Shown piece by piece: positions 1 to 64,000 of a DNA stretch of 64,000 nt. A program made the position numbers and the translations under genes. Origin of the DNA: Candidatus Altiarchaeota archaeon (GTDB taxonomy: Archaea; Altiarchaeota; Altiarchaeia; IMC4; SCGC-AAA252-I15); the NCBI GenBank assembly GCA_043800255.1, contig JAZDNF010000001.1, forward strand, positions 128,001 to 192,000. Reading direction: 5' to 3'. Under the pieces are notes generated by a model. The model worked only from the letters and a program-made list of their open reading frames with translations. It did no database searches and was not told the origin of the DNA. Each line of letters opens with the position of its first letter. Position 1 is the first letter of the stretch.

Positions 1-1
1 C

Positions 2-316
2 TTCGGCCTGCTCATCATAAGGTCTGACGTGGGAGAGGGCGACAGCAGATTCTATTCGAGGAGCCCTCTGCTTTCAGGCTTCCTCCTAATCTTTTTCACA
101 GAGTGGGGCGATAAGACCCAGATTCTCGCGGCATTGTTCGCAGCCAAGTACAGTCCCATCCTGGTTCTGGCCGGCACGGTGGCGTCCATGGCTTTATTGT
201 CCGCAGCGGCAGTTTACATCGGAAAGCGCATGTCAGACAAGATTGACAAGAAAAAGATAAGCAAGCTCGCAGGGTTTGTTTTCATCCTCCTCGGTGTGGC
301 GTCGCTCTTGCTTTAG
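2..316 (+). CDS. TMEM165/GDT1 (UPF0016) family Ca2+/Mn2+ transporter, C-terminal part (5'-truncated by window)
   Basis: FFTEWGDKTQ signature (E-phi-G-D-K-T), hydrophobic helices; frame is open from position 2. Confidence 0.85.
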   Translation, partial: FGLLIIRSDVGEGDSRFYSRSPLLSGFLLIFFTEWGDKTQILAALFAAKYSPILVLAGTVASMALLSAAAVYIGKRMSDKIDKKKISKLAGFVFILLGVASLLL

Positions 317-382
317 ACGTTTGGATTCTCAGGAGTTTGACTCTTTTTTAGCCTATCCCTCGTTATAACCTATTGTCCGCAT

Positions 383-790
383 ATGGTTGAAGCTAGAAGA
401 ATCTCTCGGAGGGAATTTCTGGGGGAAGCGGCTGTTGTAGCCGGTTCTGTGGCACTGCCTGGCATCATGGGCGCATGCGAGAAGCATGATGAGTACGTCC
501 TACTGGAAGCGACAGTCAAGAAGAAAACATACGAACCGTCATCCGAAGATTCAAAGAAGGCTGAGCTTAGTTTCATCGTCACCGGCGACTTCAAGGGCGA
601 GAAGACGATAATAGTCGACAACCATCGCGGCTTATACAACGATGAGATCAAAGAGCTTAACAGACTGTTCAAAGGCGAAGGAGATAAACTAGCGATTGTC
701 CGAGGCAGGCCTGGCGTCTCCTACATCACCGAAAGAGACGTGAAGGGTAGGACGATAAAAGTCGGGCACGAGCACATACAAAAACTATAA
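383..790 (+). CDS. Hypothetical Tat-exported lipoprotein
   Basis: SRREFL twin-arginine motif, hydrophobic stretch, lipobox-like MGAC. Confidence 0.6.
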   Translation: MVEARRISRREFLGEAAVVAGSVALPGIMGACEKHDEYVLLEATVKKKTYEPSSEDSKKAELSFIVTGDFKGEKTIIVDNHRGLYNDEIKELNRLFKGEGDKLAIVRGRPGVSYITERDVKGRTIKVGHEHIQKL

Positions 791-1021
791 ATCGAGATTT
801 CCACCAGTCTGTGACTGGTGGCGGAAATCTTCTGTCAAGAACCTTTCCCCTCTGATCTCATGATGCCGGTCGTAGACCGGCAGTTCTTGACAAAGTTCTG
901 CGAGCCTGACATGATCTGCACGGCCGAATCGCGAGGCACTAAAGTGCCTGCGCGCAGAGACCGCAGGTATCTTGCGTATCGGCCGGATAATGTGCGTTTC
1001 GGCCTGCGGCCTCAAGCGCAC
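784..1021. repeat. Hairpin-rich dispersed non-coding element, copy A
   Basis: 784-821 is identical (38 bp) to 13532-13569; stem TGTCAAGAAC (833-842)/GTTCTTGACA (883-892) is shared with copy B; 977-994 is the reverse complement of 5301-5318. Confidence 0.85.
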
Positions 1022-1048
1022 TTAATAGAATTATTTATTAAATCTGAG

Positions 1049-1175
1049 CGAGCCCGACGGGGTTTGAACCCGCGACCCCTCGGTTTCTCTGCTAGGCGCT
1101 GTCCGATAGGACAGAGCGAGCCCCATGGGGGCGAGCGTAAAAGCCGAGTGCTCTGCCAAACTGAGCTACGGGCCC
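1049..1175 (-). tRNA. tRNA-Lys(UUU) with 53-nt intron at 37/38 (intron 1085-1137)
   Basis: Cloverleaf GGGCCCG...CGGGCTC-G; anticodon stem CTCGG/CCGAG with TTT at 1141-1139; TTCAAA T-loop; bulge-helix-bulge (CTTT/AGAG central helix, 3-nt bulges). Confidence 0.95.
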
Positions 1176-1217
1176 GTTGAAGTATAATCTTTAGGGGGGT
1201 TGTATTAAAATATTGTT

Positions 1218-2567
1218 CTATTGTCCGTACTCCCCTGTTATGAGTTGTTTAAGCGGTTTGTAGTCTGCTGGCAGTTCTGTTACGGTCTCTTTTTTGCCGT
1301 CCAGTTTGGACAGGCTTTCAGGCACGGGCGGCTTGATTCCGATGGCTTTTATGATCTCTTCCGGGAATTTAGCCGGGTCGGCTGTTTCTATGGATATTGC
1401 AGGGGTCTTGGTTCCTGTCTTCTGCAGATACTTCTGCAGCGCTGCCCAGCCTACGGCGCCGTGCGGTTCCAGTATTGTCTTGTGTTTCTTGTAGACTTCA
1501 ACTATCGTCTGCCTGGTCTCCTCGTCTGTTACGCTCTCAGCCGCCACGTCTCTCCGTAGTGCTTCCATGTCCGGCTTCTGGTGTATGGCTCCTCTCTCAT
1601 CCATCCGTCCGCCGTAAATGTGTATGAGCCTGGCGAGGTTGCTGGGGTGGCCGACGTTCATCGCATTTGAGATGCAGTTTCTTGAGGGTCTCACAGGCTT
1701 GTAAGCTCCCGTCTTTAGGAAGTTGGGGAATTCATCGTTCTCGTTGGTGGCTGCTATGAACTTCTCCACAGGCAGGCCCATGTTTTTCGCCAGGATGCCA
1801 CCCATCAGGTTCCCGAAGTTGCCTGAAGGCACTGAGAATACCTTCCTATCTCCTTCTACTCTTGAGTGGCCGTAAAAGTAGTAGACTGCCTGCGGCAGCA
1901 GCCTCCCGAAGTTTATGGAATTCGCAGAAGACAGCCTCACCTGCTCGTTCAGTTCTTTGTCTCTGAAGGCTTCCTTTGCGAGAGCCTGGCAGTCGTCGAA
2001 TTTCCCGTCAACAGCAACGGCAGTGACATTGCCTCCGAGGGTTGTCATCTGCCTCCTCTGCCTGCCTGTGACCTCCTTCGCAGGGAACAAGATCATGACT
2101 TCGATGTTCTTGAGGTTGTGTAATGCCGCTGCTATCGCGCCGCCGGTGTCGCCTGAGGTTGCTACAAGTATGACAAGCTTCCCGTCCTCCTTCTGAGTGT
2201 AATACTGCATGAGCCTCGCCATCATGCGGGCTGCGAAATCCTTGAATGCGAGCGTCGGACCCTCATCCAGCCAGAGTATGTGCTGGCTGCCGCTGACATG
2301 CTGCACCGGCACCGAAAAATTGTAGGCCTCCTCCGTTATTCTCATGAGGCTTTTCGAGTCCACCTCATCTTTCAGGAATCTGCCGGTCACCTCATAGGCT
2401 ATCTCAGAGTAGCTTTTCCCAGCGAAGGACGCTATCGCATCCTCGCTCAATTGCGGGATCGTCTTAGGCATGTACAGCCCGCCGTCCGGAGCCTGACCCT
2501 GCAACAGCACCTCCCCAAAGGATTTCGCTCTCGATTTCCCGTTCGTGCTCACATAAGAGGTTGGCAT
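1218..2567 (-). CDS. thrC: Threonine synthase (long, bacterial/fungal-type)
   Basis: APDGGLY N-domain, GPTLAFKD PLP lysine, ATSGDTG, NSINFGRL, VPSGNFGN. Confidence 0.95.
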   Translation of the reverse strand: MPTSYVSTNGKSRAKSFGEVLLQGQAPDGGLYMPKTIPQLSEDAIASFAGKSYSEIAYEVTGRFLKDEVDSKSLMRITEEAYNFSVPVQHVSGSQHILWLDEGPTLAFKDFAARMMARLMQYYTQKEDGKLVILVATSGDTGGAIAAALHNLKNIEVMILFPAKEVTGRQRRQMTTLGGNVTAVAVDGKFDDCQALAKEAFRDKELNEQVRLSSANSINFGRLLPQAVYYFYGHSRVEGDRKVFSVPSGNFGNLMGGILAKNMGLPVEKFIAATNENDEFPNFLKTGAYKPVRPSRNCISNAMNVGHPSNLARLIHIYGGRMDERGAIHQKPDMEALRRDVAAESVTDEETRQTIVEVYKKHKTILEPHGAVGWAALQKYLQKTGTKTPAISIETADPAKFPEEIIKAIGIKPPVPESLSKLDGKKETVTELPADYKPLKQLITGEYGQ

Positions 2568-2608
2568 AGTAGACAGATATTTAAGAAGCTTTTTTAATAT
2601 TTACCATA

Positions 2609-3289
2609 ATGAGCGGAATAAAGGCCGTTTTCTTCGATATCGACAACACCTTGTACAATACCTGCAGGCTTGCTGAAGCATCGAGGAGGAACGCGATAAA
2701 GGCTATGATAGAGGCGGGCCTCACGATTGAGGAGGAGGAAGGCTACAGGAAGCTCCTTGAAATAGTGAGAAAACACGGCCCGAACTTCGACCACCACTAT
2801 GATGTGCTGGTGAAAAAGTACTCCGGCGAGAAGAAGCATAAGATAATAGCAGCGGGCATAGTCGCATACCATACTACGAAATTGGGCTATCTTGTGCCCT
2901 ATCCTGAGACCATCCCGATGCTGTTGAAGCTGAAGCAGGCTGGCATCAGACTGGGGATCATAAGCAACGGGGTTCCGACAAAGCAGTGGGAGAAGCTGAT
3001 ACGGCTTGGACTGCAGCATTTCTTTGACTACGTCATCATATCGGAGGACAAGGTACAGAAGCCTGATCCGAGGATTTTCGGGGGGGCTGTCGTCAGGGCA
3101 GGCTGCAGGCCTGAGGAGACCATGATGGTCGGAGACGACATAATGAAGGACATTTCAGGGGCTAACAAGGCCGGGATGAATACGGTATTGGTCGCCAGAG
3201 GCGAGACTAAGAAGCCCAGACGCAAGGCCGATGAACCGGATTACCTGATAAAGGATCTCAGAGGATTGCTCGGGATTCTGAACATATGA
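2609..3289 (+). CDS. HAD-superfamily hydrolase (TIGR02253-like)
   Basis: FFDIDNTL, IISNG, KPDPRIF, MVGDDIMKD motifs. Confidence 0.9.
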   Translation: MSGIKAVFFDIDNTLYNTCRLAEASRRNAIKAMIEAGLTIEEEEGYRKLLEIVRKHGPNFDHHYDVLVKKYSGEKKHKIIAAGIVAYHTTKLGYLVPYPETIPMLLKLKQAGIRLGIISNGVPTKQWEKLIRLGLQHFFDYVIISEDKVQKPDPRIFGGAVVRAGCRPEETMMVGDDIMKDISGANKAGMNTVLVARGETKKPRRKADEPDYLIKDLRGLLGILNI

Positions 3290-3666
3290 TGTGCGCGAGA
3301 ATAAAATCCAATGCATTGGAGTTCATACTCGGCGTGTCAAGGAGCTTGCATCCGAGGGAGTTCACAGGCCAGCTTAGGGGCGAGGGAGACCTGATAACCG
3401 AGACGCTCGTGATTCCAGCGTCAACATTCGGAAATGGCTTCGCGACAACGCGCTTTGACATGATACCCCTAGACAAGTCCATAATAGGCAGCATCCACTC
3501 TCACCCTAGTAACACTTACCGCCCATCCGAGGCAGACTTCAGGTACTTCGAGAGGGGAGGCAGCATACACCTGATCGTAAGATACCCTTACAACGGTTTA
3601 GGGGATGTTGCAGCCTACACCAGCAGCGGCGAGAGGATAAGCTTGGAGGTCGATGATGAAAACTGA
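3286..3666 (+). CDS. JAMM/MPN+ (Mov34) metalloprotease
   Basis: HPREF...GSIHSHPS...PSEAD JAMM motif. Confidence 0.9.
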   Translation: MMCARIKSNALEFILGVSRSLHPREFTGQLRGEGDLITETLVIPASTFGNGFATTRFDMIPLDKSIIGSIHSHPSNTYRPSEADFRYFERGGSIHLIVRYPYNGLGDVAAYTSSGERISLEVDDEN

Positions 3667-4102
3667 GGTTGCTCTGCTCTTGATAGTCCTAGCAGCATCA
3701 AGCGGCTGCGTCCGCACCCAGCCGAACAATCCTGTAAGCATAAACGCCTCCCAGGATTATGAGGTTTACGGATTCGACGACGGCTTTGACAGCGTCCTCG
3801 GAAATAGGATGATCATCGGAATGGTGCAGGCAGAGAAGCCTGAACGGATAACAGCCCAGATCGAGAGCGGCTTCAAAACCCTGTACGAGAACAACAGCGC
3901 GAGAGACTACTATGTGGTCGAACTCAGGCACGGCGACGATGTGGTATTATTCGTGAGAAAAGGCGTTGACATCGGAGAATACGTTACTGGGAAAATAGAC
4001 GCCGCAGAATTCAACACTAGAAACAAGAACACGATGTCCTACTTCTACGGGCGAATAAACCAGACATTAGACAATGAGACCTTCGACGCAACGCTCATCT
4101 GA
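3653..4102 (+). CDS. Hypothetical lipoprotein
   Basis: Signal peptide with lipobox SSGC; overlaps upstream stop; several N-x-S/T sequons. Confidence 0.6.
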   Translation: MMKTEVALLLIVLAASSGCVRTQPNNPVSINASQDYEVYGFDDGFDSVLGNRMIIGMVQAEKPERITAQIESGFKTLYENNSARDYYVVELRHGDDVVLFVRKGVDIGEYVTGKIDAAEFNTRNKNTMSYFYGRINQTLDNETFDATLI

Positions 4103-4147
4103 GGACTATGGCCGATCTATTTATGCTATCAACATTAATTATCTGAC

Positions 4148-4834
4148 ATGGCAGGGAGAATATCCACCGGCATAAAAGGTATTGACTCAATGCTCGAAGG
4201 CGGAATAGAAGATGGCTCCGTCATACTAGTCTCAGGAGTCAGCGGAACTGGGAAGACCATACTGGCGCTCCAGTACCTGCAGCAGGGCCTATCAGAGGGC
4301 GAAACCGTATTATACGTAACATTCAAGGAATCTGAAGAATCCCTTAAGAGGACGATAAAAACCATGGGATGGAAATTGTCCGACTCTGACAGAAAATTCC
4401 GCGTGCTGGAGATAAGCCCCGAAGAGATCCCAGACCTCATCCAGTCAGACTGCAAGATAATATTGCAGGTTTTGGAAGCTCATAAGCCCAAAAGAGTTGT
4501 CATAGACGCTATCACAACATTCTCTCTATACTCAGAAGGCCTTGAGCTCAGGCAAAGCATCTTCAAACTCTACAATCTCATGCGCTCAGGAGACCACACC
4601 ACACTACTCCTATCAGACCTCGACCGAAGGCGCCAGGAGGAGACAACCCACGAGTTCATCGAACCCTACGTCGACGGCATAATAGCATTATACTCCCTCG
4701 TAAGAACCGACGCACGCTACAAAGCCATAGAAGTCCTCAAAATGAGACGCACAGACCACCACACCAAAAGAGTCTGGTACAAGATAAAAGACGGATTCGA
4801 AGTCGACTACCGACCCTACACCACAATATGGTAA
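4148..4834 (+). CDS. KaiC-like RecA-superfamily ATPase (single domain)
   Basis: ISTGIKGIDSMLEGG, Walker A GVSGTGKT, Walker B VVIDAI, VLKMR. Confidence 0.9.
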   Translation: MAGRISTGIKGIDSMLEGGIEDGSVILVSGVSGTGKTILALQYLQQGLSEGETVLYVTFKESEESLKRTIKTMGWKLSDSDRKFRVLEISPEEIPDLIQSDCKIILQVLEAHKPKRVVIDAITTFSLYSEGLELRQSIFKLYNLMRSGDHTTLLLSDLDRRRQEETTHEFIEPYVDGIIALYSLVRTDARYKAIEVLKMRRTDHHTKRVWYKIKDGFEVDYRPYTTIW

Positions 4835-5113
4835 CAACCTTTTTCTTTGAAACTTTTACCAAAAAGTTTCATCAAAAGAAACTATTTTAGTCCGTTAAAC
4901 ATACTCTTATATCACTCACGCCCGCGTGGGGTAGCCTGGCAACCTTTTTCTTTATGAAAGAAAAACGCAACGAAGACAAAGAGTCTTCGTGCGCAACGAG
5001 ACGAAGTCTCGTTTGCGTTGATGAAAAAGAAAAGGAATTTGCTTCGCAAATTCAACTTATTTTAGCTCCTTTCACATACTATATTCTACCAACGCCCGCG
5101 TGGGGTAGCCTGG
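4835..5113 (+). repeat. Imperfect tandem duplication (4835-4939, 4940-5113): CAACCTTTTTCTTT-hairpin unit, tRNA upstream region and tRNA-Arg 5' end
   Basis: CAACCTTTTTCTTT at 4835 and 4940; TATTTTAG...ACATACT in both units; ACGCCCGCGTGGGGTAGCCTGG at 4918-4939 and 5092-5113. Confidence 0.85.
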
Positions 5114-5209
5114 ATATCCTAGAGGGTTGCGGAGAACCTCGTTCTAGAACCAGCGAACAATGAGGTTCGCAGCCACCCTCCGACCCGAGTTCGAATCTCG
5201 GCGCGGGCA
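5094..5209 (+). tRNA. tRNA-Arg(GCG) with 42-nt intron at 37/38 (intron 5133-5174)
   Basis: Acceptor GCCCGCG/CGCGGGC, anticodon stem GAGGG/CCCTC, GCG at 5129-5131, TTCGAAT T-loop; canonical BHB (TTGC/GCAG helix; GAACCTC/GAGGTTC outer helix). Confidence 0.95.
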
Positions 5210-5346
5210 ACCTTTCCTAAAGGTTGATCAAATGAGCCACATGCGCTCGCTACGCTCGCTTAGTGGCTCAGACAGTGTCATCGAGCGATAGCGAAGATGA
5301 CACATTATCCGGCCGATAACTCGGCCTTCGAATCTCGGCGCGGGCA
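5210..5346 (+). repeat. Hairpin-rich insert ending in a 20-bp direct repeat of the tRNA-Arg 3' end (att-like)
   Basis: TTCGAATCTCGGCGCGGGCA at 5190-5209 and 5327-5346; hairpins CAACCTTT/AAAGGTTG, TGAGCCAC/GTGGCTCA, GTGTCATC/GATGACAC, GGCCGA/TCGGCC. Confidence 0.85.
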
Positions 5347-5458
5347 TAGAACAAAAAATAGGTTGCAGTCTAGCGTTTATCCTGATTCATGAACGCATTG
5401 TTCAAGCTACGCCTCCGACACACCTCTCTTTTTAAGCTTGATTTCCTTTTAATGGTCT

Positions 5459-5665
5459 ATGGTAGAAGGCTGTTGCGGCTCTTCAAAATCCTGTTGTGAG
5501 AGTATCCCAGAGCATAAGATGTGCAGGCTGACCCAGCCGCCAAATAAGTTTGACGTGGAGAAAGTCAAAAAACTCACTTCGAACCCCCAACACCTCTGTA
5601 AATGCTGTGGCAGAACCGCAAATGACCCGGAAAACCTGTGTAATCCAACACAATTAAAAATCTGA
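5459..5665 (+). CDS. Small Cys-rich putative metal-binding protein
   Basis: 68 aa; CC..CC, HKMC, CKCCGR, LCNP; TTTTTAAG box upstream. Confidence 0.7.
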   Translation: MVEGCCGSSKSCCESIPEHKMCRLTQPPNKFDVEKVKKLTSNPQHLCKCCGRTANDPENLCNPTQLKI

Positions 5666-5740
5666 TCTATACCCCTTTTCGAACAGTCTGTCTAGGGTGT
5701 GGTGTGCGCTTCTCTTAACGAAAAAGAAAGAAACTCGATC

Positions 5741-6907
5741 TCACTTGTTGAATAGTCTCTTTGTGATGATGGTCGCGTAACTGCCCTTCGGAAGCCTGAA
5801 CTTCAGATTGATTTTGTGCCTATCGACCTTGGTTTTCCTGTTTAATTCATCCGGCGTCGGCGGGGATATGCTGAAGTCTTCGGGCTTGACCGTTGTTCTC
5901 CTCTCATGGGATTTGAAGAAATTCCCGGTTCTGCTTCTGATGTCGAAGTCCTCGAGGCGTACGCCTTCATCAGCAAGTATGCCATCTATTATCGTCTGCT
6001 CGTATTCTGCAGGCTTCATATCGTGGCTGACGGTTTTGAATGTTTCTGGCAGCCTGTTCACTTCCTCGTCTGAAATGTTCTTGTAGAACAGCAGTGTTCC
6101 TAAGCTGTACCTGATTGGATAAAGTCTGCGCCTATCGATTTCCTTCAACAGAACCTGTTCGAGGCATCTGTTCCATATGTGGCTCTGGTATGTTGACACG
6201 AAAATCTCTCGCATGTTTGAGGGTATCCTCCTGTAGGCGTCCAGCCAGTCGCCTGTCCTCTTGTATCCGCCGACTATGGCGGCAGTACGGCCTTCACTCA
6301 GTTCCAACTCCGTTATCCTGTCCCAGTCTCTCAGCATAAGCCTCTTCCGCTCCTTCACGCTGGCTTTCTCCGACTTCGTGTATGCGGTAAGGAACGCCTT
6401 CACGGCATTCTCGTATTCCCCTCTCATTACGGACTTTATTATGAAATTTCCGTTGACGACGCTCCCAAACCTCTGCGAGTCGAAATAGTTCGGAACCCCT
6501 ATGCGGGTAATGCTCTCCGCCCGCTCGTATACTGGGCTGAGTTCGTTCTTCTTCAGGTCTCTGACGGTAATCTCAAACCCATTCCCCTTTAAGTCGCCCA
6601 GTCTGATGCTCCTGTCCAAGTAGCCCTGGAATTCGAGCCTGAAGTTCTTTTCCGCCAGCGTTATTATCCCATACTCTGACGGAACCGTCAGATACTGGGT
6701 TGTGACCGCATGCCTGTCCTTCAGGCCTGCAAATCCGAACTTTGAGATTGGAATGCCGTTTTTTTTCGATAGATGCCCCAAAAGGGCGAACGTCTCAAGC
6801 CCTCTCTTTTCAAGAGAATACAGCTTGTAGTCTCCGCGTTCCTCCGAAGTCTTGAACTCGCCCTCCTCGAAGACTTTGAAGTCCTCAGGCACCTGCTTCA
6901 GCTTCAT
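5741..6907 (-). CDS. truD: tRNA pseudouridine(13) synthase TruD
   Basis: PEDFKVFE, AGLKDRHAVTTQ, PNYFDSQRFG, FRLPKGSYAT. Confidence 0.95.
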   Translation of the reverse strand: MKLKQVPEDFKVFEEGEFKTSEERGDYKLYSLEKRGLETFALLGHLSKKNGIPISKFGFAGLKDRHAVTTQYLTVPSEYGIITLAEKNFRLEFQGYLDRSIRLGDLKGNGFEITVRDLKKNELSPVYERAESITRIGVPNYFDSQRFGSVVNGNFIIKSVMRGEYENAVKAFLTAYTKSEKASVKERKRLMLRDWDRITELELSEGRTAAIVGGYKRTGDWLDAYRRIPSNMREIFVSTYQSHIWNRCLEQVLLKEIDRRRLYPIRYSLGTLLFYKNISDEEVNRLPETFKTVSHDMKPAEYEQTIIDGILADEGVRLEDFDIRSRTGNFFKSHERRTTVKPEDFSISPPTPDELNRKTKVDRHKINLKFRLPKGSYATIITKRLFNK

Positions 6908-6997
6908 ACTCTAATCTAATCTCATGTCTGAGTTTAAAGCAGCGGGATTCAGGCTTAGGATATATAATGCGCTAATACATATATTGTAGGCTGTAAT

Positions 6998-8191
6998 GTG
7001 GACCACATTAGACAGGTTTTAGCGGGCGAACCTATAGGACAGAGGAAGCTTGAACTAGGGCTTAAGGCTGGTTCCATAGTCCTTGTCAGGAACTCCAGGC
7101 GGAGGATAAAGCCTATTGCCATCGGCGCGGGTGTTACCACAAAGGTTAACGCGAACGTTGGAACATCTCCTGGCAAGTTCAGCCTCAAGGACGAACTCGC
7201 GAAGGTCGACACTGCCGTGCGGGCCGGAGCTGACACTCTCATGGACTTGAGCGTCGAAGGAGGCTTGGACAGGATAAGAAGGGAGATCATAACGCACAGC
7301 AGAATACCGTTCGGCACCGTTCCAATCTATCAGGCTTTCAGGGAGAGCGGATTGGATCTGACACTCGACGGCTTCCTAAAAGTATTGGAGAAACACTGCA
7401 GAGACGGCGTAGACTTTGTGACAATACACGCTGGAATAACACGAGACCTGCTGCTTCACATCGAGAAGCGGATTATACCCGTAACCAGCAGGGGAGGGAG
7501 CTTTCTGGCGGCCTGGATGAGGCACAACAGGAAAGAGAACTTCCTCTATACCGGGTATGAGAGCGTGCTGGAAATCCTGAGAGAGTATGATGTCACCATC
7601 AGCTTGGGAGACGCTCTCAGGCCTGGGGCAGTCCATGATGCCACAGACAAGGGCCAACTGGGGGAGCTCAGGAACTTGGGCAAACTCACCAAGAAGGCGA
7701 GAGCAGAGAACGTGAAGGTGATCGTTGAAGGGCCTGGGCACGTCTCCCTGAACCAGATAGAAAAAAACATAAGACTGCAGAAGAGGATATGCGGTAACGC
7801 GCCATTCTACGTTCTAGGCCCGCTTGTCACAGACATTGGGTTGGGGCATGATCACATCACCTCCGCAATCGGCGGGGCTGTCGCGGCAGCAGCAGGAGCC
7901 GACTTCCTGTGCTATGTGACGCCGTCAGAGCATCTGGGGCTGCCAACGCTTGAGGATGTCCATAACGGTGTGATAGCCTCCAAGATAGCAGCTCACGCCG
8001 GCGACATCGTGAAACTTGGCCTAAGAGAGCAGGACGATAAAATGTCAAAGGCCCGCAGGACGCTGGACTGGGAGAGGATGTTCAAACTCGCCCTGGACTC
8101 CAGCGTCAGGGACAAATACCCGAAACTGAAAAAAAATGATGCCTGCACGATGTGCGGCGAATACTGTGCCCTCAAGGTCATGGGGAAGTGA
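6998..8191 (+). CDS. thiC: Phosphomethylpyrimidine synthase ThiC
   Basis: KVNANVGTS, GADTLMDLS, GTVPIYQ, SRGGS, EGPGH, C-terminal CTMCGEYC; GTG start. Confidence 0.93.
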   Translation: MDHIRQVLAGEPIGQRKLELGLKAGSIVLVRNSRRRIKPIAIGAGVTTKVNANVGTSPGKFSLKDELAKVDTAVRAGADTLMDLSVEGGLDRIRREIITHSRIPFGTVPIYQAFRESGLDLTLDGFLKVLEKHCRDGVDFVTIHAGITRDLLLHIEKRIIPVTSRGGSFLAAWMRHNRKENFLYTGYESVLEILREYDVTISLGDALRPGAVHDATDKGQLGELRNLGKLTKKARAENVKVIVEGPGHVSLNQIEKNIRLQKRICGNAPFYVLGPLVTDIGLGHDHITSAIGGAVAAAAGADFLCYVTPSEHLGLPTLEDVHNGVIASKIAAHAGDIVKLGLREQDDKMSKARRTLDWERMFKLALDSSVRDKYPKLKKNDACTMCGEYCALKVMGK

Positions 8192-8434
8192 TTTTTTAAT
8201 AACAAACGCTCTTATGTTAATGCCCGTATGCGAAGGTCGTCTTGAAAAGGTGATAGACGGTGCAAGATATTCCGGGCTACACTGCGCTGATGGCGTGTTG
8301 TACGACAGTGCCGACCGGCATTGGAGGAGTGATGCCCTCCGCACGAGTGAATACAAACCAACCCCAGCGCAGAACAACCTTAATCTATTTTTAAAGAATG
8401 GCGTCAATATAGTAAGTCAACTTTTTAGACTAAA

Positions 8435-8740
8435 ATGGAATACGTTTACGGTGCTTTGCTTTTGCACTCTGCAGGGCAGAAGGTGGATGAGACCTCCGTT
8501 ACGAAGGTTATGGAGGCTGCCGGCGTTAAGGTCGACAAGGCCCAAGTGAAAGCTCTTGTCGCGTCCTTAGACGGCGTGAACATCGACGATGCGATAAAGA
8601 CTGCAGCGCCGATGGTTGCCGCACCAGCCGCCCAAGCTCCAGCCGGAGCCAAGGCAGAGGATAAAAAGGAAGAGAAGAAGGAAGACGAAGGAAAGAGTGA
8701 GGAAGAAGCTGCTTCTGGTCTCGCATCCCTGTTTGGATAA
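8435..8740 (+). CDS. rpl12: 50S ribosomal stalk protein P1 (L12Ae)
   Basis: [11 protein letters not shown], Ala-rich hinge, acidic tail, GLASLFG. Confidence 0.97.
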
Positions 8741-8748
8741 GACTTCGA

Positions 8749-9996
8749 ATGCAATCGTTCGACTACCACAACAGCGGTAACGAATACTACCGAAAGGGCG
8801 AGTATAAGAAGGCTGTCGAATCCTACAACACAGCCCTGAAGGAGTCTGGGGTACTCGAGACCTACTTTAACAGAGGCCTAGCCTACACGAGGTTAGAAGA
8901 ATACGATAAAGCTGTCGAGGATATGGAGAGTGTATTGGGCTTAAACCCTGAAGTGGGCGAAGCCTACTACACTATCGGATTAATACAGGAGTATAAGAAA
9001 AAACCCAACAAGGCTCTGAAATACTACAAGAAGGCGTTGTCTGTAAACCAAAAATACGAGAAGGCCCGATATCAGAGTCTGATAGTCCGACTTCAAGCTA
9101 TACGTGTGGTAGTAGGCGACCGCAATCTAATAAACAAGCTGAAAAAGTTAAAGGCTAAGGCTGAAAACGAGACACTGAAAGCTCACCTGGAGGATGAAAT
9201 AAGAAGGCTCGATGATTTTATCAGCTCCTATGAGCGGCCAAGCTGCGATTTAAACTGTAACTTATGTTGTTACTTCGAGGATGAGCCATGGAATTACGCA
9301 GTCCTGATAGAACCTAAGAAGTTAGATCCAGTAAAAAAATTCCTCAAAGAAAATAACCTGAAATTCGAAGAATACGTGGGGAAGGTGAACTACAAAAATC
9401 TGACAAAAGAACAGAAGGGCTCTGGAATAGGCAAAAAAGAATATCGGATAAAAGACGGCAGCGGCTATTACCTATACTACCTCCGGAGAGACCCTAACAA
9501 AAAACTGGGAGTTAATCTGGCAGAGGATAGGCCAGTGTCTCTGAATGGTAATGACGTTGACTGGATAACAAAAGATTCAACACTTTGCAAGTTCTTTAAA
9601 GGTGGAACATGCATCCTCCACAATATCGGATCAGGCAAGAAACCTGGACTGGACGTGTGCAGGAGTTGGGTTTGTCTCACAGGATGTAGCCTAATACTCC
9701 TCAGAAAACTGGGAATAATAGATACACGGGCTGTCCGGGAACTGGATATCAGACGACTCAATAAGGTGTCAGAGGAGATTCTCACATCACTTTACAGTAA
9801 CCTCTACTCTAACGGCGACCTTCTGAACTTGAGTTCTGAGAGGGCCAGAAAGCTAGAGCATGCTCTAAAGTCGGAATCGGAAGAGGGCATCAAAGAATAC
9901 CTCCAGTTTGAGGAGGATTACAAGAGAACGTTCAATCAAGCGATTTCAAACGTAAAAGAGGCCTTGAATTCAAACTCTGATGCTATGGTCTCCTAA
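8749..9996 (+). CDS. TPR-repeat protein fused to a YkgJ/CxxxCxxCC-type Cys-cluster domain
   Basis: Three TPRs (YFNRGLAY, AYYTIG); CDLNCNLCC...CKFF...CILH...VCRSWVC. Confidence 0.7.
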   Translation: MQSFDYHNSGNEYYRKGEYKKAVESYNTALKESGVLETYFNRGLAYTRLEEYDKAVEDMESVLGLNPEVGEAYYTIGLIQEYKKKPNKALKYYKKALSVNQKYEKARYQSLIVRLQAIRVVVGDRNLINKLKKLKAKAENETLKAHLEDEIRRLDDFISSYERPSCDLNCNLCCYFEDEPWNYAVLIEPKKLDPVKKFLKENNLKFEEYVGKVNYKNLTKEQKGSGIGKKEYRIKDGSGYYLYYLRRDPNKKLGVNLAEDRPVSLNGNDVDWITKDSTLCKFFKGGTCILHNIGSGKKPGLDVCRSWVCLTGCSLILLRKLGIIDTRAVRELDIRRLNKVSEEILTSLYSNLYSNGDLLNLSSERARKLEHALKSESEEGIKEYLQFEEDYKRTFNQAISNVKEALNSNSDAMVS

Positions 9997-11149
9997 GATT
10001 CCGAAGCCGTTCTATAACCTCCTCAAGCCGCTCTCTAGGCTGGGTGAGAGCCATCCTGGCATAACCGTCGCCGTGCTCTCCGAAGCCTATGCCGGGGGTT
10101 ATGACTATGCCAGCCTCGTCTAAGACCCTTTTCGAAAACTCTATCGAACTATCATACTCTTTTGGGATTCTGAACCACAGGTAGAATGTCGCCTTTGGTT
10201 TTCTAACCTCCCAGCCCAGGTCGTTCAGGCCGTCGACCATGAGATCACGCCTTGCAGCCCAGACTTTCATGTTTTTTCTCACTTGATCTTGGGGGCCGTT
10301 CAAGGCTTCGATGCCCGCAGCCTGGACTGCGTTGAATGCGCCTGAGTCTATGTTCTGTTTCACCCTGCTGAGGCCTGCTATGACCTCATTGTTGCCAACC
10401 GCCATTCCAATGCGCCACCCGGTCATGTTATACGTCTTTGACAGCGAGTTGAACTCTATGCCAACCTCTTTCGCGCCCTTGACCTCGAGGAAGCTCGGCG
10501 CAACATAGCCATTGAACGTCATCTCAGAGTAGGGGTTGTCGTGACATACTATGATGTTGTTGTCACGGGCGAAGTCTATGACCTCCTTGAAGAAGTCCTT
10601 TTCTGCTGTGGCTGCCGTAGGCGCGTTAGGGTAGTTTATGAACATCAGTCTGGCGGCTTTCGCGATTTTCTTGTCAATCTCCTCCAATTCTGGTTTGAAA
10701 TCGTTCTCCTCCGTTAATGGCATCGACACAGGCTTGCCGTCGGCAAGTATGGTCCCTATCCTGTAAACAGGGTATCCTGGGTCGGATACTAATGCAACGT
10801 CGTCCCTGTTCAGGAATGCTAGTGGAATGTGGCCTATCCCCTCCTTCGAGCCTATAAGCGTCAGGACTTCCGTCTTGGGGTCTAACCTTACGTTAAACCT
10901 TCTCTTATACCAGTCTGCCACAGCCTGCCTGAACGCTATCATGCCCTCGTAGGATGGGTACCTGTGGTTTTGAGGGTCCTTAGCAGCCTTGTAGAGTTCT
11001 TCGATTATGTTCTTCGGAGTCGGCAGGTCAGGGTCGCCTATGCCCAAGCTTATGATGTCAACGCCCTTCGATTTCTTCTCAGATATTGCTTTGTCGATCT
11101 CAGCGAACAGGTAAGGCGGTATCCTGTCAATCCTCTTTGAGTAGTCCAT
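9983..11149 (-). CDS. dapL: LL-diaminopimelate aminotransferase
   Basis: PPYLFAEID, LGIGDPD, LIGSKEGI, NSLSKTYNMTGWR. Confidence 0.88.
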   Translation of the reverse strand: MDYSKRIDRIPPYLFAEIDKAISEKKSKGVDIISLGIGDPDLPTPKNIIEELYKAAKDPQNHRYPSYEGMIAFRQAVADWYKRRFNVRLDPKTEVLTLIGSKEGIGHIPLAFLNRDDVALVSDPGYPVYRIGTILADGKPVSMPLTEENDFKPELEEIDKKIAKAARLMFINYPNAPTAATAEKDFFKEVIDFARDNNIIVCHDNPYSEMTFNGYVAPSFLEVKGAKEVGIEFNSLSKTYNMTGWRIGMAVGNNEVIAGLSRVKQNIDSGAFNAVQAAGIEALNGPQDQVRKNMKVWAARRDLMVDGLNDLGWEVRKPKATFYLWFRIPKEYDSSIEFSKRVLDEAGIVITPGIGFGEHGDGYARMALTQPRERLEEVIERLRNLRRP

Positions 11150-11191
11150 CTTCACATTTTAATATACTGTGAGTAATAGTTTAAATGAAAG

Positions 11192-11668
11192 ATGAGGAAT
11201 GCCCTAGTCTTCTTGGTGGTTGTGGTTCTTCTGTCAGGTTGTGTCGGCAAAAAAGAGACGCCGAAACCGAAAGAATACATAACCCCCTGCAATGTGATAG
11301 GCGAGGACATCCTGCTCCAGGCTGAGGGAACTTCACTTTCGTCAGATATCATAAAAAAACCACTGGCTGAGGCGTTCGTCGACGACATTGTCAGCGGACA
11401 AGCTTCAGATGTCTGGAACTCCTACGCTCTTGAATGCTGGTGGGGTAAGAACGTCGGCGAGCAGAAGGACCTTTACTACTGTGGCGGGAGCTACAGGTCT
11501 CCTGAGGTTGACTCTGAGAATGTGATAACCCGCTACGTTCTGAAGGAGTTCAAGGTCGGGTTCAGCGTGGAGGAACATTCAACCACTTCAAAAACGTCTG
11601 ACGGTAAGAGCAAATACAATTATTTCCTCACCGTGAGGAGTGTGAGCTCAATGTGTTCGGTGGCTTAG
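11192..11668 (+). CDS. Hypothetical lipoprotein
   Basis: Lipobox LSGC after hydrophobic core; four further Cys. Confidence 0.65.
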   Translation: MRNALVFLVVVVLLSGCVGKKETPKPKEYITPCNVIGEDILLQAEGTSLSSDIIKKPLAEAFVDDIVSGQASDVWNSYALECWWGKNVGEQKDLYYCGGSYRSPEVDSENVITRYVLKEFKVGFSVEEHSTTSKTSDGKSKYNYFLTVRSVSSMCSVA

Positions 11669-12294
11669 AAGTAGTCCAAAAGGTTCCTCAAGTCCTTCTT
11701 GCGTATAACGACGTCAGCATGTTCTAATATCCTGTCGTCCTGCGGGTTGAATGCTACACTGTAACCTGCCAGCTCGAACATCGGAATGTCATTTAGGTAG
11801 TCGCCGACTGCTGCGCACTCCTCAACGGCTATGCCCTCAGCAGCCGCTATCCTCTCAAGCTCTCTGCCCTTGCCTTCGAATTCGACCTCCTTTCCGACTC
11901 CGACAACTTTTCCAGATTCAACCTCGAGGGTGTTGCCGATTGCATGGTCAAGGTCAAAAGTCCTGGCAATTCTGTCGGCCATGAGTTTCAGGCCGCCTGA
12001 TATTATCGCAATCTTGTATCTGGGTTTGAGATAGTTCAGGGTCTCGTGTATGCCGGTCATGAGCGGCACCTCTGAGAGTATCCTCTCAATTTCAGCGATG
12101 TTTGTCCCCCTCCAGAGGCTGACATCAAGGTCAGCCCACTGCCCGAAAGAGATTTCTCCTCTGAAAAAACTATTTGCGTTCTCTCTTGCTTTCTCGTAGG
12201 TTCCAAGACCCTTATGGACTGCGCTCCAGCTGCCCCAACCGTCTACGAGAACACCATCCAAATCGAATGCGATCAGCCGTATCAATTGAATCAA
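11665..12294 (-). CDS. HAD-IB phosphoserine phosphatase (SerB-like)
   Basis: FDLDGVL, IISGG, K, VGDYLND motifs. Confidence 0.85.
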   Translation of the reverse strand: MIQLIRLIAFDLDGVLVDGWGSWSAVHKGLGTYEKARENANSFFRGEISFGQWADLDVSLWRGTNIAEIERILSEVPLMTGIHETLNYLKPRYKIAIISGGLKLMADRIARTFDLDHAIGNTLEVESGKVVGVGKEVEFEGKGRELERIAAAEGIAVEECAAVGDYLNDIPMFELAGYSVAFNPQDDRILEHADVVIRKKDLRNLLDYF

Positions 12295-13016
12295 CCGTAC
12301 ATCGGTGAGAAACCTTCCATCCTCTTATAGCCTTCCTTGCCTCTTCTAAGCTGCTTGGCTATCTCGTTGAGTTTTTCCTCTATGAGCTTCCCGGTCTCGG
12401 TGAGGTTCTTGGTTTTGACGCTCAGATTCAGCAGCTTGTTCAGTATCTCGACGACAGAGGCCGCGGCCAGAGGGTCGGGCACGTAGTCCGTTTCAGTCAT
12501 AAGGCTGACGGTGTTTATGCCCTTGTCGATGCAGTTCAACAGAAGGTCGCTTGATATGCCCGTGATCATGCCCTCCTCTATTATCCTCACCTTAAGTTCT
12601 TTCAGCTTCTTCTCCAGGCTCTTGTCTGTGGTGATGCCCAGTATCTCATGCTCTTTCTCAATCTCAACTCCCGAGATGCCTGCCAGGAGTATGACCTGTT
12701 TCGGCTTGATATCGGTAAACCATTTCGCAATAACCTTCGAGAACTCAGGTATGTTTTCCAGCGGAACGATAAGCTCTGAGAACACTATAACGATTTTACC
12801 TTTAGCGTAGATTCTCATCGGCCTCAGAGGTTTCGAATCGTGCACCATGGTAACGCTCGGCAGTTCGTCGGATTCTATGCACCCTATCTGCTCCATCCCA
12901 AGCTCGTTTATCATCTGGTTCGCGGCGATTGTGCTGACAAAACCCTTGCTGGGAAAAGCCTCTATAACAATCGGGTTCTGCGGTACTTTTTTTGTCATGT
13001 TTATCCTAGTGCTCAT
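12291..13016 (-). CDS. Proteasome assembly chaperone PAC2 family protein
   Basis: EAFPSKGFVSTIAA, PDPLAAA, C-terminal MYG; ATG at 13016 with GGAGG RBS overlaps the upstream stop. Confidence 0.85.
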   Translation of the reverse strand: MSTRINMTKKVPQNPIVIEAFPSKGFVSTIAANQMINELGMEQIGCIESDELPSVTMVHDSKPLRPMRIYAKGKIVIVFSELIVPLENIPEFSKVIAKWFTDIKPKQVILLAGISGVEIEKEHEILGITTDKSLEKKLKELKVRIIEEGMITGISSDLLLNCIDKGINTVSLMTETDYVPDPLAAASVVEILNKLLNLSVKTKNLTETGKLIEEKLNEIAKQLRRGKEGYKRMEGFSPMYG

Positions 13017-13510
13017 AGTACATGTCCTCCATTTTTTATAGGTATCGGCCAGTCGCAGTGCGGGCACCTTAGGCTGCACTCTTTCATCATCGGGCATATC
13101 GTCTTCGAGGAGACTGCCATCGGATGCCCCTTGCTCTCAAGCTTGAACTTCTTGTACCACCCAAATGGGACTTTTTTCACGTTTAATCCCGCGTCCCTGA
13201 GCCTCTGGACGACCTTGTTCAGTATCATCAGGGCGACTTCCGGGGATGATATGCTCTGCGACAGATGCGCGAAAGGGAATATCATAACGTTTTTCGCCTT
13301 TATGGCCTCCAGAGTCTTCAGGATTTCGCTCGCCATCGTCTTCACGGTCTCATCCGGCTGCCGCTCGTCGAAATTCTCAACGCAGGAGAAGGCGACAAGG
13401 CAGTCTCTCATGCTGTCCTCCTTTTCGCTTTCTGGTATGTCCTCAGAAACCGCTGTCCTCTTGCCAACCTCGTAGGAGATTTCGTCAGCGTGGATGAAGA
13501 GAAGTCTCAT
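13013..13510 (-). CDS. Stand-alone archaeal threonyl-tRNA synthetase editing domain protein
   Basis: MRLLFIHAD, FPFAHLS, PFGWYKKF..ESKGHP; Cys-rich C-terminal tail. Confidence 0.85.
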   Translation of the reverse strand: MRLLFIHADEISYEVGKRTAVSEDIPESEKEDSMRDCLVAFSCVENFDERQPDETVKTMASEILKTLEAIKAKNVMIFPFAHLSQSISSPEVALMILNKVVQRLRDAGLNVKKVPFGWYKKFKLESKGHPMAVSSKTICPMMKECSLRCPHCDWPIPIKNGGHVL

Positions 13511-13531
13511 CAGGTAGATATTTACCGGTAT

Positions 13532-13738
13532 ACTATAAATCGAGATTTCCACCAGTCTGTGACTGGTGGATGGAAATCATCCCCTAGGGGACATGTCCCC
13601 TGGGCACAAGTTGCTTCGCAACTTGCTGTGTCAAGAACCTATCCGGTGTAATCCATGCCGCCGGTCTCTGACGCGGCCGAGCCTTGCTCGGGCGCGTGTC
13701 GGAGGCATCTGCCTCCGCCACACCGGCGGTTCTTGACA
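13532..13738. repeat. Hairpin-rich dispersed non-coding element, copy B
   Basis: 38 bp identical to 784-821; TGTCAAGAACC (13629-13639)/GGTTCTTGACA (13728-13738) stem enclosing GCCGGT/ACCGGC; extra hairpins. Confidence 0.85.
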
Positions 13739-14265
13739 TTAGTCTTCAGAAGGGACTCGAATTCGCCGAACCAGTCAATTTCCTTGACGACTTTCCCCCC
13801 GGCATCCAACCATGACATTATCCTGGCAATGTCAGCGCCGCCGCTTGCGTCCAACTCCAGGACGTTGTCACACCACAGGCTGTCATAAAGGCACACTCCC
13901 ATAACCTCTGCTTCGAGGTTTTCGAATATCTTCTCATGGGCGTATTTCCGCTCCTCAAGCCTTCTCTTCAGGATACTTGGGTTGACCCTCAGCACGATTA
14001 TGTGCGTGAGCGGAAGGAACGGACTGAGGAGTCCGTCAACGATCAAATCATCAGTTGATGTCAGCACCTCCTCTTCGAAAACCTTCCTAAGGAGATCGAC
14101 ATCGACAACCCTGGCCTCCCTTCTGGTGTCAAATCTAACCGGGAGCTTTTTGTTTATCATCTCCTTCAGGTCTACTGTCCTGTAACCCAGTCTTCTCCCA
14201 AGTTCTAGTGACAGCGTTGTCTTCCCAGTCCCAGGGGTCCCGGTTATTCCCACGATTTTTCTCAT
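13639..14265 (-). CDS. Adenylate kinase, AK6/Fap7 family
   Basis: ITGTPGTGKTT, LRVNP..L..RL..R.Y...KI.ENLEAE; last ~33 aa lie within the repeat element. Confidence 0.88.
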   Translation of the reverse strand: MRKIVGITGTPGTGKTTLSLELGRRLGYRTVDLKEMINKKLPVRFDTRREARVVDVDLLRKVFEEEVLTSTDDLIVDGLLSPFLPLTHIIVLRVNPSILKRRLEERKYAHEKIFENLEAEVMGVCLYDSLWCDNVLELDASGGADIARIMSWLDAGGKVVKEIDWFGEFESLLKTNVKNRRCGGGRCLRHAPEQGSAASETGGMDYTG

Positions 14266-14295
14266 CGTTTAAATTATTCTGTCATAATATCATTT

Positions 14296-15879
14296 ATGCG
14301 TAAGTTTTTAATCCTGATACTGGCGCTTTCAGTCTTTTTCAGGTTCTATGACCTACACTCTGTTCCATCATGGGACTGGGACGAGGGAGTGAACTTGAAC
14401 GTAATCCGCAATCTGTTGGACGGACGATTTCAGCTCTTCTCTGTAAAATACACTTTCTTCCCTCATCCTCCGCTTTTTTTCATTGTCGGGGGGATGATGA
14501 TTAAGCTCTTCGGCTATGAACTTTATTCTCTGCGGCTGATGACCGCATTTTATGGTGTGCTTACTGCGTTGTTGGTTTATGCGATCTCGACCAAGATGTT
14601 CGGCAGAAGAGTTGGCATAACGGCTGGTCTGCTCTACGCATTATACCCCTCCGCAATATATTTCAGCAGAATAGGTTTCGCTAACAATCAGGTCGTGCTG
14701 CTGTCGGCCTTCTCGGTCTATGCAATCTATTCCTATCTTAGAAATGAAGGCGAAAGATGGCTCTATGTCGCATCCATTGCGAACGGCACAGCTATTATAA
14801 CAGAATATACGGCTGTGGCCGGTCTTGTAGCGTCTTCATACCTGTTGCTGAAATACAAAAAGGAGACCCTACCTAAGTTTCTTTTGGTATCCCTACTACT
14901 GCCTCTAACGGTTTTGTCTGCGCTGTTCCTGATGTCATCAGATTCTCTGGTCTATGACATACTCGTGCAGGTCAGGAGGGTCTCCACACCATTCTTTTTC
15001 CTTGTCGCCTCCCTAACCGTGGTTGCCATGTTAACCATCTACAAGTTCGGAAATTTCATCAGGGAATTCTTCAGGGTTTTCACCTCAAATCTGAACGAGG
15101 TTACCGTGCCCGCATTCGTCATGATATCCATCTTCTCGCTGAAGCTGCATTCCGGGGGCCTGCAATTAAATGACGATATGTTCTACGGCGGGGTAACATA
15201 TCTGAATCTCATGGGACTTCTAAGCGTTTTCCTGATACTCCCCACCCTAAAAAAATCCATCGAACGGAGCGCACTCTCAGCTTACACTATAGGATACCTC
15301 CTTCTGCTCCTCGCATTGAACAGAGCTGACCACATGCTCATGTTCATCTATCCTTACACAATCATGCTCCTGGGGCTGCTGATTGAGAAAACCTACGTTG
15401 TTGTGAGGGAGTTCACAAAGGAAAACAACATCAACCCGGTGATACTGGTTATAATGGCCTACCATCCCCTCTTCTTCATATTCGTGCAGGATGTGCAGAC
15501 GTTTGTCATAGGAAATGCCATTGGTTCGACCCATGAGAGCGATTTCCTGGGACTTGTCGACTACCTAAACAATAGAACAGAGCCTAATGATGTCATCCTC
15601 ACTTACAGTTTTCTTGAGCCCTACCTCAAAGGAAAGACGTGTACGGTGATAGAATCCATTGCGTATGAGGGTCAGTCGATAAAATACTATCCGGGGGACA
15701 TCGACAGGGACCGGTTCGTATTCAATTGTTCCTACAAGTATGCGAGGTATATCACCATGACAAACGGCACGAGGGATAACATGTTGGATGGTAAGGAGTA
15801 CGAAAACCTGTCAGACTATCTGGAAACCCTCGAATACGATGTAGTGGGCAATTTTTTCGTATATAAAAGGGATATTTAA
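14296..15879 (+). CDS. GT-C fold glycosyltransferase (GT39/ArnT-PMT-like)
   Basis: WDEG loop motif, HPPLFF, many TM helices, C-terminal soluble domain. Confidence 0.85.
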   Translation: MRKFLILILALSVFFRFYDLHSVPSWDWDEGVNLNVIRNLLDGRFQLFSVKYTFFPHPPLFFIVGGMMIKLFGYELYSLRLMTAFYGVLTALLVYAISTKMFGRRVGITAGLLYALYPSAIYFSRIGFANNQVVLLSAFSVYAIYSYLRNEGERWLYVASIANGTAIITEYTAVAGLVASSYLLLKYKKETLPKFLLVSLLLPLTVLSALFLMSSDSLVYDILVQVRRVSTPFFFLVASLTVVAMLTIYKFGNFIREFFRVFTSNLNEVTVPAFVMISIFSLKLHSGGLQLNDDMFYGGVTYLNLMGLLSVFLILPTLKKSIERSALSAYTIGYLLLLLALNRADHMLMFIYPYTIMLLGLLIEKTYVVVREFTKENNINPVILVIMAYHPLFFIFVQDVQTFVIGNAIGSTHESDFLGLVDYLNNRTEPNDVILTYSFLEPYLKGKTCTVIESIAYEGQSIKYYPGDIDRDRFVFNCSYKYARYITMTNGTRDNMLDGKEYENLSDYLETLEYDVVGNFFVYKRDI

Positions 15880-15901
15880 ATGCGTGATTTCATATTCTAA
15901 C

Positions 15902-16240
15902 ATGTCCAAGGCGAATCCAAGCAAGGTTCAATTGGCGTTTACCTCCATACTCCTTCTCATAGCCTTATCCAGCATAGTATCCGCTCAATCATGGGTTACG
16001 GCTGTTTCGAGCATAGTCTGCGGGCTTCTGGTTGACGCCCTCAAGAACATCGTAGGAGCCTTGGCTGCCGTGGTCTTCGTATATTCCGGCGTAGAATACG
16101 TCATCTCCCAGGACGATCCAGGAAAGAGGAAGAATGCCAGGGACATGATGATATACGCATTGGTCGGTATCATCCTGGTTGGAATTGCTGCTACGATAAT
16201 CGGCGCTGTCCCGGGTTTCACAGGCTTGGGGTGCACATAA
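15902..16240 (+). CDS. TrbC/VirB2-like pilin 1
   Basis: Signal peptide (VSA-Q), IVC, hydrophobic helix, GVEYVISQDDPGKRKNARD, helix, C-terminal Cys. Confidence 0.75.
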   Translation: MSKANPSKVQLAFTSILLLIALSSIVSAQSWVTAVSSIVCGLLVDALKNIVGALAAVVFVYSGVEYVISQDDPGKRKNARDMMIYALVGIILVGIAATIIGAVPGFTGLGCT

Positions 16241-16242
16241 AA

Positions 16243-16644
16243 ATGAGAAGGGCAAAATTGATGTCAGATATTTTCGAGAACATGAGATTATTCGAGAACG
16301 TAAACAAGATACTTGTCGTGTTGTTTGTTTTATCAACTCTGACCCAGGGTCAGATGTCCTCCTCCAGCATATCCTCACCAGTCAATGAGATACTCTGCAT
16401 GATTTACAACGGCATATACCAGATTGCGGCTTCCCTTGCTGTGCTGGTTTTCGTGTTCGCTGGGGTCAAGTATGTTTCATCCATGGACGACCCTGGCAAG
16501 AGGAAATCAGCCAAGGATACCATGATAGCTGCCATAATCGGGTTAATAATCGTTTCAATCGGCAAGGCTCTCGTCAATCAGGTTCTCGAGAGCGTGTTGG
16601 GCTCAGGCTACAGCGTATCGTCTGCGTGTCTTGACTTCACTTAA
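16243..16644 (+). CDS. TrbC/VirB2-like pilin 2 (start may be 16261 or 16282)
   Basis: ILC...GVKYVSSMDDPGKRKSAKD...AIIG...SAC. Confidence 0.75.
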   Translation: MRRAKLMSDIFENMRLFENVNKILVVLFVLSTLTQGQMSSSSISSPVNEILCMIYNGIYQIAASLAVLVFVFAGVKYVSSMDDPGKRKSAKDTMIAAIIGLIIVSIGKALVNQVLESVLGSGYSVSSACLDFT

Positions 16645-16648
16645 GATT

Positions 16649-16990
16649 ATGAAGCCTTCAACTCAATTGAATAGAACTTGTGTTATATGCGCGCTTGCAT
16701 TTCTTGCGGTTCTAATATGCTCAGCAGACGCTCAGACCATAACGCCCCAATCCATATTCGTCCCAGTCTCGTCCATCGTATGCACCTTCAGGAGGGCGAT
16801 AGTTGAAATAGTGGGCGCCCTGGCATCGGTCATATTCGTGATATCCGGAATACGGTGGATATGGTCCCAGGACGACCCAGGCAAGAGGAAATCCGCAAAG
16901 GATGCGATGGTTCATGCCATAGTCGGCCTGATAATAATCGGGGTTGCGGATGAGATTGTTCAAAGCTTCAATTTCGTCGGGTGCACTTAA
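16649..16990 (+). CDS. TrbC/VirB2-like pilin 3
   Basis: ADA-Q signal; IVC...GIRWIWSQDDPGKRKSAKD...AIVG...GC. Confidence 0.75.
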   Translation: MKPSTQLNRTCVICALAFLAVLICSADAQTITPQSIFVPVSSIVCTFRRAIVEIVGALASVIFVISGIRWIWSQDDPGKRKSAKDAMVHAIVGLIIIGVADEIVQSFNFVGCT

Positions 16991-16992
16991 AG

Positions 16993-17337
16993 ATGAAATC
17001 AACAACGTATCTGGTGCTGTTGGCGGTATTGGCGGCCGGCATTACGGTCGCGCAGACAATGTCGTCTGATGTCATCTCCGACCCGGTGCTTGCGATAGTG
17101 TGCGGCATATACAACGCATTCAGAACGATAGGCGTCACCATCGGAGGCCTCGTATTCTTATATGCTGGCGTAAAGTATGTAACTGAGAGCGACGATCCCG
17201 CGGCAAGGAAGCAGGCCAGGGACATCATGAAGATCATGGTAATCGGGATTGGCATAATCCTGCTCGCAGACGTGACAATATACACCGTAGGCGGCACTGC
17301 CCTCTCAAACTCGTGCGTACCCTACATTCCAACATAA
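16993..17337 (+). CDS. TrbC/VirB2-like pilin 4
   Basis: TVA-Q signal; IVC...GVKYVTESDDPAARKQARD...SC. Confidence 0.75.
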   Translation: MKSTTYLVLLAVLAAGITVAQTMSSDVISDPVLAIVCGIYNAFRTIGVTIGGLVFLYAGVKYVTESDDPAARKQARDIMKIMVIGIGIILLADVTIYTVGGTALSNSCVPYIPT

Positions 17338-17338
17338 A

Positions 17339-17689
17339 ATGAAAACTAAGGCCCTTATCCTGGCAGGCTTCATTTTGCTGGCTGCGCAAACAGTCTCATC
17401 TCAGACCGTCGGGACATCGCTCACGAATGAGATATGGAGCTATGTAAAACCGGTAGTATGCGGACTATTCGTCGGTTTCACCCTGATAGGAGGGTCTATT
17501 GCAAGCGTTATGATAATCTACGCCGGCATAAAATATCTGACATCAGCCGATGACCCAGCGGCTCGGAAGAATGCGAAGGATATGATAACCCATGCGATGA
17601 TAGGAATCGTAATCATCCTTATCGCCAATTTTATCGTGGCCACGGTAACCCAGGGCGAGTTTTTCGGGTGCCAGTACTGGACATTCTAA
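17339..17689 (+). CDS. TrbC/VirB2-like pilin 5
   Basis: VVC...GIKYLTSADDPAARKNAKD...AMIG...GC. Confidence 0.75.
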   Translation: MKTKALILAGFILLAAQTVSSQTVGTSLTNEIWSYVKPVVCGLFVGFTLIGGSIASVMIIYAGIKYLTSADDPAARKNAKDMITHAMIGIVIILIANFIVATVTQGEFFGCQYWTF

Positions 17690-17690
17690 A

Positions 17691-18035
17691 ATGAAAATTA
17701 AGGTAACTAAAGCCCTAGTGATGCTCGGATTAATGGCCCTAGTTGGTCAGGTTGCCGCTCAGTTTCCTGTTTACTCGCTTGACACGCTTATCTACACACT
17801 CACGGATCCTATACTCTGCTCGATTTACAACGGCTTTAAGATGATAGCAGGCGGGCTTGCTGTCGTTATGCTGGTTTTAGCTGGAGTTAAATGGATGTCT
17901 GCCGCAGACGATCCCCCAGCAAGAAAAGTCGCGAAGGACATGGTGATACACACTGTAATTGCCCTTATAATAATCGTGCTCGCGACTTTGATCGTTGATA
18001 TAGCGTCCGGCGGACAGCTGACGGCTTGTCCATAG
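17691..18035 (+). CDS. TrbC/VirB2-like pilin 6
   Basis: VAA-Q signal; ILC...GVKWMSAADDPPARKVAKD...AC. Confidence 0.75.
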   Translation: MKIKVTKALVMLGLMALVGQVAAQFPVYSLDTLIYTLTDPILCSIYNGFKMIAGGLAVVMLVLAGVKWMSAADDPPARKVAKDMVIHTVIALIIIVLATLIVDIASGGQLTACP

Positions 18036-18055
18036 CATCTAATAGCGGATGACCT

Positions 18056-18385
18056 ATGAAAAAGAACGCCCTAATCCTAATACTTTTTTGTTATATGACG
18101 TCCGGAATTTTCGAGTACGCCGGCGAGATTTCTTCACAAATATCGACGGTATTTGAGACTTCGTTCTGCACAGTATACACTGTGATATGGTACCTTGCAG
18201 GAGTCCTAGCATCCGCCATTATCGTGGTTCAGGGCCTGAAGTGGGTGGAGGCTGACGATGACCCCGGCCAGAGGCAGCGTGCTAAAGAGACGATCGTGAA
18301 TGTGATATACGCTCTGATCTTCATAATCATCGGGAAGATACTCGCAGAGCTGATTATCGGCGAAACTTTCAACTGTGCGCCCTAA
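18056..18385 (+). CDS. TrbC/VirB2-like pilin 7
   Basis: SFC...GLKWVEADDDPGQRQRAKE...NC. Confidence 0.72.
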   Translation: MKKNALILILFCYMTSGIFEYAGEISSQISTVFETSFCTVYTVIWYLAGVLASAIIVVQGLKWVEADDDPGQRQRAKETIVNVIYALIFIIIGKILAELIIGETFNCAP

Positions 18386-18389
18386 TCCC

Positions 18390-18397
18390 TTTATTAA
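18390..18397 (+). promoter_or_regulatory. Putative TATA box for pilin 8 (leaderless transcript)
   Basis: TTTATTAA in an AT-rich spacer, 23 nt before ATG 18421. Confidence 0.45.
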
Positions 18398-18420
18398 TTT
18401 ACAATTAGAATCTGTATAAC

Positions 18421-18756
18421 ATGAGGCGGTTAGCTGTCCTTATCCTACTCCTTCTCATCGTTTCAACTGGCGGATGTGTAACAGACGATTTTGATACGTT
18501 CATAGCGGACCTCACAACGCTTCTGGAAGAGATGGCGCAGATGATATGCGACCTGAACGAGGCTGTTCAGCTGATCGTGGGCGTCGTAGGCTCTTTTGTA
18601 ATAGTCCTCGCAGGCCTTAAATGGGTTGGATCGCAGGACAACCCCCAGGAAAGGACTAAGGCTAAGCAGATGCTTCAGGCGGTAGTCGTTGGTTTCGCAA
18701 TAGTGGCGTCAGCGACTTTTATAGTCGAATTTGTACTGGGAAGCAGCTGCATCTGA
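18421..18756 (+). CDS. TrbC/VirB2-like pilin 8 with lipoprotein-type signal
   Basis: MRR-hydrophobic-TGGC lipobox; MIC...GLKWVGSQDNPQERTKAKQ...SC. Confidence 0.72.
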   Translation: MRRLAVLILLLLIVSTGGCVTDDFDTFIADLTTLLEEMAQMICDLNEAVQLIVGVVGSFVIVLAGLKWVGSQDNPQERTKAKQMLQAVVVGFAIVASATFIVEFVLGSSCI

Positions 18757-18761
18757 GCCGC

Positions 18762-18769
18762 TTTATATA
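18762..18769 (+). promoter_or_regulatory. Putative TATA box for pilins 9-11/trpA
   Basis: TTTATATA, 23 nt before ATG 18793. Confidence 0.5.
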
Positions 18770-18792
18770 CGTTCAAAAGAAGTTATATAACA

Positions 18793-19116
18793 ATGTCCGC
18801 CAGTAGCAAGGCCATCCATCTGACTTTCCTCATATTGTCCGTATCAGGGAGCGTTTCAGCTCATCCTCTCACGGATTCGATAGCTGACAACCTGTGCATG
18901 ATATTCCAGGCCATAATCCTCATGACCGGCGTTATAGCCGTTCTCATGATCACGATAGCTGGCATGAGATGGATAGGTTCCGAGGACGATCCAGCTGCCA
19001 GGCAGAAATCAAAGGAGCAGGTTGAGAGCATAATAGTCGGGCTGATTATCGCGGCGGCCTCTATCGGCACTGCTGCTGTCGTGACCGGTCAGACTCCCTG
19101 CGTGTGGCCGATATAA
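18793..19116 (+). CDS. TrbC/VirB2-like pilin 9
   Basis: VSA-H signal; NLC...GMRWIGSEDDPAARQKSKE...IVG...PC. Confidence 0.72.
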   Translation: MSASSKAIHLTFLILSVSGSVSAHPLTDSIADNLCMIFQAIILMTGVIAVLMITIAGMRWIGSEDDPAARQKSKEQVESIIVGLIIAAASIGTAAVVTGQTPCVWPI

Positions 19117-19117
19117 C

Positions 19118-19405
19118 ATGGTTAACGTAGATTTTACGCCGGCACTGAAGTACATATGCGTGATGTCATGTTTCATCAGGCTTGTTGTCGGCCCGATAGC
19201 GGTCCTGATATTGTCTCTTGCAGCGCTACACTGGCTTAAGTCCGAGGACAAGCCAGACGAGAGGAAGCAGTCCAAGCAGCAAATGAAGAACGTGCTGGCT
19301 GGTATCGTAATCATAACCATAGGTTACATTGTGGTTGAGGCAATCTTAGGCTCGGCTTCCATGGTAAACTGTGATGCGGTAACAGGTAACGCATGTCCAG
19401 TATGA
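19118..19405 (+). CDS. TrbC/VirB2-like pilin 10 (no evident signal peptide, 4 Cys)
   Basis: ICVMSC...ALHWLKSEDKPDERKQSKQ...NC...AC. Confidence 0.65.
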   Translation: MVNVDFTPALKYICVMSCFIRLVVGPIAVLILSLAALHWLKSEDKPDERKQSKQQMKNVLAGIVIITIGYIVVEAILGSASMVNCDAVTGNACPV

Positions 19406-19716
19406 AAAAGATCACAATTGTCATAGCAGGCGTGTTGTCAGCCGGCTCAGCGGCTGCGATAACCGGATTGCAACTTGTGCAACCCGTCTACGATGTTGTC
19501 TGCCTTTTTAAGGATGCTGTTGAGAATACCATAGGCGCGTTAGCCGCCATTCTTTTCGTATATGCTGGCATAAAATGGATAACCTCCGAGGAGGTGGAGG
19601 AGCAATTGCACGCGAGGGACATACTGGTGTACACTATAATCGGGCTGATACTGCTTGGGGTTATTGGAGGCATTACGCGCATACTCTTCCCAAATGTAAT
19701 CCTATCGTGCATTTAA
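19402..19716 (+). CDS. TrbC/VirB2-like pilin 11 (acidic loop)
   Basis: VVC...GIKWITSEEVEEQLHARD...IIG...SC; ATGA overlap with pilin 10. Confidence 0.7.
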   Translation: MKKITIVIAGVLSAGSAAAITGLQLVQPVYDVVCLFKDAVENTIGALAAILFVYAGIKWITSEEVEEQLHARDILVYTIIGLILLGVIGGITRILFPNVILSCI

Positions 19717-19722
19717 CAGAGA

Positions 19723-20508
19723 ATGAAAGTGTTGGACGTATTCAAGGAGAACGGGTGCGCTTTCATGCCGTACGTCTGCGCCGGAGACCCTGACCTAGTC
19801 ACAAGTAAGGAGATTGTGGGGGCTTTAGTCGGCAGCGGGGCTGACGTCATAGAGCTGGGTCTGCCCTTTTCTGACCCTATTGCGGACGGTCCCACAATCC
19901 AGGTTGCAGCCCAGAGGGCTTTGGATGCGGGAATGAACACGGATAAATACTTCAAACTATGCGGCCAGGTTTCGAGGGAATATGATGTCGCCCTTGTCTG
20001 CATGACCTATTATAACCTGATTTTCAATTACGGTTTGGACAGGTTCGCGAGGATGTGCGCTAAATCAGGCGTTTCAGGTTTAATCGTTCCGGATCTGCCT
20101 GTTGAGGAATCAGGCAGCTTGAAGAAAGCTTGCAGGAAGCGGGGTCTGGACCTGATACACCTTGTGGCTCCAACCACTATCGGGAAGAGGCGTGATCGAA
20201 TAGTCAAGGACAGCACAGGCTTCATCTACCTGGTGTCAGTGACCGGCGTAACTGGGGCTAGGAGGAACGTGGGGGTTGAAGTCGAAGGGCTGTTGAAGAA
20301 GATGAAGAGGAAAACCAAGCTTCCAGTCTGCATCGGTTTCGGGGTGTCGAAGCCTTCGCATGTTAAGGAGCTCAAGAGGATGGGCTTCGACGGCGTCATA
20401 GTGGGAAGCGCGATAGTGGATGTGATAGAAAAGAACCTCGGGAGCAAGCAGCGGATGCTCTCCCAGCTGAAGAAATTCGCGAAAAGCCTCAGCGATGCGA
20501 GGCTTTGA
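19723..20508 (+). CDS. trpA: Tryptophan synthase alpha chain
   Basis: IELGLPFSDPIADGPTIQ, PDLP, GVTG, IGFGV, VIVGSA. Confidence 0.96.
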   Translation: MKVLDVFKENGCAFMPYVCAGDPDLVTSKEIVGALVGSGADVIELGLPFSDPIADGPTIQVAAQRALDAGMNTDKYFKLCGQVSREYDVALVCMTYYNLIFNYGLDRFARMCAKSGVSGLIVPDLPVEESGSLKKACRKRGLDLIHLVAPTTIGKRRDRIVKDSTGFIYLVSVTGVTGARRNVGVEVEGLLKKMKRKTKLPVCIGFGVSKPSHVKELKRMGFDGVIVGSAIVDVIEKNLGSKQRMLSQLKKFAKSLSDARL

Positions 20509-20510
20509 CA

Positions 20511-23294
20511 TTAGTCGATTATCTCATAAGCTCTGACGTAGCCCCAGGAGCTGTAGTCCTGCTCGCCTGGGTAGTCCTCAAAGCCGTTGAATTCGTCCAA
20601 AAGCCTGAAGTGTTTCAAGGGGGTTATCTCCCTGTTGTACAGGCCGTACTGCTTGTACTCTTCGATGTAGTCTCCAAGATAGAGTTTTGTCATCATGAAG
20701 TCTGAGAACTCTCCCGGGACGTAGACTAGCGTGTTGTAGGGCGGGAACCTGCATATGTTGTTCTCAGGCAGTCTAGCCCACTGTGTGGTGCACGTCATTA
20801 TAGTGCTGAGAGGCTGCACTCCCAGTATGGAGGCGTCGTTGTCCTGTATCCAGTTGTCCCAGAGTATCCGCCTGCCGTACAGGTCCATGACCGATACTGT
20901 GAAAGAGTTCTCGCTCACGTCGAATATGACATAGGATATGTACGCTGGAACGCACCTGAAAACGATCCTTTGGGTGTAGGCTACGGTTCCATCCTCCTTC
21001 GTTGTGATCCTCGGCTTGAGGTCGCTCTCCTGCGGCGAGAAGCCGCAGTGGGCGTAGTTCCTGAACGAGCCTATGATTTCGTTGTCTATGTCGCCTGTTG
21101 CTATCTCATGGAGGGCGGATCCCTTCCCTATCATCGTCCAGTCTATCACCACGTACCTGAGGTCTACTCCCTCAGGGTATAAGTTCGTAATGTTCGAGTA
21201 CATGCTCGAGTAGTTTCTGACTATGTCGAAAGCCTCCTCCTCTGATGTCTTGTTCACGAAAAATCTTGCGACATCCTGTATCTGGAAGGCGTCAGCTTGC
21301 AGGTTGTCTATTAGGACAGACCTATACCCTGTTGATGTGATCCAGTGCCCATAGTCCCACCACGTTATTATTGCGGTATTGTTTGGGGTTTTCTCTCTCA
21401 TCCATGTGAGCGCCGGCTGCCAGTAGTATACGTCACCCAGCCCGGTATAGAGTGGGTGAACTCCGACGAACTTGTCATAGTTTGATGCGCCTGTGAACGG
21501 TATAAAGATTAATGGCGTAATCATAACGAATATCGCGCCTATGATCCTGATGCTCTCAAAGTCTTTCTTTTTGGCTATTGAGAACAGGCCGATGGTCGCT
21601 CCCAGCGCTGCTATGGGCACGCTTGCTGTGAACAGGTACTGTGACTTGTTGTACACGCCGTATATCATCGGCAGGCTCCATGTCAATATGAACAAGGCGC
21701 CGAAACTCCTCCTGGTCAGGCCGATATAAAGTAATACTGGGATCATCACCAGCCCGTAAAGGATTGCTATGCCGAATCTCATGGGAGTATACGCAAGGAA
21801 CTCTTTTATCGAATTTGAAGTTGGATTCTGCTCTGCTATTGTGACGGTTATCACATCATGGGCTCTGACGTCCTTTACGATTTCGAGCATCTGATTCTTA
21901 ATCAGGTCCCATCCTATATAATACGACCCTGCGATCACAGAGGCCACAATCAGCAGCGTTATCGGTGCCATGTTATCCCGTATTGTGTTCTCTATGCTGT
22001 CCATAAACACCTTCTTTTCCACCCTGTTTTTTCCATACCTGTGCTTTCTGATATTCTCCAGGATTATCGTCACCAGCAGCATGCCTGCGAGAGTTGCTGC
22101 GATGATGTTCCCCGGGTAGAAGCTGTTGATGTTCGGAAGCGTCTTCAGGGGATGTAAGAAGAATGGTGTAAGGAAGCTTGGAATTAGTGCAATCAGCACG
22201 TAGGGGATGTGTTCTAGGCAGTCTCGCCTGTGGATGAAATTCACCAGCGAATAGACTATGCTGAATATTGCGATTATTATGGCGGCGTATACGTATCCTC
22301 CCCAGGACATCCTAAGCAGCAGGAAACTGTAACCTGAAAGCAAGGCGAGTATGAGGCTTTTCCTCCTGAATGCCATGACAAAAAGATAAAAGCTTGCCAC
22401 GAACAGGAACATGCCCATGGCGTCATCCTCCGTGTTCGATGCGATTGCGCTGATCGCAAATGCGGGGCTTAACATGAGCATGAAAGCCGCGAGAATCGCC
22501 GCAATATTGTTGTACGGTGGCATGTCATGGAAAAGCTCCTTGACAAGGAGATAAAACAACAAAACCGTTAGCGCGCCCATTATCCCCCCGTATAACATCG
22601 CGACATCATACAATGATATCCCAATCAGCTTTGTCAGAGTTGCCATTGACGCTATGAACAGCGATGCGAAAAGCGGCACTACTGATATGTTCAGGCCGGG
22701 CGGTATGTTCGGGTTGTATTTCTGTATTCCCCCCCATATGGGGTATGTCATATAATCGTGGTCTGGGAGGAAGCCCGTAGTGTAGGTCAAATCTGCCCAC
22801 TTATAGTACCAGTAGGGGTCTATGTTTGAGATGAACGGCAGTTCGGCTGGCACGAGATGTATGATCAACGTCGAGAGAAATAGCGCGAGAACTGCTGCCA
22901 TCTGGGGTTTCATGAGCTTGTGCATTGATGCTGCATAGGCCAGCAGGAACACTCCGAATACGACCGAGAATATGGTGTAATCCCTGCCCATCCCTCCGGC
23001 GTATATTGTCGAATAGTAGAGGAAGAGGGTCACGACGAATATCAGCACCGGAACTCCGAAAAACCAGAAGTTTTTTGTGCCCCCCTTGAAGTACATCTTG
23101 ATGAAATACAGGCTCAGGCATCCGATGAAGAAGCTGCCGATGTACAGGACGCCTGCGACGCTTCCCATTCCGACAATAAGGCGGGCCGCGGCTATGAGGA
23201 AAGCTATTATGGAAAGCAGGAACAGCGGCTCCTGAATGTGTTCGGCGAAATCCGGAAGTTTCAGCTTTATCTCAAAACCTTCAGAGTCTCCCAT
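20511..23294 (-). CDS. aglB: Oligosaccharyltransferase AglB (STT3)
   Basis: DPYWY, EDD, TIAE, TWWDYGHW, D..MIGK; many TM helices. Confidence 0.92.
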   Translation of the reverse strand: MGDSEGFEIKLKLPDFAEHIQEPLFLLSIIAFLIAAARLIVGMGSVAGVLYIGSFFIGCLSLYFIKMYFKGGTKNFWFFGVPVLIFVVTLFLYYSTIYAGGMGRDYTIFSVVFGVFLLAYAASMHKLMKPQMAAVLALFLSTLIIHLVPAELPFISNIDPYWYYKWADLTYTTGFLPDHDYMTYPIWGGIQKYNPNIPPGLNISVVPLFASLFIASMATLTKLIGISLYDVAMLYGGIMGALTVLLFYLLVKELFHDMPPYNNIAAILAAFMLMLSPAFAISAIASNTEDDAMGMFLFVASFYLFVMAFRRKSLILALLSGYSFLLLRMSWGGYVYAAIIIAIFSIVYSLVNFIHRRDCLEHIPYVLIALIPSFLTPFFLHPLKTLPNINSFYPGNIIAATLAGMLLVTIILENIRKHRYGKNRVEKKVFMDSIENTIRDNMAPITLLIVASVIAGSYYIGWDLIKNQMLEIVKDVRAHDVITVTIAEQNPTSNSIKEFLAYTPMRFGIAILYGLVMIPVLLYIGLTRRSFGALFILTWSLPMIYGVYNKSQYLFTASVPIAALGATIGLFSIAKKKDFESIRIIGAIFVMITPLIFIPFTGASNYDKFVGVHPLYTGLGDVYYWQPALTWMREKTPNNTAIITWWDYGHWITSTGYRSVLIDNLQADAFQIQDVARFFVNKTSEEEAFDIVRNYSSMYSNITNLYPEGVDLRYVVIDWTMIGKGSALHEIATGDIDNEIIGSFRNYAHCGFSPQESDLKPRITTKEDGTVAYTQRIVFRCVPAYISYVIFDVSENSFTVSVMDLYGRRILWDNWIQDNDASILGVQPLSTIMTCTTQWARLPENNICRFPPYNTLVYVPGEFSDFMMTKLYLGDYIEEYKQYGLYNREITPLKHFRLLDEFNGFEDYPGEQDYSSWGYVRAYEIID

Positions 23295-23295
23295 T

Positions 23296-23988
23296 TTATC
23301 TCCCGAATCTCCGCTCCCTGCTCTTGAAGTCGCTTATGATTTTCTCAAGGTCCTCTCGGGTGAACTCCTGCCAGAGCTTGTCAGAAAAGTATATCTCAGA
23401 GTAGGCCGACTGCCATGTGAGGAAGTTGCTGAGCCTGTCCTCCGATGTCCTTATTATGATGTCTGGGTTGTCCTTGACCCAAAGGTTGCTCTCAATGTTC
23501 TTATCGTTCAGTTCCAAGCCTTCCTCAACGACCTTCTTTGCGGCGTTGATAATCTCCTGCCGGCCCCCGTATCCCATCGCCAGATTTAACACCAGTTTGT
23601 CATGGTCTCTCGTCTTTTCCTCAAGCTTCTCGAGGTTGTCAATCAACTTGCCCCCGAGGCCAGGGTTTGTCGCCGTCGACCTTATAGTGTCCCTGTCGCC
23701 GCACACGTTGACTTTTACTCCCTCCTTCATTATCCTCTTGTCACCCATCGCCTTCTCGGCCTGCTCGTTGAATACCCTAAAAAGAGTCTCTATCTCGCTT
23801 TTGTCCCTGTTCCCGATGTTTTCAAGCGACAGGGCGTAGATTGTAACCTGGTTGACTCCGAGCTCCCTGCACCAGTTAACGAAATCGAAGAAATGGCTTA
23901 TCCCCTCCTGGTAAGAGTTCTTAAGATTAAGGGCCCCCTTCTTCCGCATGTACCTCCGGTTGCCGTCAGGTATCAAAGCGATGTGCAT
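23296..23988 (-). CDS. uppS: cis-Prenyltransferase (polyprenyl diphosphate synthase)
   Basis: HIALIPDGNRR, YALSLEN, YGGRQEI, IRTS..RLSNFL.WQ. Confidence 0.95.
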   Translation of the reverse strand: MHIALIPDGNRRYMRKKGALNLKNSYQEGISHFFDFVNWCRELGVNQVTIYALSLENIGNRDKSEIETLFRVFNEQAEKAMGDKRIMKEGVKVNVCGDRDTIRSTATNPGLGGKLIDNLEKLEEKTRDHDKLVLNLAMGYGGRQEIINAAKKVVEEGLELNDKNIESNLWVKDNPDIIIRTSEDRLSNFLTWQSAYSEIYFSDKLWQEFTREDLEKIISDFKSRERRFGR

Positions 23989-24030
23989 TTTTCTCTTAAA
24001 TTAATCTATTCGCCTTATATTAAATAAATA

Positions 24031-24513
24031 ATGAGGGTTCTTGACACGTCTGCGATTCTCAGATCCGATCTGGATTTTTCAGACGGTGAATACTGCCTCC
24101 CGGATTCGGTTCTTGACGAGCTCGAATCTGTTGGAGACGAAAAAACCGCGTTGGCGGTTGCCATATCTATTAAAACCAGGGATATAAAAGTCTTGAATCC
24201 GTCTGAAAATGCGTTGGCGGCTGCGTTGGAGGCTGCGAGAGCTACTGGAGACGTTGGCAGCCTCTCTGAGACCGACTTGGATGTGATCGCCCTCGCCTTG
24301 CAGACTTCCGGCAGTATAGTATCCGACGACTATGCAATACAGAACGTCGCCTCCCACCTCAGCATAAAATTTGAGCCGACAGCCCAGGACGGAATACGAA
24401 AGAAAGTGAAATGGGTTAAACGATGCTCAGGCTGCGGGAAAACATATGGGGCAGAATACGACGGGGACTGCAGTGTCTGCGGTTCAAGGCTTAGGAGGGA
24501 AGCAGGCACCTAG
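24031..24513 (+). CDS. nob1: Nob1-like PIN/Zn-ribbon endoribonuclease
   Basis: VLDTSA, LSETDLDV, SDDYAIQNVA, CSGC...CSVCG. Confidence 0.88.
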   Translation: MRVLDTSAILRSDLDFSDGEYCLPDSVLDELESVGDEKTALAVAISIKTRDIKVLNPSENALAAALEAARATGDVGSLSETDLDVIALALQTSGSIVSDDYAIQNVASHLSIKFEPTAQDGIRKKVKWVKRCSGCGKTYGAEYDGDCSVCGSRLRREAGT

Positions 24514-25616
24514 TCTGCCAGCATCGCAGAACCCTTGAGCATCAGGTACACTCCAGCGTATTCCGGCAGGCTGACTCTTTCGCCAGTCCTGTAGGGGCCG
24601 TGCTTTTCCCCGCCGAGTTCGAATTTCGGGATGTCCTTGCCGATTTCCAAATCTATCATGGTGGTTGGGAAGACTACTGCATCTTCCAGGGGATCGAAGG
24701 CGTCCAGGTCCTTGATTGTCATGGCCTTAAGCCCTGTCCCCCCGTGGAGTGAGTCCGGGAGGCGCATAAGCCTTGAAGTGTCCAGCGTCACCATCCTGTC
24801 AGTGTCGCCTATCAGGTTTATGGCCTTCTCCTCTACTATCCTCTGCTTCAGGCCGTTGGACAGGTGCAGCAGGCCGTCCCACTGTCCCCTCTCCAGCGAT
24901 TTTATGTTCTTCTGCCTGTCTCTTATCAGCTGGGCTGCGGTCTTCTCGCCTATGCCCGGAATCTGCTTAAGCATTTTAGGATCGTTCTCTGTTATGACAT
25001 CGTATGTTGCATCATAGATTCTGCCAGCCCAACCCCGGTCCCCGCTCCTAGGGCCTCTCGTCATGCCCTCCCCCCCGGATAGGAAGAGCTTGAGGTCCAA
25101 GCCTGTTCCAGTTATGTAGTCTATTACCTCCCTCCTCCCCTGGCCGTCAAGGTACCTTGCACCCTCGGAGATGACGTGGATGTGATACCCTTTCCCACCC
25201 GAGAAGTTCATGCGTATTTCGCCGGAGGGGAAATTGAAATCGTCTGTGAGGAATTCCATCAGGTTCCTAGTCTGCCTTTTGACTTTTTCCATCTTCTCCC
25301 TGCTGAGGTAGTCGACGTCGGTGTCCAGGTCGAAGACTAGGTCAGCGCCGTCCCAGTTTTTCGCATCCATCGGCTGGTTGGTGGGGTACTCATAGTATGC
25401 CGCGGAATATGATATGAAAAACGGGGCCTCCCTCTTCAGGTAGTTCGTAAGCTCCTTCTGGCTTTCGAATGACTTGTGTCTCACCCTTATCTTGTCGTCC
25501 AACGTTCCCACTCCGAATTCTCTGATTGACACTTCAGCAGGAGCCGGAACGTTGTTCCTGAAGTAGTACTCCTTGAACTTTTTCTTCAGGAAGATTCTGG
25601 TCTTAAGGTCCATCAT
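24510..25616 (-). CDS. priS: DNA primase small (catalytic) subunit
   Basis: REFG, DLVFDLD, FSGGKGYHIH, D..VT.D..RLMRLP.SLHG. Confidence 0.95.
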   Translation of the reverse strand: MMDLKTRIFLKKKFKEYYFRNNVPAPAEVSIREFGVGTLDDKIRVRHKSFESQKELTNYLKREAPFFISYSAAYYEYPTNQPMDAKNWDGADLVFDLDTDVDYLSREKMEKVKRQTRNLMEFLTDDFNFPSGEIRMNFSGGKGYHIHVISEGARYLDGQGRREVIDYITGTGLDLKLFLSGGEGMTRGPRSGDRGWAGRIYDATYDVITENDPKMLKQIPGIGEKTAAQLIRDRQKNIKSLERGQWDGLLHLSNGLKQRIVEEKAINLIGDTDRMVTLDTSRLMRLPDSLHGGTGLKAMTIKDLDAFDPLEDAVVFPTTMIDLEIGKDIPKFELGGEKHGPYRTGERVSLPEYAGVYLMLKGSAMLAD

Positions 25617-27133
25617 CAGGGACTTTTCTTGGAGATTCTTAGAAGCGTTTCGTTGTTAATCGCTGAAAATATCGAATCCCTGTGCCAGTCCTCGTTCAAA
25701 AATGTACCGACGTTTTCGAAATTATACTCCTGGTCCATCTTCTGCATGAGTAACTCCCTGCCAGGGTAGGAGAAAAGGGATGTCATGACGTAGACTGGAG
25801 TTCCGTTCTCGAGGCTGATGTCCACGTCTGCAAGCATCTTGTCCATGCCCTCAGCGCCATCTGCGACGCTGTAGCCTCTGGCCCTCCTCTTAGCGTAGTA
25901 TTCTATGTGGTATGACTGGTCCATCGTCAGGATGAGGGCATTTGGTTCCGTGTTCTTCATAACCTCGAGCGCGAAAGCTTTTGGCCCGGAGAGCTCTGAC
26001 CTGAATTCCAGTATCGGCTGTATGGTGAAGAACATCCACGACATGAGGATTATGAGCACGATGACTGATGCTACGTTGCCTGCCCTCCCCCAAATAACGT
26101 CCAATGCGACTCCCATGAACATGACGACGGGAACCAGCGCCGGTATTACGTATCTGGGCGTTGTTATCCCCAGGTTCCCGCCATAGAGGAAGAATGCGAC
26201 CGCCCAGCCCAATATCACAAGGCTCTTGCGCTTTTCCCTTTTGAAGTACGCCAGAAAACCGGCCGCGAACAGCAGCCAACCTAACGGCGTGATTGAGATA
26301 GTAGCCCACTCCAATGATGTCGGCAGAACATCAGAGAAAATTCCCAGCCATCTGGCGTAGCCTGCGACATACCTCAGGGGTTGAATACCCTCTGACGTGA
26401 ACATCGGAAGATACAGCAGCAGAAACATCAGGGCTGCTGGCAGCAATAGCGTCAGCAGTTCCTCAGCAAACGCTTTAGGGTTCTTGTCGAGCATCAGCCT
26501 CAGGGCGTCTCCCTTCTTTTTAACCTTCACCGGGGATTCCCTGTAGTATATCAGCATGAAAAACGGAAGGAACAGCAGGTTCACAATCCTTATCGCGATG
26601 GCATAACCGCATGCCAGCGAGGCTAATACTGTGAGCCGTCTCGATTTCGTCCTGCTGGCTCTCGCTGAAAGATACGCTGCCAGCAGCAGGAAGAATACCT
26701 CTGTCGCATGGTCTTTGGCGTAGGTTGAAAGGGACAGGTAAACAGGGAAAACCGTCAGAATCAGTGAGGAGAATATCGCAGCCCTCCTGGACTGGAAGAA
26801 CTCCTCCACAAAGTAGTAGAGCATGACCACGCCCAGGGAGCCGAGCAGCACTGACGTGAACGTGCACGCGAACTCAGCGGACTCAGCTCCGGTGAGCGCG
26901 TGGTGTATGGCGTACAAGACGGTTGCGATAATCACCTGTCCCGGATATCCTGGCGGGTGCATGTAGTGGAGGTTCAGCGTCTTGAACGTGTTCTCCACAG
27001 CTATCGCCATAATCACGGAGTCTGTGTGGAATAAGCCGTCGTTCATGTAGGCGAAACGCGGCAGAAAGGCGATGACGAATATTGCAATCGGTATCATCCA
27101 TCTCTCTTTCAGAAAGCCCTTGGAAGAACTCAT
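25616..27133 (-). CDS. GT-C fold glycosyltransferase (GT39-like)
   Basis: HTDS loop, HPPGYP, multiple TM helices, PRY motif. Confidence 0.8.
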   Translation of the reverse strand: MSSSKGFLKERWMIPIAIFVIAFLPRFAYMNDGLFHTDSVIMAIAVENTFKTLNLHYMHPPGYPGQVIIATVLYAIHHALTGAESAEFACTFTSVLLGSLGVVMLYYFVEEFFQSRRAAIFSSLILTVFPVYLSLSTYAKDHATEVFFLLLAAYLSARASRTKSRRLTVLASLACGYAIAIRIVNLLFLPFFMLIYYRESPVKVKKKGDALRLMLDKNPKAFAEELLTLLLPAALMFLLLYLPMFTSEGIQPLRYVAGYARWLGIFSDVLPTSLEWATISITPLGWLLFAAGFLAYFKREKRKSLVILGWAVAFFLYGGNLGITTPRYVIPALVPVVMFMGVALDVIWGRAGNVASVIVLIILMSWMFFTIQPILEFRSELSGPKAFALEVMKNTEPNALILTMDQSYHIEYYAKRRARGYSVADGAEGMDKMLADVDISLENGTPVYVMTSLFSYPGRELLMQKMDQEYNFENVGTFLNEDWHRDSIFSAINNETLLRISKKSP

Positions 27134-27897
27134 CTTATATAATAGGGCGACTCGTCAAGAAACTTCTGCTGGCTGTCCTCAAGCTGCTTCTGGGTGGACA
27201 GCATCTTGCTGATCTTGCTTAGCTGCTTCTCAGTCTCCTTGGCCTTCTCGGCCAGGGCTGACATGTCAATCTCGATGTCCAGGATCTTCGTCAGGACGTC
27301 CAGCACAGCCTCGGCGGATTTTGCGTCTATTATCTGCCCGTGTGTCTCGCCCATAAGGCACACTGCTTCGATGTTGTGCTGCATTCCCAGCCCTAGCAGA
27401 AGTCCGGAGGCCCCGAATATGGCGCCGCCGCCCTTGAAGATGATGCCGTACTTCTCGAACTCCTTCACCAGCTTCAGGTCGGTTGCCGCGCCGAACACTT
27501 TCGGGTTTCTCGTGATGTTCCCAGTCCCCAGGCCTCCGAGGGTGAAGATCCTCTTGAGGTTGAATTTTTTCCCGACTTCGATGGTCTTCTCCGCCAGATT
27601 ATACTGGCTTTCAGGCGTTATGCCCTGGAAGTCCCCTATTAGTAGTATGATGTCGCCGCCCTCCCTCTTGTGGTAGTACAGCTCCATGTTGACCAGTTTA
27701 ACGGTGCCGTCGTCCTTTATCATAACCTGGGGCGGCAGGTACGGTGAGTATATCTCAGCGAACTTCTTAGCCTTAATCTCGTCGAGCATGTGGTCTGCAG
27801 CCAGCTTCCCTACCAGGCCTATCCCCGGCAGACCCTCTATCATTATCGTGTTGTTCAGCTTCGGCTGCTCGAAGAATATCACCTTGACGTCATCCAT
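27130..27897 (-). CDS. Proteasome assembly chaperone PAC2 family protein (TIGR00162-like)
   Basis: IEGLPGIGLVGK, TLGG, CLMGET; conserved aIF2a-nop10-PAC2 context. Confidence 0.9.
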   Translation of the reverse strand: MDDVKVIFFEQPKLNNTIMIEGLPGIGLVGKLAADHMLDEIKAKKFAEIYSPYLPPQVMIKDDGTVKLVNMELYYHKREGGDIILLIGDFQGITPESQYNLAEKTIEVGKKFNLKRIFTLGGLGTGNITRNPKVFGAATDLKLVKEFEKYGIIFKGGGAIFGASGLLLGLGMQHNIEAVCLMGETHGQIIDAKSAEAVLDVLTKILDIEIDMSALAEKAKETEKQLSKISKMLSTQKQLEDSQQKFLDESPYYIR

Positions 27898-28054
27898 CCT
27901 CAATCAACGCTGTCATGCGCCTCCTGTATTCTCCGTACTTGTCCTCAGGCGAGTATTTTGGAGGAACGACCGTCTTCGCCCTTGCGCCGCATTTCGGGCA
28001 CGCGCTCTTTAGTGTGTATTCCCCGCACTTCTCGCACTTCAGCATGTTGTTCAT
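27890..28054 (-). CDS. nop10: H/ACA RNP protein Nop10 (54 aa, below ORF-track cutoff)
   Basis: Manual translation MNNMLKCEKCGEYTLKSACPKCG...PPKYSPEDKYGEYRR. Confidence 0.93.
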   Translation of the reverse strand: MNNMLKCEKCGEYTLKSACPKCGARAKTVVPPKYSPEDKYGEYRRRMTALIEDG

Positions 28055-28842
28055 TTGCTCGGGAGCGACCTGTGGAAAACCCCCTCACCACCGTTTTTTT
28101 CCATGTATCCTATCCCATCCTCTATTGCCTTCTCAAGCACCTTCTCCGCCGTCTTATACTCTTTCGCCCTGACTTTGACCGAGTATAACGGAGCCGAGGT
28201 GTAGCTTACCTCGATCGTGCTGTCCGTCTTGTAGCCTGAAATCCTGCCCAGAGTCTCCCGTATTGTGTCAATGCCGTTCGGTTTATAAGTTTTAAGCTCG
28301 GCATAGCCGTTTATGCTGACATAAGGCGCTTTTATGTTCTTCTGAATCAGCTCAAGAAGCTTCTTCTTCCACTTTTCAGGAATCTTCCACGAGTCCACGA
28401 CCTTATTGTCTGCAGCAGCAGCCTCAAATGCGCCGTACATTGAGTCATAGTCGTTGCCTATCTCCTTGGAAATCCTCGTGAGCACTTCATTGGAATCCAA
28501 CTTCAGCTCTGCGGCTAGAACCCCTACCAGCTTCTCAGACCGCTGGAACTTTTTGGCATCCTTCAGTTTTGCCTTCTTCTGGGATTCAGTGACCCGCCTC
28601 AGCGAGAGGTCTATGTGCCCCTTCTGGTCGTCGACGTTCAAAACCATGAGGACGACCTTCTGGCCCTCCCTCACGTAGTCTCTGATGTTCCTGACCCACT
28701 TCAGCGATATCTCCGACAGGTGGAGCATGCCCCTCTTGCTGCCGTATTCGTCCAGGGTTATGAACGCCCCCTGCTTGAAAATCTCCTTGACAGTCCCTAT
28801 CACGAACTCCCCAACCTCTGGAAAATCTCCCGCAGCCTTCAT
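28051..28842 (-). CDS. eif2a: Translation initiation factor 2 alpha subunit
   Basis: FPEVGEFV, S1 domain, KGHIDLSLRRV, SAPLY. Confidence 0.95.
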   Translation of the reverse strand: MKAAGDFPEVGEFVIGTVKEIFKQGAFITLDEYGSKRGMLHLSEISLKWVRNIRDYVREGQKVVLMVLNVDDQKGHIDLSLRRVTESQKKAKLKDAKKFQRSEKLVGVLAAELKLDSNEVLTRISKEIGNDYDSMYGAFEAAAADNKVVDSWKIPEKWKKKLLELIQKNIKAPYVSINGYAELKTYKPNGIDTIRETLGRISGYKTDSTIEVSYTSAPLYSVKVRAKEYKTAEKVLEKAIEDGIGYMEKNGGEGVFHRSLPSK

Positions 28843-28895
28843 GTTTTTGATGTGTATGTATGGTTTTAATAAATAATAAAGCCAATATTAAGATT

Positions 28896-29375
28896 ATGCG
28901 TTCGCACATTTTCATCGCGTTGGTCGAGCACAAGCCGGGAGTCCTGCAGAGGGTCGCCTCGATGTTCAGCAGGAGGCGCTTCAACATAGAGAGCATCACC
29001 GTCGGACCCACCGACAACAATAACATTGCGAGGATGACCATCCTCACGGAGGGCGATGACAAGATACTGGAGCAGATCACCAAGCAGATGAACAAGCTCT
29101 CCTGCGTCATAAAGGTCATCGACGTCGGAAGAGAGGACGCCATATGCAGGGAACTGTGCCTTGTGAAAATCCACGCCCCCGAGGAGAAGTCCAAAAGCCA
29201 GGTCATACAGTACGTTAACGTCTTCAGGGGCAGCGTCGTCGACGTGAATCCCAAGTCGATAACCGTTGAGATAACAGGCGACTCGGAGAAGGTTGACGCT
29301 TTCATACAGCTTGTCAGGCCCCTCGGCGTCAAGGAAGTCTCCAGGACGGGGATGACTGCAATGCAGCGGGGTTAG
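28896..29375 (+). CDS. ilvH: Acetolactate synthase small subunit
   Basis: VEHKPGVLQRVASMFSRRRFNIESI, RELCLVKI, RTG. Confidence 0.93.
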   Translation: MRSHIFIALVEHKPGVLQRVASMFSRRRFNIESITVGPTDNNNIARMTILTEGDDKILEQITKQMNKLSCVIKVIDVGREDAICRELCLVKIHAPEEKSKSQVIQYVNVFRGSVVDVNPKSITVEITGDSEKVDAFIQLVRPLGVKEVSRTGMTAMQRG

Positions 29376-29377
29376 TG

Positions 29378-30442
29378 ATGGGATCCTCTTTAAGAATATT
29401 CAGGATATTCAACATCTTAGTGGAACTGCATTGGACGTTCGTCCTGTTCCTGTTGTTCCTGCTGTTCTTCATAGGCTTCAAGAGCTTCCTGTTTTTTATC
29501 ATCGTGTTCTTCTTCGTCCTATCCCACGAAATCTGCCACTCGCTTGTAGCGAAGGCGAATGGCATAGCAGTTGAACGCATAGTGCTGACATTCTTCGGCG
29601 GCATGGCCAACGTTGACATCCCCGAAAACCCGAAACTGGAGCTGAAGATGGCATCGGTTGGGCCTGCCTTCAACCTATTCGTTTTCTTGCTGGGCTTCCT
29701 GGCAATCAAGCTGTTGGGGCTTCCGCTTGCAGACTACTCCCAAGTACTGGAATCTCCTGGAGTAACGGCTTTGGACGTTCTTTACCTTATCGTCTACGTC
29801 AACCTGATGCTCGGGCTTTTCAACATCATCCCCGGTTTTCCGATGGACGGCGGCAGAATGCTGCGGTCTTTCCTCGCGTTGAAGATGGACTACCTCAGGG
29901 CCACTCGTCTGGCTGTTGAGGTCAGCCATTATCTGGTTTTCCCGCTTTTTGTGCTCGTTGGACTGTACACTGGCAATGTCTTCCTGATTGTCATCCCCCT
30001 TTTCCTGTATATGGCGAGTTCGGGCGAACTAAAGTTCATAACCCTCAAGAGGGCGTTCCAAGGTATGGCAGTCGGTCAGGTGGCGAAGTCGGATTACGTT
30101 CACGTCAACAGTTCGCTCACAGTCGGCGAGTTTCTTGACGGGTTCGCGAAGCCCTTGGAAAGGTACTATGTTGTCGTAGACGACGCTAAACGGGTGATCG
30201 GGGTTCTTGACCTGAGGAGCCTAGTGAACACTCGGTCGGACGTAAAGATAGGGGACAAGATTGTAAGCGACTTTCAGACTCTGGAATATAGCGTGCCGCT
30301 GGACCGGTCGCTGAAGAGGGTGCTTGACAGCGAGTTCCTGCTTGTTGTAGATGGGGACAAAGTTAAAGGTTACATCACCGGAGAAATTGTTGTGAAGACG
30401 CTGTTCTACTACAGCCTAAGAGGCCAAAAAAACAGTTTTTAG
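29378..30442 (+). CDS. Site-2 (M50) membrane metalloprotease with CBS domains
   Basis: HEICH, VGPAFN, FNIIPGFPMDGGR, C-terminal CBS pair. Confidence 0.92.
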   Translation: MGSSLRIFRIFNILVELHWTFVLFLLFLLFFIGFKSFLFFIIVFFFVLSHEICHSLVAKANGIAVERIVLTFFGGMANVDIPENPKLELKMASVGPAFNLFVFLLGFLAIKLLGLPLADYSQVLESPGVTALDVLYLIVYVNLMLGLFNIIPGFPMDGGRMLRSFLALKMDYLRATRLAVEVSHYLVFPLFVLVGLYTGNVFLIVIPLFLYMASSGELKFITLKRAFQGMAVGQVAKSDYVHVNSSLTVGEFLDGFAKPLERYYVVVDDAKRVIGVLDLRSLVNTRSDVKIGDKIVSDFQTLEYSVPLDRSLKRVLDSEFLLVVDGDKVKGYITGEIVVKTLFYYSLRGQKNSF

Positions 30443-30468
30443 TAATGTATTTCCAATAAGAGATCACT

Positions 30469-33400
30469 ATGGAAATCCCCGCAGGCTGCAAGTCTTCAGG
30501 GAGCCTGAGTCTCCTAAGAAAATACTGTTCTGTCCTCGCACTCATTCTACTCTACCTAATATCTCCTGCTCTGGCTGAAACCACTTGCGAGGTTACTCCC
30601 GACAGGGTGTGCGGTGACGGCGACCCATGGTATGGCACAATACTCATAAACGCGGAGGGAAACTATAATTCGGCAGGTTCGGCGGCTGTTGACATTAACA
30701 ACAATGTAATGAGCGGCGCCTCAACTTCAGACTGTTTTGTTAAAATCGTTGCAGTGCAAAGCGACGGCGACTCATGGTGCCTAACCCCCGCTGGCGTTGC
30801 GTATGCCTGTCCTAGCATGCTCAACCTGCATGTAGCTAACTACTCTGAAGCGTTCTCTGGCGAGTACAGCGTACTCGGCGACCCTATACTATATATCAAT
30901 CCTTCGACAGGGGTGCCTGACCCTGACAACGGAAACTATACTGTCGTTGACGCGGACTGGGAGTTTGTAGGGATAAACGAGTCTCATGAGGTTTCCGAGA
31001 TTTACAACATACGGAAGAGGGAGGAGCCTGATTTTTCGGTTGTGAAGAGGATTGTCGTTTACACTCTGGTCAGAGGGTGTGATAACATAGAGTTGATAGG
31101 CGGGATAAACTGTAAGAATGAGAAACTCACCCAGGTTGACTATGACGTATTGGGCGGGGAAGCCGATACCGTCTACTATAAGAACCTACAGAATCGCGGC
31201 TACACGCCGTGCGAGTATTTTGTGATAGACTATGGCAAATTCTACCGGTATCCTGGAGTCTATTTCGTCCTGTTGAACAAGTCCAAGTTCGGCTCTAACA
31301 GGGGGCTTAGCTACTATAGCATAGTGGGGCAGGAGGATTCGCGTAGGGGCATAAGCCGCCTCTACGAGGAGTCCATACGCTCGCATGAGTTTTACGATCC
31401 GTCTGATCGTGTATGCTGCAGGTATTCCACAGCAACTGGGGGGGTGAGCAACTATAAATGCGTCAGCTATGAGCAGTGCGAGGCTTGCGCATTCGGAACA
31501 AGCTGTTCTGAGGTCGCTCCGAGCTACTGTGCGGACCAGACGCCTATCTGCTGCGGTATGGACTGCAGTTCTGGCGACTTTAGGGAGTTGAGGAGCGTTT
31601 ACAATTCCATTCTTATCTGGAATTGGGAGGCCGGTCCTAGAGTGGTCGGTTGTGATCTCTGCGGGCCAGGTAACGTGACCTGCTCCATGGGGAGCTCATT
31701 GTCTGCGTATTACGCCCACCCGAGCAAGAACATCAGAATATATCCTCCATATTATCCTGATAGGTACTGCGGCTACTACTTCGAGCCGCGACAGATGATT
31801 GGCACGTGTGACTGCGTCACGGGCGAGAACTGTGGAGAAGACGACTGCGCGAGATGCTCTAGGATGGGCTATGGTTGCAGGTGGGATACTGCAGGAATAA
31901 ATGAGTGCTTAGGGTGTCACTATTCCATAGAGCCCACTGCCCAACCTGACCTTAAGTTGATCGACAAATCTGTCAAGAGTATTGAAACGGCTCTAAATGA
32001 GACTTTCATAACCTGGAGCGAATGGTGGTGCAACTCATGCGGCAAGAACATGCAGGGGGGCAACGATGGCCCGTGGGGGCTGATACAGGGCGAGGGTGCG
32101 ACATGCATGGGACTGGACAATGATACGACAATACCCTGCTCGTTATACGACTGTAAGGTGCCTTGGAATTGCTCTGACCCCCAACCAGTCGGCAATAATT
32201 GGAATTACCCCAGCAGGGGGGCTGGCGTCGGCTACATATACTATATTGCTCAAGGCAGCAGAGACTATGGTGATTATCTTACCGATGTCGATCCGACAAA
32301 CTGTTCGGACTATGTTACAGACAGCGACCCCCCATACTTTCTGAACGACAGATATTCTAAATGCTACAACGACGGAAGCACCTGGAAGTGCAACTGCACC
32401 CGCCCTGAGCACGTCCCGAAACAGCACACTCCCTGCGAATGTCCATCCGGCAGTTATGACTGCTGCATAGAGTACGTCGACTACGATGATGCGCAAACCT
32501 TCCTAATAAACGAGGAAAAAGCGGTGCCATCACCGTGTGCTCCAAGCCCTCAGGGCTTGCACTGTTATTTCTACGGTGAAGAGGAGGCAGGCGCCTCAGA
32601 GTGCACATGTGAAATGTCATTGGGAACATGCGACCCGCCTGACGGCTACTGTTCAAAAAACGCGGGAGAAACGCCTGTGACCTGCTCTGCGGACTGCAAC
32701 AGCTGCGATCCAAAACCGTGCAATGATAATGCAGTGTGCGAGCCTAACGAGCACTACTCCTGGTGTGATGACTGCCTCTGCGAGGACTCAAGCGATGGTT
32801 GCGATTTCGGTTCGGACGATGAGAATCCACTTTTCTGCATAGCAGACGTCTACATCCCCCAGTATACCGGAGCGGCACCGCCCGTGAATCCGAGCACAGG
32901 AAAAGCTGTCAACAAATTCAACAGGTGCCCATGCGGAGACAATAGGTGTTCTCCGATATTCAACGAGAACAACGAGACATGCCCAAACGATTGCGGATAC
33001 CCCCCAAGCGTTGTAGGCGACGGCGTCTGCTGGAATAGAGATGGGGCGACCGAGAGCTGGATGAATCAGGGGCCCACCTGCTATGCTTTCATAGGGAACT
33101 GGGCTGACGGTTGCGCGACCGTGGACTGCCCCCTCCCGCCGGGGGAGAACGGTGATGGGGTCTGCCAGTTCTGGAATGGAGAATGGCAGGGCGGCGAAAG
33201 CGAGGACATGGAAGTAATCGACAGCTCCGCCGACTGCAGTGGGAGCTACGATTGCTGTGTGCCGGCTGACGTATATTGTGACGATGACGGAGTCTGCAGG
33301 ACCGACAGACGAGAGGGAGAATACAGCGCGTCATATCCTACTCCCCAGACCTGTGCTGACTGCCAGGGCTGTGACACAACATGCAACGACGACGGCCATT

Positions 33401-36400
33401 ACGAGTACACGTGTTGTGAATACTACTGCTGGGACGGCATCGGAAACTGTAATGTTCCATGCTCCGCTGGAGACCCTGACGTCTGTTCCTATCAGAATCC
33501 AGTGTCATGTGGCGCAAGCGACCCAGACCAGTGCCCGACTTCGCCTCAGTGGGTCGGTTGCGACCCAGGCGAGACCAGTACGAACTGTCCCAATGACTGC
33601 AAGGATAGTTCAGTATGCGATGGGGACGGAGACTGCGAGCCATGCTACGGTGAGAATACCGCAAATTGTGGTTCAGACTGCAAGCCAAGCGGGGCGTGCA
33701 TTGTGAACGGCATCTGTGAGCCAGTGTTCGGCGAGAATCTGCAAACATGCCCGCAGGACTGCCCGGTAACGGTCAACAATCCAGGAGACTGCGGTGACGA
33801 AGTATGTTGGTGGGATGTTTTCGGGTCACCCGGAAGTTCGCCGCCAGCCTGGGAGACTCATGAGAACTGTTGGGACGAGGACACCAAAACAGGCGACTGC
33901 CCCCACCCGCCGGGATGGTGCGGGGACTTTGTATGCTGGCCGTATCCTCCATTTATTGATACATCAAGTACATGTCATACTGACTTGGATGGCCCAGGAT
34001 ACGAGACTGACTACTGCTGCCCGCAGGACTGCGACCCGCAACCTTATGATGGTAATCACGTCTGCGAGCCTACTGAGAACTGCCAGGATAACGAGAATGA
34101 CTGCCCCTTCCCGCCAGCCAAGGACGTTAACAATGCCCCAAGAGATGATGATATCTGCCAGTGGTGGGCTGGGGAGACCCCGGCGGATGATGATGCATGC
34201 GACCCTCCGACGGTGGGCGAGTTGCAGTACGTCTGCAAGGGCACCCCGCCACGATGCTGCGCTTGCCCGGACGTTTACACGTCATCAGCATTCGACCCTT
34301 CATACTATAGGATGTTCACGAGGGATAGCATCTGGACGAAGACGTTCAAGATGACGCCTGAGGTGTCTAATTCAACCCTAAGGGATTGTACAACAGAGCT
34401 CTCGTGCCTCGAGGCGAAGAATCTTTACGGCCCAGCTGGCAGTCCAGGCGCATCATGCTGGGAGAATGCATCCAACCTGGTTTGTGACGGATGCTACGGC
34501 GGTGGGACAAACTGCAAGAACTGCAACGGCAATGACACCTACAAACAGCCGGTAACACAGTGCGGCGACTACACGATAAGCGCAGACGAGTGCATGGCAG
34601 ACCCGTGCGGGGCGGCGACCGTTGCCTCAGGCATAAAATACGGTGGCTGCTTCAATCCAGGAGGAGGATGCACGGACTGCTATACCATATGGGGTCGGGG
34701 CTGCTCCGCGTATGCTGCAGACCAGTGGAACTGCGAGCACGATCCTTGTGACATCGAAAACTGCGCCTGGAACAAGGCAGCTGGCCAGTGCCAGGATGTC
34801 GGGGCTTCACAGTTGTATTGTGCTGACGTGTGCCCGCCGGGTACGTGCTTTGAAGACGAATGCATAAAGTCGTCGAAACTGACATTGGACGGGTGCATGT
34901 TCACCTCTACTGGCCTGGGGTGTGTAAGCTGCGATGATGTCAGGTCGTGCTCTGATGTTGCAAAAGCCTCTTGTAAGGCTAACACATGCCGTGATCTCAA
35001 ATGCTTTTGGGACAGCACAGACAATCGCTGCAAGGACTGTAGAGGCGTCATTCACACGGAAGGATGCGCAGGATACGCGAACATCACAGACTGCATCGAC
35101 AACCCCTGTGGTGTGGTATCAGGCTGCGCCTGGGGCGAGGAGGACAAGTGCATTGACTGCTCCCTTATCAACTCATGTCAAGATTACCTTAAACCTTGCG
35201 GTCCTTTTACCGGAATCGGATGCAGGTGGGCACCTGACGAAAGTTGTACGGACTGCTATCCTGACGATCCATTGGGCCTGAAGGCATACGGAGCAGCATG
35301 TCATACTGACCCCTGCAACGTCGGACCCTGCGGGATGGTTGACACAAACCCTGGTTTTGGCGAGACATGGACCTGTATGCCGCGAGGAGAATATAAACTT
35401 GGGTGCTATGAGGCCGTCTACAGTGCCGCTGTTGAGGATGAGAAGATGCTGTGCAGCCTGAATGCGATGAATCTCACACCCGGAGGGTGCTACTGGGATC
35501 TGGAGGATGAACGATGCTACAGCTGCTACGGTCACGATGCATTAGATTCTGATGCGTCAGACAACGACAACTATCCTGTACCTGCGTGCGAGAACTATGA
35601 CCGGGGAAGAGAAGGGGACAACGTAACCTGCCTTGATGACTGGTGTGATATTGGACCATGCTACTGGAACAACACTAGGCTGAGCGGAGACCGCTGCAAA
35701 AAGGCGTTCTCGATAAAGCCTGCGGCAGACCAGACCGGCTGGATAAGAAGCGGAGGCAAGTCAGGCGAGCTTAGCCCGAATGAAATAGACGCCAACGCCG
35801 GCGGAGGCCCATTCTGGGTCCATGCTGGCGGCGGGGCTGACATACCAAATCTAAGCGAGGCATGGGGTAATACTCCCCCTTACCCGCCTAATCAGGCATT
35901 CTGTGCAGACTACCGGGAAGGCTCAATATGGTCTGAGCTGAAATCGTACTATACTGTGAGGAGGAACTATTGTTACAGCGTTCAGGATCCTGTCTTGAAC
36001 GCCTGCGATCCAACTACTACAACCTGCGCTCTAGGCGGTGTCGGAGGTGCAGGATGGTATGGGGAAGCAGGAGTTCAAGCGGAGAACCTCAATAGCAGAC
36101 GGCCCAGAAAGCCTGTGGGGGCTCATGGTGGCGATGGCGTTGATGACCCGCCATACGTTTGCGGCACGATGTGCGGCAAGTATGTAACGCCCTACAGCGA
36201 CCCCTACTCTCCGCCAATATTGTCGACCACACGGTGGCCTCACCCAGACGATTACTTCAACCCTTACATGTGGGCTTGGTTTAACCTGACGGTGAACGAG
36301 ACCGATCTCAGCGGCGTCAATGAGATGACAATCACCGACGTTTATGTCCGCAGCACATCCCTGAGGGCAGACAGCCGCGGGATAGAGACGAGAGGCGGGC

Positions 36401-38421
36401 ACTATGGGCCCAACCTGCAGGGGAACATACTCCCCCGGCCCAGCCAACCTTATACAATATTCAACTGGTTTAACATGCCTGAAACGACATCGGACGGTTA
36501 TACCCTAGAGGATGATACTGCTAACATCTCAGTCAGAGGGAATTACACGGCGAATATGACCCTCTTCAGGGAGGATAAGGCGCTGCAGTGCGCATGGGAC
36601 AGCTGCCTACCGCGGTCAGGGGTAGAACGAGACAGAGTATACCAGGATTCTTGCTCACATACTTCGCCATGCAGCGGCTGCTGTACCAGTTGGAGCGGCC
36701 CAGGTTATTGTGGGATACCTGGATGCAGTCCAACCTACTCAGACCCATGCGGCCACTCAGGGCAGTATGCAAACAAGTGGGAGCACTGTGAACAGTGGCA
36801 GGCGCAGTTAGTGGACTCCAATGGCAATGGCGTCTGCGATGCGGGTGAGTATTACAATTGCCAGTGTTCGTCTGAAACGTACTATTACCGCTGCATTGCC
36901 TGCTGGCTGCATGAGGATTGCAGCTATCCAATTGGCCCGAACGATTTCACGAGCATAGCCAGCAGCCAGGAGAACGTTACTGACACATCATCGGTCCAGG
37001 CTGATCCCTACGGAGAGAACCTGACAATATCCCCCCCTCTGTCAGGCGATACTAGTGTCAAAATAACGGTTGGGGGATACGTTGACACCAAGCAGAAGGT
37101 CGGAGCGTCAGGCGTCATCCAGATATCAGGCGAGCCTGACATAATAAGTGGTTTCACGCTCCTCGTGCCTGATGTAATACGATTAGAGCATATCACAAAA
37201 CAATACCCTGCAGAGCATATGCTCACCAGGCTCGCAATTGCAAGCTCATGGGATGATTGCCCAACCGCTAGCTCAGACCTAACGTGCAAGGACGATTCCG
37301 GGACAGATCGTACCATAGCCTGCAACGACTATAAGCAGTACAATATTCTGGGCGCAGGTGAAAATGAAAACCAGGTTCTAACCTGCCTTGACACGGCATC
37401 GAAGAGGGAGATAAGCAGGTTCATACCCTTAAGAGATCCCCAGTGGGCTTACCTGTATCTCATCAACAACCCCCTTAACAAGTACTACTACTTTGTCGAC
37501 CGCTATGATGCAACAGACAAGAACTACACCTTCAGGGTCGATGTTGTAGGATTAAAACCCGGCTTAGTTGGCGGCGTAAGCATCGTGAAATGGGCCGATG
37601 CCGCGAAGAATGTCGGCACGTTCAGAAATTATCACGAGGACGAGAGGTTCTACTACGATCTGGCAGACCTCTACCGGCAGCCCCGCGATTACAATGTCGT
37701 GCGTCTGGAAGCACTGCCTGAATTGGCCGACTCGCCAGTCCAGAGAAAGACGAATGTTGATACCATATCCTTGGACTTCATGACGACTATGAACGGAGAG
37801 GTATTCTACAATCCATCAGACAAGTCATATACTCTGGAATTCTGGTCAGATAACATAAATGTCTCAGACTTCGGGTATGCCAAGCTCATAATCTTTACAA
37901 ACTACCGCAACATCGAGATTCCCCTCGTAAATGCGGTCACAGTAGGCGGAGTCACATCAGCGGTGATTCACAGGATTCCTGTTACCATAACCTGCAATCC
38001 GTGGAAGGCTGACGCCTTCACAACAGTGGACTTCTCATGCACTATTAACGCAGCAGTTCCGAATCCTGTCATGGAACTGCGCTTCGACGCCCCCTACTCC
38101 CAATACTCAGGAAGATACATGTCAGGTCAGGTGATACCCCTAAAGACGGACCGGTCAAGCATAACAGTCAAGGCGAAGTATGACGGTAACTACAATGGCG
38201 GCCCGAGCCAAGCATATTCCGGCGCGGAACTGATACACCGCACGAATGTGACCTCGAAGGGCGCGTTGCTTTTCCTGCTGAGGAACATACTGGTGCTGAT
38301 ACTCGCGTTCTTCGTGATTGTCGGCTACAGGTGGTTCATGAAGAACAGGCTTGACTTTGAGATGATGATAAAAGAGTCTGGAATATACGAGGCGCTGGAG
38401 GACTTTTTGGGTTTGAAGTAG
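30469..38421 (+). CDS. Giant (2650 aa) Cys-repeat cell-surface protein, signal peptide and C-terminal TM anchor
   Basis: Signal (ALA-E), two classes of Cys repeats, many N-x-S/T sequons, C-terminal hydrophobic helix and short tail. Confidence 0.85.
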   Translation: MEIPAGCKSSGSLSLLRKYCSVLALILLYLISPALAETTCEVTPDRVCGDGDPWYGTILINAEGNYNSAGSAAVDINNNVMSGASTSDCFVKIVAVQSDGDSWCLTPAGVAYACPSMLNLHVANYSEAFSGEYSVLGDPILYINPSTGVPDPDNGNYTVVDADWEFVGINESHEVSEIYNIRKREEPDFSVVKRIVVYTLVRGCDNIELIGGINCKNEKLTQVDYDVLGGEADTVYYKNLQNRGYTPCEYFVIDYGKFYRYPGVYFVLLNKSKFGSNRGLSYYSIVGQEDSRRGISRLYEESIRSHEFYDPSDRVCCRYSTATGGVSNYKCVSYEQCEACAFGTSCSEVAPSYCADQTPICCGMDCSSGDFRELRSVYNSILIWNWEAGPRVVGCDLCGPGNVTCSMGSSLSAYYAHPSKNIRIYPPYYPDRYCGYYFEPRQMIGTCDCVTGENCGEDDCARCSRMGYGCRWDTAGINECLGCHYSIEPTAQPDLKLIDKSVKSIETALNETFITWSEWWCNSCGKNMQGGNDGPWGLIQGEGATCMGLDNDTTIPCSLYDCKVPWNCSDPQPVGNNWNYPSRGAGVGYIYYIAQGSRDYGDYLTDVDPTNCSDYVTDSDPPYFLNDRYSKCYNDGSTWKCNCTRPEHVPKQHTPCECPSGSYDCCIEYVDYDDAQTFLINEEKAVPSPCAPSPQGLHCYFYGEEEAGASECTCEMSLGTCDPPDGYCSKNAGETPVTCSADCNSCDPKPCNDNAVCEPNEHYSWCDDCLCEDSSDGCDFGSDDENPLFCIADVYIPQYTGAAPPVNPSTGKAVNKFNRCPCGDNRCSPIFNENNETCPNDCGYPPSVVGDGVCWNRDGATESWMNQGPTCYAFIGNWADGCATVDCPLPPGENGDGVCQFWNGEWQGGESEDMEVIDSSADCSGSYDCCVPADVYCDDDGVCRTDRREGEYSASYPTPQTCADCQGCDTTCNDDGHYEYTCCEYYCWDGIGNCNVPCSAGDPDVCSYQNPVSCGASDPDQCPTSPQWVGCDPGETSTNCPNDCKDSSVCDGDGDCEPCYGENTANCGSDCKPSGACIVNGICEPVFGENLQTCPQDCPVTVNNPGDCGDEVCWWDVFGSPGSSPPAWETHENCWDEDTKTGDCPHPPGWCGDFVCWPYPPFIDTSSTCHTDLDGPGYETDYCCPQDCDPQPYDGNHVCEPTENCQDNENDCPFPPAKDVNNAPRDDDICQWWAGETPADDDACDPPTVGELQYVCKGTPPRCCACPDVYTSSAFDPSYYRMFTRDSIWTKTFKMTPEVSNSTLRDCTTELSCLEAKNLYGPAGSPGASCWENASNLVCDGCYGGGTNCKNCNGNDTYKQPVTQCGDYTISADECMADPCGAATVASGIKYGGCFNPGGGCTDCYTIWGRGCSAYAADQWNCEHDPCDIENCAWNKAAGQCQDVGASQLYCADVCPPGTCFEDECIKSSKLTLDGCMFTSTGLGCVSCDDVRSCSDVAKASCKANTCRDLKCFWDSTDNRCKDCRGVIHTEGCAGYANITDCIDNPCGVVSGCAWGEEDKCIDCSLINSCQDYLKPCGPFTGIGCRWAPDESCTDCYPDDPLGLKAYGAACHTDPCNVGPCGMVDTNPGFGETWTCMPRGEYKLGCYEAVYSAAVEDEKMLCSLNAMNLTPGGCYWDLEDERCYSCYGHDALDSDASDNDNYPVPACENYDRGREGDNVTCLDDWCDIGPCYWNNTRLSGDRCKKAFSIKPAADQTGWIRSGGKSGELSPNEIDANAGGGPFWVHAGGGADIPNLSEAWGNTPPYPPNQAFCADYREGSIWSELKSYYTVRRNYCYSVQDPVLNACDPTTTTCALGGVGGAGWYGEAGVQAENLNSRRPRKPVGAHGGDGVDDPPYVCGTMCGKYVTPYSDPYSPPILSTTRWPHPDDYFNPYMWAWFNLTVNETDLSGVNEMTITDVYVRSTSLRADSRGIETRGGHYGPNLQGNILPRPSQPYTIFNWFNMPETTSDGYTLEDDTANISVRGNYTANMTLFREDKALQCAWDSCLPRSGVERDRVYQDSCSHTSPCSGCCTSWSGPGYCGIPGCSPTYSDPCGHSGQYANKWEHCEQWQAQLVDSNGNGVCDAGEYYNCQCSSETYYYRCIACWLHEDCSYPIGPNDFTSIASSQENVTDTSSVQADPYGENLTISPPLSGDTSVKITVGGYVDTKQKVGASGVIQISGEPDIISGFTLLVPDVIRLEHITKQYPAEHMLTRLAIASSWDDCPTASSDLTCKDDSGTDRTIACNDYKQYNILGAGENENQVLTCLDTASKREISRFIPLRDPQWAYLYLINNPLNKYYYFVDRYDATDKNYTFRVDVVGLKPGLVGGVSIVKWADAAKNVGTFRNYHEDERFYYDLADLYRQPRDYNVVRLEALPELADSPVQRKTNVDTISLDFMTTMNGEVFYNPSDKSYTLEFWSDNINVSDFGYAKLIIFTNYRNIEIPLVNAVTVGGVTSAVIHRIPVTITCNPWKADAFTTVDFSCTINAAVPNPVMELRFDAPYSQYSGRYMSGQVIPLKTDRSSITVKAKYDGNYNGGPSQAYSGAELIHRTNVTSKGALLFLLRNILVLILAFFVIVGYRWFMKNRLDFEMMIKESGIYEALEDFLGLK
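32629..34104 (+). repeat. Protein-level repeats, type 1: C(G/D)DGxC...E...CPxDC (about a dozen degenerate copies)
   Basis: e.g. CGDNRCSPIFNENNETCPNDC, CDGDGDCEPCYGENTANCGSDC, CIVNGICEPVFGENLQTCPQDC. Confidence 0.75.
34561..35697 (+). repeat. Protein-level repeats, type 2: C..Y....C..DPC...C.W.....CxxC
   Basis: e.g. CSAYAADQWNCEHDPCDIENCAW, CAGYANITDCIDNPCGVVSGCAWGEEDKCIDC, CLDDWCDIGPCYW. Confidence 0.7.
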
Positions 38422-38425
38422 GAGC

Positions 38426-40552
38426 ATGAAAAACCACAAATCATTAGGGTTGGCGGTTCTGGTTTTAGCGATAGTGCTGACTGCACAGCCTGTTGAAGCG
38501 GCTGTAAGCGACACGCTGTTCTATTTCCTGAACGAGATACTCAAGCTGGTAGCTCTCCTTTACAAGCATTTGATAGTGCTTGCCGGCCAGATTCTCAAAT
38601 TATACGTTGATGTCATAGAGCAAAGCCTGCTCGCAAACCCTCAGATATACCCTCTGAAGGACAGTGCAGGAAATCTTACGACAAACGGCGCGATAATAGC
38701 AGGCTTCCTGAAAATACTCGCTCCAGTTTATTTCATATCACTCCTCCTGACGGGCCTTTACATGATTTTCATGGCAGAGTCTCCTTCGGGGAGGGCGAGC
38801 GCCAAAAACAACCTTGACAAGCTTCTTGTCTCGATGATTCTGGTCGCTGTTTCGCCAGGCCTATACCAGATATTAGTGGACATATCTCAGGTTACAACTA
38901 ACGGCATCCTATCCGTTGTCAGGACAACGCTGGCGGAGGATGAGACAATGGCAGATGCCATATACTCCTCGTTGATGAGCGCACCACCCCAAACGCAACT
39001 GATGATGCTGCCGATATTCATGATCGTCCTGTGGATTCTCGCAATAGCGTTGTTTGTGATGTGGTTCAGATACCTTATCGTGCTCGTGTTCGGCCTGATC
39101 TTCCCGATAATAATATTCCTCTATCTGTTCGGGTTCACCAAGACATTCGGCGCGAAGATGATGAGGTTCGCTCTCGTCTGGATATTCACTCCAGCATTGA
39201 GTGCGCTGTGGCTTGCCATCTCCATATTCCTCCTCACAGCATCGGCGTCGGAGTCGTTTACAGGAGGCCTGGTCACGCCATTCCTCTTCGCGACGAGCAT
39301 GTTCCTGATATCAATAGCTCCCCTCGTGATGAGCGGCCTCATGGCGTGGCTCGGCGGCCTGATTGCGATGGCAGGGATGATGATACCCGGAGGGTGGGGG
39401 ATAGCATTGGCAGCCATAGGAGGCGTAATGCAGGGCAAGGATCTGGGATCGATAGCTGGTTCCACAATAGGATTAGAGCTCCAATTCCACAAGTTACTTG
39501 GGAAGGGCATGGCCGCGGCCGGCCAAAAAAGCAGGGGCGGCGCATTCGGAGCGTTGGGTATGGGAGGAAAGGGCGCGAGCGCGGCTGGTAGGGCTACCGA
39601 AGCCGGTGGCAAGGCAGTCAGTGCGGGTGGGAAGGCAGTTGGTGGCGCATTTCAGGCTGCAGGCGCAGCCGTTGGTGCAACTGGAGTCGGAGCTCCCATC
39701 GGGGCAGCATTGGCTGGAATCGGCAAAGGAATATCAGCAGGCTCGGAGGCAATCGGTAAGGGGATTGAATTTGCAGGCAAAGGTATGAAGGCTGGAGGCA
39801 GTGCAATGGAGTCTGCCCGCGGCAGGCACCTGAAGGCGGCAGGCAGGGGCAAAATAACAGAAGCCAAGGGCGCGAGAGACAGGGCGAAGTCCTTGCAGGC
39901 GAGGGGAGACAAGCTTAAGAGCGGCGGGTTTATGTCGCAGGTGAGGGCTAAGGCTGGCATGTATGACACTCGTGCTAAGTTAGCGGAGAGGAAAGCAGGC
40001 AAACTGAAAGATAAGGGAGTGAGCATGCGGAACAAGGGCAAGGGCATCATAGCGGAAAGCAAGAAAGGCGCTCCTGGCCTGAACTTTGGGGACACTAAGC
40101 TCGGCCAGAAGATGAAGAAAGTGGCTGATGTCGCGAAAACTGCAAGAGGGGCTGTCGCCAGCAAGAGCCTGAGGCTGACATCGTTGGCCGGCGTTGACAG
40201 GGACACTGCCAAGCTTCTGAGGACAGCTAACTATAAAACGAAGGGCGCGGTTGCGAAAGCCAGCGTAGGAGATCTGCAGAAGGCCGGCCTCAGTGCAAAA
40301 CAGGCGGAAGACGCTTCTAAGTCTGCGAGGAGCCATGTCGCTGGAGAGAGGCAAAAAGGCGCTGGCACGGACAGAGAGCCTTCAACCGAGGATCGTATTA
40401 GGAAGGGCATCAAAGATGACAAGAGTGACGATGCTGATAAGAGAAGGATGGACGAAGTCCAGCTTAAGAGCCAGCTCGCCAGCCCAGGCAGGAGATCTCG
40501 TGATAGGGGGCAGAGGACAGATGACATCATAGACGGCATGGACGCCGAATGA
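38426..40552 (+). CDS. VirB6/TrbL-like polytopic membrane protein with Gly/Ala-rich linker and HhH-like domain
   Basis: Multi-TM core with FRYLIVLVFGLIFPIIIFLYLFGFTKTFG...WIFTP pattern; TrbL-like G/A-rich region; HhH-like segment near the C-terminus. Confidence 0.65.
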   Translation: MKNHKSLGLAVLVLAIVLTAQPVEAAVSDTLFYFLNEILKLVALLYKHLIVLAGQILKLYVDVIEQSLLANPQIYPLKDSAGNLTTNGAIIAGFLKILAPVYFISLLLTGLYMIFMAESPSGRASAKNNLDKLLVSMILVAVSPGLYQILVDISQVTTNGILSVVRTTLAEDETMADAIYSSLMSAPPQTQLMMLPIFMIVLWILAIALFVMWFRYLIVLVFGLIFPIIIFLYLFGFTKTFGAKMMRFALVWIFTPALSALWLAISIFLLTASASESFTGGLVTPFLFATSMFLISIAPLVMSGLMAWLGGLIAMAGMMIPGGWGIALAAIGGVMQGKDLGSIAGSTIGLELQFHKLLGKGMAAAGQKSRGGAFGALGMGGKGASAAGRATEAGGKAVSAGGKAVGGAFQAAGAAVGATGVGAPIGAALAGIGKGISAGSEAIGKGIEFAGKGMKAGGSAMESARGRHLKAAGRGKITEAKGARDRAKSLQARGDKLKSGGFMSQVRAKAGMYDTRAKLAERKAGKLKDKGVSMRNKGKGIIAESKKGAPGLNFGDTKLGQKMKKVADVAKTARGAVASKSLRLTSLAGVDRDTAKLLRTANYKTKGAVAKASVGDLQKAGLSAKQAEDASKSARSHVAGERQKGAGTDREPSTEDRIRKGIKDDKSDDADKRRMDEVQLKSQLASPGRRSRDRGQRTDDIIDGMDAE

Positions 40553-41122
40553 TTAATGCCGTTTGCAGACTTCCACGAAATTCTTCAGGATATCCGAGCC
40601 TGTTGGCGTGTGATGGACTTCAGGATGGAATTGGACGCCATATACTGCCCTCTTTTCGTGTTTCATAGCCTCTATCTCGCATATGCTTGAATTTGCGAGG
40701 CATATGAAGTCATCAGGCAGTTTCACCACCTCGTCCTTGTGCGACTCCCAGACTGTCAGTTTGTCGTCCAAACCCCTGAACAGGTCATCTTTCTCCAGTA
40801 CTCTGATCTCAACCTCAGCATACTCCGCCTTCGAGCCCACCTCAACATTGCCGCCGAAGTGTTCTGCGATAATCTGATGGCCCAGGCAGATGCCAAGCAC
40901 AGGGTATTCCTTCTCCAGAATCCGGTTGTTCAGGCTGAGAAGCTCCCTCTCGCTGTAGGCTGAATAGGGCCCGCCGCTGAGTATGAGACCCTCAGGGTTC
41001 TTCTCCTCAACCTCTGAAACAGGCGTTCTGACGTCAACTATCTCAGATTCGACGTTCAGGTACTTGAGGCTCCTCCATATCCTGTGAACGTATTGGCCGC
41101 CGTTGTTGATGATTACTATCAT
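40553..41122 (-). CDS. guaAA: GMP synthase subunit A (glutamine amidotransferase)
   Basis: NNGGQYVHRI, LSGGP, LGICLGHQ, QFHPEV. Confidence 0.93.
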   Translation of the reverse strand: MIVIINNGGQYVHRIWRSLKYLNVESEIVDVRTPVSEVEEKNPEGLILSGGPYSAYSERELLSLNNRILEKEYPVLGICLGHQIIAEHFGGNVEVGSKAEYAEVEIRVLEKDDLFRGLDDKLTVWESHKDEVVKLPDDFICLANSSICEIEAMKHEKRAVYGVQFHPEVHHTPTGSDILKNFVEVCKRH

Positions 41123-41142
41123 ATTAGATAAACGCACTTCTC

Positions 41143-41652
41143 CTAATTAACCATCCTCTTGCCCCTCTCTTGGGGTATGATCCTCTTGCTGCCGTTCATC
41201 TCCCTCTCAAGCTCCCGCCCCAAGAGGAGCCGGTCCAAGAAGACAGCCAAGGCAGCAACTTCAGAATGCGGCTGATGGCCGACTGCGACATTGTAGTCCG
41301 CCATCTCATACGCCTGAGGCGGCACCTTCTTGCCGCCCACCAGTATGAGTTTGTCCTTCTTCGACGACCTTACGCTCTCTATGACATCGTTCAGGTTCAG
41401 GCCGTACATGGTCAGGTGTACTATCTCCCCCCCAAACGAGCGGACATAGTCCTCCCAATCCTCTGTGAAAGCGACCTTGAAGTTGCCGCCCCACGACTTA
41501 ACAGCCCGCTCTATGCTCTCCACTATCCTGGAATCCTTTGAATCAAGTATGAGCTCCTCCGCGCCAAAGGCCCTCGCGGTGAGCGCGACATGGGTTGTCA
41601 TACGATGGTCTCTTGAGAACCTGTGCCCCAGCCTTAAAACCTTCACCTTCAT
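41143..41652 (-). CDS. trm56: tRNA (cytidine(56)-2'-O)-methyltransferase
   Basis: LRLGHR..RD.R.TTHVALTARAFGA, HLTMYG, QPHSEVAALAVFLD. Confidence 0.95.
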   Translation of the reverse strand: MKVKVLRLGHRFSRDHRMTTHVALTARAFGAEELILDSKDSRIVESIERAVKSWGGNFKVAFTEDWEDYVRSFGGEIVHLTMYGLNLNDVIESVRSSKKDKLILVGGKKVPPQAYEMADYNVAVGHQPHSEVAALAVFLDRLLLGRELEREMNGSKRIIPQERGKRMVN

Positions 41653-41658
41653 CTTGCA

Positions 41659-42204
41659 TCAGACGTCCGGGATGACTACTGTCCCGGTCTCGTCTCCCAC
41701 ATTTTTGGTCTGCCCCACCAGATGGAGGAATCCCGTGAATGCTGCGAATATGCTGTCCAGTTCGTCGCGCGTCATAAGCCTCGTGTTCGTGTCGCCGTCC
41801 AAGTCCAGACTGTTCAGCATCTTCTGGGCTCTCATGTCGTTCTTATCGTAGATGCCGAGTATCCTAGCGGATGCTGTTGAAAAGACCTCTATAAGTTTGA
41901 ACTGCTTCCCAAGTTTGTCAGACAGTCTAGAACCTCTCCTGGCTAGGATTTCCATCCCCCTTAATGTGACCGGAAGCGCGCCGTACTGGCGCAGCATGTC
42001 GTCGCATTTCCTGTTCACTCCTGAATAGATCAGAGGCGCGTCTATCGCAACCAGGTCAGGATTCTCGGACTCTATGAGAGCGATTATCCTCTCATCCTCT
42101 TTGACTATGAGGGTGTGGACGCTTTTCTTGTCGCCCACGGTTAGAATGCAGATTCCGGTGTCGTTTTTCGGATTCCCTGCAAGGTCTACCCCCACAATTT
42201 TCAA
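41659..42204 (-). CDS. DUF429 family RNase H-fold predicted nuclease
   Basis: VGVDLAG, AIDAPL, IEV, DELDS. Confidence 0.8.
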
Positions 42205-42485
42205 GTTCCTGATTTTTTCTTCTCAGCTTTGGCAGTGCCTTCCTGGCTTTTCATGAATTCAGAGTAACCGCATTTTCCGCACGAGAGCCTGTCCTTGTGT
42301 TTGGCCATGAAAACTCCGGGGCCGCATTTGGGGCAGCTTTTGTTCAGCCTTTCGAGCTTGTCCTTAACGTTGTATAGCTTCCACTTCTTGCTTATCCTGC
42401 TCTTCTTCCGCTCCCTCTTGGTGGAAGACTTCTCCTTTTTCTCCTCTTTCTTCTTCTCTTCCTTCTTCTTCTCTTCGGCCATCAC
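42201..42485 (-). CDS. rps27ae: 30S ribosomal protein S27ae (charged N-terminal extension)
   Basis: [19 protein letters not shown]. Confidence 0.93.
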
Positions 42486-42931
42486 TTATCGCCTCCCTTC
42501 TCCTCGATTTTAGCCTCCTTCTTCTCTTTGGGTTTTTTACCCGCTTCAGCCGCTTTGGGTTCAGCCTTTTTCTCTTCTTCTTTCTCCTTGGGCTTACCTT
42601 CCGCGCCCTCCTTGCTCGCTTTGGCTTCGTCAGGTTCGGCAGCCTTCTCTTCCTTCTTCTGCTCGAAGTTCTTACGCATTATGTGTTCTGGCTCGATTTT
42701 CATGGCGTTAATGTTACCGTAGACTTTAGCGTATCCTGAAGCCACCCTGGCTCCAAATTCTGACCTAATGTTGTCTACGACGAGAAGCTTCTCGTCGGCC
42801 TTCAGCTTTTTTATGAGGTCGCCTCTGACCTGCTTCATGCTTGGCGTTGCTCCCTCATACTTTACTTTGAACGTTACCTCCCTCCTGCTCAGCAGTTTGT
42901 TGTCCCTCTCGTTTTTTATCTCAATCTCCAC
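42482..42931 (-). CDS. rps24e: 30S ribosomal protein S24e
   Basis: [19 protein letters not shown]; Lys/Glu-rich tail. Confidence 0.93.
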
Positions 42932-43421
42932 CTTCCATCTCCTCCAGTATTTTTTTCACCTTATCCTTTGCTTTCTTGTCGATTCTGACTTCTACGATGC
43001 CCTCACCAGGCTGGCCGTATACTACCGTCCATCCGGCAGGCGAGAGGCTTATGGCAGCCAGCGCTGTCAGGTCCTCCTCTCCTACGACATGTATCTTGGT
43101 TCTCCCCCCGGACTCTAAGGCCTCCCTAAGGGCGTCGAACGCCTCATCTGTCAAGGTGCCAGGCGGGTTTTCGACCGTGATATCCTCAGCCGCGAACTCT
43201 CTTATTGTGGCGTGAGGTTCTATAATCCTCCTCTCGACTTTGTTGTCGTATACCACTATTTGAGGTTGGATTCCCGCTCTAAGGAGGTTGTCAGAGACTG
43301 TGTCTCCGACGGATATTAGCTTATTGCCCTTCAAGCCGTCTACCCTCGTTATAAGCCTTCCAAGAGGCTTCTTAAGCGTTTCCCTCAAATGTCCTCTGAG
43401 CTGGTATCTGGCGTAAGCCAT
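42921..43421 (-). CDS. GTP-dependent dephospho-CoA kinase (DUF359)
   Basis: LKKPLG, SVGD, NPPG, GEEDL, YGQPGEG. Confidence 0.88.
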   Translation of the reverse strand: MAYARYQLRGHLRETLKKPLGRLITRVDGLKGNKLISVGDTVSDNLLRAGIQPQIVVYDNKVERRIIEPHATIREFAAEDITVENPPGTLTDEAFDALREALESGGRTKIHVVGEEDLTALAAISLSPAGWTVVYGQPGEGIVEVRIDKKAKDKVKKILEEMEGGD

Positions 43422-43597
43422 TATCTGACTTTGAGAGCGTACTGGCCAGGCTTTTTTATGTCCATGCGTTTTGCGATTTCAGACGTTTCAGGGTCTATTA
43501 TTGCCATATATCCTGTCCAATACTGCGTGGTGTTTGTCTTGCAGTCGTGGCACTTCTCATCCTCCATAAGCCTCTTACAGCTCTTGCATGCTCTCAT
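43421..43597 (-). CDS. spt4: Transcription elongation factor Spt4 (RpoE'') (58 aa, below ORF-track cutoff)
   Basis: Manual translation MRACKSCK...CHDC...WTG...IIDPETSEIAK...PGQYALKVR. Confidence 0.93.
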   Translation of the reverse strand: MRACKSCKRLMEDEKCHDCKTNTTQYWTGYMAIIDPETSEIAKRMDIKKPGQYALKVR

Positions 43598-44166
43598 TTT
43601 TCAGCACTGGCCTTTTTCTTCTTCTGTTTGCGCTCCTCATCAAGCCACTCAAGCTTCCCGAGGTATGGCTGCCTCATGGTGAGGCCGATTTTTGAGTCTG
43701 ATATCCTGTCTTTCAGGCTTATTGTAACGATCCTTGCCCTTACCAGGTCTTCGACCTTCATGACTTTCTTGGACTCCTTCCCGGAGAGGACTCCGCCTTT
43801 CTGGTCGTAGTCCATGTAGTCTTCAGTAATCTGGGAGACGTGTATCAGCCCGTCCATGGGGCCGCAGCTTACGAAGGCTCCGAATTCAAGAATCTCGGTG
43901 ACCTTCCCCTCGACGACCTCGTGCAGCATAGGCTGGTATACTAGGGCCTTGAACTTTGCCTCATAGTATATTGCGCCGTCCCCTCTTATGACCCTGCCCT
44001 CTCCAACGTCATCGACCTCGGTTATGGCGAGGAAAATCCCAATGTCCTTGTTAACCCTGCCCACTATCGTGTTCTCAAGCTCAGAGATAATCGCCTTGTC
44101 AAGTTCCTCTGAGAACCTTCGGGGCGGTATCCTAACAGTGTCCTCAACGGTAACGATCTTGTACAT
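43594..44166 (-). CDS. rpo7: RNA polymerase subunit Rpo7 (E')
   Basis: VRIPP, GDGA, EFGAFV..GP.DGL.HVSQI, LTMRQPYLGK. Confidence 0.95.
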   Translation of the reverse strand: MYKIVTVEDTVRIPPRRFSEELDKAIISELENTIVGRVNKDIGIFLAITEVDDVGEGRVIRGDGAIYYEAKFKALVYQPMLHEVVEGKVTEILEFGAFVSCGPMDGLIHVSQITEDYMDYDQKGGVLSGKESKKVMKVEDLVRARIVTISLKDRISDSKIGLTMRQPYLGKLEWLDEERKQKKKKASAEK

Positions 44167-44196
44167 TCTAGGTTCTTAAGTATATGAAAGATTGTA

Positions 44197-44568
44197 TTAA
44201 ATACTCACAAGCCGGTCTTTTCCGAGCAGTGTTATTACTGCCGTTCCCTCCTTCCTGAGTCTTCCCCTCAAAACCTTGTCGTTTGTGCATATCACAACCT
44301 CGTTCTTGCTGGCATATTCTCGGATAGCGTCGTCGACATGGCCCTCGCTGTCAATAATCTTGACGTTCTCCTTTTCTATGAGTTTTATCCCCACAGAGGC
44401 TGCCGCGGCGTCACCGCCTCTCCCGGCCGCCAGTTTTTTGAGTTCGTCGACGATGCCGCTTAGTGTAATAAATTCGGCGTCGCTTATTATATCCTGGATT
44501 CCTGAGAATATGTCGATCTTGTTCGTATGCGGGAGCATCAGGAAGTTCGTGTCAAAGAGAACTCTCAT
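44197..44568 (-). CDS. PIN-domain protein (Fcf1/Utp24-like)
   Basis: FDTNFL, VDD, CTNDK; conserved position after aIF2-gamma. Confidence 0.88.
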   Translation of the reverse strand: MRVLFDTNFLMLPHTNKIDIFSGIQDIISDAEFITLSGIVDELKKLAAGRGGDAAAASVGIKLIEKENVKIIDSEGHVDDAIREYASKNEVVICTNDKVLRGRLRKEGTAVITLLGKDRLVSI

Positions 44569-44569
44569 G

Positions 44570-45778
44570 TTATTCTATTATCCCGTAGCCGATAAGCCTC
44601 CATCTGGTTTCGAATCTTCTGCTTATCGCGACCTTTGAGCCGGCGTCGGCGCAGATTGGGAGTTTGAGCTTGAGTTCGCCTGTTTTCGGGTTCGTGACAT
44701 AGCCGACGGTCATCGAAGTCCCAACACTTAGCATCAGCGGCTCATCCTTCTGTAGTGGTTTCACATGGTCTTTTTCACGGCTTCCGACAAGCGTGTCAAA
44801 CAGTTTGACTTTGAGGTTCAGCATGTCCCTTATCTCAGGCAGCGTTCCAGGCTTTCCTACAAGGTTGCCTGACAGGTTGTCCGCTTTGCTCAGAGATGGG
44901 TCGAGTTTGGTGCCTATTGCAATCAGGCCGCCGGGAGCTGCCTCATCTATGTCGGAACCGCCTGCGTTGAGACTGGCAACTTCAGTCATTAGCGGAATAT
45001 AGTTGTTTTTCACCCTGATGCCAGGCTTCAACTCTATTGCATCGCCGATTTTGAACGTGCCCTGTATCACGGAGCCGCCTATCACAGCGCCCTTGAGCGT
45101 CTGTATCTTTGAACCTGGTTTGTTGATGTCGAACGAGCGGGCGACGTACATCCTCGGAGACTTTTCGAGGTTCCTCTTTGGAGTTGGTATGTGGTCTTGG
45201 ATGGCCTTTATCAGCACGTCTATGTTTGCTCCGTAGTGGGCTGCTATTGGTATTATGGGGGAGTCCTTCGCTATCGAGTTTCCCACGAATTCCCTGATCT
45301 GCTGCTGGTTCTTTATGGCTTCATCCTTTGAAACCAGGTCTATCTTGTTCTGAGCTATGACAACATTTTTGACATCCATGCTGTCCAAGGCCATCAGGTG
45401 TTCCGCGGTCTGCGGCTGAGGGCATGGCTCGTTCGCTGCTATGACGAGGAGTGCGCCGTCCATGAGGGCTGCGCCGGATAGCATGGTCGCCATAAGCGTC
45501 TCGTGTCCCGGCGAGTCCACGAAAGATACTTTCCTCAGAATCTTGGCCTCTTGGCCGCATCTGGGGCATTTGTTCTGGGTGCAGTAGCATTCAGGCTCAT
45601 CGCACTTGGGGCACTTGTAGAATGTGCAGTCTGCGTAGCCAAGCCTTATGGAAATTCCCTTCTTTATCTCCTCGCTGTGCTTGTCGGTCCAGATGCCGCT
45701 CAACGCCTTTGTGAGCGTTGTCTTGCCGTGATCTACGTGACCTACCAATCCTATGTTTATCTCAGACTGCGTTACCAA
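44570..45778 (-). CDS. eif2g: Translation initiation factor 2 gamma subunit
   Basis: [13 protein letters not shown]...ISIRLGY, DSPGHE, QNKID, RSFD. Confidence 0.96.
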
Positions 45779-45813
45779 TCTATCCTCCTGAGAAGTTTGA
45801 AGGCTTAAGAGTC

Positions 45814-46239
45814 TTAAGCCTGCTCTTTTCCGGCGTCTGCTTTCTCCCCTTCTTTGGGCTCTTTCTGCACGCCTAGCAGCTCTTCGACGCTCTTTTTGCC
45901 GTACTCGACTATCTTAGTGTTTATCTGGACTGTCTCTTGGGTTACTGCCGCTCCTCGGACTCTCTTTTTTCTTCTAACGCTTCTTGCCGGGTTGTAGCCA
46001 ACCCCGCCTGCCACGAGTATCTTCTTAGCGGCGCCGCCTTCGATTCCTCTCTTCATCGGAAAGCCGCTGCTGTCGCTGCCGCCTGTTATCCTAATCTTGT
46101 AGCCAGGCAGTCCGACGATGGTTCCGTCAGCCTCTCCTCCTATCTTGAGGTTTACGAACCGGTTGGCCTTCTCATCCTTTATCTCCTGCTGGTAAGACTT
46201 CCCCGTCTTCGGGTCTGATATAACAACTTTGAATTCCAT
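45814..46239 (-). CDS. rps6e: 30S ribosomal protein S6e
   Basis: [25 protein letters not shown]. Confidence 0.96.
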
Positions 46240-46317
46240 CTTTTTTTTGGAGTATAATGTATAAGACTTTATCTTAAAAAACGATTTATTGGAGGGGATT
46301 GCCTGCCTGCTGATAGT

Positions 46318-49077
46318 TTAAACTATTTCGTCGATGTTCCTGATCATTATCATCTTGTATCTGCTTTGAAGCTCGTCAGGGATGTCTGACACGGTTATTA
46401 TCTCCTTGGCTTTCATCCTCTCAGCAACGACCAGCAGGTTCGAGAGCTCATGGTCGATGCTGAATTCGTTAGCTATCCTGTCCGAGTTCTCAAGCTCCTC
46501 CTGGCTCAGGCTGACTGCTTTGACGTTCTGTTTGATACTATCATCAAGGTTTTCCAGGATATCATCGGTTGCTGCTATCTTCCCGTACTTTCTGAGCTTT
46601 TCGGAGTCGTAGAGTGCCATAAGAGAGCTTCTGTCAGCGAGAGTGTAAACTCTGCGCCTCCTCCACCATCGTGTGTACAGGCTCATCGTTAGAATTGTTC
46701 CGAGGATGGATCCTCCCCCTATGACTGTCTTGTCTAAGACAATAATGGTGGAGTCGACTGGATTGTATCCTGGCTTGGAGGCTTTAACCCTCCACAGACC
46801 CATGGCGTCTACATTGACTATTGCTGTCCCTTCCCGGTTTGTCCTGTAATAATCTATGCCATCATTCGGGCTCTGCACTATGATCAGGGACTGCAGCTTA
46901 CGGCCTAACTCGTCTGCTGTTGTTATCGTGATATTCTCGCCGATGGTTGCATATCCTGGTATCTCGATTATCATGAGCGGGAACGAGCTGAGCTGGGGGC
47001 ATGGGGGGCATTTTGAGCCGCAGTCTATCCCCTCCTCGTCCCCGCTGAATATGCCGTCAGAGCAGTGGCATGGGAGGCATTCTCCTCCGCAGTCAACGCT
47101 CTCTTCGTTACCGTTCAAAATGCCGTCCCTGCATGAACAGGGTAAGCATTCTCCTCCGCAGTCAACCTGCGTTTCATTCTGGTTTAGTATGCCGTCATCG
47201 CATGTCGGTTCCAGTCCGCATATTACGATGTTTGATAGCACCTCCTCTGTGATATATCCCTCCTTTGAGGCTGTTATGTTGTAACGGCCTTCGTCGCGCG
47301 GTATGAAGGCGGCATTCCCTCCTGGGTCGGTCAGCATGCTGTCATATTGGACATCCCCCAGGCCGACTTTGATGGAGGCATTCTCCATAGGCTGTCCATC
47401 ATACTCGTCCAGCGCCCTCAGATAAACCGGCTGGTTAAGGCATGAGCATTCGACTTCCAGTTTTATGTACCCTCTGTCCCTGCTTATTATCTCGATTGCA
47501 TTCTGTATCGAAGCAGTAACCGACGTGTTGGTCAAAGCTGTTATCGTCCCATTGTAGACTGTCTTGTTCAGCCCGTAATCCAGCTCATAGATCAGTCCGA
47601 ATTCGGCACTCTCACCGGCTTTGATGACAGATGTCTGGGGGTTTATGCGGACTCTCGCAGACTGTATCCGCCCTGAACCCGATATCAGGTCTGCTATCGT
47701 GAAGCCTGTTACTGTAAGAGCCTGTGACGCGTATGACGTGAAGACAGTTGATGCGGCCTCCCTCTGCCCCGACCTGCCCCTGACCAGTATGTCCTCTCCA
47801 ATCAGGCACGGAGGGCAATCCCCTCCACAGTCTATGAGCTCCTCATCAGCATCCAGCATGTCGTTCGCGCATGATAGGTTGTAGACTATGGCGTCCGCAT
47901 AGTTTGAGCCTGTCAGTCCCACACGGTCTTCAGCGTTTACGTTGCATCTCCACAGTCCCGTCCTCGTTGCCGGCTCTATGAGGAACTTCGCTGCAGCGAT
48001 GCCTTCCAGTTCAGAGGTCTGATTGGTTGCCGTCTCGTTCGGACTTATCCCCTCTCTTGTCTCGACGTTTGTGAACGTTATATTCACAATCCTTATGTTG
48101 TCGAACCCGTTCTCGTCTCTCAGGGTTCCGTTGCATTCTACCGTCTTTGTGATGTTCGGTTCCAGTACGATGGGATATGTGATACGGACTCCGCCAACAG
48201 AGGGCGGCACATCCCCCAAAAGCACGTTTAGGGTAAGATTCAGGTCTAAGGTTACGGTCGTGTTTGTCGTGAATGCCAGGGTTCCGGTGTAGGTGCCTGA
48301 GCTTGCGTTAGAGGGAACCTCGACTGAAAGAGTAAAGTATGCTCTGCCTCGCTCTTGCAAATCCGCTGTTTCCGGGCTTACATATGCTCTACTCCTCCTT
48401 ATCGTGCCTGCCTGCGATTGCAGGTCTGACGAGTAATGCCCCGCTATCGTCATATGCTGCGGTGTTGCAGATGAGAGCACTATCTCAGCGGTTACAGCCT
48501 CCCCAGGATTTGCGGTTAATATGATGTCGTCTCCGCTCAGGCACGGCGGGCATAATGTTCCTCCGCAGTCGGTCAACTCCTCCCCTGCGTCTGATATGTT
48601 GTTAGAGCAGGCTGCAGAGTACAGAGTAATCTCTGTCACGTTGTAGCCTGATGCGCTCGACTTGTCCGCCGCCGTCAGCTTGCACTTCCACTCCCCCAGG
48701 CTGGCTTCCGGCTGTATGTTAAAGAACACGCTGGCCCTCTTGGATAGGTTGTCTACGTTGGAGAATGTGGTCTGATAACTGGCATAGTGATCTCTAGGAT
48801 TGTCCTGAGAGGACTCTGAGCTATAGTTACTGTTCCAGAGCAGGCCGGACACGGTTGAGATATCTTCTCTGCCGTTCAAGTCCGTGATGGTAGAATTGCA
48901 CGAGAGTATTATGCTGGCGCCCTCCATTATAAGGGATTCCGGCGTCTCTATCCTGCCGACATGCGGGGGAGTGTTCTCTATGCTGATGTTGATAAAAGAC
49001 AGACCCTCAGCTTGGGCGAGGCCGGACACTATGGCAGATAGGAGGATGCACGCAATTATCCTGTGCTTTAATCTCAT
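46318..49077 (-). CDS. Multidomain cell-surface protein (duplicated Ig-like modules, five DCGG Cys repeats, TM helix, cytoplasmic PIN-like tail)
   Basis: Signal peptide; C.DG..N..E..VDCGG.C.PC repeats (three tandem at 46999-47202); TM followed by RWWRRRR. Confidence 0.75.
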   Translation of the reverse strand: MRLKHRIIACILLSAIVSGLAQAEGLSFINISIENTPPHVGRIETPESLIMEGASIILSCNSTITDLNGREDISTVSGLLWNSNYSSESSQDNPRDHYASYQTTFSNVDNLSKRASVFFNIQPEASLGEWKCKLTAADKSSASGYNVTEITLYSAACSNNISDAGEELTDCGGTLCPPCLSGDDIILTANPGEAVTAEIVLSSATPQHMTIAGHYSSDLQSQAGTIRRSRAYVSPETADLQERGRAYFTLSVEVPSNASSGTYTGTLAFTTNTTVTLDLNLTLNVLLGDVPPSVGGVRITYPIVLEPNITKTVECNGTLRDENGFDNIRIVNITFTNVETREGISPNETATNQTSELEGIAAAKFLIEPATRTGLWRCNVNAEDRVGLTGSNYADAIVYNLSCANDMLDADEELIDCGGDCPPCLIGEDILVRGRSGQREAASTVFTSYASQALTVTGFTIADLISGSGRIQSARVRINPQTSVIKAGESAEFGLIYELDYGLNKTVYNGTITALTNTSVTASIQNAIEIISRDRGYIKLEVECSCLNQPVYLRALDEYDGQPMENASIKVGLGDVQYDSMLTDPGGNAAFIPRDEGRYNITASKEGYITEEVLSNIVICGLEPTCDDGILNQNETQVDCGGECLPCSCRDGILNGNEESVDCGGECLPCHCSDGIFSGDEEGIDCGSKCPPCPQLSSFPLMIIEIPGYATIGENITITTADELGRKLQSLIIVQSPNDGIDYYRTNREGTAIVNVDAMGLWRVKASKPGYNPVDSTIIVLDKTVIGGGSILGTILTMSLYTRWWRRRRVYTLADRSSLMALYDSEKLRKYGKIAATDDILENLDDSIKQNVKAVSLSQEELENSDRIANEFSIDHELSNLLVVAERMKAKEIITVSDIPDELQSRYKMIMIRNIDEIV

Positions 49078-50942
49078 TTTATCCCCTTCTCAAGCAGCTT
49101 CCTGACATCTTCAGGCCTGGCGCGTCCTTTGGCTGCTGCCATCACCTGGCCCATGAGGTAGTTTATGGCTCCGGCACCCTTTTCTTCCATAACTTTTTGA
49201 TTCTTTTTCAGCGTCTCCTCCATGATCTTTGCAAGCTCCTTCTGGTTGAGCATTCCCAACTCCCTGTCGTTTATGATTCCTCTGACATCTCCTTCTGGCG
49301 TTTTCGCTATCTCAGCAAGAAGCTGGGGTATAACATCCTTTGCTAAGACGCCCTCATCGATTAGACTGAATATGTCATTGAAATGTTCATCCCTGATGTT
49401 TTCAACATCCACGTTGAACCTCTTTTTGACCTCCTTCGGCGTTGAGAGTATCGTGGTTGCAATCACTGAGGGTTTTACTCTCTCATACCTCTTGGAGTAG
49501 TCTAGTATAACCTCTCCCTTGCCTGACCTGGCGGCCTGCGATGCCAGCTCCCTGGTCAGACCCAGCTTAACAAGTCTCTCCATCTTCTGTTCCGGGAGCT
49601 CAGGCAACGTCTCCCTTATCCCCTCCAGATGGGGAGGATCAATCGGCACCTCGTCTGTCTCAGGGTACATCCTCCCAGAACCTGGAAGCGGCCTCATGAA
49701 CTCCGTCCTACCGTCCTCCAAAGCCCGCCTAGTCTCCTTTGGGACTCCCCTGAGAGCCTGGACACACCTATCTGCGACGTCCTCCAGAGCTGTCTTGCAC
49801 CTCTCCTCGTCGCCCGCTATTATGACAAACGCATCATCACCTCTGACATCAAGCCTCTCTTTTATGTTACTAATCTCCTCCTCAGTTATCCCATACTTAG
49901 AAAGCTCCTCATCAGAGTGGAATATGCCCGGTATCCCTGAGCGGGATTTCGCGTACTGGGCAAGTTCAGGCCCTAATTTTCTTCCAAATAGGTTAGTGAA
50001 ACCATGTAGCCTAAGGCCCAGAACCATGCCCCTCCCGTCTAACGCCCTCCTGATTACAGACGATTTCGTGTTCTTGAACACACCAGTAACGTCAACGAAC
50101 TTCTTTTCAATACCGTTTTCCTGCACTTTCCTCTCCTTGAGAATGTTCCTGGCCTCTAAGAGCATAAGCTGCCGTCCAACCTCGTTCTCAACTATCTTCG
50201 ATATGAGCCTAAGGTCCTGCACGCCTTTCACCTCAACCCTTTCGCCATCCTTTACAGAGACGTTTAGGTCCTGCCTTATGGTCCCAAGGCCCCTCCTTAC
50301 ACTACCTGTCGCCCTCAGTATCATGCCAATCTTCTCAGCCGTCTCCCTCGCATGCTCCTGGCTTATGATGTCAGGGCCTGTCGCTATCTCAATGAGGGGG
50401 ATGCCAAGCCTGTCAAGCCTGTAGTAGACCTTCCCATCATCCTCCTTGATTTTCCTGGCGGCGTCCTCCTCCAAGCATATTGTGGGAATCGTCACCTCAC
50501 CCTGGCTGGTCTCAAGTTTGCCGTCCAACGCTACCAGGACAGTCCTCTGGAACCCGGTTGTGTTAGAACCATCCACCACAGTCTTTCTCATAACGTGGAG
50601 CTGGTCAACCACATGCGCGTTAAGCATCAGCGCAACCTTCAGCACTATGCCAAGAGCCGCCCGGTTCATGGGATGAGGCGGCTCCTCGTCCAATTCGACC
50701 AGACAGTTGGTGTCATCGTAGGCCTCATAAATCAGCGTCCTGTCTCTCAGGAACTCGTGCAGTGCTGCGGGGTCGACATCGCCCAGCTCGCCTGCGACCG
50801 CTCTCATCCTCCTCTCGACCCTGATGTCAGGCTCGTCCTCCCTTATAACCGAGGGGCAGGAGCAGAACAGCTTGCCAGTATCAAGCTGCTGGTGTATTTC
50901 GATGCCGCACTTCAGACCAACCTTCCTATAGTCAAGACCCAT
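49074..50942 (-). CDS. gatE: Glu-tRNA(Gln) amidotransferase subunit E
   Basis: GIEIHQQL, MRK.VVDGSNT.GFQRT, LDRLGIPLIEI, RGLGTIRQD, RMYPETD. Confidence 0.97.
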   Translation of the reverse strand: MGLDYRKVGLKCGIEIHQQLDTGKLFCSCPSVIREDEPDIRVERRMRAVAGELGDVDPAALHEFLRDRTLIYEAYDDTNCLVELDEEPPHPMNRAALGIVLKVALMLNAHVVDQLHVMRKTVVDGSNTTGFQRTVLVALDGKLETSQGEVTIPTICLEEDAARKIKEDDGKVYYRLDRLGIPLIEIATGPDIISQEHARETAEKIGMILRATGSVRRGLGTIRQDLNVSVKDGERVEVKGVQDLRLISKIVENEVGRQLMLLEARNILKERKVQENGIEKKFVDVTGVFKNTKSSVIRRALDGRGMVLGLRLHGFTNLFGRKLGPELAQYAKSRSGIPGIFHSDEELSKYGITEEEISNIKERLDVRGDDAFVIIAGDEERCKTALEDVADRCVQALRGVPKETRRALEDGRTEFMRPLPGSGRMYPETDEVPIDPPHLEGIRETLPELPEQKMERLVKLGLTRELASQAARSGKGEVILDYSKRYERVKPSVIATTILSTPKEVKKRFNVDVENIRDEHFNDIFSLIDEGVLAKDVIPQLLAEIAKTPEGDVRGIINDRELGMLNQKELAKIMEETLKKNQKVMEEKGAGAINYLMGQVMAAAKGRARPEDVRKLLEKGIK

Positions 50943-51001
50943 CGGTTATATATCTGATTTAACAATTAAACGCCTAAATCATTACTGCACTTCTCCACGA
51001 A

Positions 51002-52228
51002 ATGAACGAATATAACATCGACTTCCACATACATTCGAAGTACAGCGGGGGGACGTCGCCTGAGATGGAGCTGCCTGTAATCGCCAGCCAGGCGCAGCTT
51101 AAAGGTTTGGATGTGATGGGAACAAGCGACTGCCTGCATGGCAAATGGCTTAAGCACATGCGGGACAAGCTTCAGCCGTCTGCTGAAGGCGTCTACAGCA
51201 TCAAGGATTCGAAGACGAAGTTCATAGTAACAACCGAGATCGAGGACGAGCGGAGAGTCCATCACATACTACTGTTCCCCTCAATAGAGTCTGCTGAGGA
51301 CATGAGAGACCGCCTGAAGAAGCTGTCCCCGAATCTTGACAGCGACGGCAGGCCTAACCTGCGGCTTAACGGGGAGGCGCTTGTGGACTGCGCGAACGAG
51401 GTTGACGCGCTGGTCGGGCCATCCCACGCTTTTACTCCGTGGACTGCGGTCTACAAGGAATACGGGAGCCTCAGGGAATGCTACGGCAGCAATCTCAAGC
51501 ACATAAAGTTCCTGGAGCTGGGCCTTTCAGCAGACTCTGACATGGCTGACACGTTGTCGGAGCTTCAGGATATCGTGTTCATGTCGAACTCCGACTGCCA
51601 CAGCCCCTGGCCCCACCGCATTGGAAGGGAATTCAACCGGCTGCTCCTGAAGGAAGTATCCTTTAAAGAGATTGTGAAGGCGTTCGACAGGAACGGAGGC
51701 AGGAAGTTCACGCTGAACGCAGGCCTCAACCCTAAGGAGGGAAAATACCATGTCACCGCCTGCAGCAGATGCTTCACGAAGTTCAGGATAGACGATGCTG
51801 TCAGCCTCAAATACCGGTGCCCGGAGTGCAGGGGCCTCATAAAGAAGGGAGTCTCCGACAGGATACGGGAGCTCGCTGACAGAAGCCAGCCCGTCCGGCC
51901 AAAGCACAGGCCCCCCTACCTTCATATCCTGCCTCTGGCTGAGGTGATATCCCTTGCGAAGGGCGTGAAATCGCTTTTCAGCAAGAAAGTCCAGGACGAC
52001 TGGAAACTGATTGTCGGAAAATTCGGGACCGAGATAAACGCTCTCGTCGACGTCCCCGTTGACGAGATAAAGAAGGCAGACCAGCAGATTGGCATCGTCA
52101 TAGAACGGTTCAGAACAGGAAGGATATCCTATGTTGCCGGAGGCGGAGGCCAGTACGGCAGGCCAACGCTGAAGGAGGAAAAGGAGATATACTTCGGAGC
52201 AGGCCAGAAGAAACTAACTGAGTGGTAG
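51002..52228 (+). CDS. PHP-domain/Zn-finger protein (TIGR00375, endonuclease Q family)
   Basis: DFHIHSKYS, HAFTP, ELGLSAD, NSDCHS, GKYH.TAC..C...CP.C, GGGG.YG. Confidence 0.85.
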   Translation: MNEYNIDFHIHSKYSGGTSPEMELPVIASQAQLKGLDVMGTSDCLHGKWLKHMRDKLQPSAEGVYSIKDSKTKFIVTTEIEDERRVHHILLFPSIESAEDMRDRLKKLSPNLDSDGRPNLRLNGEALVDCANEVDALVGPSHAFTPWTAVYKEYGSLRECYGSNLKHIKFLELGLSADSDMADTLSELQDIVFMSNSDCHSPWPHRIGREFNRLLLKEVSFKEIVKAFDRNGGRKFTLNAGLNPKEGKYHVTACSRCFTKFRIDDAVSLKYRCPECRGLIKKGVSDRIRELADRSQPVRPKHRPPYLHILPLAEVISLAKGVKSLFSKKVQDDWKLIVGKFGTEINALVDVPVDEIKKADQQIGIVIERFRTGRISYVAGGGGQYGRPTLKEEKEIYFGAGQKKLTEW

Positions 52229-52231
52229 ACT

Positions 52232-52420
52232 ATGATATCCTATATCCAATCTGCAAGCGCATACATCGACCCTGGAACAGGCGGCATGATAGTAGGCGGT
52301 CTCTGGCCTGTCATAACCGGCGCCTTAGCGCTTGCTGTCGGCCTGTTCATCAAATACCTGCTCAAACCAACAAAGAAATCTGTGGCTGATTTATGGAAAA
52401 AGATACGAGGAAAAACCTGA
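52232..52420 (+). CDS. Small membrane protein with AYIDPGTG motif
   Basis: AYIDPGTGG, one TM helix, basic tail; overlaps the start of the phosphodiesterase gene. Confidence 0.65.
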   Translation: MISYIQSASAYIDPGTGGMIVGGLWPVITGALALAVGLFIKYLLKPTKKSVADLWKKIRGKT

Positions 52421-54333
52421 GATTAACACTCTTGGCACTATCTACTATACTCCTAATTGTCGTAATGGTAAATTATTACAATACGGCTGGCCTCGACATG
52501 ACAGTGAAACCGAAATACACGAAAGTACTGGTTCTTGGCATAGATGGCATGGACCCCCGAGTTGTCAGGGAATTGATGGCAGAGGGCAAGTTATCCAATT
52601 TTAAGCGGCTGTCTGAGGATGGTTCCTTCATGAACTTATCGACAAGCTATCCCCCACACAGTCCGGTAGCGTGGACTTCCATAGCAACCGGAGCCAACCC
52701 TGGCAGGCATAACATCTTCGATTTCATCAGGATAGACCGTGAGCGGAATCTTCCTGTTCTTTCACTATCGGAGCCTACAGCCGGCTTGACTGGCACCTCC
52801 TACCGGTCCTACGTAAGATCAGACCCCTTCTGGAGACTCATCTCAGATGCCGGCCTTCCGACGACTGTCATCAGATGGCCTATGATATTCCCCCCTGAGG
52901 AGGTTAACGGTGTTCTCCTCTCCGGGCTTGGGGTTCCCGATGTTCGCGGCCTGCTGAGCGGCTACACAGTCTATATTACAGACGGCAACTATAGAAGCGG
53001 GGACATGTCCAAGGTCGTGAAATTAGTTGAAAACGACGGACTGCTTGAAGCTGACCTGATCGGGCCGAAGGTCAGGAAGTCGGGAGAAATTGTTGATGTG
53101 AGAACCAGAATCCGGTTCAAGCTGGCGGACGACAGGTCTTCTGCCGAGATCATTGTGCAGGACCGGGCATATCCTGTGAAGGTTGGAGGTTGGAGCGATT
53201 GGGTGAGGGTGGAATTCAATGCCGGGCTTCTGAAAAAAGTCAGCGGCATTTTCAAAGCGTATCTGAAGCGTGCCGACCCTTTTGAACTTTACGTGACTTC
53301 ACTACAGGTTGACCCGGAGAACCCTGTTGTAGCTATCTCTTATCCTAAGGACTACTCGAAGGCTCTTGCAGAGGAAATCGGGCTCTACTACACTCTTGGC
53401 ATGCCTGAGGAGACGAGTGCCCTGGTTGATGGCGTGATAGATGAGAAAATCTTCCTGGAGCAGGTGGCCCAGGTCGAGGAGGAGAGGGATGCCATGTTCT
53501 GGCAGGGGTTCGAAGATTTCAAGAGGTCGGATAATGGGGTTTATGCGTTCGTCTATGATTCCTCCGACAGGATTCAACACATCTTCTGGGACGAGAAGGC
53601 TCTGGGTGGTGACGGTAAGCTGGGCGTAAATCCTGCGGTGGCAGACTATTATGTGAAAAAGGACAAGCTCATCGGAGAAATACTTAATGTTGTGGGAGAG
53701 GATACTCTGCTGCTGATAGTATCAGACCACGGTTTCACGTCATTTGAGAAAGCCGTGAGCATCAACACGTGGCTTGTCGAGAACGGCTTCATGACGCTAA
53801 GCGGGGAGGCCAAGGAAGGTGATGATAGCGCTCTGTTCAAGTATGTTGACTGGAACAGGACTAAGGCATATTCGTTAGGATTCAATTCCCTATACATCAA
53901 TGCGAAGGGTAGGGAGAAGTATGGCATAGTGGAGGACCGACAGGCAGTCGTTGGTGAGTTAATCTCAAAACTTGACACGTTAACCGACCCGGACACCGGA
54001 GCCAAGGTTGTCAACAGGGCCTACAGGCGGGAGGAAATCTACTCCGGCGATTACGTTGAGGAAGCCCCAGATATAATCATAGGTTTCAATCCCGGCTACA
54101 GGATGGCGTGGGAGAACGCCGTCGGGGGATTGAGCGATAATGTGATATACGCTAACACTAAGACGTGGAAGGGCGATCACCTTGTTGATCCAAATTTCGT
54201 GCCTGGAGTGCTTTTCACAAACGCCCGCCTGGTCGGCGACTCCGCATCGCAGCTGGATGTCACTCCAACAATCTTGGACGCTCTTGGTGTCAGAATCCCA
54301 GAGGGAACCGACGGGAGGAGCCTGCTAAGATGA
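52393..54333 (+). CDS. Alkaline-phosphatase-superfamily nucleotide pyrophosphatase/phosphodiesterase
   Basis: N-terminal TM, LGIDGMD, SPVAWTS..TG.NPG.H.IFDF, DRIQH, SDHGF, GDH. Confidence 0.88.
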   Translation: MEKDTRKNLRLTLLALSTILLIVVMVNYYNTAGLDMTVKPKYTKVLVLGIDGMDPRVVRELMAEGKLSNFKRLSEDGSFMNLSTSYPPHSPVAWTSIATGANPGRHNIFDFIRIDRERNLPVLSLSEPTAGLTGTSYRSYVRSDPFWRLISDAGLPTTVIRWPMIFPPEEVNGVLLSGLGVPDVRGLLSGYTVYITDGNYRSGDMSKVVKLVENDGLLEADLIGPKVRKSGEIVDVRTRIRFKLADDRSSAEIIVQDRAYPVKVGGWSDWVRVEFNAGLLKKVSGIFKAYLKRADPFELYVTSLQVDPENPVVAISYPKDYSKALAEEIGLYYTLGMPEETSALVDGVIDEKIFLEQVAQVEEERDAMFWQGFEDFKRSDNGVYAFVYDSSDRIQHIFWDEKALGGDGKLGVNPAVADYYVKKDKLIGEILNVVGEDTLLLIVSDHGFTSFEKAVSINTWLVENGFMTLSGEAKEGDDSALFKYVDWNRTKAYSLGFNSLYINAKGREKYGIVEDRQAVVGELISKLDTLTDPDTGAKVVNRAYRREEIYSGDYVEEAPDIIIGFNPGYRMAWENAVGGLSDNVIYANTKTWKGDHLVDPNFVPGVLFTNARLVGDSASQLDVTPTILDALGVRIPEGTDGRSLLR

Positions 54334-55178
54334 TAAACTTGGACGAGCTTGAGAGCAAGAGCGTTTTCATAATACGGGAGGCAAAACAGAAGTTCAAGAA
54401 TCCGGCTGTCCTTTGGAGCATGGGCAAGGACTCAACAACCATGCTGTGGTTGTGCAGGAAGGCTTTTTTCGGAAGTATCCCCTTCAAGGCAGTTCACCTT
54501 GACACAGGCTGCAAGTTCAAAGAAATATATGAGTTCAGGGACCGAATCAGCAGGGAGTGGGGCATCGACCTTGTGGTGGCACGGAACAGAGAAGCAGATG
54601 CTGAGGGAATAACACCTGATGATGGCAGGTTTGAATGCTGCAACGCCAGGAAGACGGAAGCTTTGAAGCAGGTAATAGAAGAATACAAGTTCGATGCCAT
54701 ACTACTCGGAATCCGACGTGACGAGCACAGCATACGCGACAAGGAAAGGTATTTCTCCCCGAGGGACAGGAAGTTCAGATGGCGCATCTCAGAGGAGAAA
54801 AAAGGCGCAGGGGGAGACGCGCCCTACGATTCCCTGCAGGACACCGAGCTTTCCGGCTGGAACCTATTCGCAACCGACTTCAAGGACGCTGACCACGTCA
54901 GAGTCCATCCACTCCTCCATTGGACTGAGCTGGAAATATGGGAATACGTGAGGCGCGAGAACATACCCACTGTTCCGCTCTACTTCGCAAAGAACGGGAA
55001 GAGGTACAGGAGCATCGGATGCGAGTGCTGTTGTAATCCAGTGAAATCTGATTCAGATACAATCGACAAAATAATCGATGAACTCGATACAACCGACACC
55101 GAGGAGCGCGCGGGCCGCGCGCAGGACAAGGAGTCAGAGTACATGATGCAAAAGCTGAGGAGCCTGGGATACATGTGA
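54330..55178 (+). CDS. cysD: Sulfate adenylyltransferase subunit 2
   Basis: LDELESKSVFIIREA, WSMGKDS, KERYFSPR, RVHPLLHWTE..IW, YRSIGC, ERAGRAQD, LRSLGYM. Confidence 0.9.
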   Translation: MINLDELESKSVFIIREAKQKFKNPAVLWSMGKDSTTMLWLCRKAFFGSIPFKAVHLDTGCKFKEIYEFRDRISREWGIDLVVARNREADAEGITPDDGRFECCNARKTEALKQVIEEYKFDAILLGIRRDEHSIRDKERYFSPRDRKFRWRISEEKKGAGGDAPYDSLQDTELSGWNLFATDFKDADHVRVHPLLHWTELEIWEYVRRENIPTVPLYFAKNGKRYRSIGCECCCNPVKSDSDTIDKIIDELDTTDTEERAGRAQDKESEYMMQKLRSLGYM

Positions 55179-55257
55179 AAAACAACAAAACGACAGCTTT
55201 TTATATGATGGTGTTCATATAATATGTATTATTTCTACTAGTTCTGAGGGGATTTTC

Positions 55258-55881
55258 TTGGATGATAAGACTCTGAAGGGTACGACCACTATAGGTCTGA
55301 CATGCAGCGACGGTGTAGTCTTCGCCTGCGATAGCCGGGCCTCTTGGGGGACTTTCGTCGCCAGCAAGAAGGCTAAGAAGACGTTCAGGATAAACGGCAC
55401 GGTGGGTGCCTCAGTCGCTGGGAGCGTAGGCGATGCGGAGTCGCTCATCAGGCTGATGCAGGCTGAGGCCTCGCTGTATGAGATAAACACGGGCGAGGCT
55501 ATGAGCGCGAACGCGGTTGCGACGCTGCTGGCCAACATCCTCCAGGGGAACAAGTACTTCCCCTACATGGTTCAGTTGCTCGTAGGAGGCTATGATGTCA
55601 ACATGCCAAAGATTTACACTCTCGACCCTATCGGCGGGCTCATAGAGGAAAAGTACGCTGCGACGGGGAGCGGGTCTCCGATGGCATACGGCATACTGGA
55701 GCAGCATTACTCCGAGGAGAAGCCTGTCAAGGAGAACGTTAAGGTGGCTGTCAAGGCGTTGAGGGTGGCGATGGAGAGGGACACTGCCACCGGCAACAGC
55801 ATAACGGTAGTTACGATAACGAGGGACGGGTACAGGGAATTAAGCGACGACGAGATAACAAGCATTTCAAAGGCTGTTTAG
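55258..55881 (+). CDS. psmB: Proteasome beta subunit
   Basis: KG|TTT processing site, AGSVGDA, TGSGS, RD..TG; TTG start. Confidence 0.95.
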   Translation: MDDKTLKGTTTIGLTCSDGVVFACDSRASWGTFVASKKAKKTFRINGTVGASVAGSVGDAESLIRLMQAEASLYEINTGEAMSANAVATLLANILQGNKYFPYMVQLLVGGYDVNMPKIYTLDPIGGLIEEKYAATGSGSPMAYGILEQHYSEEKPVKENVKVAVKALRVAMERDTATGNSITVVTITRDGYRELSDDEITSISKAV

Positions 55882-55963
55882 GCCATCCGTTCCGTCGGCT
55901 ATACACATTTCACGCATGGATTTTGTTTGATAGTGGATTGGATTTTTCTTCACGCTATTGAAG

Positions 55964-57850
55964 ATGGAATTTAAGGAAATCAAAAAGATTGTAGAGGAGA
56001 ATTCGCCTGAGGGCAAGATAATCGACGTCGACGTTGAGGGCCCGAAGATAGTATTGTACACAGATGATATGCCCTACTTCATAGACCACGGCGGCGAGGT
56101 CAGGAACCTGGCCGTTCTACTCAAGAAGAGGATAATCATACGCTCCGTCCCTGAGAAGCTGATGGCTCAAGCCAAGGCTGAGGAGAAGATCAGGGCCATC
56201 ATACCCGTAGAGGCGAGCATCGCCGACATAAGCTTTGACGAGGACTTCAGTGAGGTCAGAATAGAGGCTGAGAAGCTGGGCCTTGTCATAGGCAAACACG
56301 GTGCAACGCTTGATGAGATATCAAAGGTGACTGGATGGAATCCTAAGCTTCTGAGGAAGCCTCCAATAGACTCTAAGACCATACAGTCCATACGGAAAAC
56401 CCTCTTCGACAACAGGGGGGAGCACAAGAAGATACTCCGGAACGTTGGCAAGAAGATATACCGGAAACCAGACTCAAGTTGCGACTGGGTTAGGATAACT
56501 CCCCTGGGCGGGGCCAGAGAAGTCGGGAGGTCGTGCATGCTGGTGCAGACGCCTGGCAGCAACGTGCTGATAGACTGCGGCATAAACGTCGCAGCGTCCG
56601 ATGCAGCCCGTTTCCCGGATTTAAGGGCGGTCGATCTGGCCATATCGCAGCTTGACGCGGTAATAATCTCCCACGCACACCTGGACCACTGCGGTTTCCT
56701 GCCCTACCTTTACAAGTACGGCTATGACGGGCCGGTCTACTGTACGGAGCCTACCAGGGACCTGATGGCGCTCCTGCAGCTGGATGCCGTGGAAATAGGC
56801 CAGAGGGAGGATAATGCGCTTCCATTCGACAGCAAGGAGATCAGGAACCTGATAAAGCATACCATATCATTGGACTACGAGGATGTTGCTGACATCACGC
56901 CCGACATCAGGCTCACGTTGTACAATGCGGGACACATATTAGGTTCGTCCATAGTGCACCTGCACATCGGCGAGGGACTTCACAATCTCGTTTACACTGG
57001 AGACCTCAAGTTCGGGGACACGAGGCTGTTGGAGGCTGCGAAATTCGAGTTCCCGAGGGTGGAGACTGTGGTGATGGAGTCAACCTACGGGGGCCGCTAC
57101 GACCAGCAGCCTAAGAGGAGGGACGCTGAGGAGCTGCTGATAAGGGAGATATCTGACACTATAATGAGGGGCGGGAAGACGTTGATTCCGGTGTTCTCTG
57201 TCGGAAGGTCTCAGGAGGTTATGATGGTGCTGGAGAACGCCTTCCGCCATGGCGACCTCGAAGTCCCGGTCTTCTTGGACGGGATGATATGGGAGGCTAC
57301 TGCGATTCACACATCCTACCCCGAATACCTTAAGGATCACATAAAGTACAGGGTCTTCAACGGCTACAACCCGTTCCTGGCAGACGCCTTCGAGAAGGTC
57401 GAGCACAAGAAGAGGCAGGATATAATAGACTCGAAGGACCCGTGCATAATACTTGCGACCTCGGGGATGATGACTGGGGGTCCGTCAGTGGAATACTTCA
57501 AGAGCCTTGCGGAGGATCCGAGGAATTCTCTCAACTTTGTCGGATACCAGGCTGAGGGTTCATTGGGACGCAGGCTGCAGGGCGGCCTGAAGGAGATACC
57601 CCAGGAGATTGACGGCAAGAACAGGCTTCTGAAGGTCAACATGAACGTCAAGACGATTGAGGGCTTCTCAGGGCATGCTGACAGGAGGCAGCTCCTCGGT
57701 TATGCGAAGAAGATACGGCCTAAGCCTAGGAGAGTTCTCATAGTCCACGGCGAGGGCGATAAATCCACAAACCTTGCGATGACCCTGCAGGAGATGTTCA
57801 AGTTCGAGTGCTCAGCCCCGAGAAACCTTGACACGATACGGCTAGTCTGA
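55964..57850 (+). CDS. fttA: aCPSF1/FttA beta-CASP ribonuclease with KH domains
   Basis: EGP, KH GLVIGK.G, EVGRS, HAHLDH, MESTYG, FSGH; adjacent to psmB. Confidence 0.95.
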   Translation: MEFKEIKKIVEENSPEGKIIDVDVEGPKIVLYTDDMPYFIDHGGEVRNLAVLLKKRIIIRSVPEKLMAQAKAEEKIRAIIPVEASIADISFDEDFSEVRIEAEKLGLVIGKHGATLDEISKVTGWNPKLLRKPPIDSKTIQSIRKTLFDNRGEHKKILRNVGKKIYRKPDSSCDWVRITPLGGAREVGRSCMLVQTPGSNVLIDCGINVAASDAARFPDLRAVDLAISQLDAVIISHAHLDHCGFLPYLYKYGYDGPVYCTEPTRDLMALLQLDAVEIGQREDNALPFDSKEIRNLIKHTISLDYEDVADITPDIRLTLYNAGHILGSSIVHLHIGEGLHNLVYTGDLKFGDTRLLEAAKFEFPRVETVVMESTYGGRYDQQPKRRDAEELLIREISDTIMRGGKTLIPVFSVGRSQEVMMVLENAFRHGDLEVPVFLDGMIWEATAIHTSYPEYLKDHIKYRVFNGYNPFLADAFEKVEHKKRQDIIDSKDPCIILATSGMMTGGPSVEYFKSLAEDPRNSLNFVGYQAEGSLGRRLQGGLKEIPQEIDGKNRLLKVNMNVKTIEGFSGHADRRQLLGYAKKIRPKPRRVLIVHGEGDKSTNLAMTLQEMFKFECSAPRNLDTIRLV

Positions 57851-57898
57851 ACCGTCGTATTTTTATTCCCATTCCCTATTCTTTTTGAGGGGGTTGGG

Positions 57899-58534
57899 TT
57901 GTCAAAAACTGTCAGAACCGGCTTGTTCGATAATATCCTGGAAAGGCGAAGCTGCCGTTACTTCGACTCGAAGAGGGAGGTCTCCAACTGGGATGTGATG
58001 CTTATTCTGGAGGCTGGGCGCTGGGCTCCCTCTGCCAAGAACCTGCAGCCTTATGAATTCATAATCCTCAGGGACAAGAGGCGGAGGAAGAAGCTGGCTG
58101 AGATAGCCAGGCAACCGCAGCCGAGGAAGGCTCCGGTTTCGATAGTGGTCCTGGGAGACCTGGAGATTGCAGGCCTTGCAGGCGAACTGTCCCCACATGA
58201 CACTACCACAAAATGGAAGGGGGAGCACGTTTTCATATACATGGACGTTGCAGCAGCCATTGAGAACATGCTATTGGTCGCCCACTCTCTCGGCCTCGGT
58301 TCCCTTTGGATCAGCTCCTTCGACGGCAGAGCTTTGAGAAACCTGCTGAGGATTCCAAAAAAGTTCAGGCCGCTTGCCATAATCCCCCTAGGATATCCGG
58401 CGAGGAAGCCCACCCCGCCCCCGAAGAGGAGGCTCAGGGACATAGTGCACTGGGAGAACTTCAAGCCGAGCCCCTATGACACCCAGCTCATAGAGTTCTC
58501 AAAGCAGATAAACGTTGAATCTGACCCTAGATGA
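57899..58534 (+). CDS. Nitroreductase family protein
   Basis: RRSCR.F, APSAKN.QP, ENMLL.A..LGLGS.W, LGYP. Confidence 0.9.
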   Translation: MSKTVRTGLFDNILERRSCRYFDSKREVSNWDVMLILEAGRWAPSAKNLQPYEFIILRDKRRRKKLAEIARQPQPRKAPVSIVVLGDLEIAGLAGELSPHDTTTKWKGEHVFIYMDVAAAIENMLLVAHSLGLGSLWISSFDGRALRNLLRIPKKFRPLAIIPLGYPARKPTPPPKRRLRDIVHWENFKPSPYDTQLIEFSKQINVESDPR

Positions 58535-59723
58535 CCTTCCGTTTCCTGCTCATCGACACCCTGCTCGGCAGACCCCAGATGTCTATGAAGCCTTCAGCCT
58601 TGCTGTGGTCAAATCTATCGCTCCTGTCGTAGGTCGCCAGCCTGTAGTCGTAGAGCGAGTATCCTGACTTCCTGCCGACGATGGTGCAGCTGCCCTTGTA
58701 CAGTTTCATCCTAACCGTTCCTGTGACGACCTTCTGTGTCTCGTCTATGAACGCCTCGAGGTCGCTCTTCAGAGGTTCATACCATAGGCCATAGTAGACG
58801 AGCTGCGACCATTTTGAGTCTATAATCTCCTTGAAGGTGTTCTCCTCCCTCGTCAGCACCATCCTCTCAAGCTCCCTGTGCGCCTCCAGTATTATCGTCG
58901 CAGCCGGGCACTCATAAGTTTCCCTCGACTTTATGCCAACGAGCCTGTCCTCCATCATGTCGATCCTGCCTACGCCATGCTTCGCGCCTATGGCGTTAAG
59001 CTTCTGTATGAGTTTGACTTCTGGCATCCTCCTGCCGTTCAGCTTGACAGGTATTCCCCTCTCAAAGTCTATGGTCACATACTCCTTCTTGTTCGGGGCC
59101 TTCTCCGGTGCAGTGGTCCAGAAGAACGGCTTCTCGCTGGGCTCGCTCCAGGGGTCCTCCAGGGGCCCTGCCTCCGCGGACTTACCCCACAGGTTCATAT
59201 CGTAACTGTATGGATCCTTCTTAGTCACAGGCACCGGAATGCCGTGCTTTTTCGCGTATGCTATCGCGTCCTCCCTTGATATGGGCTTCTCCCTTGCTGG
59301 GGCTATCACTCTCAGTTTTGGGTTGAGGGCTTTCACGGTGACGTCGAACCTCACCTGGTCGTTCCCTTTTCCAGTGGAGCCGTGAGCCACAGCCTGGGCT
59401 TTCACCTTTTCGGCTACCTTGACAAGATGCTTCGCTATGAGCGGCCTGCCGAGGGCAGTCGCCAATGGGTATTTGCCTTCATACAATGCGTTAGCCTTTA
59501 TCGCAGGGTTCACGTAGTCCCTGACGAACTCCTCTCTGGCGTCGAGGCTGTACGTCTTTAATGCGCCAAGCTTCTTCGCCTTCCTCTCTATCGCCTTCAG
59601 GTCCGACTCATCCTGCCCCAGCTCAAGCGTGAGTGTCACGACGTCAGCGCCGTACTCATCCTGAAGCTGCTTTATGCAGATGGACGTGTCAAGGCCTCCC
59701 GAGTACGCTAAAACAACCTTCAT
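58527..59723 (-). CDS. argG: Argininosuccinate synthase
   Basis: LAYSGGLDTS, GKGNDQVRF, GIKSRE.YE.P. Confidence 0.97.
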   Translation of the reverse strand: MKVVLAYSGGLDTSICIKQLQDEYGADVVTLTLELGQDESDLKAIERKAKKLGALKTYSLDAREEFVRDYVNPAIKANALYEGKYPLATALGRPLIAKHLVKVAEKVKAQAVAHGSTGKGNDQVRFDVTVKALNPKLRVIAPAREKPISREDAIAYAKKHGIPVPVTKKDPYSYDMNLWGKSAEAGPLEDPWSEPSEKPFFWTTAPEKAPNKKEYVTIDFERGIPVKLNGRRMPEVKLIQKLNAIGAKHGVGRIDMMEDRLVGIKSRETYECPAATIILEAHRELERMVLTREENTFKEIIDSKWSQLVYYGLWYEPLKSDLEAFIDETQKVVTGTVRMKLYKGSCTIVGRKSGYSLYDYRLATYDRSDRFDHSKAEGFIDIWGLPSRVSMSRKRKVI

Positions 59724-59772
59724 CCTGCTAATTATTTAATATACCCAATAATTAAAATCACTTTTTGGGCAA

Positions 59773-62187
59773 ATGACCGACATTCCTAAAAAATACGACC
59801 CTCATGAGTCAGAGCCGAGGCTCCAGAGGTTCTGGGAGGACGAGGACGTCTACAGTTTCGATCCGGATGCTGAGGGCGAAGTCTACAGCGTCGACACTCC
59901 GCCCCCGACAGTCTCCGGGAAGATGCACTTGGGCCACGCGTTCAGCTACGCCCAGCAGGACTTTCTCGTAAGGTACAAGCGGATGAGAGGCTATAACGTC
60001 TTCTACCCCTTCGGAACTGACGACAACGGCATCCCGACCGAACGGCTTATTGAAAAGGAGAAGAGGGTGAAAGCCCATGGCATGCCCCGGCAGGAGTTCG
60101 TGAAACTCTGCCTGAAGACGTTGGAGGAGGAGTTACGTCCAAAGTACATTGCAGACTGGAAGCGCATAGGCATGAGCTGCGACTTCGACGTACGATACAC
60201 CACGATAGACGAGCACTGCCAGAGGATATCCCAGCGCTCATTCATCCAGCTTTATAACATGGGCAGGGAGTACAGGAAGGACGCTCCAGCCATGTGGTGC
60301 CCAGAGTGCCAAACAGGAATAAGCCAGGTCGAATGCCAGGACAGGGAGCTGGACAGCTCATTCAACGACATAGTCTTCAAGGCAGACGGCAAGGAACTGA
60401 TAATAGCCACAACCAGGCCTGAGCTTCTGCCAGCGTGTGTCGCAGTCTTCTACCATCCGGACGACAAGAGATTCCAGAAGTACGAGGGGAAAAAGGCGAA
60501 AGTCCCTTTGTTTGACTTCGAGGTTCCCATCATGTCTGACGAGCGGGCAGACCCTGAGAAGGGCACTGGCATCGTGATGTGCTGCACATTCGGAGACCAG
60601 ACTGACATGGAATGGCAGAAGGCTCACAACCTGCCGATTAAGAGCGCTCTCACGCCTGATGGCAGGCTCACCGAGATAGCAGGCAAGTACAGGGGTCTGA
60701 CCGTGAAGGAGGCGCGCAAGAACATAATAGAGGACCTGAAAAAGAGTAAACTGCTCGTAAAGCAGGAGCCTATAAGGCACTCTGTCAACGTCCACGAGCG
60801 CTGCGGCACCGAAGTCGAGTTCATACACTCTAAGCAGTGGTTCATAAAGTATCTTGACCTTAAGGATGAGATGCTTGCCTGGGGGGAGCAGCTTGACTGG
60901 TACCCGAAGCACATGAAGGCGAGATACGATCACTGGGTTAACGGCCTACAGTGGGACTGGCTCATCTCAAGGCAGAGGTACTTCGGCGTCCCCTTCCCAG
61001 TATGGTACTGCAAAAAATGCGACGAGATAATACTTGCAAGGGAGGAGGACCTCCCAGTCGACCCGACTAAGGACAGCCCTCCCGTTAAAAAGTGCCCCAA
61101 GTGCAATTCAATTGAGTTCATCCCGGAGTCAGACGTCCTCGACACCTGGGCGACGTCATCGCTTACGCCGCAGCTTGCTGTTGAACTGTTCAAGGACCAT
61201 CCAATCTACAAGAGGCTTTACCCGATGAGCCTGAGGCCGCAGGCCCACGACATCATAACCTTCTGGCTATTCAATACGGTCGTGAAGTCGAGAATGCACA
61301 ACGGGGTGAACCCCTGGAGGGACGTCGCAATCTCAGGACACGCGCAGGATCCCAATGGGAAGAAGATGTCGAAGAGCAAGGGCAACGTCATAGAGCCTCA
61401 GGAGATGATAGACAAGTACTCTGCGGATTCCCTGAGGTTCTGGGCCGCGGGCTCAAAATTAGGAGAGGACCTCCCCTTCAAGGAGAAGGACCTCCTAACA
61501 GGGGACAAGTTCATAACCAAGCTGTGGAATGCCTCAAGGTTCGTGTTCATGCACCTGGAAGACTATGAGAAGGGGGAGGTCGAGCTTACTATCGCAGACA
61601 GGTGGCTTCTGACCAAACTGTCGAAAATAGTCGGCGAATGCACCGCCTACTTTGACAGATACGAGTACATGCACACGAAGGCTCTCACTGAGAAGTTCTT
61701 CTGGCAGACCTACTGCGACTATTATTTGGAGATTGTCAAGCAACGGCTCTACAAGCCTGAGTTAAGGGGCGATGACTCCCGGAGGGCCGCGCAGCATGTC
61801 CTATACCAGTCCCTCCTCACTATACTGAAGCTGATGGCTCCCGTGATGCCTCACATCACCGAGGATGTTTATCAGACCTTCTACAAAAAGTTTGAGAAGG
61901 ACAGGTCAATCCACGTCTCAGCATGGCCTTCTCCCGAACAGTTCACATCAGATGAGAAGGCCGAGAACGTCGGAGACCTTCTAATGGAGGTTGTCGGCCT
62001 CATAAGGAAGCACAAGTCAGACAACAGCATACCGCTGGGGAACGAGTTGGAGTCTGTGACCATCCGCGCGAGCGCTGATGCGATTGAAAAACTCAGGCTG
62101 GTTGAAGATGACATCAGGGGAACCGGCAGGATAAAAGAAATAAGTTTCGAAGAGAAGGGCATCGAAGGCGTTGAACTCATCTTCTAG
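59773..62187 (+). CDS. valS: Valine--tRNA ligase (archaeal type)
   Basis: DTPPPTVSG.MHLGH, ATTRPE, SRQRYFG, KMSKS. Confidence 0.96.
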   Translation: MTDIPKKYDPHESEPRLQRFWEDEDVYSFDPDAEGEVYSVDTPPPTVSGKMHLGHAFSYAQQDFLVRYKRMRGYNVFYPFGTDDNGIPTERLIEKEKRVKAHGMPRQEFVKLCLKTLEEELRPKYIADWKRIGMSCDFDVRYTTIDEHCQRISQRSFIQLYNMGREYRKDAPAMWCPECQTGISQVECQDRELDSSFNDIVFKADGKELIIATTRPELLPACVAVFYHPDDKRFQKYEGKKAKVPLFDFEVPIMSDERADPEKGTGIVMCCTFGDQTDMEWQKAHNLPIKSALTPDGRLTEIAGKYRGLTVKEARKNIIEDLKKSKLLVKQEPIRHSVNVHERCGTEVEFIHSKQWFIKYLDLKDEMLAWGEQLDWYPKHMKARYDHWVNGLQWDWLISRQRYFGVPFPVWYCKKCDEIILAREEDLPVDPTKDSPPVKKCPKCNSIEFIPESDVLDTWATSSLTPQLAVELFKDHPIYKRLYPMSLRPQAHDIITFWLFNTVVKSRMHNGVNPWRDVAISGHAQDPNGKKMSKSKGNVIEPQEMIDKYSADSLRFWAAGSKLGEDLPFKEKDLLTGDKFITKLWNASRFVFMHLEDYEKGEVELTIADRWLLTKLSKIVGECTAYFDRYEYMHTKALTEKFFWQTYCDYYLEIVKQRLYKPELRGDDSRRAAQHVLYQSLLTILKLMAPVMPHITEDVYQTFYKKFEKDRSIHVSAWPSPEQFTSDEKAENVGDLLMEVVGLIRKHKSDNSIPLGNELESVTIRASADAIEKLRLVEDDIRGTGRIKEISFEEKGIEGVELIF

Positions 62188-62903
62188 GCCAGCAGCCTTG
62201 CCACTGTCAGGAAGCCGGTGTGGCCGAGCATCCTCGTATGCGGTCTCACTGTGTCCATGTTCCACTCCCTCTTCATCGCTTCGAAAGTCTCGCTCCTGAA
62301 GTCCTCTCCCAGGCTGTCGTGGAACTTCTTCGACTGCTGTATGCTGGGACTGTACGAGACCACGTATCCTCCCGTCTTCAGGGCCTTTTTCGCGTGCTCT
62401 GTCACATTCCATGGTTCAGGCAGGTCCAGCACGACAAGATCAAGCTTCTTCTCCTTTATGCCAGCGCTTATGTCGCCTAGCCTGACGGTCACATTCTTCA
62501 CTCCGAACCTTTTGAAGTTCTCCTTCGCTATGCTGGCGAAGTCCTCCCTGATTTCATAGGAGACGAGCTTCGCAGGGGCTATGATGTTCGCCAGAAAGAT
62601 TGAGAGGACTCCTGAGCCGACGCCAGCCTCAACAACCCTGCTGCCTGACCTTATCCCCGTGAAGCCTGCAATAAGAGAGCAGTCCTTAAGGGTAACAGCC
62701 TGCGGGCCTCTCTTCGCCTTCCTCAAAAAGTCGGTCACATCAGGCTCCAGTATCCTGAAGGCGTGCCCTGTGTTCGACCTTACGACAGAGCCTGGCTTCC
62801 CCCTGCTCAGCTGTTTCGACGTTATCAGTCCATAATTGGTGTGCAGGTCCTTCCCCTCCTGCAATAGGTAGGTCCTGCCCTTCTCATCCAAAAGCAGTAG
62901 CAT
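62184..62903 (-). CDS. trmI: tRNA (adenine(57/58)-N1)-methyltransferase
   Basis: RGPQ...KD, EAGVGSG, LDLPEPW, RP..RM.GHTGFL. Confidence 0.92.
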   Translation of the reverse strand: MLLLLDEKGRTYLLQEGKDLHTNYGLITSKQLSRGKPGSVVRSNTGHAFRILEPDVTDFLRKAKRGPQAVTLKDCSLIAGFTGIRSGSRVVEAGVGSGVLSIFLANIIAPAKLVSYEIREDFASIAKENFKRFGVKNVTVRLGDISAGIKEKKLDLVVLDLPEPWNVTEHAKKALKTGGYVVSYSPSIQQSKKFHDSLGEDFRSETFEAMKREWNMDTVRPHTRMLGHTGFLTVARLLA

Positions 62904-62905
62904 GG

Positions 62906-62965
62906 CTATCCTTTTTTCTTCTTTTTAGTCCCCTTCCTAGTTCCGCAGCTTCCGCATCCCATCAT
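62906..62965 (-). CDS. Candidate micropeptide (M)MGCGSCGTRKGTKKKKKG
   Basis: Manual translation; GAGGTGA RBS just upstream; stop 2 nt before trmI ATG. Confidence 0.55.
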   Translation of the reverse strand: MMGCGSCGTRKGTKKKKKG

Positions 62966-63101
62966 AATCACCTCTTAAATTATTATATCTTAAAGTATTA
63001 ACCTGGGTGGTGTCCGCTCCCAGCTGATGCCTCTCACCATGTTAGCGCTGCTTTCAGGGTGTGTTGGAGGGCGGAAGCCAGCCTATGGAGGTGAGACTAG
63101 A

Positions 63102-63632
63102 ATGGTCGGCAAGAAGGTTGTTATGGTGGTTGCTCCATCTAACTTCAGGGATGAGGAGCTTCTGAAGCCCAAACGCGTCCTGGAGTCAGCCGGCGTGAGC
63201 GTCAGAATAGCGTCTAAGGGCGTTAAGGAGGCGACTGGGGTTCTCGGCGCAAGAGTTAAAGTTGATATGGACCTCTCAGAGGTGAACGTCGAAGACTACG
63301 ACGCCGTTGTGTTCATAGGCGGCGGAGGAGCTAGCGTCTACTTCAACGACGAAATAGCCTTAGACCTCGCACAGAAATCCTTTGACGCCGGCAAGGTGAC
63401 TGCCGCAATCTGCATCGCGCCTGTCATACTCGCCAACGCAGGCGTCCTAAAAGGCAGGAAAGCGACGTCTTGGACTTCTCCCACAGATAAGAGCACGGCC
63501 GACGCCTTGAAGGCCGGCGGCGCAAAATACGTGAGCAATGACGTCATCGTCGACGGTTTCATAGTGACCGCCAACGGCCCAGGCGCCGCCGAAGAATTCG
63601 GCAGAAAGCTCGTTCAACTGCTCTCAACCTGA
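63102..63632 (+). CDS. DJ-1/PfpI family protein
   Basis: FRDEE, FIGGGG, AAICIAP, TANGP; GGAGGTGA RBS before ATG 63102 (longer in-frame start at 63027). Confidence 0.92.
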   Translation: MVGKKVVMVVAPSNFRDEELLKPKRVLESAGVSVRIASKGVKEATGVLGARVKVDMDLSEVNVEDYDAVVFIGGGGASVYFNDEIALDLAQKSFDAGKVTAAICIAPVILANAGVLKGRKATSWTSPTDKSTADALKAGGAKYVSNDVIVDGFIVTANGPGAAEEFGRKLVQLLST

Positions 63633-63795
63633 CCCGGCGTTGCCCAAAAAGTAAGCAAAAACGGGGACTTTTTGTGTAACTGAAAACTCTGCACAAAAAG
63701 TCCAAGAGCTACACAAAAACTCGGAAATGTACAAAAATGGGCTTTGTTGCATTAGAGGTTGATATGAATTGTTGTTGCATTACGGTTGATACCTC

Positions 63796-63981
63796 CTAAA
63801 TAAAACCCTCAGACTTCAATAAAACTTTATTATCTAGTGGATAAGCTTCTATTATCTTTTTTCTTTCAGAATTTCGTGCCTCAATCTGTTGATTAGTCCA
63901 TTCTGCTTTACAATATTGGCATTTGTATTTACCCCTAGTTTTATTTCCACAGACGGGGCAAGGAATATATGGTCTAACCAA
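63796..63981 (-). CDS. Small Zn-ribbon protein in an AT-rich segment
   Basis: CPVC...CQYC; visibly lower GC than the rest of the window. Confidence 0.55.
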   Translation of the reverse strand: MVRPYIPCPVCGNKTRGKYKCQYCKAEWTNQQIEARNSERKKIIEAYPLDNKVLLKSEGFI

Positions 63982-64000
63982 TAAACCTGCTATATGCCTT

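Follow-up and report, generated by a model that had tools for sequence, protein, structure and literature searches.

A 708-aa VirB6/TrbL-like polytopic membrane protein, encoded in a 64,000-nt stretch of archaeal DNA (the window), carries near its N-terminus a two-helix hairpin (residues ~86-168) that is homologous, at the level of sequence profiles, to VirB2-type pilins which the genome also encodes. The protein is part of a chromosomal T4SS-like apparatus in an uncultured archaeon, probably of the Altiarchaeota, and stands there as a satellite to the core VirB6-like genes, its paralogs. The gene was taken from the ORF list (38426-40552; this and all following features lie on the + strand) and its product scored 416 bits with an HMM of its family. 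The family search gathered 939 representatives at E ≤ 0.001 as relatives, and a search for related loci in a collection of genome contigs, with the 708-aa protein as a single query, found no relative. Two orthologs are 80% and 58% identical to it.

Several parts were recognized along the protein. A putative signal-peptide-like N-terminus (residues 1-25, 38426-38500) was read off the sequence, with a hydrophobic segment at residues 5-29. The pilin-like hairpin (38681-38929), defined by the AlphaFold2 model, hhalign and the Pfam T4SS_pilin model PF18895, consists of helices 86-115 and 120-168. It is followed by the conserved VirB6 core motif FP..IFLYLFGFTK.FGAK (residues 217-273, 39074-39244), which aligned with residues 169-223 of A. 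fabrum VirB6. A basic Ala/Gly/Lys-rich linker (39536-40165) was delineated by composition: residues 371-708 contain 17.8% A, 16.9% G and 12.4% K, and residues 400-708 contain 66 K+R versus 35 D+E. The linker is probably cytoplasmic, a side of the membrane that we infer. The protein ends with a RadA-N-terminal-like (HhH)2 domain (residues 583-639, 40172-40342) and a conserved C-terminal tail, LKSQLASPG...DIIDGMDAE (40460-40549), which was identified by alignment with the two orthologs; a loose pattern for this tail was found in 5 of 150 representatives.

The first-pass annotation had aligned a loop at 38720-38850 with the pilins by eye and had proposed an HMM of the pilins as a check. The motif TGLYMIFMAESPSGRASAKNNL was located within that interval (residues 109-130, 38750-38815), and in the AlphaFold2 model (mean pLDDT 87.7) it forms the turn between helices 86-115 and 120-168 together with the start of helix 2. 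With filters off, an HMM built from the 11 pilins encoded in the window was run over the complete six-frame ORF set of the genome (20,788 ORFs). The 708-aa protein came 20th, with a full-sequence E-value of 0.0066 (16.7 bits) and an E-value of 0.051 for its best stretch, and the matches above it were exclusively pilins, pilin-domain proteins and other VirB6-like paralogs. At E ≤ 0.01, PF18895 (cut-off 26.6 bits) gave 22 matches genome-wide, which were 15 free pilins, 2 pilin-domain proteins and 5 of the 5 VirB6-like proteins, with no unrelated protein matched. The 708-aa protein itself scored below the cut-off (18.0 bits, E 0.0049, positions 38699-38872 of the window, profile 14-70 of 71) and one VirB6-like paralog scored above it (28.6 bits); within the VirB6-like family, 16 of 77 members were matched. 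When the search was reversed, an HMM of four VirB6-like paralogs recovered at E ≤ 0.01 the five paralogs and, in addition, only eight pilins and one pilin-domain protein (C11), and every pilin alignment fell at the hairpin positions.

Alignment of the 77 family members with the 11 pilins by hhalign gave a probability of 93.5% and an E-value of 2.2e-7 over 64 columns. Residues 89-152 of the 708-aa protein were paired with pilin residues 48-111 at 16% identity, in the same register as the alignment by eye, and another hhalign comparison of the hairpin with the pilins gave 90.4%. In this register P120, R123, A126 and K127 pair with P, R, A and K of the pilins. R123 is invariant in the family (77/77), and 31 of 35 pilins have the corresponding R. 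The sole control family run, a 3-sequence polytopic glycosyltransferase, yielded 0.19%. Of 150 representatives, 53 showed a match at the expected hairpin position with E ≤ 0.01; relaxing the threshold to E ≤ 0.1 raised the number to 89. The scores of the 708-aa protein itself are below curated thresholds, and the case for the hairpin rests on the family. The canonical VirB6/VirB2 link was not reproduced by hhalign with single A. fabrum sequences from the pTiC58 virB operon (VirB6 against the archaeal pilin profile, 0.25%; VirB2 against the VirB6-like family, 0.67%). A sequence search of solved structures with the pilin profile found nothing significant, the best match being a filamentous-phage coat protein (E 0.08). 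Two-helix membrane segments are alike in composition, and profile scores can be inflated in this way.

The VirB6-like identity assigned at first reading was supported by profiles, and structure comparison pointed to the same family at limited significance. The A. fabrum VirB6 aligned with the 77-member family at a probability of 84.7% (E 6.7e-6). Pfam TrbL (PF04610) matched 14 of the 77 members (best E 3.1e-6) and scored 20.7 bits with one VirB6-like paralog of the genome, and it had no match at E ≤ 1 to the 708-aa protein alone. By sequence, then, it is a divergent relative of TrbL/VirB6 that does not reach the Pfam threshold for membership. Among natural solved structures, the best match to the AlphaFold2 model was R388 TrwI/VirB6, with a Foldseek probability of 1.00 but an E-value of 0.076, and model residues 55-304 were aligned with chain residues 2-266. 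The VIA comparison with TrwI gave a Z of 8.9 and an rmsd of 5.8 Å with 233 aligned of 272 residues, where Z values below about 13 can be reached by helical arrangement alone. In the Atlas, a TrbL_3 cluster was matched with a TM of 0.62, and when the family profile was run against the sequences of solved structures, only low-complexity matches to the basic tail came back. As in R388 TrwI (PDB 7o3v, 8rt9), a membrane hairpin at the N-terminus appears to precede a helical domain in the modelled 708-aa protein. The two are 12-16% identical, the 708-aa protein bears in addition a long, basic (HhH)2-containing tail, and VirB5, VirB7-10 and VirB11 are not among the components recognized here. By aligned ranges, not by residue-level superposition, the hairpin sits where TrwI has two membrane helices.

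The hairpin has two hydrophobic helices and a short basic turn and is recognizable by the pilin profile, and the description as pilin-like held in both search directions. A free pilin is a small secreted, polymerizable subunit of about 100-140 aa, and the hairpin is instead located inside a 708-aa polytopic protein. It is a VirB2-like module within the VirB6 core and not a pilin. The hairpin is not an inserted pilin but part of the VirB6 core, at the position of the TrwI membrane helices. A recently inserted pilin domain was considered as well and was rejected because of this location in the conserved core and because the general PF18895 model recognizes the hairpin no less well than the HMM built from the pilins of the genome.

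The C-terminal HhH had also been noticed at first reading, and it stood up at the level of the fold. HHH_5 scored 21.6 bits on the 708-aa protein, below its cut-off of 27, and the domain is kept in the two orthologs; RadA models matched it too. In the AlphaFold2 model the domain has a pLDDT of 83-90. The best Foldseek rows were mostly RadA/Rad51 N-terminal domains and some NusA (its AR2 domain being listed separately), with a probability of 1.00, an rmsd of 1.1-1.3 Å over 56-57 columns and 36-37% identity, and with E-values of at least 0.015. On this model, the HhH is real at the fold level and is a predicted DNA-binding domain type with two motifs and five helices.

In the window, the pilins are encoded by 11 tandem VirB2-type genes (15884-19716), all 11 of which scored over the PF18895 cut-off and which are 20-45% identical to the first array member. 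A PMT_2 family (GT-C type) glycosyltransferase gene (14296-15879; PF13231, 56.1 bits) lies directly upstream of the array, and this pairing was found at two further loci in the genome and also in relatives. The 708-aa gene is located about 19 kb from the array. Its cassette partner, an ORF at 30469-38421, encodes a giant secreted Cys-rich protein of 2650 aa (204 Cys, 7.7%). It has a signal peptide and, at its C-terminus, a membrane anchor; no Pfam or NCBIfam family was found for it. A homolog of the giant protein is directly upstream of a VirB6-like gene in 14 of 15 relatives, and the pair is a conserved cassette. The giant protein was considered as a VirB6 fusion; this was rejected, because it is without the VirB6-like domain that the core locus has in its 1749-aa protein.

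The first-pass annotation had placed the ATPase outside the window, and the single VirB4 of the genome was indeed found on a different contig (C5), where it shares a core locus with PrgI/VirB3, a pair of VirB6-like genes and pilins. The scores were 96.4 bits for VirB4 (P-loop_TraG) and 29.4 bits for PrgI. The best solved homolog of this VirB4 is the monoderm-type VirB4 4AG5 (E 1.6e-33), and TrwK was matched at 7.8e-7. The genome contains five VirB6-like paralogs, two of them giant, one VirB4 and at least 15 free pilins. The system had been called relaxase-free, in agreement with which PF03432, the sole relaxase family searched, had no match in the genome, and for the coupling protein no PF02534 match was over the cut-off. 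The cytoplasmic tails of the VirB6-like members vary and include HhH, metallophosphoesterase and TPR. VirB6 domains with very large extensions and several paralogs per system are also found in F-plasmid TraG and in the tandem VirB6 paralogs of Rickettsiales, which are bacterial, diderm systems.

The core operon (VirB6-like paralog, PrgI, VirB4 and pilins) was syntenic in 9 of the 9 relatives examined. Among 61 genomes of the phylum, pilins were found in 48, VirB6-like proteins in 47 and VirB4 in 45, all within one order; the two other families of the class had none of these components in 12 genomes. Co-occurrence of these three components, a part of the check that had been suggested, was observed. 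The first-pass annotation had also used the motif as a tie between the 708-aa gene and the pilin array of the window. This argument did not survive, as the motif is common to all five paralogs and to 53 of 150 representatives. The parts belong together because of synteny in relatives, not because of the motif. The VirB6-like family is encoded with VirB4 and pilins, while the 708-aa gene itself is a satellite.

The apparatus resembles several known systems. Beltran et al. 2023 (PMC9905601) describe the N-terminus of CedA as homologous to the CedA1 pilin, and A. tumefaciens VirB6 likewise to VirB2. The protein studied here is like those of Ced (CedA/CedA1), Ted (TedA/TedC) and A. tumefaciens (VirB6/VirB2), in that the channel protein's N-terminal region is homologous to the pilin of the system. 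As in the crenarchaeal Ced/Ted DNA-import systems as described, the genes are chromosomal and archaeal, and a VirB4-like ATPase, a VirB6-like channel and a VirB2-like pilin are all present in the genome, without a relaxase. This likeness is one of component make-up, and the lineage here is probably Altiarchaeota while Ced/Ted belong to Thermoproteota. Unlike Ced/Ted, the present system has a PrgI/VirB3-like protein, five VirB6-like paralogs, at least 15 pilins, PMT_2 glycosyltransferases and giant-protein cassettes. In Patescibacteria/CPR, chromosomal T4SS with arrays of 2-11 divergent VirB2-like pilins are described as mostly without relaxase (PMC12102498), and the Southlakia epibionticum locus is cited there among them. 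The make-up of those systems, VirB4, PrgI/VirB3, VirB6 and pilin arrays in small-genome uncultured hosts, was found here as well (VirB4, PrgI, VirB6-like, the 11-gene array and no PF03432 relaxase). The differences are that the present system is from Archaea and has multiple VirB6-like paralogs with varied tails and conserved giant-protein partners.

We consider it fairly probable that the 708-aa protein is a VirB6/TrbL channel-platform member whose pilin-homologous first hairpin would recruit pilins and whose tail would hold DNA. According to Mace 2022 (PMC9259494), α1 and α2 are the only TrwI helices within the membrane, the pilus base was modelled on a VirB6 pentamer, and α1 was the proposed VirB2 recruitment site. 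If the hairpin takes the place of α1-α2 of R388 TrwI, it would therefore pack on membrane-embedded pilins as pilins pack together. In a pentamer, such hairpins could bring in pilins and provide the base layer on which the pilus would grow, and DNA could be held by the basic (HhH)2 tail where the channel opens into the cytoplasm. The role of the hairpin in nucleating or docking a putative pilus, as suggested at first reading, is plausible; the pilus, the DNA transfer and its direction are all putative. For a complex of residues 27-372, the membrane domain of the VirB6-like protein (77-row alignment), with one mature pilin (11-row alignment), prediction scored 0.00 in two runs without controls, which is evidence neither way.

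The resemblance could instead reflect shared handling, through a common insertion/signal-peptidase route or through a P..R..AK turn that serves as a handle for VirB3/VirB4; the same grip would extract pilins from the membrane but anchor the VirB6-like platform on the ATPase. We regard this as possible, although rather unlikely as the main explanation. Beltran 2023 (PMC9905601) interpreted the kinship as a hint of a common export pathway, and both the pilins and the 708-aa protein have signal-peptide-like starts. The strongest conservation is in the hairpin turn, on the presumed cytoplasmic side, rather than on the helix faces, and Mace 2022 (PMC9259494) named VirB3 α1 as a VirB2 binding station too. 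In the same work, however, all of the top 50 VirB2-VirB6 co-evolving pairs of R388 are in α1 (50/50), and these VirB6 residues run along the intramembrane helix, which fits helix-helix packing with VirB2. Shared handling and packing of pilins on VirB6 are also not mutually exclusive.

It seems unlikely that the cassette of the giant protein and the VirB6-like-HhH protein acts independently of pilins and VirB4, with the paralog as an anchor or export platform and the hairpin as an inherited remnant. Such independence would agree with the position of the cassettes away from VirB4 in the 14 relatives mentioned above, with the presence of five VirB6-like paralogs versus one VirB4 in the genome, and with the other families of the order, where tandem arrays of 4-5 small VirB6-like genes lie away from VirB4. 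The hairpin turn, however, is identical among the 708-aa protein and its two orthologs of 58% and 80% overall identity. No other stretch of the orthogroup is conserved as well, and this speaks for a function that has been retained and against a remnant; VirB6-like proteins, pilins and VirB4 are equal in distribution across the phylum. Chance or convergence of membrane hairpins with a short basic turn is very improbable: the 708-aa protein's own E-values are only 0.005-0.05 and the profile identity is low, but all five paralogs matched at the same place, none of the genome's unrelated membrane proteins matched, 53 of 150 representatives kept the same register, the control family scored close to zero, and the kinship was published independently for Ced and VirB (Beltran 2023, PMC9905601).

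Returning to the platform with a pilin-recruiting hairpin, a further proposal is that one VirB4 motor serves interchangeable VirB6-like platforms, each with its own giant surface protein and tail, and that (HhH)2 replaces the coupling protein and relaxase. We put this forward as speculation and think it doubtful. If it were true, the cell could exchange one contact specificity and mode of cargo handling for another, DNA would pass directly from the (HhH)2 tail to the channel, and the whole would be a modular contact-dependent DNA-exchange apparatus peculiar to this archaeal order.

The novelty of the system had been overrated in the first-pass annotation, because both the VirB6/VirB2 kinship (PMC9905601) and the Patescibacteria system type (PMC12102498) were already published. 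The kinship of the VirB6 N-terminus with VirB2 has been known since 2023, and the present protein extends it, as a clear and statistically cleaner example, to a new phylum; no new principle is involved. A search of one literature library found nothing joining Altiarchae* and VirB4, and works on Altiarchae* and type IV secretion were, by title, not on such a system. What is described here is a conserved multi-locus T4SS-like apparatus, almost universal within a single order of a little-known archaeal phylum. The strongly conserved hairpin turn, the giant-protein cassettes and the predicted DNA-binding tail are entry points to the question of how pilins are recruited and DNA is handled in a minimal T4SS that has neither coupling protein nor relaxase. 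As for sequencing data, no RNA data set was listed, and one DNA run, from a groundwater metagenome, matched a 0.15 share of the sequence words.

The first-pass annotation had placed the pilin loop motif inside the VirB6-like protein of the window. This protein is encoded by a 708-aa ORF at 38426..40552 (+ strand), and the pilin-like motif read from it covers residues 109-130 (nt 38750-38815, + strand). An N-terminal signal-peptide-like segment and several hydrophobic segments, extending to about residue 331, are followed by a long, basic tail rich in Ala, Gly and Lys, with 66 K+R against 35 D+E in residues 400-708. Opposite-strand ORFs listed in this region are short and overlap the 708-aa ORF.

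All 11 small ORFs of the pilin array (window 15884..19716) scored above the cut-off of T4SS_pilin (PF18895), and most of them matched TrbC/VirB2 too. As proposed in the first-pass annotation, an HMM of the 11 pilins was run with all filters off against every six-frame ORF of the genome (20,788 in total), and it recovered the array pilins, four more free pilins, two pilin-domain proteins and then the VirB6-like proteins. The expected match at the 708-aa protein was found at rank 20 (E 0.0066, 16.7 bits; best stretch E 0.051), and three paralogs were matched at the same N-terminal site. The PF18895 model of Pfam, built independently of this genome, gave 22 matches at E<=0.01 across the genome, namely 15 free pilins, two pilin-domain proteins and all five VirB6-like proteins. 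The 708-aa protein scored 18.0 bits with this model (E 0.0049, window 38699-38872; cut-off 26.6), and one paralog exceeded the cut-off with 28.6 bits. In the reverse search at E<=0.01, an HMM of four VirB6-like paralogs found, apart from the five paralogs, only 8 pilins and one pilin-domain protein, and these additional matches all fell at the hairpin positions.

Profile-profile comparison with the 11 pilins gave a probability of 90.4% for the four paralogs and 93.5% for 77 VirB6-like members (E 2.2e-7, 64 columns), against 0.19% for the control, a family of polytopic glycosyltransferases encoded in this genome. The register previously drawn by eye (G, P, R, AK) is exactly that of the profile alignment (G-G, P-P, R-R, A-A, K-K/R). 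Among the best 150 family representatives in a 1.84-billion-protein library, the pilin HMM matched the hairpin at the expected place in 53 at E<=0.01 and in 89 at E<=0.1. R123 is invariant (77/77 aligned members), 31 of 35 free pilins from this genome and its relatives carry the matching Arg, and the hairpin turn is identical in two orthologs with 80% and 58% overall identity. Because of the profile searches, the invariant R123 and the identical turn, we regard the pilin resemblance as confirmed, weak for the 708-aa protein alone and solid for the VirB6-like family.

The 708-aa protein alone did not match Pfam TrbL at E<=1. TrbL/VirB6 was matched by 14 of the 77 family members (best E 3.1e-6), one paralog reached 20.7 bits with TrbL, and Agrobacterium fabrum VirB6 aligned to the most conserved core motif of the family with 84.7% probability. 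An AlphaFold2 model of residues 1-400 was confident (mean pLDDT 87.7). Its structural scores, which alone are within the range reachable by helical arrangement, were a Foldseek probability of 1.00 (E 0.076) for the best natural solved structure, TrwI/VirB6 of plasmid R388, a VIA-align Z of 8.9 for model residues 55-304 against TrwI chain residues 2-266 (233/272 residues aligned), and a TM of 0.62 to a TrbL_3 cluster in the Atlas. With the sequence links and the structural scores combined, we read the protein as a divergent member of the VirB6 superfamily. From the aligned ranges, we infer that the pilin-like hairpin (helices 86-115 and 120-168) occupies the place of α1-α2 of TrwI.

The C-terminal HhH of the protein was also supported. 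HHH_5 scored 21.6 bits, which is under the cut-off, and the HhH is retained in two orthologs. The folded piece had a pLDDT of 83-90 across about 50 residues, and structurally it is best matched by NusA and by RadA/Rad51, in the latter by their N-terminal (HhH)2 domains (probability 1.00, rmsd 1.1-1.3 Å, 56-57 columns). A second VirB6-like gene pair (1423 aa and 735 aa) was located on contig C7 of this genome (C7:144364-151315), and the 1423-aa protein has a calcineurin-like metallophosphoesterase domain at its C-terminal end (23.9 bits, above cut-off). Other family members have TPR or SAM tails, and thus the cytoplasmic tails differ among paralogs. The last 30 residues of the 708-aa protein (window 40460-40549) are almost identical in the two orthologs and missing from the other paralogs; this end peptide could be a docking peptide.

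The ATPase was predicted to lie outside the window, and the one VirB4 of the genome is indeed on contig C5 (C5:69321-71837), behind a PrgI/VirB3-like gene. It scored 96.4 bits with P-loop_TraG, and its best solved homolog is the monoderm-type VirB4 4AG5 (E 1.6e-33). The listed VirB4 ORF and the PrgI gene overlap; since the match begins at query residues 69-95 in most relatives and the upstream stretches contain stop codons, the true start is probably about 75-95 codons further in. On the downstream side are a free pilin and, just after VirB4, a 739-aa protein (C5:72025-74244) that carries a thrombospondin-type repeat as well as an embedded T4SS_pilin domain (32.8 bits). The 739-aa protein is kept at this place in relatives and may be a pilus-integrated adhesin or a minor pilin. 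About 8 kb upstream of VirB4, the genes encode successively a PMT_2 glycosyltransferase, a pilin, a 1749-aa protein with a VirB6-like domain at its N-terminus, a 179-aa protein, a 596-aa VirB6-like protein and a 354-aa protein.

In the fetched loci of families f1 and f3, the core genes form one uninterrupted operon in 9/9 relatives. The giant VirB6-like gene was seen in eight of these, and in the ninth the stretch retrieved does not reach the N-terminal end of the large ORF upstream. PrgI and VirB4 are adjacent in 5/5 loci of families f5 and f7, and 4-5 small VirB6-like genes are in tandem away from them. In the present genome, the core operon is split where ~6.5 kb of genes on the opposite strand (C5:62102-68584) separate PrgI from the 354-aa gene. 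These are four ORFs and a KaiC-like ATPase (121 bits); two of the four ORFs have a motif rich in Cys that is reminiscent of radical SAM enzymes. Relatives are without this insertion. The proposal of a relaxase-free apparatus is consistent with the genome search, in which PF03432, one Pfam family, found no relaxase and PF02534 found no coupling protein above cut-off. A TrwB-type model matched only a P-loop stretch of another ATPase.

Pilins (PF18895, E<=1e-5), the VirB6-like family (E<=1e-5) and VirB4 (E<=1e-10) co-occur in the phylum, being found in 48, 47 and 45 of the 61 genomes analysed, respectively, with all matches restricted to the order of this genome, so that in effect one clade is set against the rest and the co-occurrence counts as a single event. 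No matches were found in the 12 genomes of the two other families of the class or in the one genome of family f2. The aIF2-gamma encoded in the window has its best matches, at 62-69% identity, in metagenome-assembled genomes with the label Altiarchaeota or Altiarchaeales, which makes Altiarchaeota the probable phylum. The C-terminal 799 residues of the giant protein (window 30469-38421) were used as the query against 40 relatives, and homologs were found in 15. By coordinates, a VirB6-like gene follows the homolog directly, in the same orientation, in 14 of the 15, and therefore we consider the two genes a conserved cassette; in the fifteenth relative, no VirB6-like gene was near the homolog among the matches listed. 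Only the C-terminal third of the giant protein is conserved in relatives. The protein contains 204 cysteines (7.7%), concentrated in residues 200-1800, has very low K+R mid-protein, and matched no family in Pfam and NCBIfam.

The hairpin is a VirB2-like module within the VirB6-like protein of a VirB4-driven system. In the R388 system as described by Mace et al. 2022 (PMC9259494), only α1 and α2 of VirB6 are in the membrane, the 50 VirB2-VirB6 residue pairs with the strongest co-evolution all lie within α1, mutations in α1 lowered conjugation, and the pilus base was modelled on a VirB6 pentamer. We propose that the archaeal hairpin would bind membrane pilins via helix-helix packing of the pilin-pilin type, that the hairpins would provide a first, five-fold layer from which the pilus could grow, and that the basic (HhH)2 tail would retain DNA on the cytoplasmic side. 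In the main alternative, the conserved turn would be a common handle gripped by VirB3/VirB4 or the mark of a shared export route, the latter being a suggestion made in Beltran et al. 2023 (PMC9905601). This alternative is compatible with the packing of hairpin and pilins that we propose.

The reading of these loci as a dispersed T4SS-like system held in part, and the hairpin kinship itself is already published. Beltran et al. 2023 (PMC9905601) describe the CedA N-terminus as homologous to the CedA1 pilin, and report the same kinship for A. tumefaciens VirB6/VirB2 at lower significance. Single Agrobacterium sequences compared with the archaeal profiles showed no VirB6-VirB2 link, so the signal is much clearer in the archaeal family. 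Patescibacteria are described as having chromosomal T4SS, mostly without relaxase, that consist of VirB4, PrgI, VirB6 and arrays of 2-11 divergent pilins (PMC12102498), and these four parts are common to the archaeal system. In the literature searched, partly by titles, we found no account of a T4SS-like system across an Altiarchaeota order and no prior description of the giant-protein cassettes or the varied cytoplasmic tails.

At three loci of this genome (window 14296-15879, C5:50891-52489 and C8:104102-105712), a PMT_2 (GT-C type) glycosyltransferase gene immediately precedes pilin genes, and in several relatives such a gene heads the core T4SS operon, which hints that the pilins or giant proteins are glycosylated. 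Two Cys columns are invariant across the 11 array pilins, the first immediately preceding helix 1 and the second at the C-terminus; among the 35 free pilins, the first Cys is present in 21 and a Cys within the last 25 residues in 34. Head-to-tail cyclisation is known in some bacterial conjugative pilins, and a disulfide between these two cysteines would link the pilin ends and mimic it. An isolated 178-aa protein (C11:90827-91363), which combines a T4SS_pilin domain (30.1 bits) with an N-terminal part rich in Cys, is encoded far from every other T4SS gene.

Follow-up and report, generated by a model that had tools for sequence, protein, structure and literature searches.

Background

Does a VirB6-like membrane protein that ends in a recombinase-type fold point to DNA as the cargo of the secretion-like machine to which it would belong? 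This question is raised by a locus of a Candidatus Altiarchaeota archaeon (assembly GCA_043800255.1, contig JAZDNF010000001.1, positions 128,001 to 192,000), analysed here as one stretch of 64,000 nucleotides (termed the window). Proteins of the VirB6 type are, to our knowledge, the least understood core component of type IV secretion. In archaea, CedA/CedE of Sulfolobales and TedA of Thermoproteales are known from the available parts of two reports as VirB6-like channel proteins of DNA exchange (PMC9905601, PMC11868833), and how DNA meets the channel in these Ced/Ted systems is still described as unclear in the accessible text of one of them (PMC11868833). The protein studied here, P0001, carries a double helix-hairpin-helix (HhH) domain on a polycationic tail, a natural experiment that hints at DNA cargo.

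Gene organization and domain architecture

P0001 comprises 708 amino acids (aa) and is encoded by an intact ORF, the start of which is located 4 nt past the stop of a giant upstream gene, while its other side abuts a convergent guaA-type GATase gene. The following features of the window are relevant:

15884..19716, + strand: tandem array of 11 VirB2-type pilin genes (T4SS_pilin/TrbC), each at E <= 4.5e-6
30469..38421, + strand: upstream partner gene for a 2650-aa Cys-rich protein matching no Pfam family
38426..40552, + strand: whole gene of the VirB6/CedA-like membrane protein with HhH-bearing tail (P0001, 708 aa)
38426..38503, + strand: signal peptide, aa 1-26 (basic n-region, hydrophobic core, cleavage predicted from sequence between VEA and A)
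38504..39430, + strand: VirB6/TrbL/DotA-like polytopic domain, aa 27-335 (AF2 fold and structural matches)
38681..38929, + strand: pilin-like helical hairpin, aa 86-168, with the conserved, putatively cytoplasmic loop SPSGRAxAK (weak T4SS_pilin match)
39431..39835, + strand: Gly/Ala-rich basic linker, aa 336-470 (composition; pLDDT <40)
39836..40168, + strand: Lys/Arg-rich linker, aa 471-581 (composition)
40169..40345, + strand: (HhH)2 domain of the RadA N-terminal type, aa 582-640 (59 aa; profile, BLASTP and structure)
40466..40549, + strand: conserved C-terminal peptide, aa 681-708 (alignment rows)

The n-region of the signal peptide is supported by a family mean of 3.4 Lys and Arg among the first 10 residues. 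A sequence search with the whole of P0001 against PDB chains retrieved nothing relevant (best E 2.5), and a word-index search for homologues yielded only 4 relatives; the family was revealed by profile search.

Membrane domain

The AF2 model of aa 1-350 (pLDDT 92, pTM 0.83) indicates that the polytopic domain has the VirB6 fold. Among 48,161 chains, DotA from the Dot/Icm system of Legionella (9ngy, Z 8.4) ranked first and TrwI/VirB6 of plasmid R388 second (Z 7.9, 226 of 261 residues aligned), the aligned lengths of the two being 226-234 residues, whereas the ranks below mostly aligned about 50-70 and in a few cases 100-177 residues. TrwI reached Z 9.7 over 242 residues in a second structural search, so that the two R388 structures (7o3v, 8rt9) span Z 7.9-9.7 over 226-242 of 261-272 residues, and the top Foldseek matches were likewise TrwI/VirB6 (7o3v_F; E 0.064, prob 1.00, 254 columns, TM 0.44-0.49). 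Since these Z values fall into the middling range for helical proteins, the weight of the match lies in its rank and aligned length.

The Pfam family TrbL (PF04610; curated cut-off 25.9 bits) did not match P0001 at E<=1, nor in the genome-wide scan. TrbL matches at E<=1e-3 were obtained for 7 of 88 scanned family relatives, including P0104, which exceeds the cut-off with 27.6 bits, and P0082, which just reaches it with 25.9 bits, and the genome's own 596-aa VirB6-like paralogue matches at E 3.9e-4. P0001 is therefore filed as a remote VirB6-like homologue outside Pfam TrbL membership, and the VirB6/TrbL-like channel domain assigned in the first-pass annotation holds at the level of the fold, though not by direct profile match. 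The hairpin at aa 86-168 weakly matches T4SS_pilin (genome C8:166699-166872, E 0.005, 18 bits), as do 11 of the 88 relatives. This agrees with the kinship of CedA/CedA1 and VirB6/VirB2, with the channel protein related to the pilin through its N-terminus, as set out in the consulted sections of Beltran 2023 (PMC9905601).

HhH domain

The 52 residues originally singled out as a double HhH domain of the RadA-N/NusA type (LTSLAGVDRD...KSAR) are aa 584-635 of the ORF and locate exactly at 40175-40330. The model predicts a five-helix double HhH fold for aa 582-640, and within the full-length AF2 model this is where confidence is highest (block means 64-83). Its superposition on RadA N-terminal domains (Z 10.0-10.7, rmsd 1.9-2.6 A, 59-61 residues, 33-36 % identity; best case Z 10.7, 2.1 A, 36 %) and Foldseek comparison with RadA-type domains (rmsd 0.7-0.8 A over 56 columns, prob 1.00) bear out the RadA part of that description, and the NusA part finds its counterpart in the slightly lower scores of protein-binding HhH domains (NusA AR2, Z 8.8; NusA AR1 with lambda N, Z 7.4). 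The profile HHH_5 (PF14520) indeed matches aa 583-628 (E 3.1e-4, 21.6 bits; E 2.4e-5, 26.0 bits in the genome-wide scan), both scores being below the curated cut-off of 27 bits, and aa 580-639 match the first 63 positions of the NCBIfam RadA models (E 0.004). Against PDB chains, the sequence of the HhH piece alone retrieved only P. furiosus Rad51/RadA (E 0.81) and IcmE/DotG repeats (E 2.2).

Within the genome, BLASTP aligned the domain with the organism's own RadA (19/54 identical, 35 %; pairwise E 2e-6), and the RadA N-terminus was also the only other match of tblastn (36.5 % over 52 aa, E 7.5e-4). An origin from another HhH protein was considered and rejected, as only RadA among the 8 HHH_5 matches of the genome is detectably similar by tblastn. 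Fold and length correspond to those of the N-terminal (HhH)2 of RadA/RAD51 (3ntu, 1t4g, 1pzn), and both share G-h-S in the second hairpin; unlike RadA, P0001 combines its HhH domain with a membrane tether rather than an ATPase core.

The hairpin consensus of HhH domains is G-h-G, with the second glycine normally facing the phosphate. P0001 has A-G-V-D and A-G-L-S where its own RadA has G-V-G and G-F-S, i.e. an acidic Asp replaces the second glycine of the first hairpin; G-V-D-R-D is found in all three close copies and G-V-D-K-N in P0012. The domain has a net charge of +6 in P0001 and of +4 to +6 in 4 of 5 copies measured, compared to -1 in the second copy of P0012 and -6 in the N-terminal domain of the genome's own RadA. 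From this charge and from the polycationic tether, binding of DNA without sequence specificity is inferred.

Polycationic tail and topology

Composition confirms the long Gly/Ala-rich and then Lys/Arg-rich linker recognized beforehand: aa 336-470 consist to 50 % of Gly and Ala (67/135; 16 K+R vs 6 D+E) and aa 471-581 to 27 % of Lys and Arg (30/111; 30 K+R vs 9 D+E), the latter segment being poorly conserved (26 % identity to P0003, 28 gap columns). The entire tail of P0001 measures 373 residues, is free of Cys and has a net charge of +36. All orthologues examined end in a Cys-free, strongly polycationic tail of 240-395 residues, and across all 15 proteins measured the tails carry net +10 to +38, with 0 Cys in 14 of them. 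The first 200 tail residues are at net +19 to +40 in 14 of the 15 and at +10 in P0014 (tail 141 aa).

The tail terminates in the peptide LKSQLASPGRR..GQRT.DI.DGMD.E, which is kept in all five rows of alignment A1 (71-89 % identity to P0003 and P0002) and present in the orthologues of loci L018 and L019, while those of L020 and L021 possess the variant ...LNGMDDENMAEDEPSELA. The peptide has no paralogue in the genome and is absent from P0012. A complex prediction of the P0001 C-terminal 68 residues with aa 2596-2650 of the giant protein, run without controls, scored 0.00. The Pfam scan of C-terminal extensions in 36 of 62 long family members detected no domain at E<=1e-5, its sole matches being three N-terminal pilin hits; the domain content of these relatives thus holds no clue as to the membrane side.

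Averaged over the family, Lys and Arg are concentrated in loops 116-132 and 237-248, and the N-terminal segment as well as loops 151-190 and 271-280 are acidic, a distribution that fits an N-out/C-in orientation. Whether the last hydrophobic stretch (aa 305-335) crosses the membrane is ambiguous, so that the number of crossings and the side of the tail are not fixed by it. According to the available part of the R388 structure report, only two hydrophobic VirB6 helices sit in the membrane (Mace 2022), which makes helix counting unreliable in this family. The cytoplasmic position anticipated for the tail thus draws on the conserved loop charges (positive-inside) and on the Cys-free tail of net +36, and is qualified by aa 305-335; as judged from these sequence features, the tail with its HhH domain is likely cytoplasmic.

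Synteny and distribution of the fusion

The giant upstream protein (2650 aa) is Cys-rich and bears a signal peptide and a single membrane anchor at its C-terminus, along with a short tail that is conserved. Such a giant Cys-rich gene always precedes the VirB6-like gene in the related loci examined, the surface giants of which carry 86-120 Cys. A mobile-element origin of the VirB6-like gene was considered and rejected, since its neighbourhood of housekeeping genes is syntenic across 5 related loci. Among the sequencing runs searched, no RNA run was listed as containing the locus, and one groundwater DNA run shared a 0.15 fraction of the sequence words.

The HhH fusion is found in 4 of 151 proteins (P0001 plus the 150 top-ranking of 345 family representatives), and a search of the remaining 48 species genomes in the order did not detect it. 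Four syntenic orthologues lack it, as do 8 of 11 proteins in the nearest clade of orthologues, and it is present only in two branches of positional orthologues, i.e. the lineage of P0001 and the distant P0012, which contains two HHH_5 domains (E 7.9e-19, 68.3 bits); polycationic Cys-free tails are common to all of them. For this one conserved gene pair, HhH-bearing tails thus appear twice among the positional orthologues. In P0003, the domain forms a conservation island, with 48 % identity to P0001 and no large gaps between flanks of 22-26 %. Conservation of the fusion among homologues, on which its significance had been made to depend, accordingly applies to the three close copies and P0012, and does not extend to most of the family or to the rest of the order. 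Due to this rarity, the HhH fusion is not regarded as a core part of the machine.

Putative type-IV-secretion-like machine of the genome and order

P0001 is one of five VirB6-like paralogues in the genome, which furthermore contains one gene for a VirB4-like ATPase (contig C5; P-loop_TraG, E 1.9e-27) and 22 matches to VirB2-type pilins, 18 of which are over the cut-off. The P0001 gene lies 19 kb downstream of the pilin array, and the VirB4-like gene is on another contig; VirB4-type and VirB2-type genes therefore co-occur with it at the genome level and are not adjacent to it. The coupling-protein models PF02534 and PF10412 match nothing in the genome except the Walker region of two HerA helicases; the one relaxase family searched (PF03432) has no match in this genome, which is 93 % complete. 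Across the order, VirB6-like genes are present in 47 and VirB4-like genes in 45 of 49 species genomes, with best matches of 55-76 % identity in most of them. Taken together, VirB2 pilins, one VirB4-type ATPase and VirB6-like proteins suggest a minimal, chromosomally fixed type-IV-secretion-like machine. No description of such a VirB2/VirB4/VirB6 machine for Altiarchaeota was found in the literature searched. What comes to light is an order-wide system in which a single ATPase goes together with many pilins, with several paralogues of the VirB6-like type and with a giant Cys-rich partner.

There is no support for the proposal that the HhH domain takes the place of a coupling protein or relaxosome. 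An HhH domain provides neither ATPase nor nickase activity, and nearly all of the 48 genomes in which no fusion was found retain the same VirB4- and VirB6-like genes. Four syntenic orthologues lack HhH. Neither coupling protein nor relaxase was found here, and the same absence is typical of Ced/Ted-type systems anyway, as far as the available text of Beltran 2023 describes them (PMC9905601).

Comparison with known systems

P0001 shares with TrwI and DotA the fold described above and with TrbL/VirB6 proteins the pilin-like N-terminal hairpin and the coexistence with VirB4-type and VirB2-type genes. In contrast to TrwI, TrbL and DotA, it is archaeal and chromosomal, belongs to a set of five paralogues, has no direct Pfam match and carries the long polycationic tail with HhH. 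The part list resembles that of Ced/Ted-type systems, comprising VirB2-, VirB4- and VirB6-like proteins with chromosomal fixation and no coupling protein or relaxase found. VirB6-like paralogues (CedA and CedE, according to the accessible text of PMC11868833) and a pilin-related N-terminus of the channel protein are further common traits. Differences from Ced/Ted are the other phylum, the multiplied pilins and the giant Cys-rich surface protein paired with P0001; the term 'helix-hairpin-helix' is absent from the available text of Beltran 2023 (PMC9905601). The 'extended VirB6' proteins of Rickettsiales (Anaplasma VirB6-4) are similar in having several paralogues per genome and long C-terminal extensions, but are bacterial, effector-secreting and without a reported HhH domain, and are set apart here on the basis of their description in the available part of PMC7648143.

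Possible functions of the HhH-bearing tail

P0001 is best read as a Ced/Ted-like channel subunit with a probably cytoplasmic DNA-tethering module, DNA binding and topology being deduced from charge pattern and fold. To the full reading, namely a VirB6/CedA-type subunit of a type-IV-secretion-like machine whose cytoplasmic tail and HhH domain hold DNA at the channel mouth, we assign somewhat less than an even chance. Weighing against it are the Asp in the first hairpin, the nearly equal scores of protein-binding NusA domains, the HHH_5 match below the curated cut-off, the ambiguity of aa 305-335, the rarity of the fusion and the distance of the gene from the pilin array and the VirB4-like gene. 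In this mechanism, the tail would hang in the cytoplasm beneath the pore, and together with the HhH module, which most resembles the RadA N-terminal domain but is basic where that domain is acidic, would hold DNA non-specifically at the channel mouth during import or export, as in DNA exchange of the Ced/Ted type. DNA would then be the substrate of the machine, and the HhH domain of P0001 offers a small expressible fragment for testing this idea.

HhH domains may also dock proteins, and that of P0001 could recruit a cytoplasmic partner instead of DNA, such as RadA or the VirB4-like ATPase. The RAD51 N-terminal lobe with histone tail (8xbw_L, Z 7.7) is among its structural neighbours, as are NusA AR2 with SuhB (6ib8_C, Z 7.7) and NusA AR1 with protein N (1u9l_B, Z 7.4), and both the Asp in the first hairpin and the kinship to RadA's own N-terminal domain are in line with this function. 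No partner, however, was indicated by the analyses made, and the charge has moved from -6 in RadA to +4 to +6 within a polycationic tether, which suits a polyanionic ligand better than it does the acidic, protein-binding NusA type; docking is accordingly considered unlikely. The domain could also be a lineage-specific accretion of little or no role, a RadA-like piece caught in a fast-evolving, low-complexity tail. Its absence from four syntenic orthologues and from most of the nearest clade, and the lack of a match in the 48 other genomes, would be explained in this way, as would the poor conservation of the surrounding tail. The confident fold in the AF2 model, the contrast between the domain and its gap-rich flanks, and the two HhH domains of P0012, a positional orthologue on a separate branch, render accretion highly improbable.

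In bacterial competence systems, ComEA employs a pair of HhH motifs outside the cytoplasm, and a tail outside the cytoplasmic membrane could by analogy be a receptor on the cell surface or the periplasmic side that captures incoming dsDNA for an import machine. One more crossing at aa 305-335 would place the tail outside, the available description of the assembled R388 machine puts most of the hydrophobic helices of VirB6 outside the membrane, and Ced and Ted are import systems according to Beltran 2023 (PMC9905601). Export of a tail with such a charge in its first 200 residues would, however, contravene the positive-inside rule, the lack of Cys contrasts with the 86-120 Cys of the co-encoded surface giants, and the Pfam match is to HHH_5 (RadA type) and not to the ComEA family. 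An extracytoplasmic receptor is hence quite improbable, and a cytoplasmic tail that holds DNA at the channel mouth is the preferred reading.

A hand-off of DNA from DprA to RecA takes place in bacterial transformation. By extension of the preferred reading, the order-wide machine would be a DNA-exchange apparatus in which the polycationic tail of P0001 serves as substrate tether, and its RadA-like HhH module, as a recombinase mimic, keeps incoming ss/dsDNA at the pore and passes it on to RadA. We give this scenario only a slim chance; if true, it would physically couple DNA import to homologous recombination and represent an archaeal counterpart of the DprA-RecA hand-off.

Gene context and domain architecture

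P0001, the 708-aa VirB6-like protein, is encoded by an intact ORF which starts 4 nt past the stop of the 2650-codon ORF for a giant Cys-rich protein and whose 3' end adjoins a convergent GATase (guaA-type) gene. The window (128001–192000 of contig C8; genome of 1.75 Mb, 17 contigs, 93 % complete) is archaeal chromosome and codes for ribosomal proteins S27ae, S24e and S6e, eIF2 alpha and gamma, AglB/STT3, the primase small subunit and Trm56. The two genes and the parts of P0001 are:

30469–38421, + strand: giant Cys-rich protein, 2650 aa, with signal peptide and one C-terminal membrane anchor
38426–40552, + strand: P0001 gene, 708 codons
aa 1–26: signal peptide
aa 27–335: polytopic helical domain
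aa 336–470: Gly/Ala-rich part (Gly+Ala 50 %)
aa 471–581: Lys/Arg-rich part (Lys+Arg 27 %)
aa 582–640: helix-hairpin-helix (HhH) domain
aa 641–680: charged spacer
aa 681–708 (window 40466–40549): conserved C-terminal peptide

These compositions bear out the linker that the first-pass annotation had described ahead of the HhH domain, Gly/Ala-rich and then Lys/Arg-rich. The 52 residues it singled out are aa 584–635, exactly window 40175–40330. Across the whole tail (aa 336–708) there are 74 K+R and 38 D+E, and Cys is absent. A degenerate 7-residue repeat (AGGKAxx) makes up the Gly/Ala-rich linker; it is seen in the close relative P0003 (aa 350–520) and more weakly at window 39476–39835. Lys/Arg autocorrelation in P0003 at lags 7, 14 and 21 is 0.51, 0.38 and 0.24, and in P0001 it reaches only 0.19 at each of the first two of these lags.

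Identity of the HhH domain

The HhH domain is real, and its earlier designation as a double HhH of HHH_5-like/RadA-N type agrees with Pfam, AF2, Foldseek, VIA-align and BLASTP to the organism's own RadA. Pfam HHH_5 matched aa 583–628 (E 3.1e-4; 21.6 bits, below the 27-bit cut-off) and reached 26.0 bits (E 2.4e-5) in a six-frame genome scan; the first 63 positions of the NCBIfam RadA equivalogs aligned to aa 580–639 (E 0.004, far below the full-length cut-offs). With the HhH piece alone as query, the PDB chains yielded only P. furiosus RadA (E 0.81). The full-length AF2 model is poor (pLDDT 51), aa 583–640 being its best part (block means 64–83). Foldseek with this 708-residue query placed M. 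voltae RadA entries on top (56 columns, rmsd 0.7–0.8 Å, 36 % identity, prob 1.00, E only 0.19–0.25); the same entries gave Z 10.0–10.7 in VIA-align (59–61 residues, rmsd 1.9–2.6 Å), with NusA AR2 lower (Z 8.8).

The organism's own RadA (309 aa) is encoded on the same contig, 41 kb upstream of P0001, and its residues 1–54 share 19 of 54 positions with the HhH domain (pairwise BLASTP E 2e-6). Besides the domain itself, tblastn against the whole genome found the RadA N-terminus only (36.5 % over 52 aa, E 7.5e-4), which is thus the only one of eight HHH_5 matches in the genome with such similarity. Searched against the order's 48 other species genomes, the P0001 tail matched solely RadA-sized ORFs (312–338 aa; 30–41 % identity; 10 genomes). 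Judged by sequence, the module is probably RadA-derived. On contig C2 (L045:4381–5880, minus strand), a 500-aa protein carries a weak HHH_5/RAD51D_N-type domain (aa 336–385) and no further Pfam match; a 210-aa ORF separates its gene from that of a HerA helicase.

The membrane domain

The proposed fusion of the HhH to a VirB6/TrbL-like membrane domain is upheld by TrwI/VirB6 and DotA as top structural matches and by TrbL matches in relatives; P0001 itself had no TrbL/VirB6 Pfam match in the protein or genome-wide scan. Searching with a profile built from the five nearest proteins retrieved 345 cluster representatives (E<=1e-3; 292 of them at <=1e-10 and 96 at <=1e-30), the best 150 of which span 270–2410 aa. 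Among the 88 listed members of up to 760 aa, seven match TrbL at E<=1e-3 (P0104 with 27.6 bits over the cut-off, P0082 with 25.9 bits at it), 11 match T4SS_pilin weakly in the N-terminal hairpin and six have TPR or SNAP-type C-terminal domains.

Modelled with the 89-row family alignment, aa 1–350 reached pLDDT 92 and pTM 0.83. R388 TrwI/VirB6 chains occupied Foldseek rows 1–4 and 6 (E 0.064–0.14, prob 0.99–1.00, TM 0.44–0.49 on target, about 255 columns). An independent search of 48,161 chains had DotA at rank 1 (Z 8.4 over 234 residues) and TrwI/VirB6 at rank 2 (Z 7.9 over 226 of 261 residues), values in the tool's middling range for helical proteins; lower-ranked chains mostly aligned about 50–70 hairpin residues, a few 100–177. 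DotA is listed as the Dot/Icm counterpart of VirB6 in a table of PMC12624023. A weak T4SS_pilin match in P0001 (about aa 92–150, E 0.005) is in keeping with the relatedness between CedA and CedA1 and between VirB6 and VirB2 reported in passages of PMC9905601. The VirB6-like assignment rests on rank and aligned length, together with independent support from Pfam and context.

Side of the membrane

The C-terminus of A. tumefaciens VirB6 is cytoplasmic. Family-averaged charge in P0001 and its relatives fits the positive-inside rule with an N-out, C-in layout: K+R peak in the loop following helix 1 (aa 116–132, about 4 per sequence) and at aa 237–248 (about 3), and the N-terminal segment and the loops aa 151–190 and 271–280 are acidic. 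The long helix aa 188–234, with near-invariant R215 and invariant P227, counts as one crossing in this layout. The Gly-rich stretch aa 305–335, modelled as two short helices, is ambiguous as a membrane crossing; were it to cross once, the tail would lie outside. Speaking against such an external tail, all 15 proteins measured have net tail charges of +10 to +38, and 14 of them +19 to +40 over the first 200 tail residues; 14 of the 15 tails also lack Cys, as opposed to the Cys-rich surface giants encoded with them. Helix counting is moreover unsafe in the VirB6 family, since only two of the predicted hydrophobic helices of R388 VirB6 lie in the membrane according to a passage of PMC9259494. A cytoplasmic tail is considered likely for P0001.

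Conserved locus and history of the fusion

The gene order of the window (acetolactate synthase small subunit, M50/CBS protease, giant Cys-rich protein, VirB6-like gene, convergent GATase, Trm56) recurs in four genome records (L018–L021; the 5' end of L018 is truncated, the genes ahead of the giant falling outside the record) and one metagenome contig (L047). In all five loci the giant gene (2114–2286 aa, 86–120 Cys, C-terminal anchor and tail as in the window) precedes the VirB6-like gene (660–743 aa). The giant has no Pfam or NCBIfam family; it may be an adhesin or tip partner of the P0001 paralogue. Both members of the pair end in conserved short peptides, that of the giant (about 38320–38418) reading ...ESGxYExxxDFxGxK, and the two may interact with one another or with a shared partner.

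The fusion recurs in homologues in part. Among P0001 and the best 150 of 345 representatives (151 proteins), the HhH is carried by P0001, its close relatives P0002 and P0003, and P0012, the distant positional orthologue on L047, which bears an HHH_5 pair (E 7.9e-19), the first copy with a G-V-D hairpin and 36 % identity to that of P0001. A local profile found none in the four L018–L021 orthologues, nor did the tail search in the order's remaining 48 species genomes. A maximum-likelihood tree of 30 membrane domains (the first 30 of 89 alignment rows; midpoint root for drawing only) nests the P0001–P0003 clade (100/100) in an HhH-less orthologue group (96/97) and places P0012 on a separate branch. 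HhH presence requires at least two changes on this tree; two gains, or one gain and several losses, are possible. Conservation of the HhH is confirmed between P0001 and P0003 (48 % identity, one gap, versus 22–26 % with many gaps in the flanks); their C-terminal peptides are 71 % identical.

Putative function

Four of five HhH copies measured carry a net charge of +4 to +6 (the second copy of P0012, -1); the N-terminal domain of the organism's own RadA carries -6. A RadA-type fold turned basic, on a flexible polycationic tether beside a VirB6-type channel, is most simply read as a putative non-specific nucleic-acid holder at the pore. Counting against this reading, the first hairpin is G-V-D-R-D instead of G-h-G, and structure titles describe the same fold as protein-binding in NusA AR1/AR2 and the RAD51 N-terminal lobe. 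Unlike the HhH, the polycationic tail is shared by all orthologues, and it may serve as the general substrate-contacting element. Of the first-pass annotation, the observation stands and the interpretation holds in part: the reading as a VirB6-like protein with HhH is upheld; substitution for a coupling protein or relaxosome is unsupported, because the HhH can supply neither ATPase nor nickase and was found in 0 of 48 other species genomes. P0001 represents a new form within a known type, the VirB6/CedA-like subunits, by virtue of its RadA-derived HhH module. A literature search returned no relevant paper pairing 'VirB6' with 'helix-hairpin-helix', the sole match being a 2009 review unrelated by title.

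Secretion-like machinery in the genome and order

Four further membrane-domain paralogues (ORFs of 1749, 596, 1423 and 735 aa) are encoded on contigs C5 and C7, the 596-aa one with a TrbL match (E 3.9e-4) and the 1423-aa one with a C-terminal metallophosphoesterase/FBPase_2-like region. A single VirB4-like ATPase (838 aa, C5) matches P-loop_TraG (1.9e-27), AAA_10 and DUF87. T4SS_pilin has 22 matches in the genome, 18 over the cut-off; genes 1–3 of the tandem array also match TrbC/VirB2.

C5, L015:5507–13041 and L016:3321–8602: VirB6-like paralogue loci
C7, L017:4367–10855: VirB6-like paralogue locus
Window 15884–19716, + strand: 11 tandem pilin genes (95–137 aa), all matching T4SS_pilin (PF18895)

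In the genome, the coupling-protein families PF02534 and PF10412 matched two HerA helicases only (Walker region), and PF03432, the sole relaxase family searched, had no match. The membrane domain occurs in 47 of the 49 species genomes of the order, own included (1–16 matches each), and a VirB4-like protein in 45 (best match 55–76 % identical in most). This distribution, with the pilins and with coupling protein and relaxase not found, makes the machine a minimal chromosomal VirB2/VirB4/VirB6 set that is vertically inherited. Papers pairing 'Altiarchae' with 'type IV secretion' exist, none pairing it with 'VirB4' was found, and a description of a conserved VirB2/VirB4/VirB6 machine for this lineage was not found in the literature searched. 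The part list is identical to that of the archaeal DNA-exchange systems Ced and Ted, as given in PMC9905601 and PMC11868833.

Beside the VirB4-like gene on C5 lies a gene for a 739-aa protein that has both a pilin module and a thrombospondin-type-3 repeat, and the pilin array is flanked by a PMT_2-type glycosyltransferase gene and trpA.
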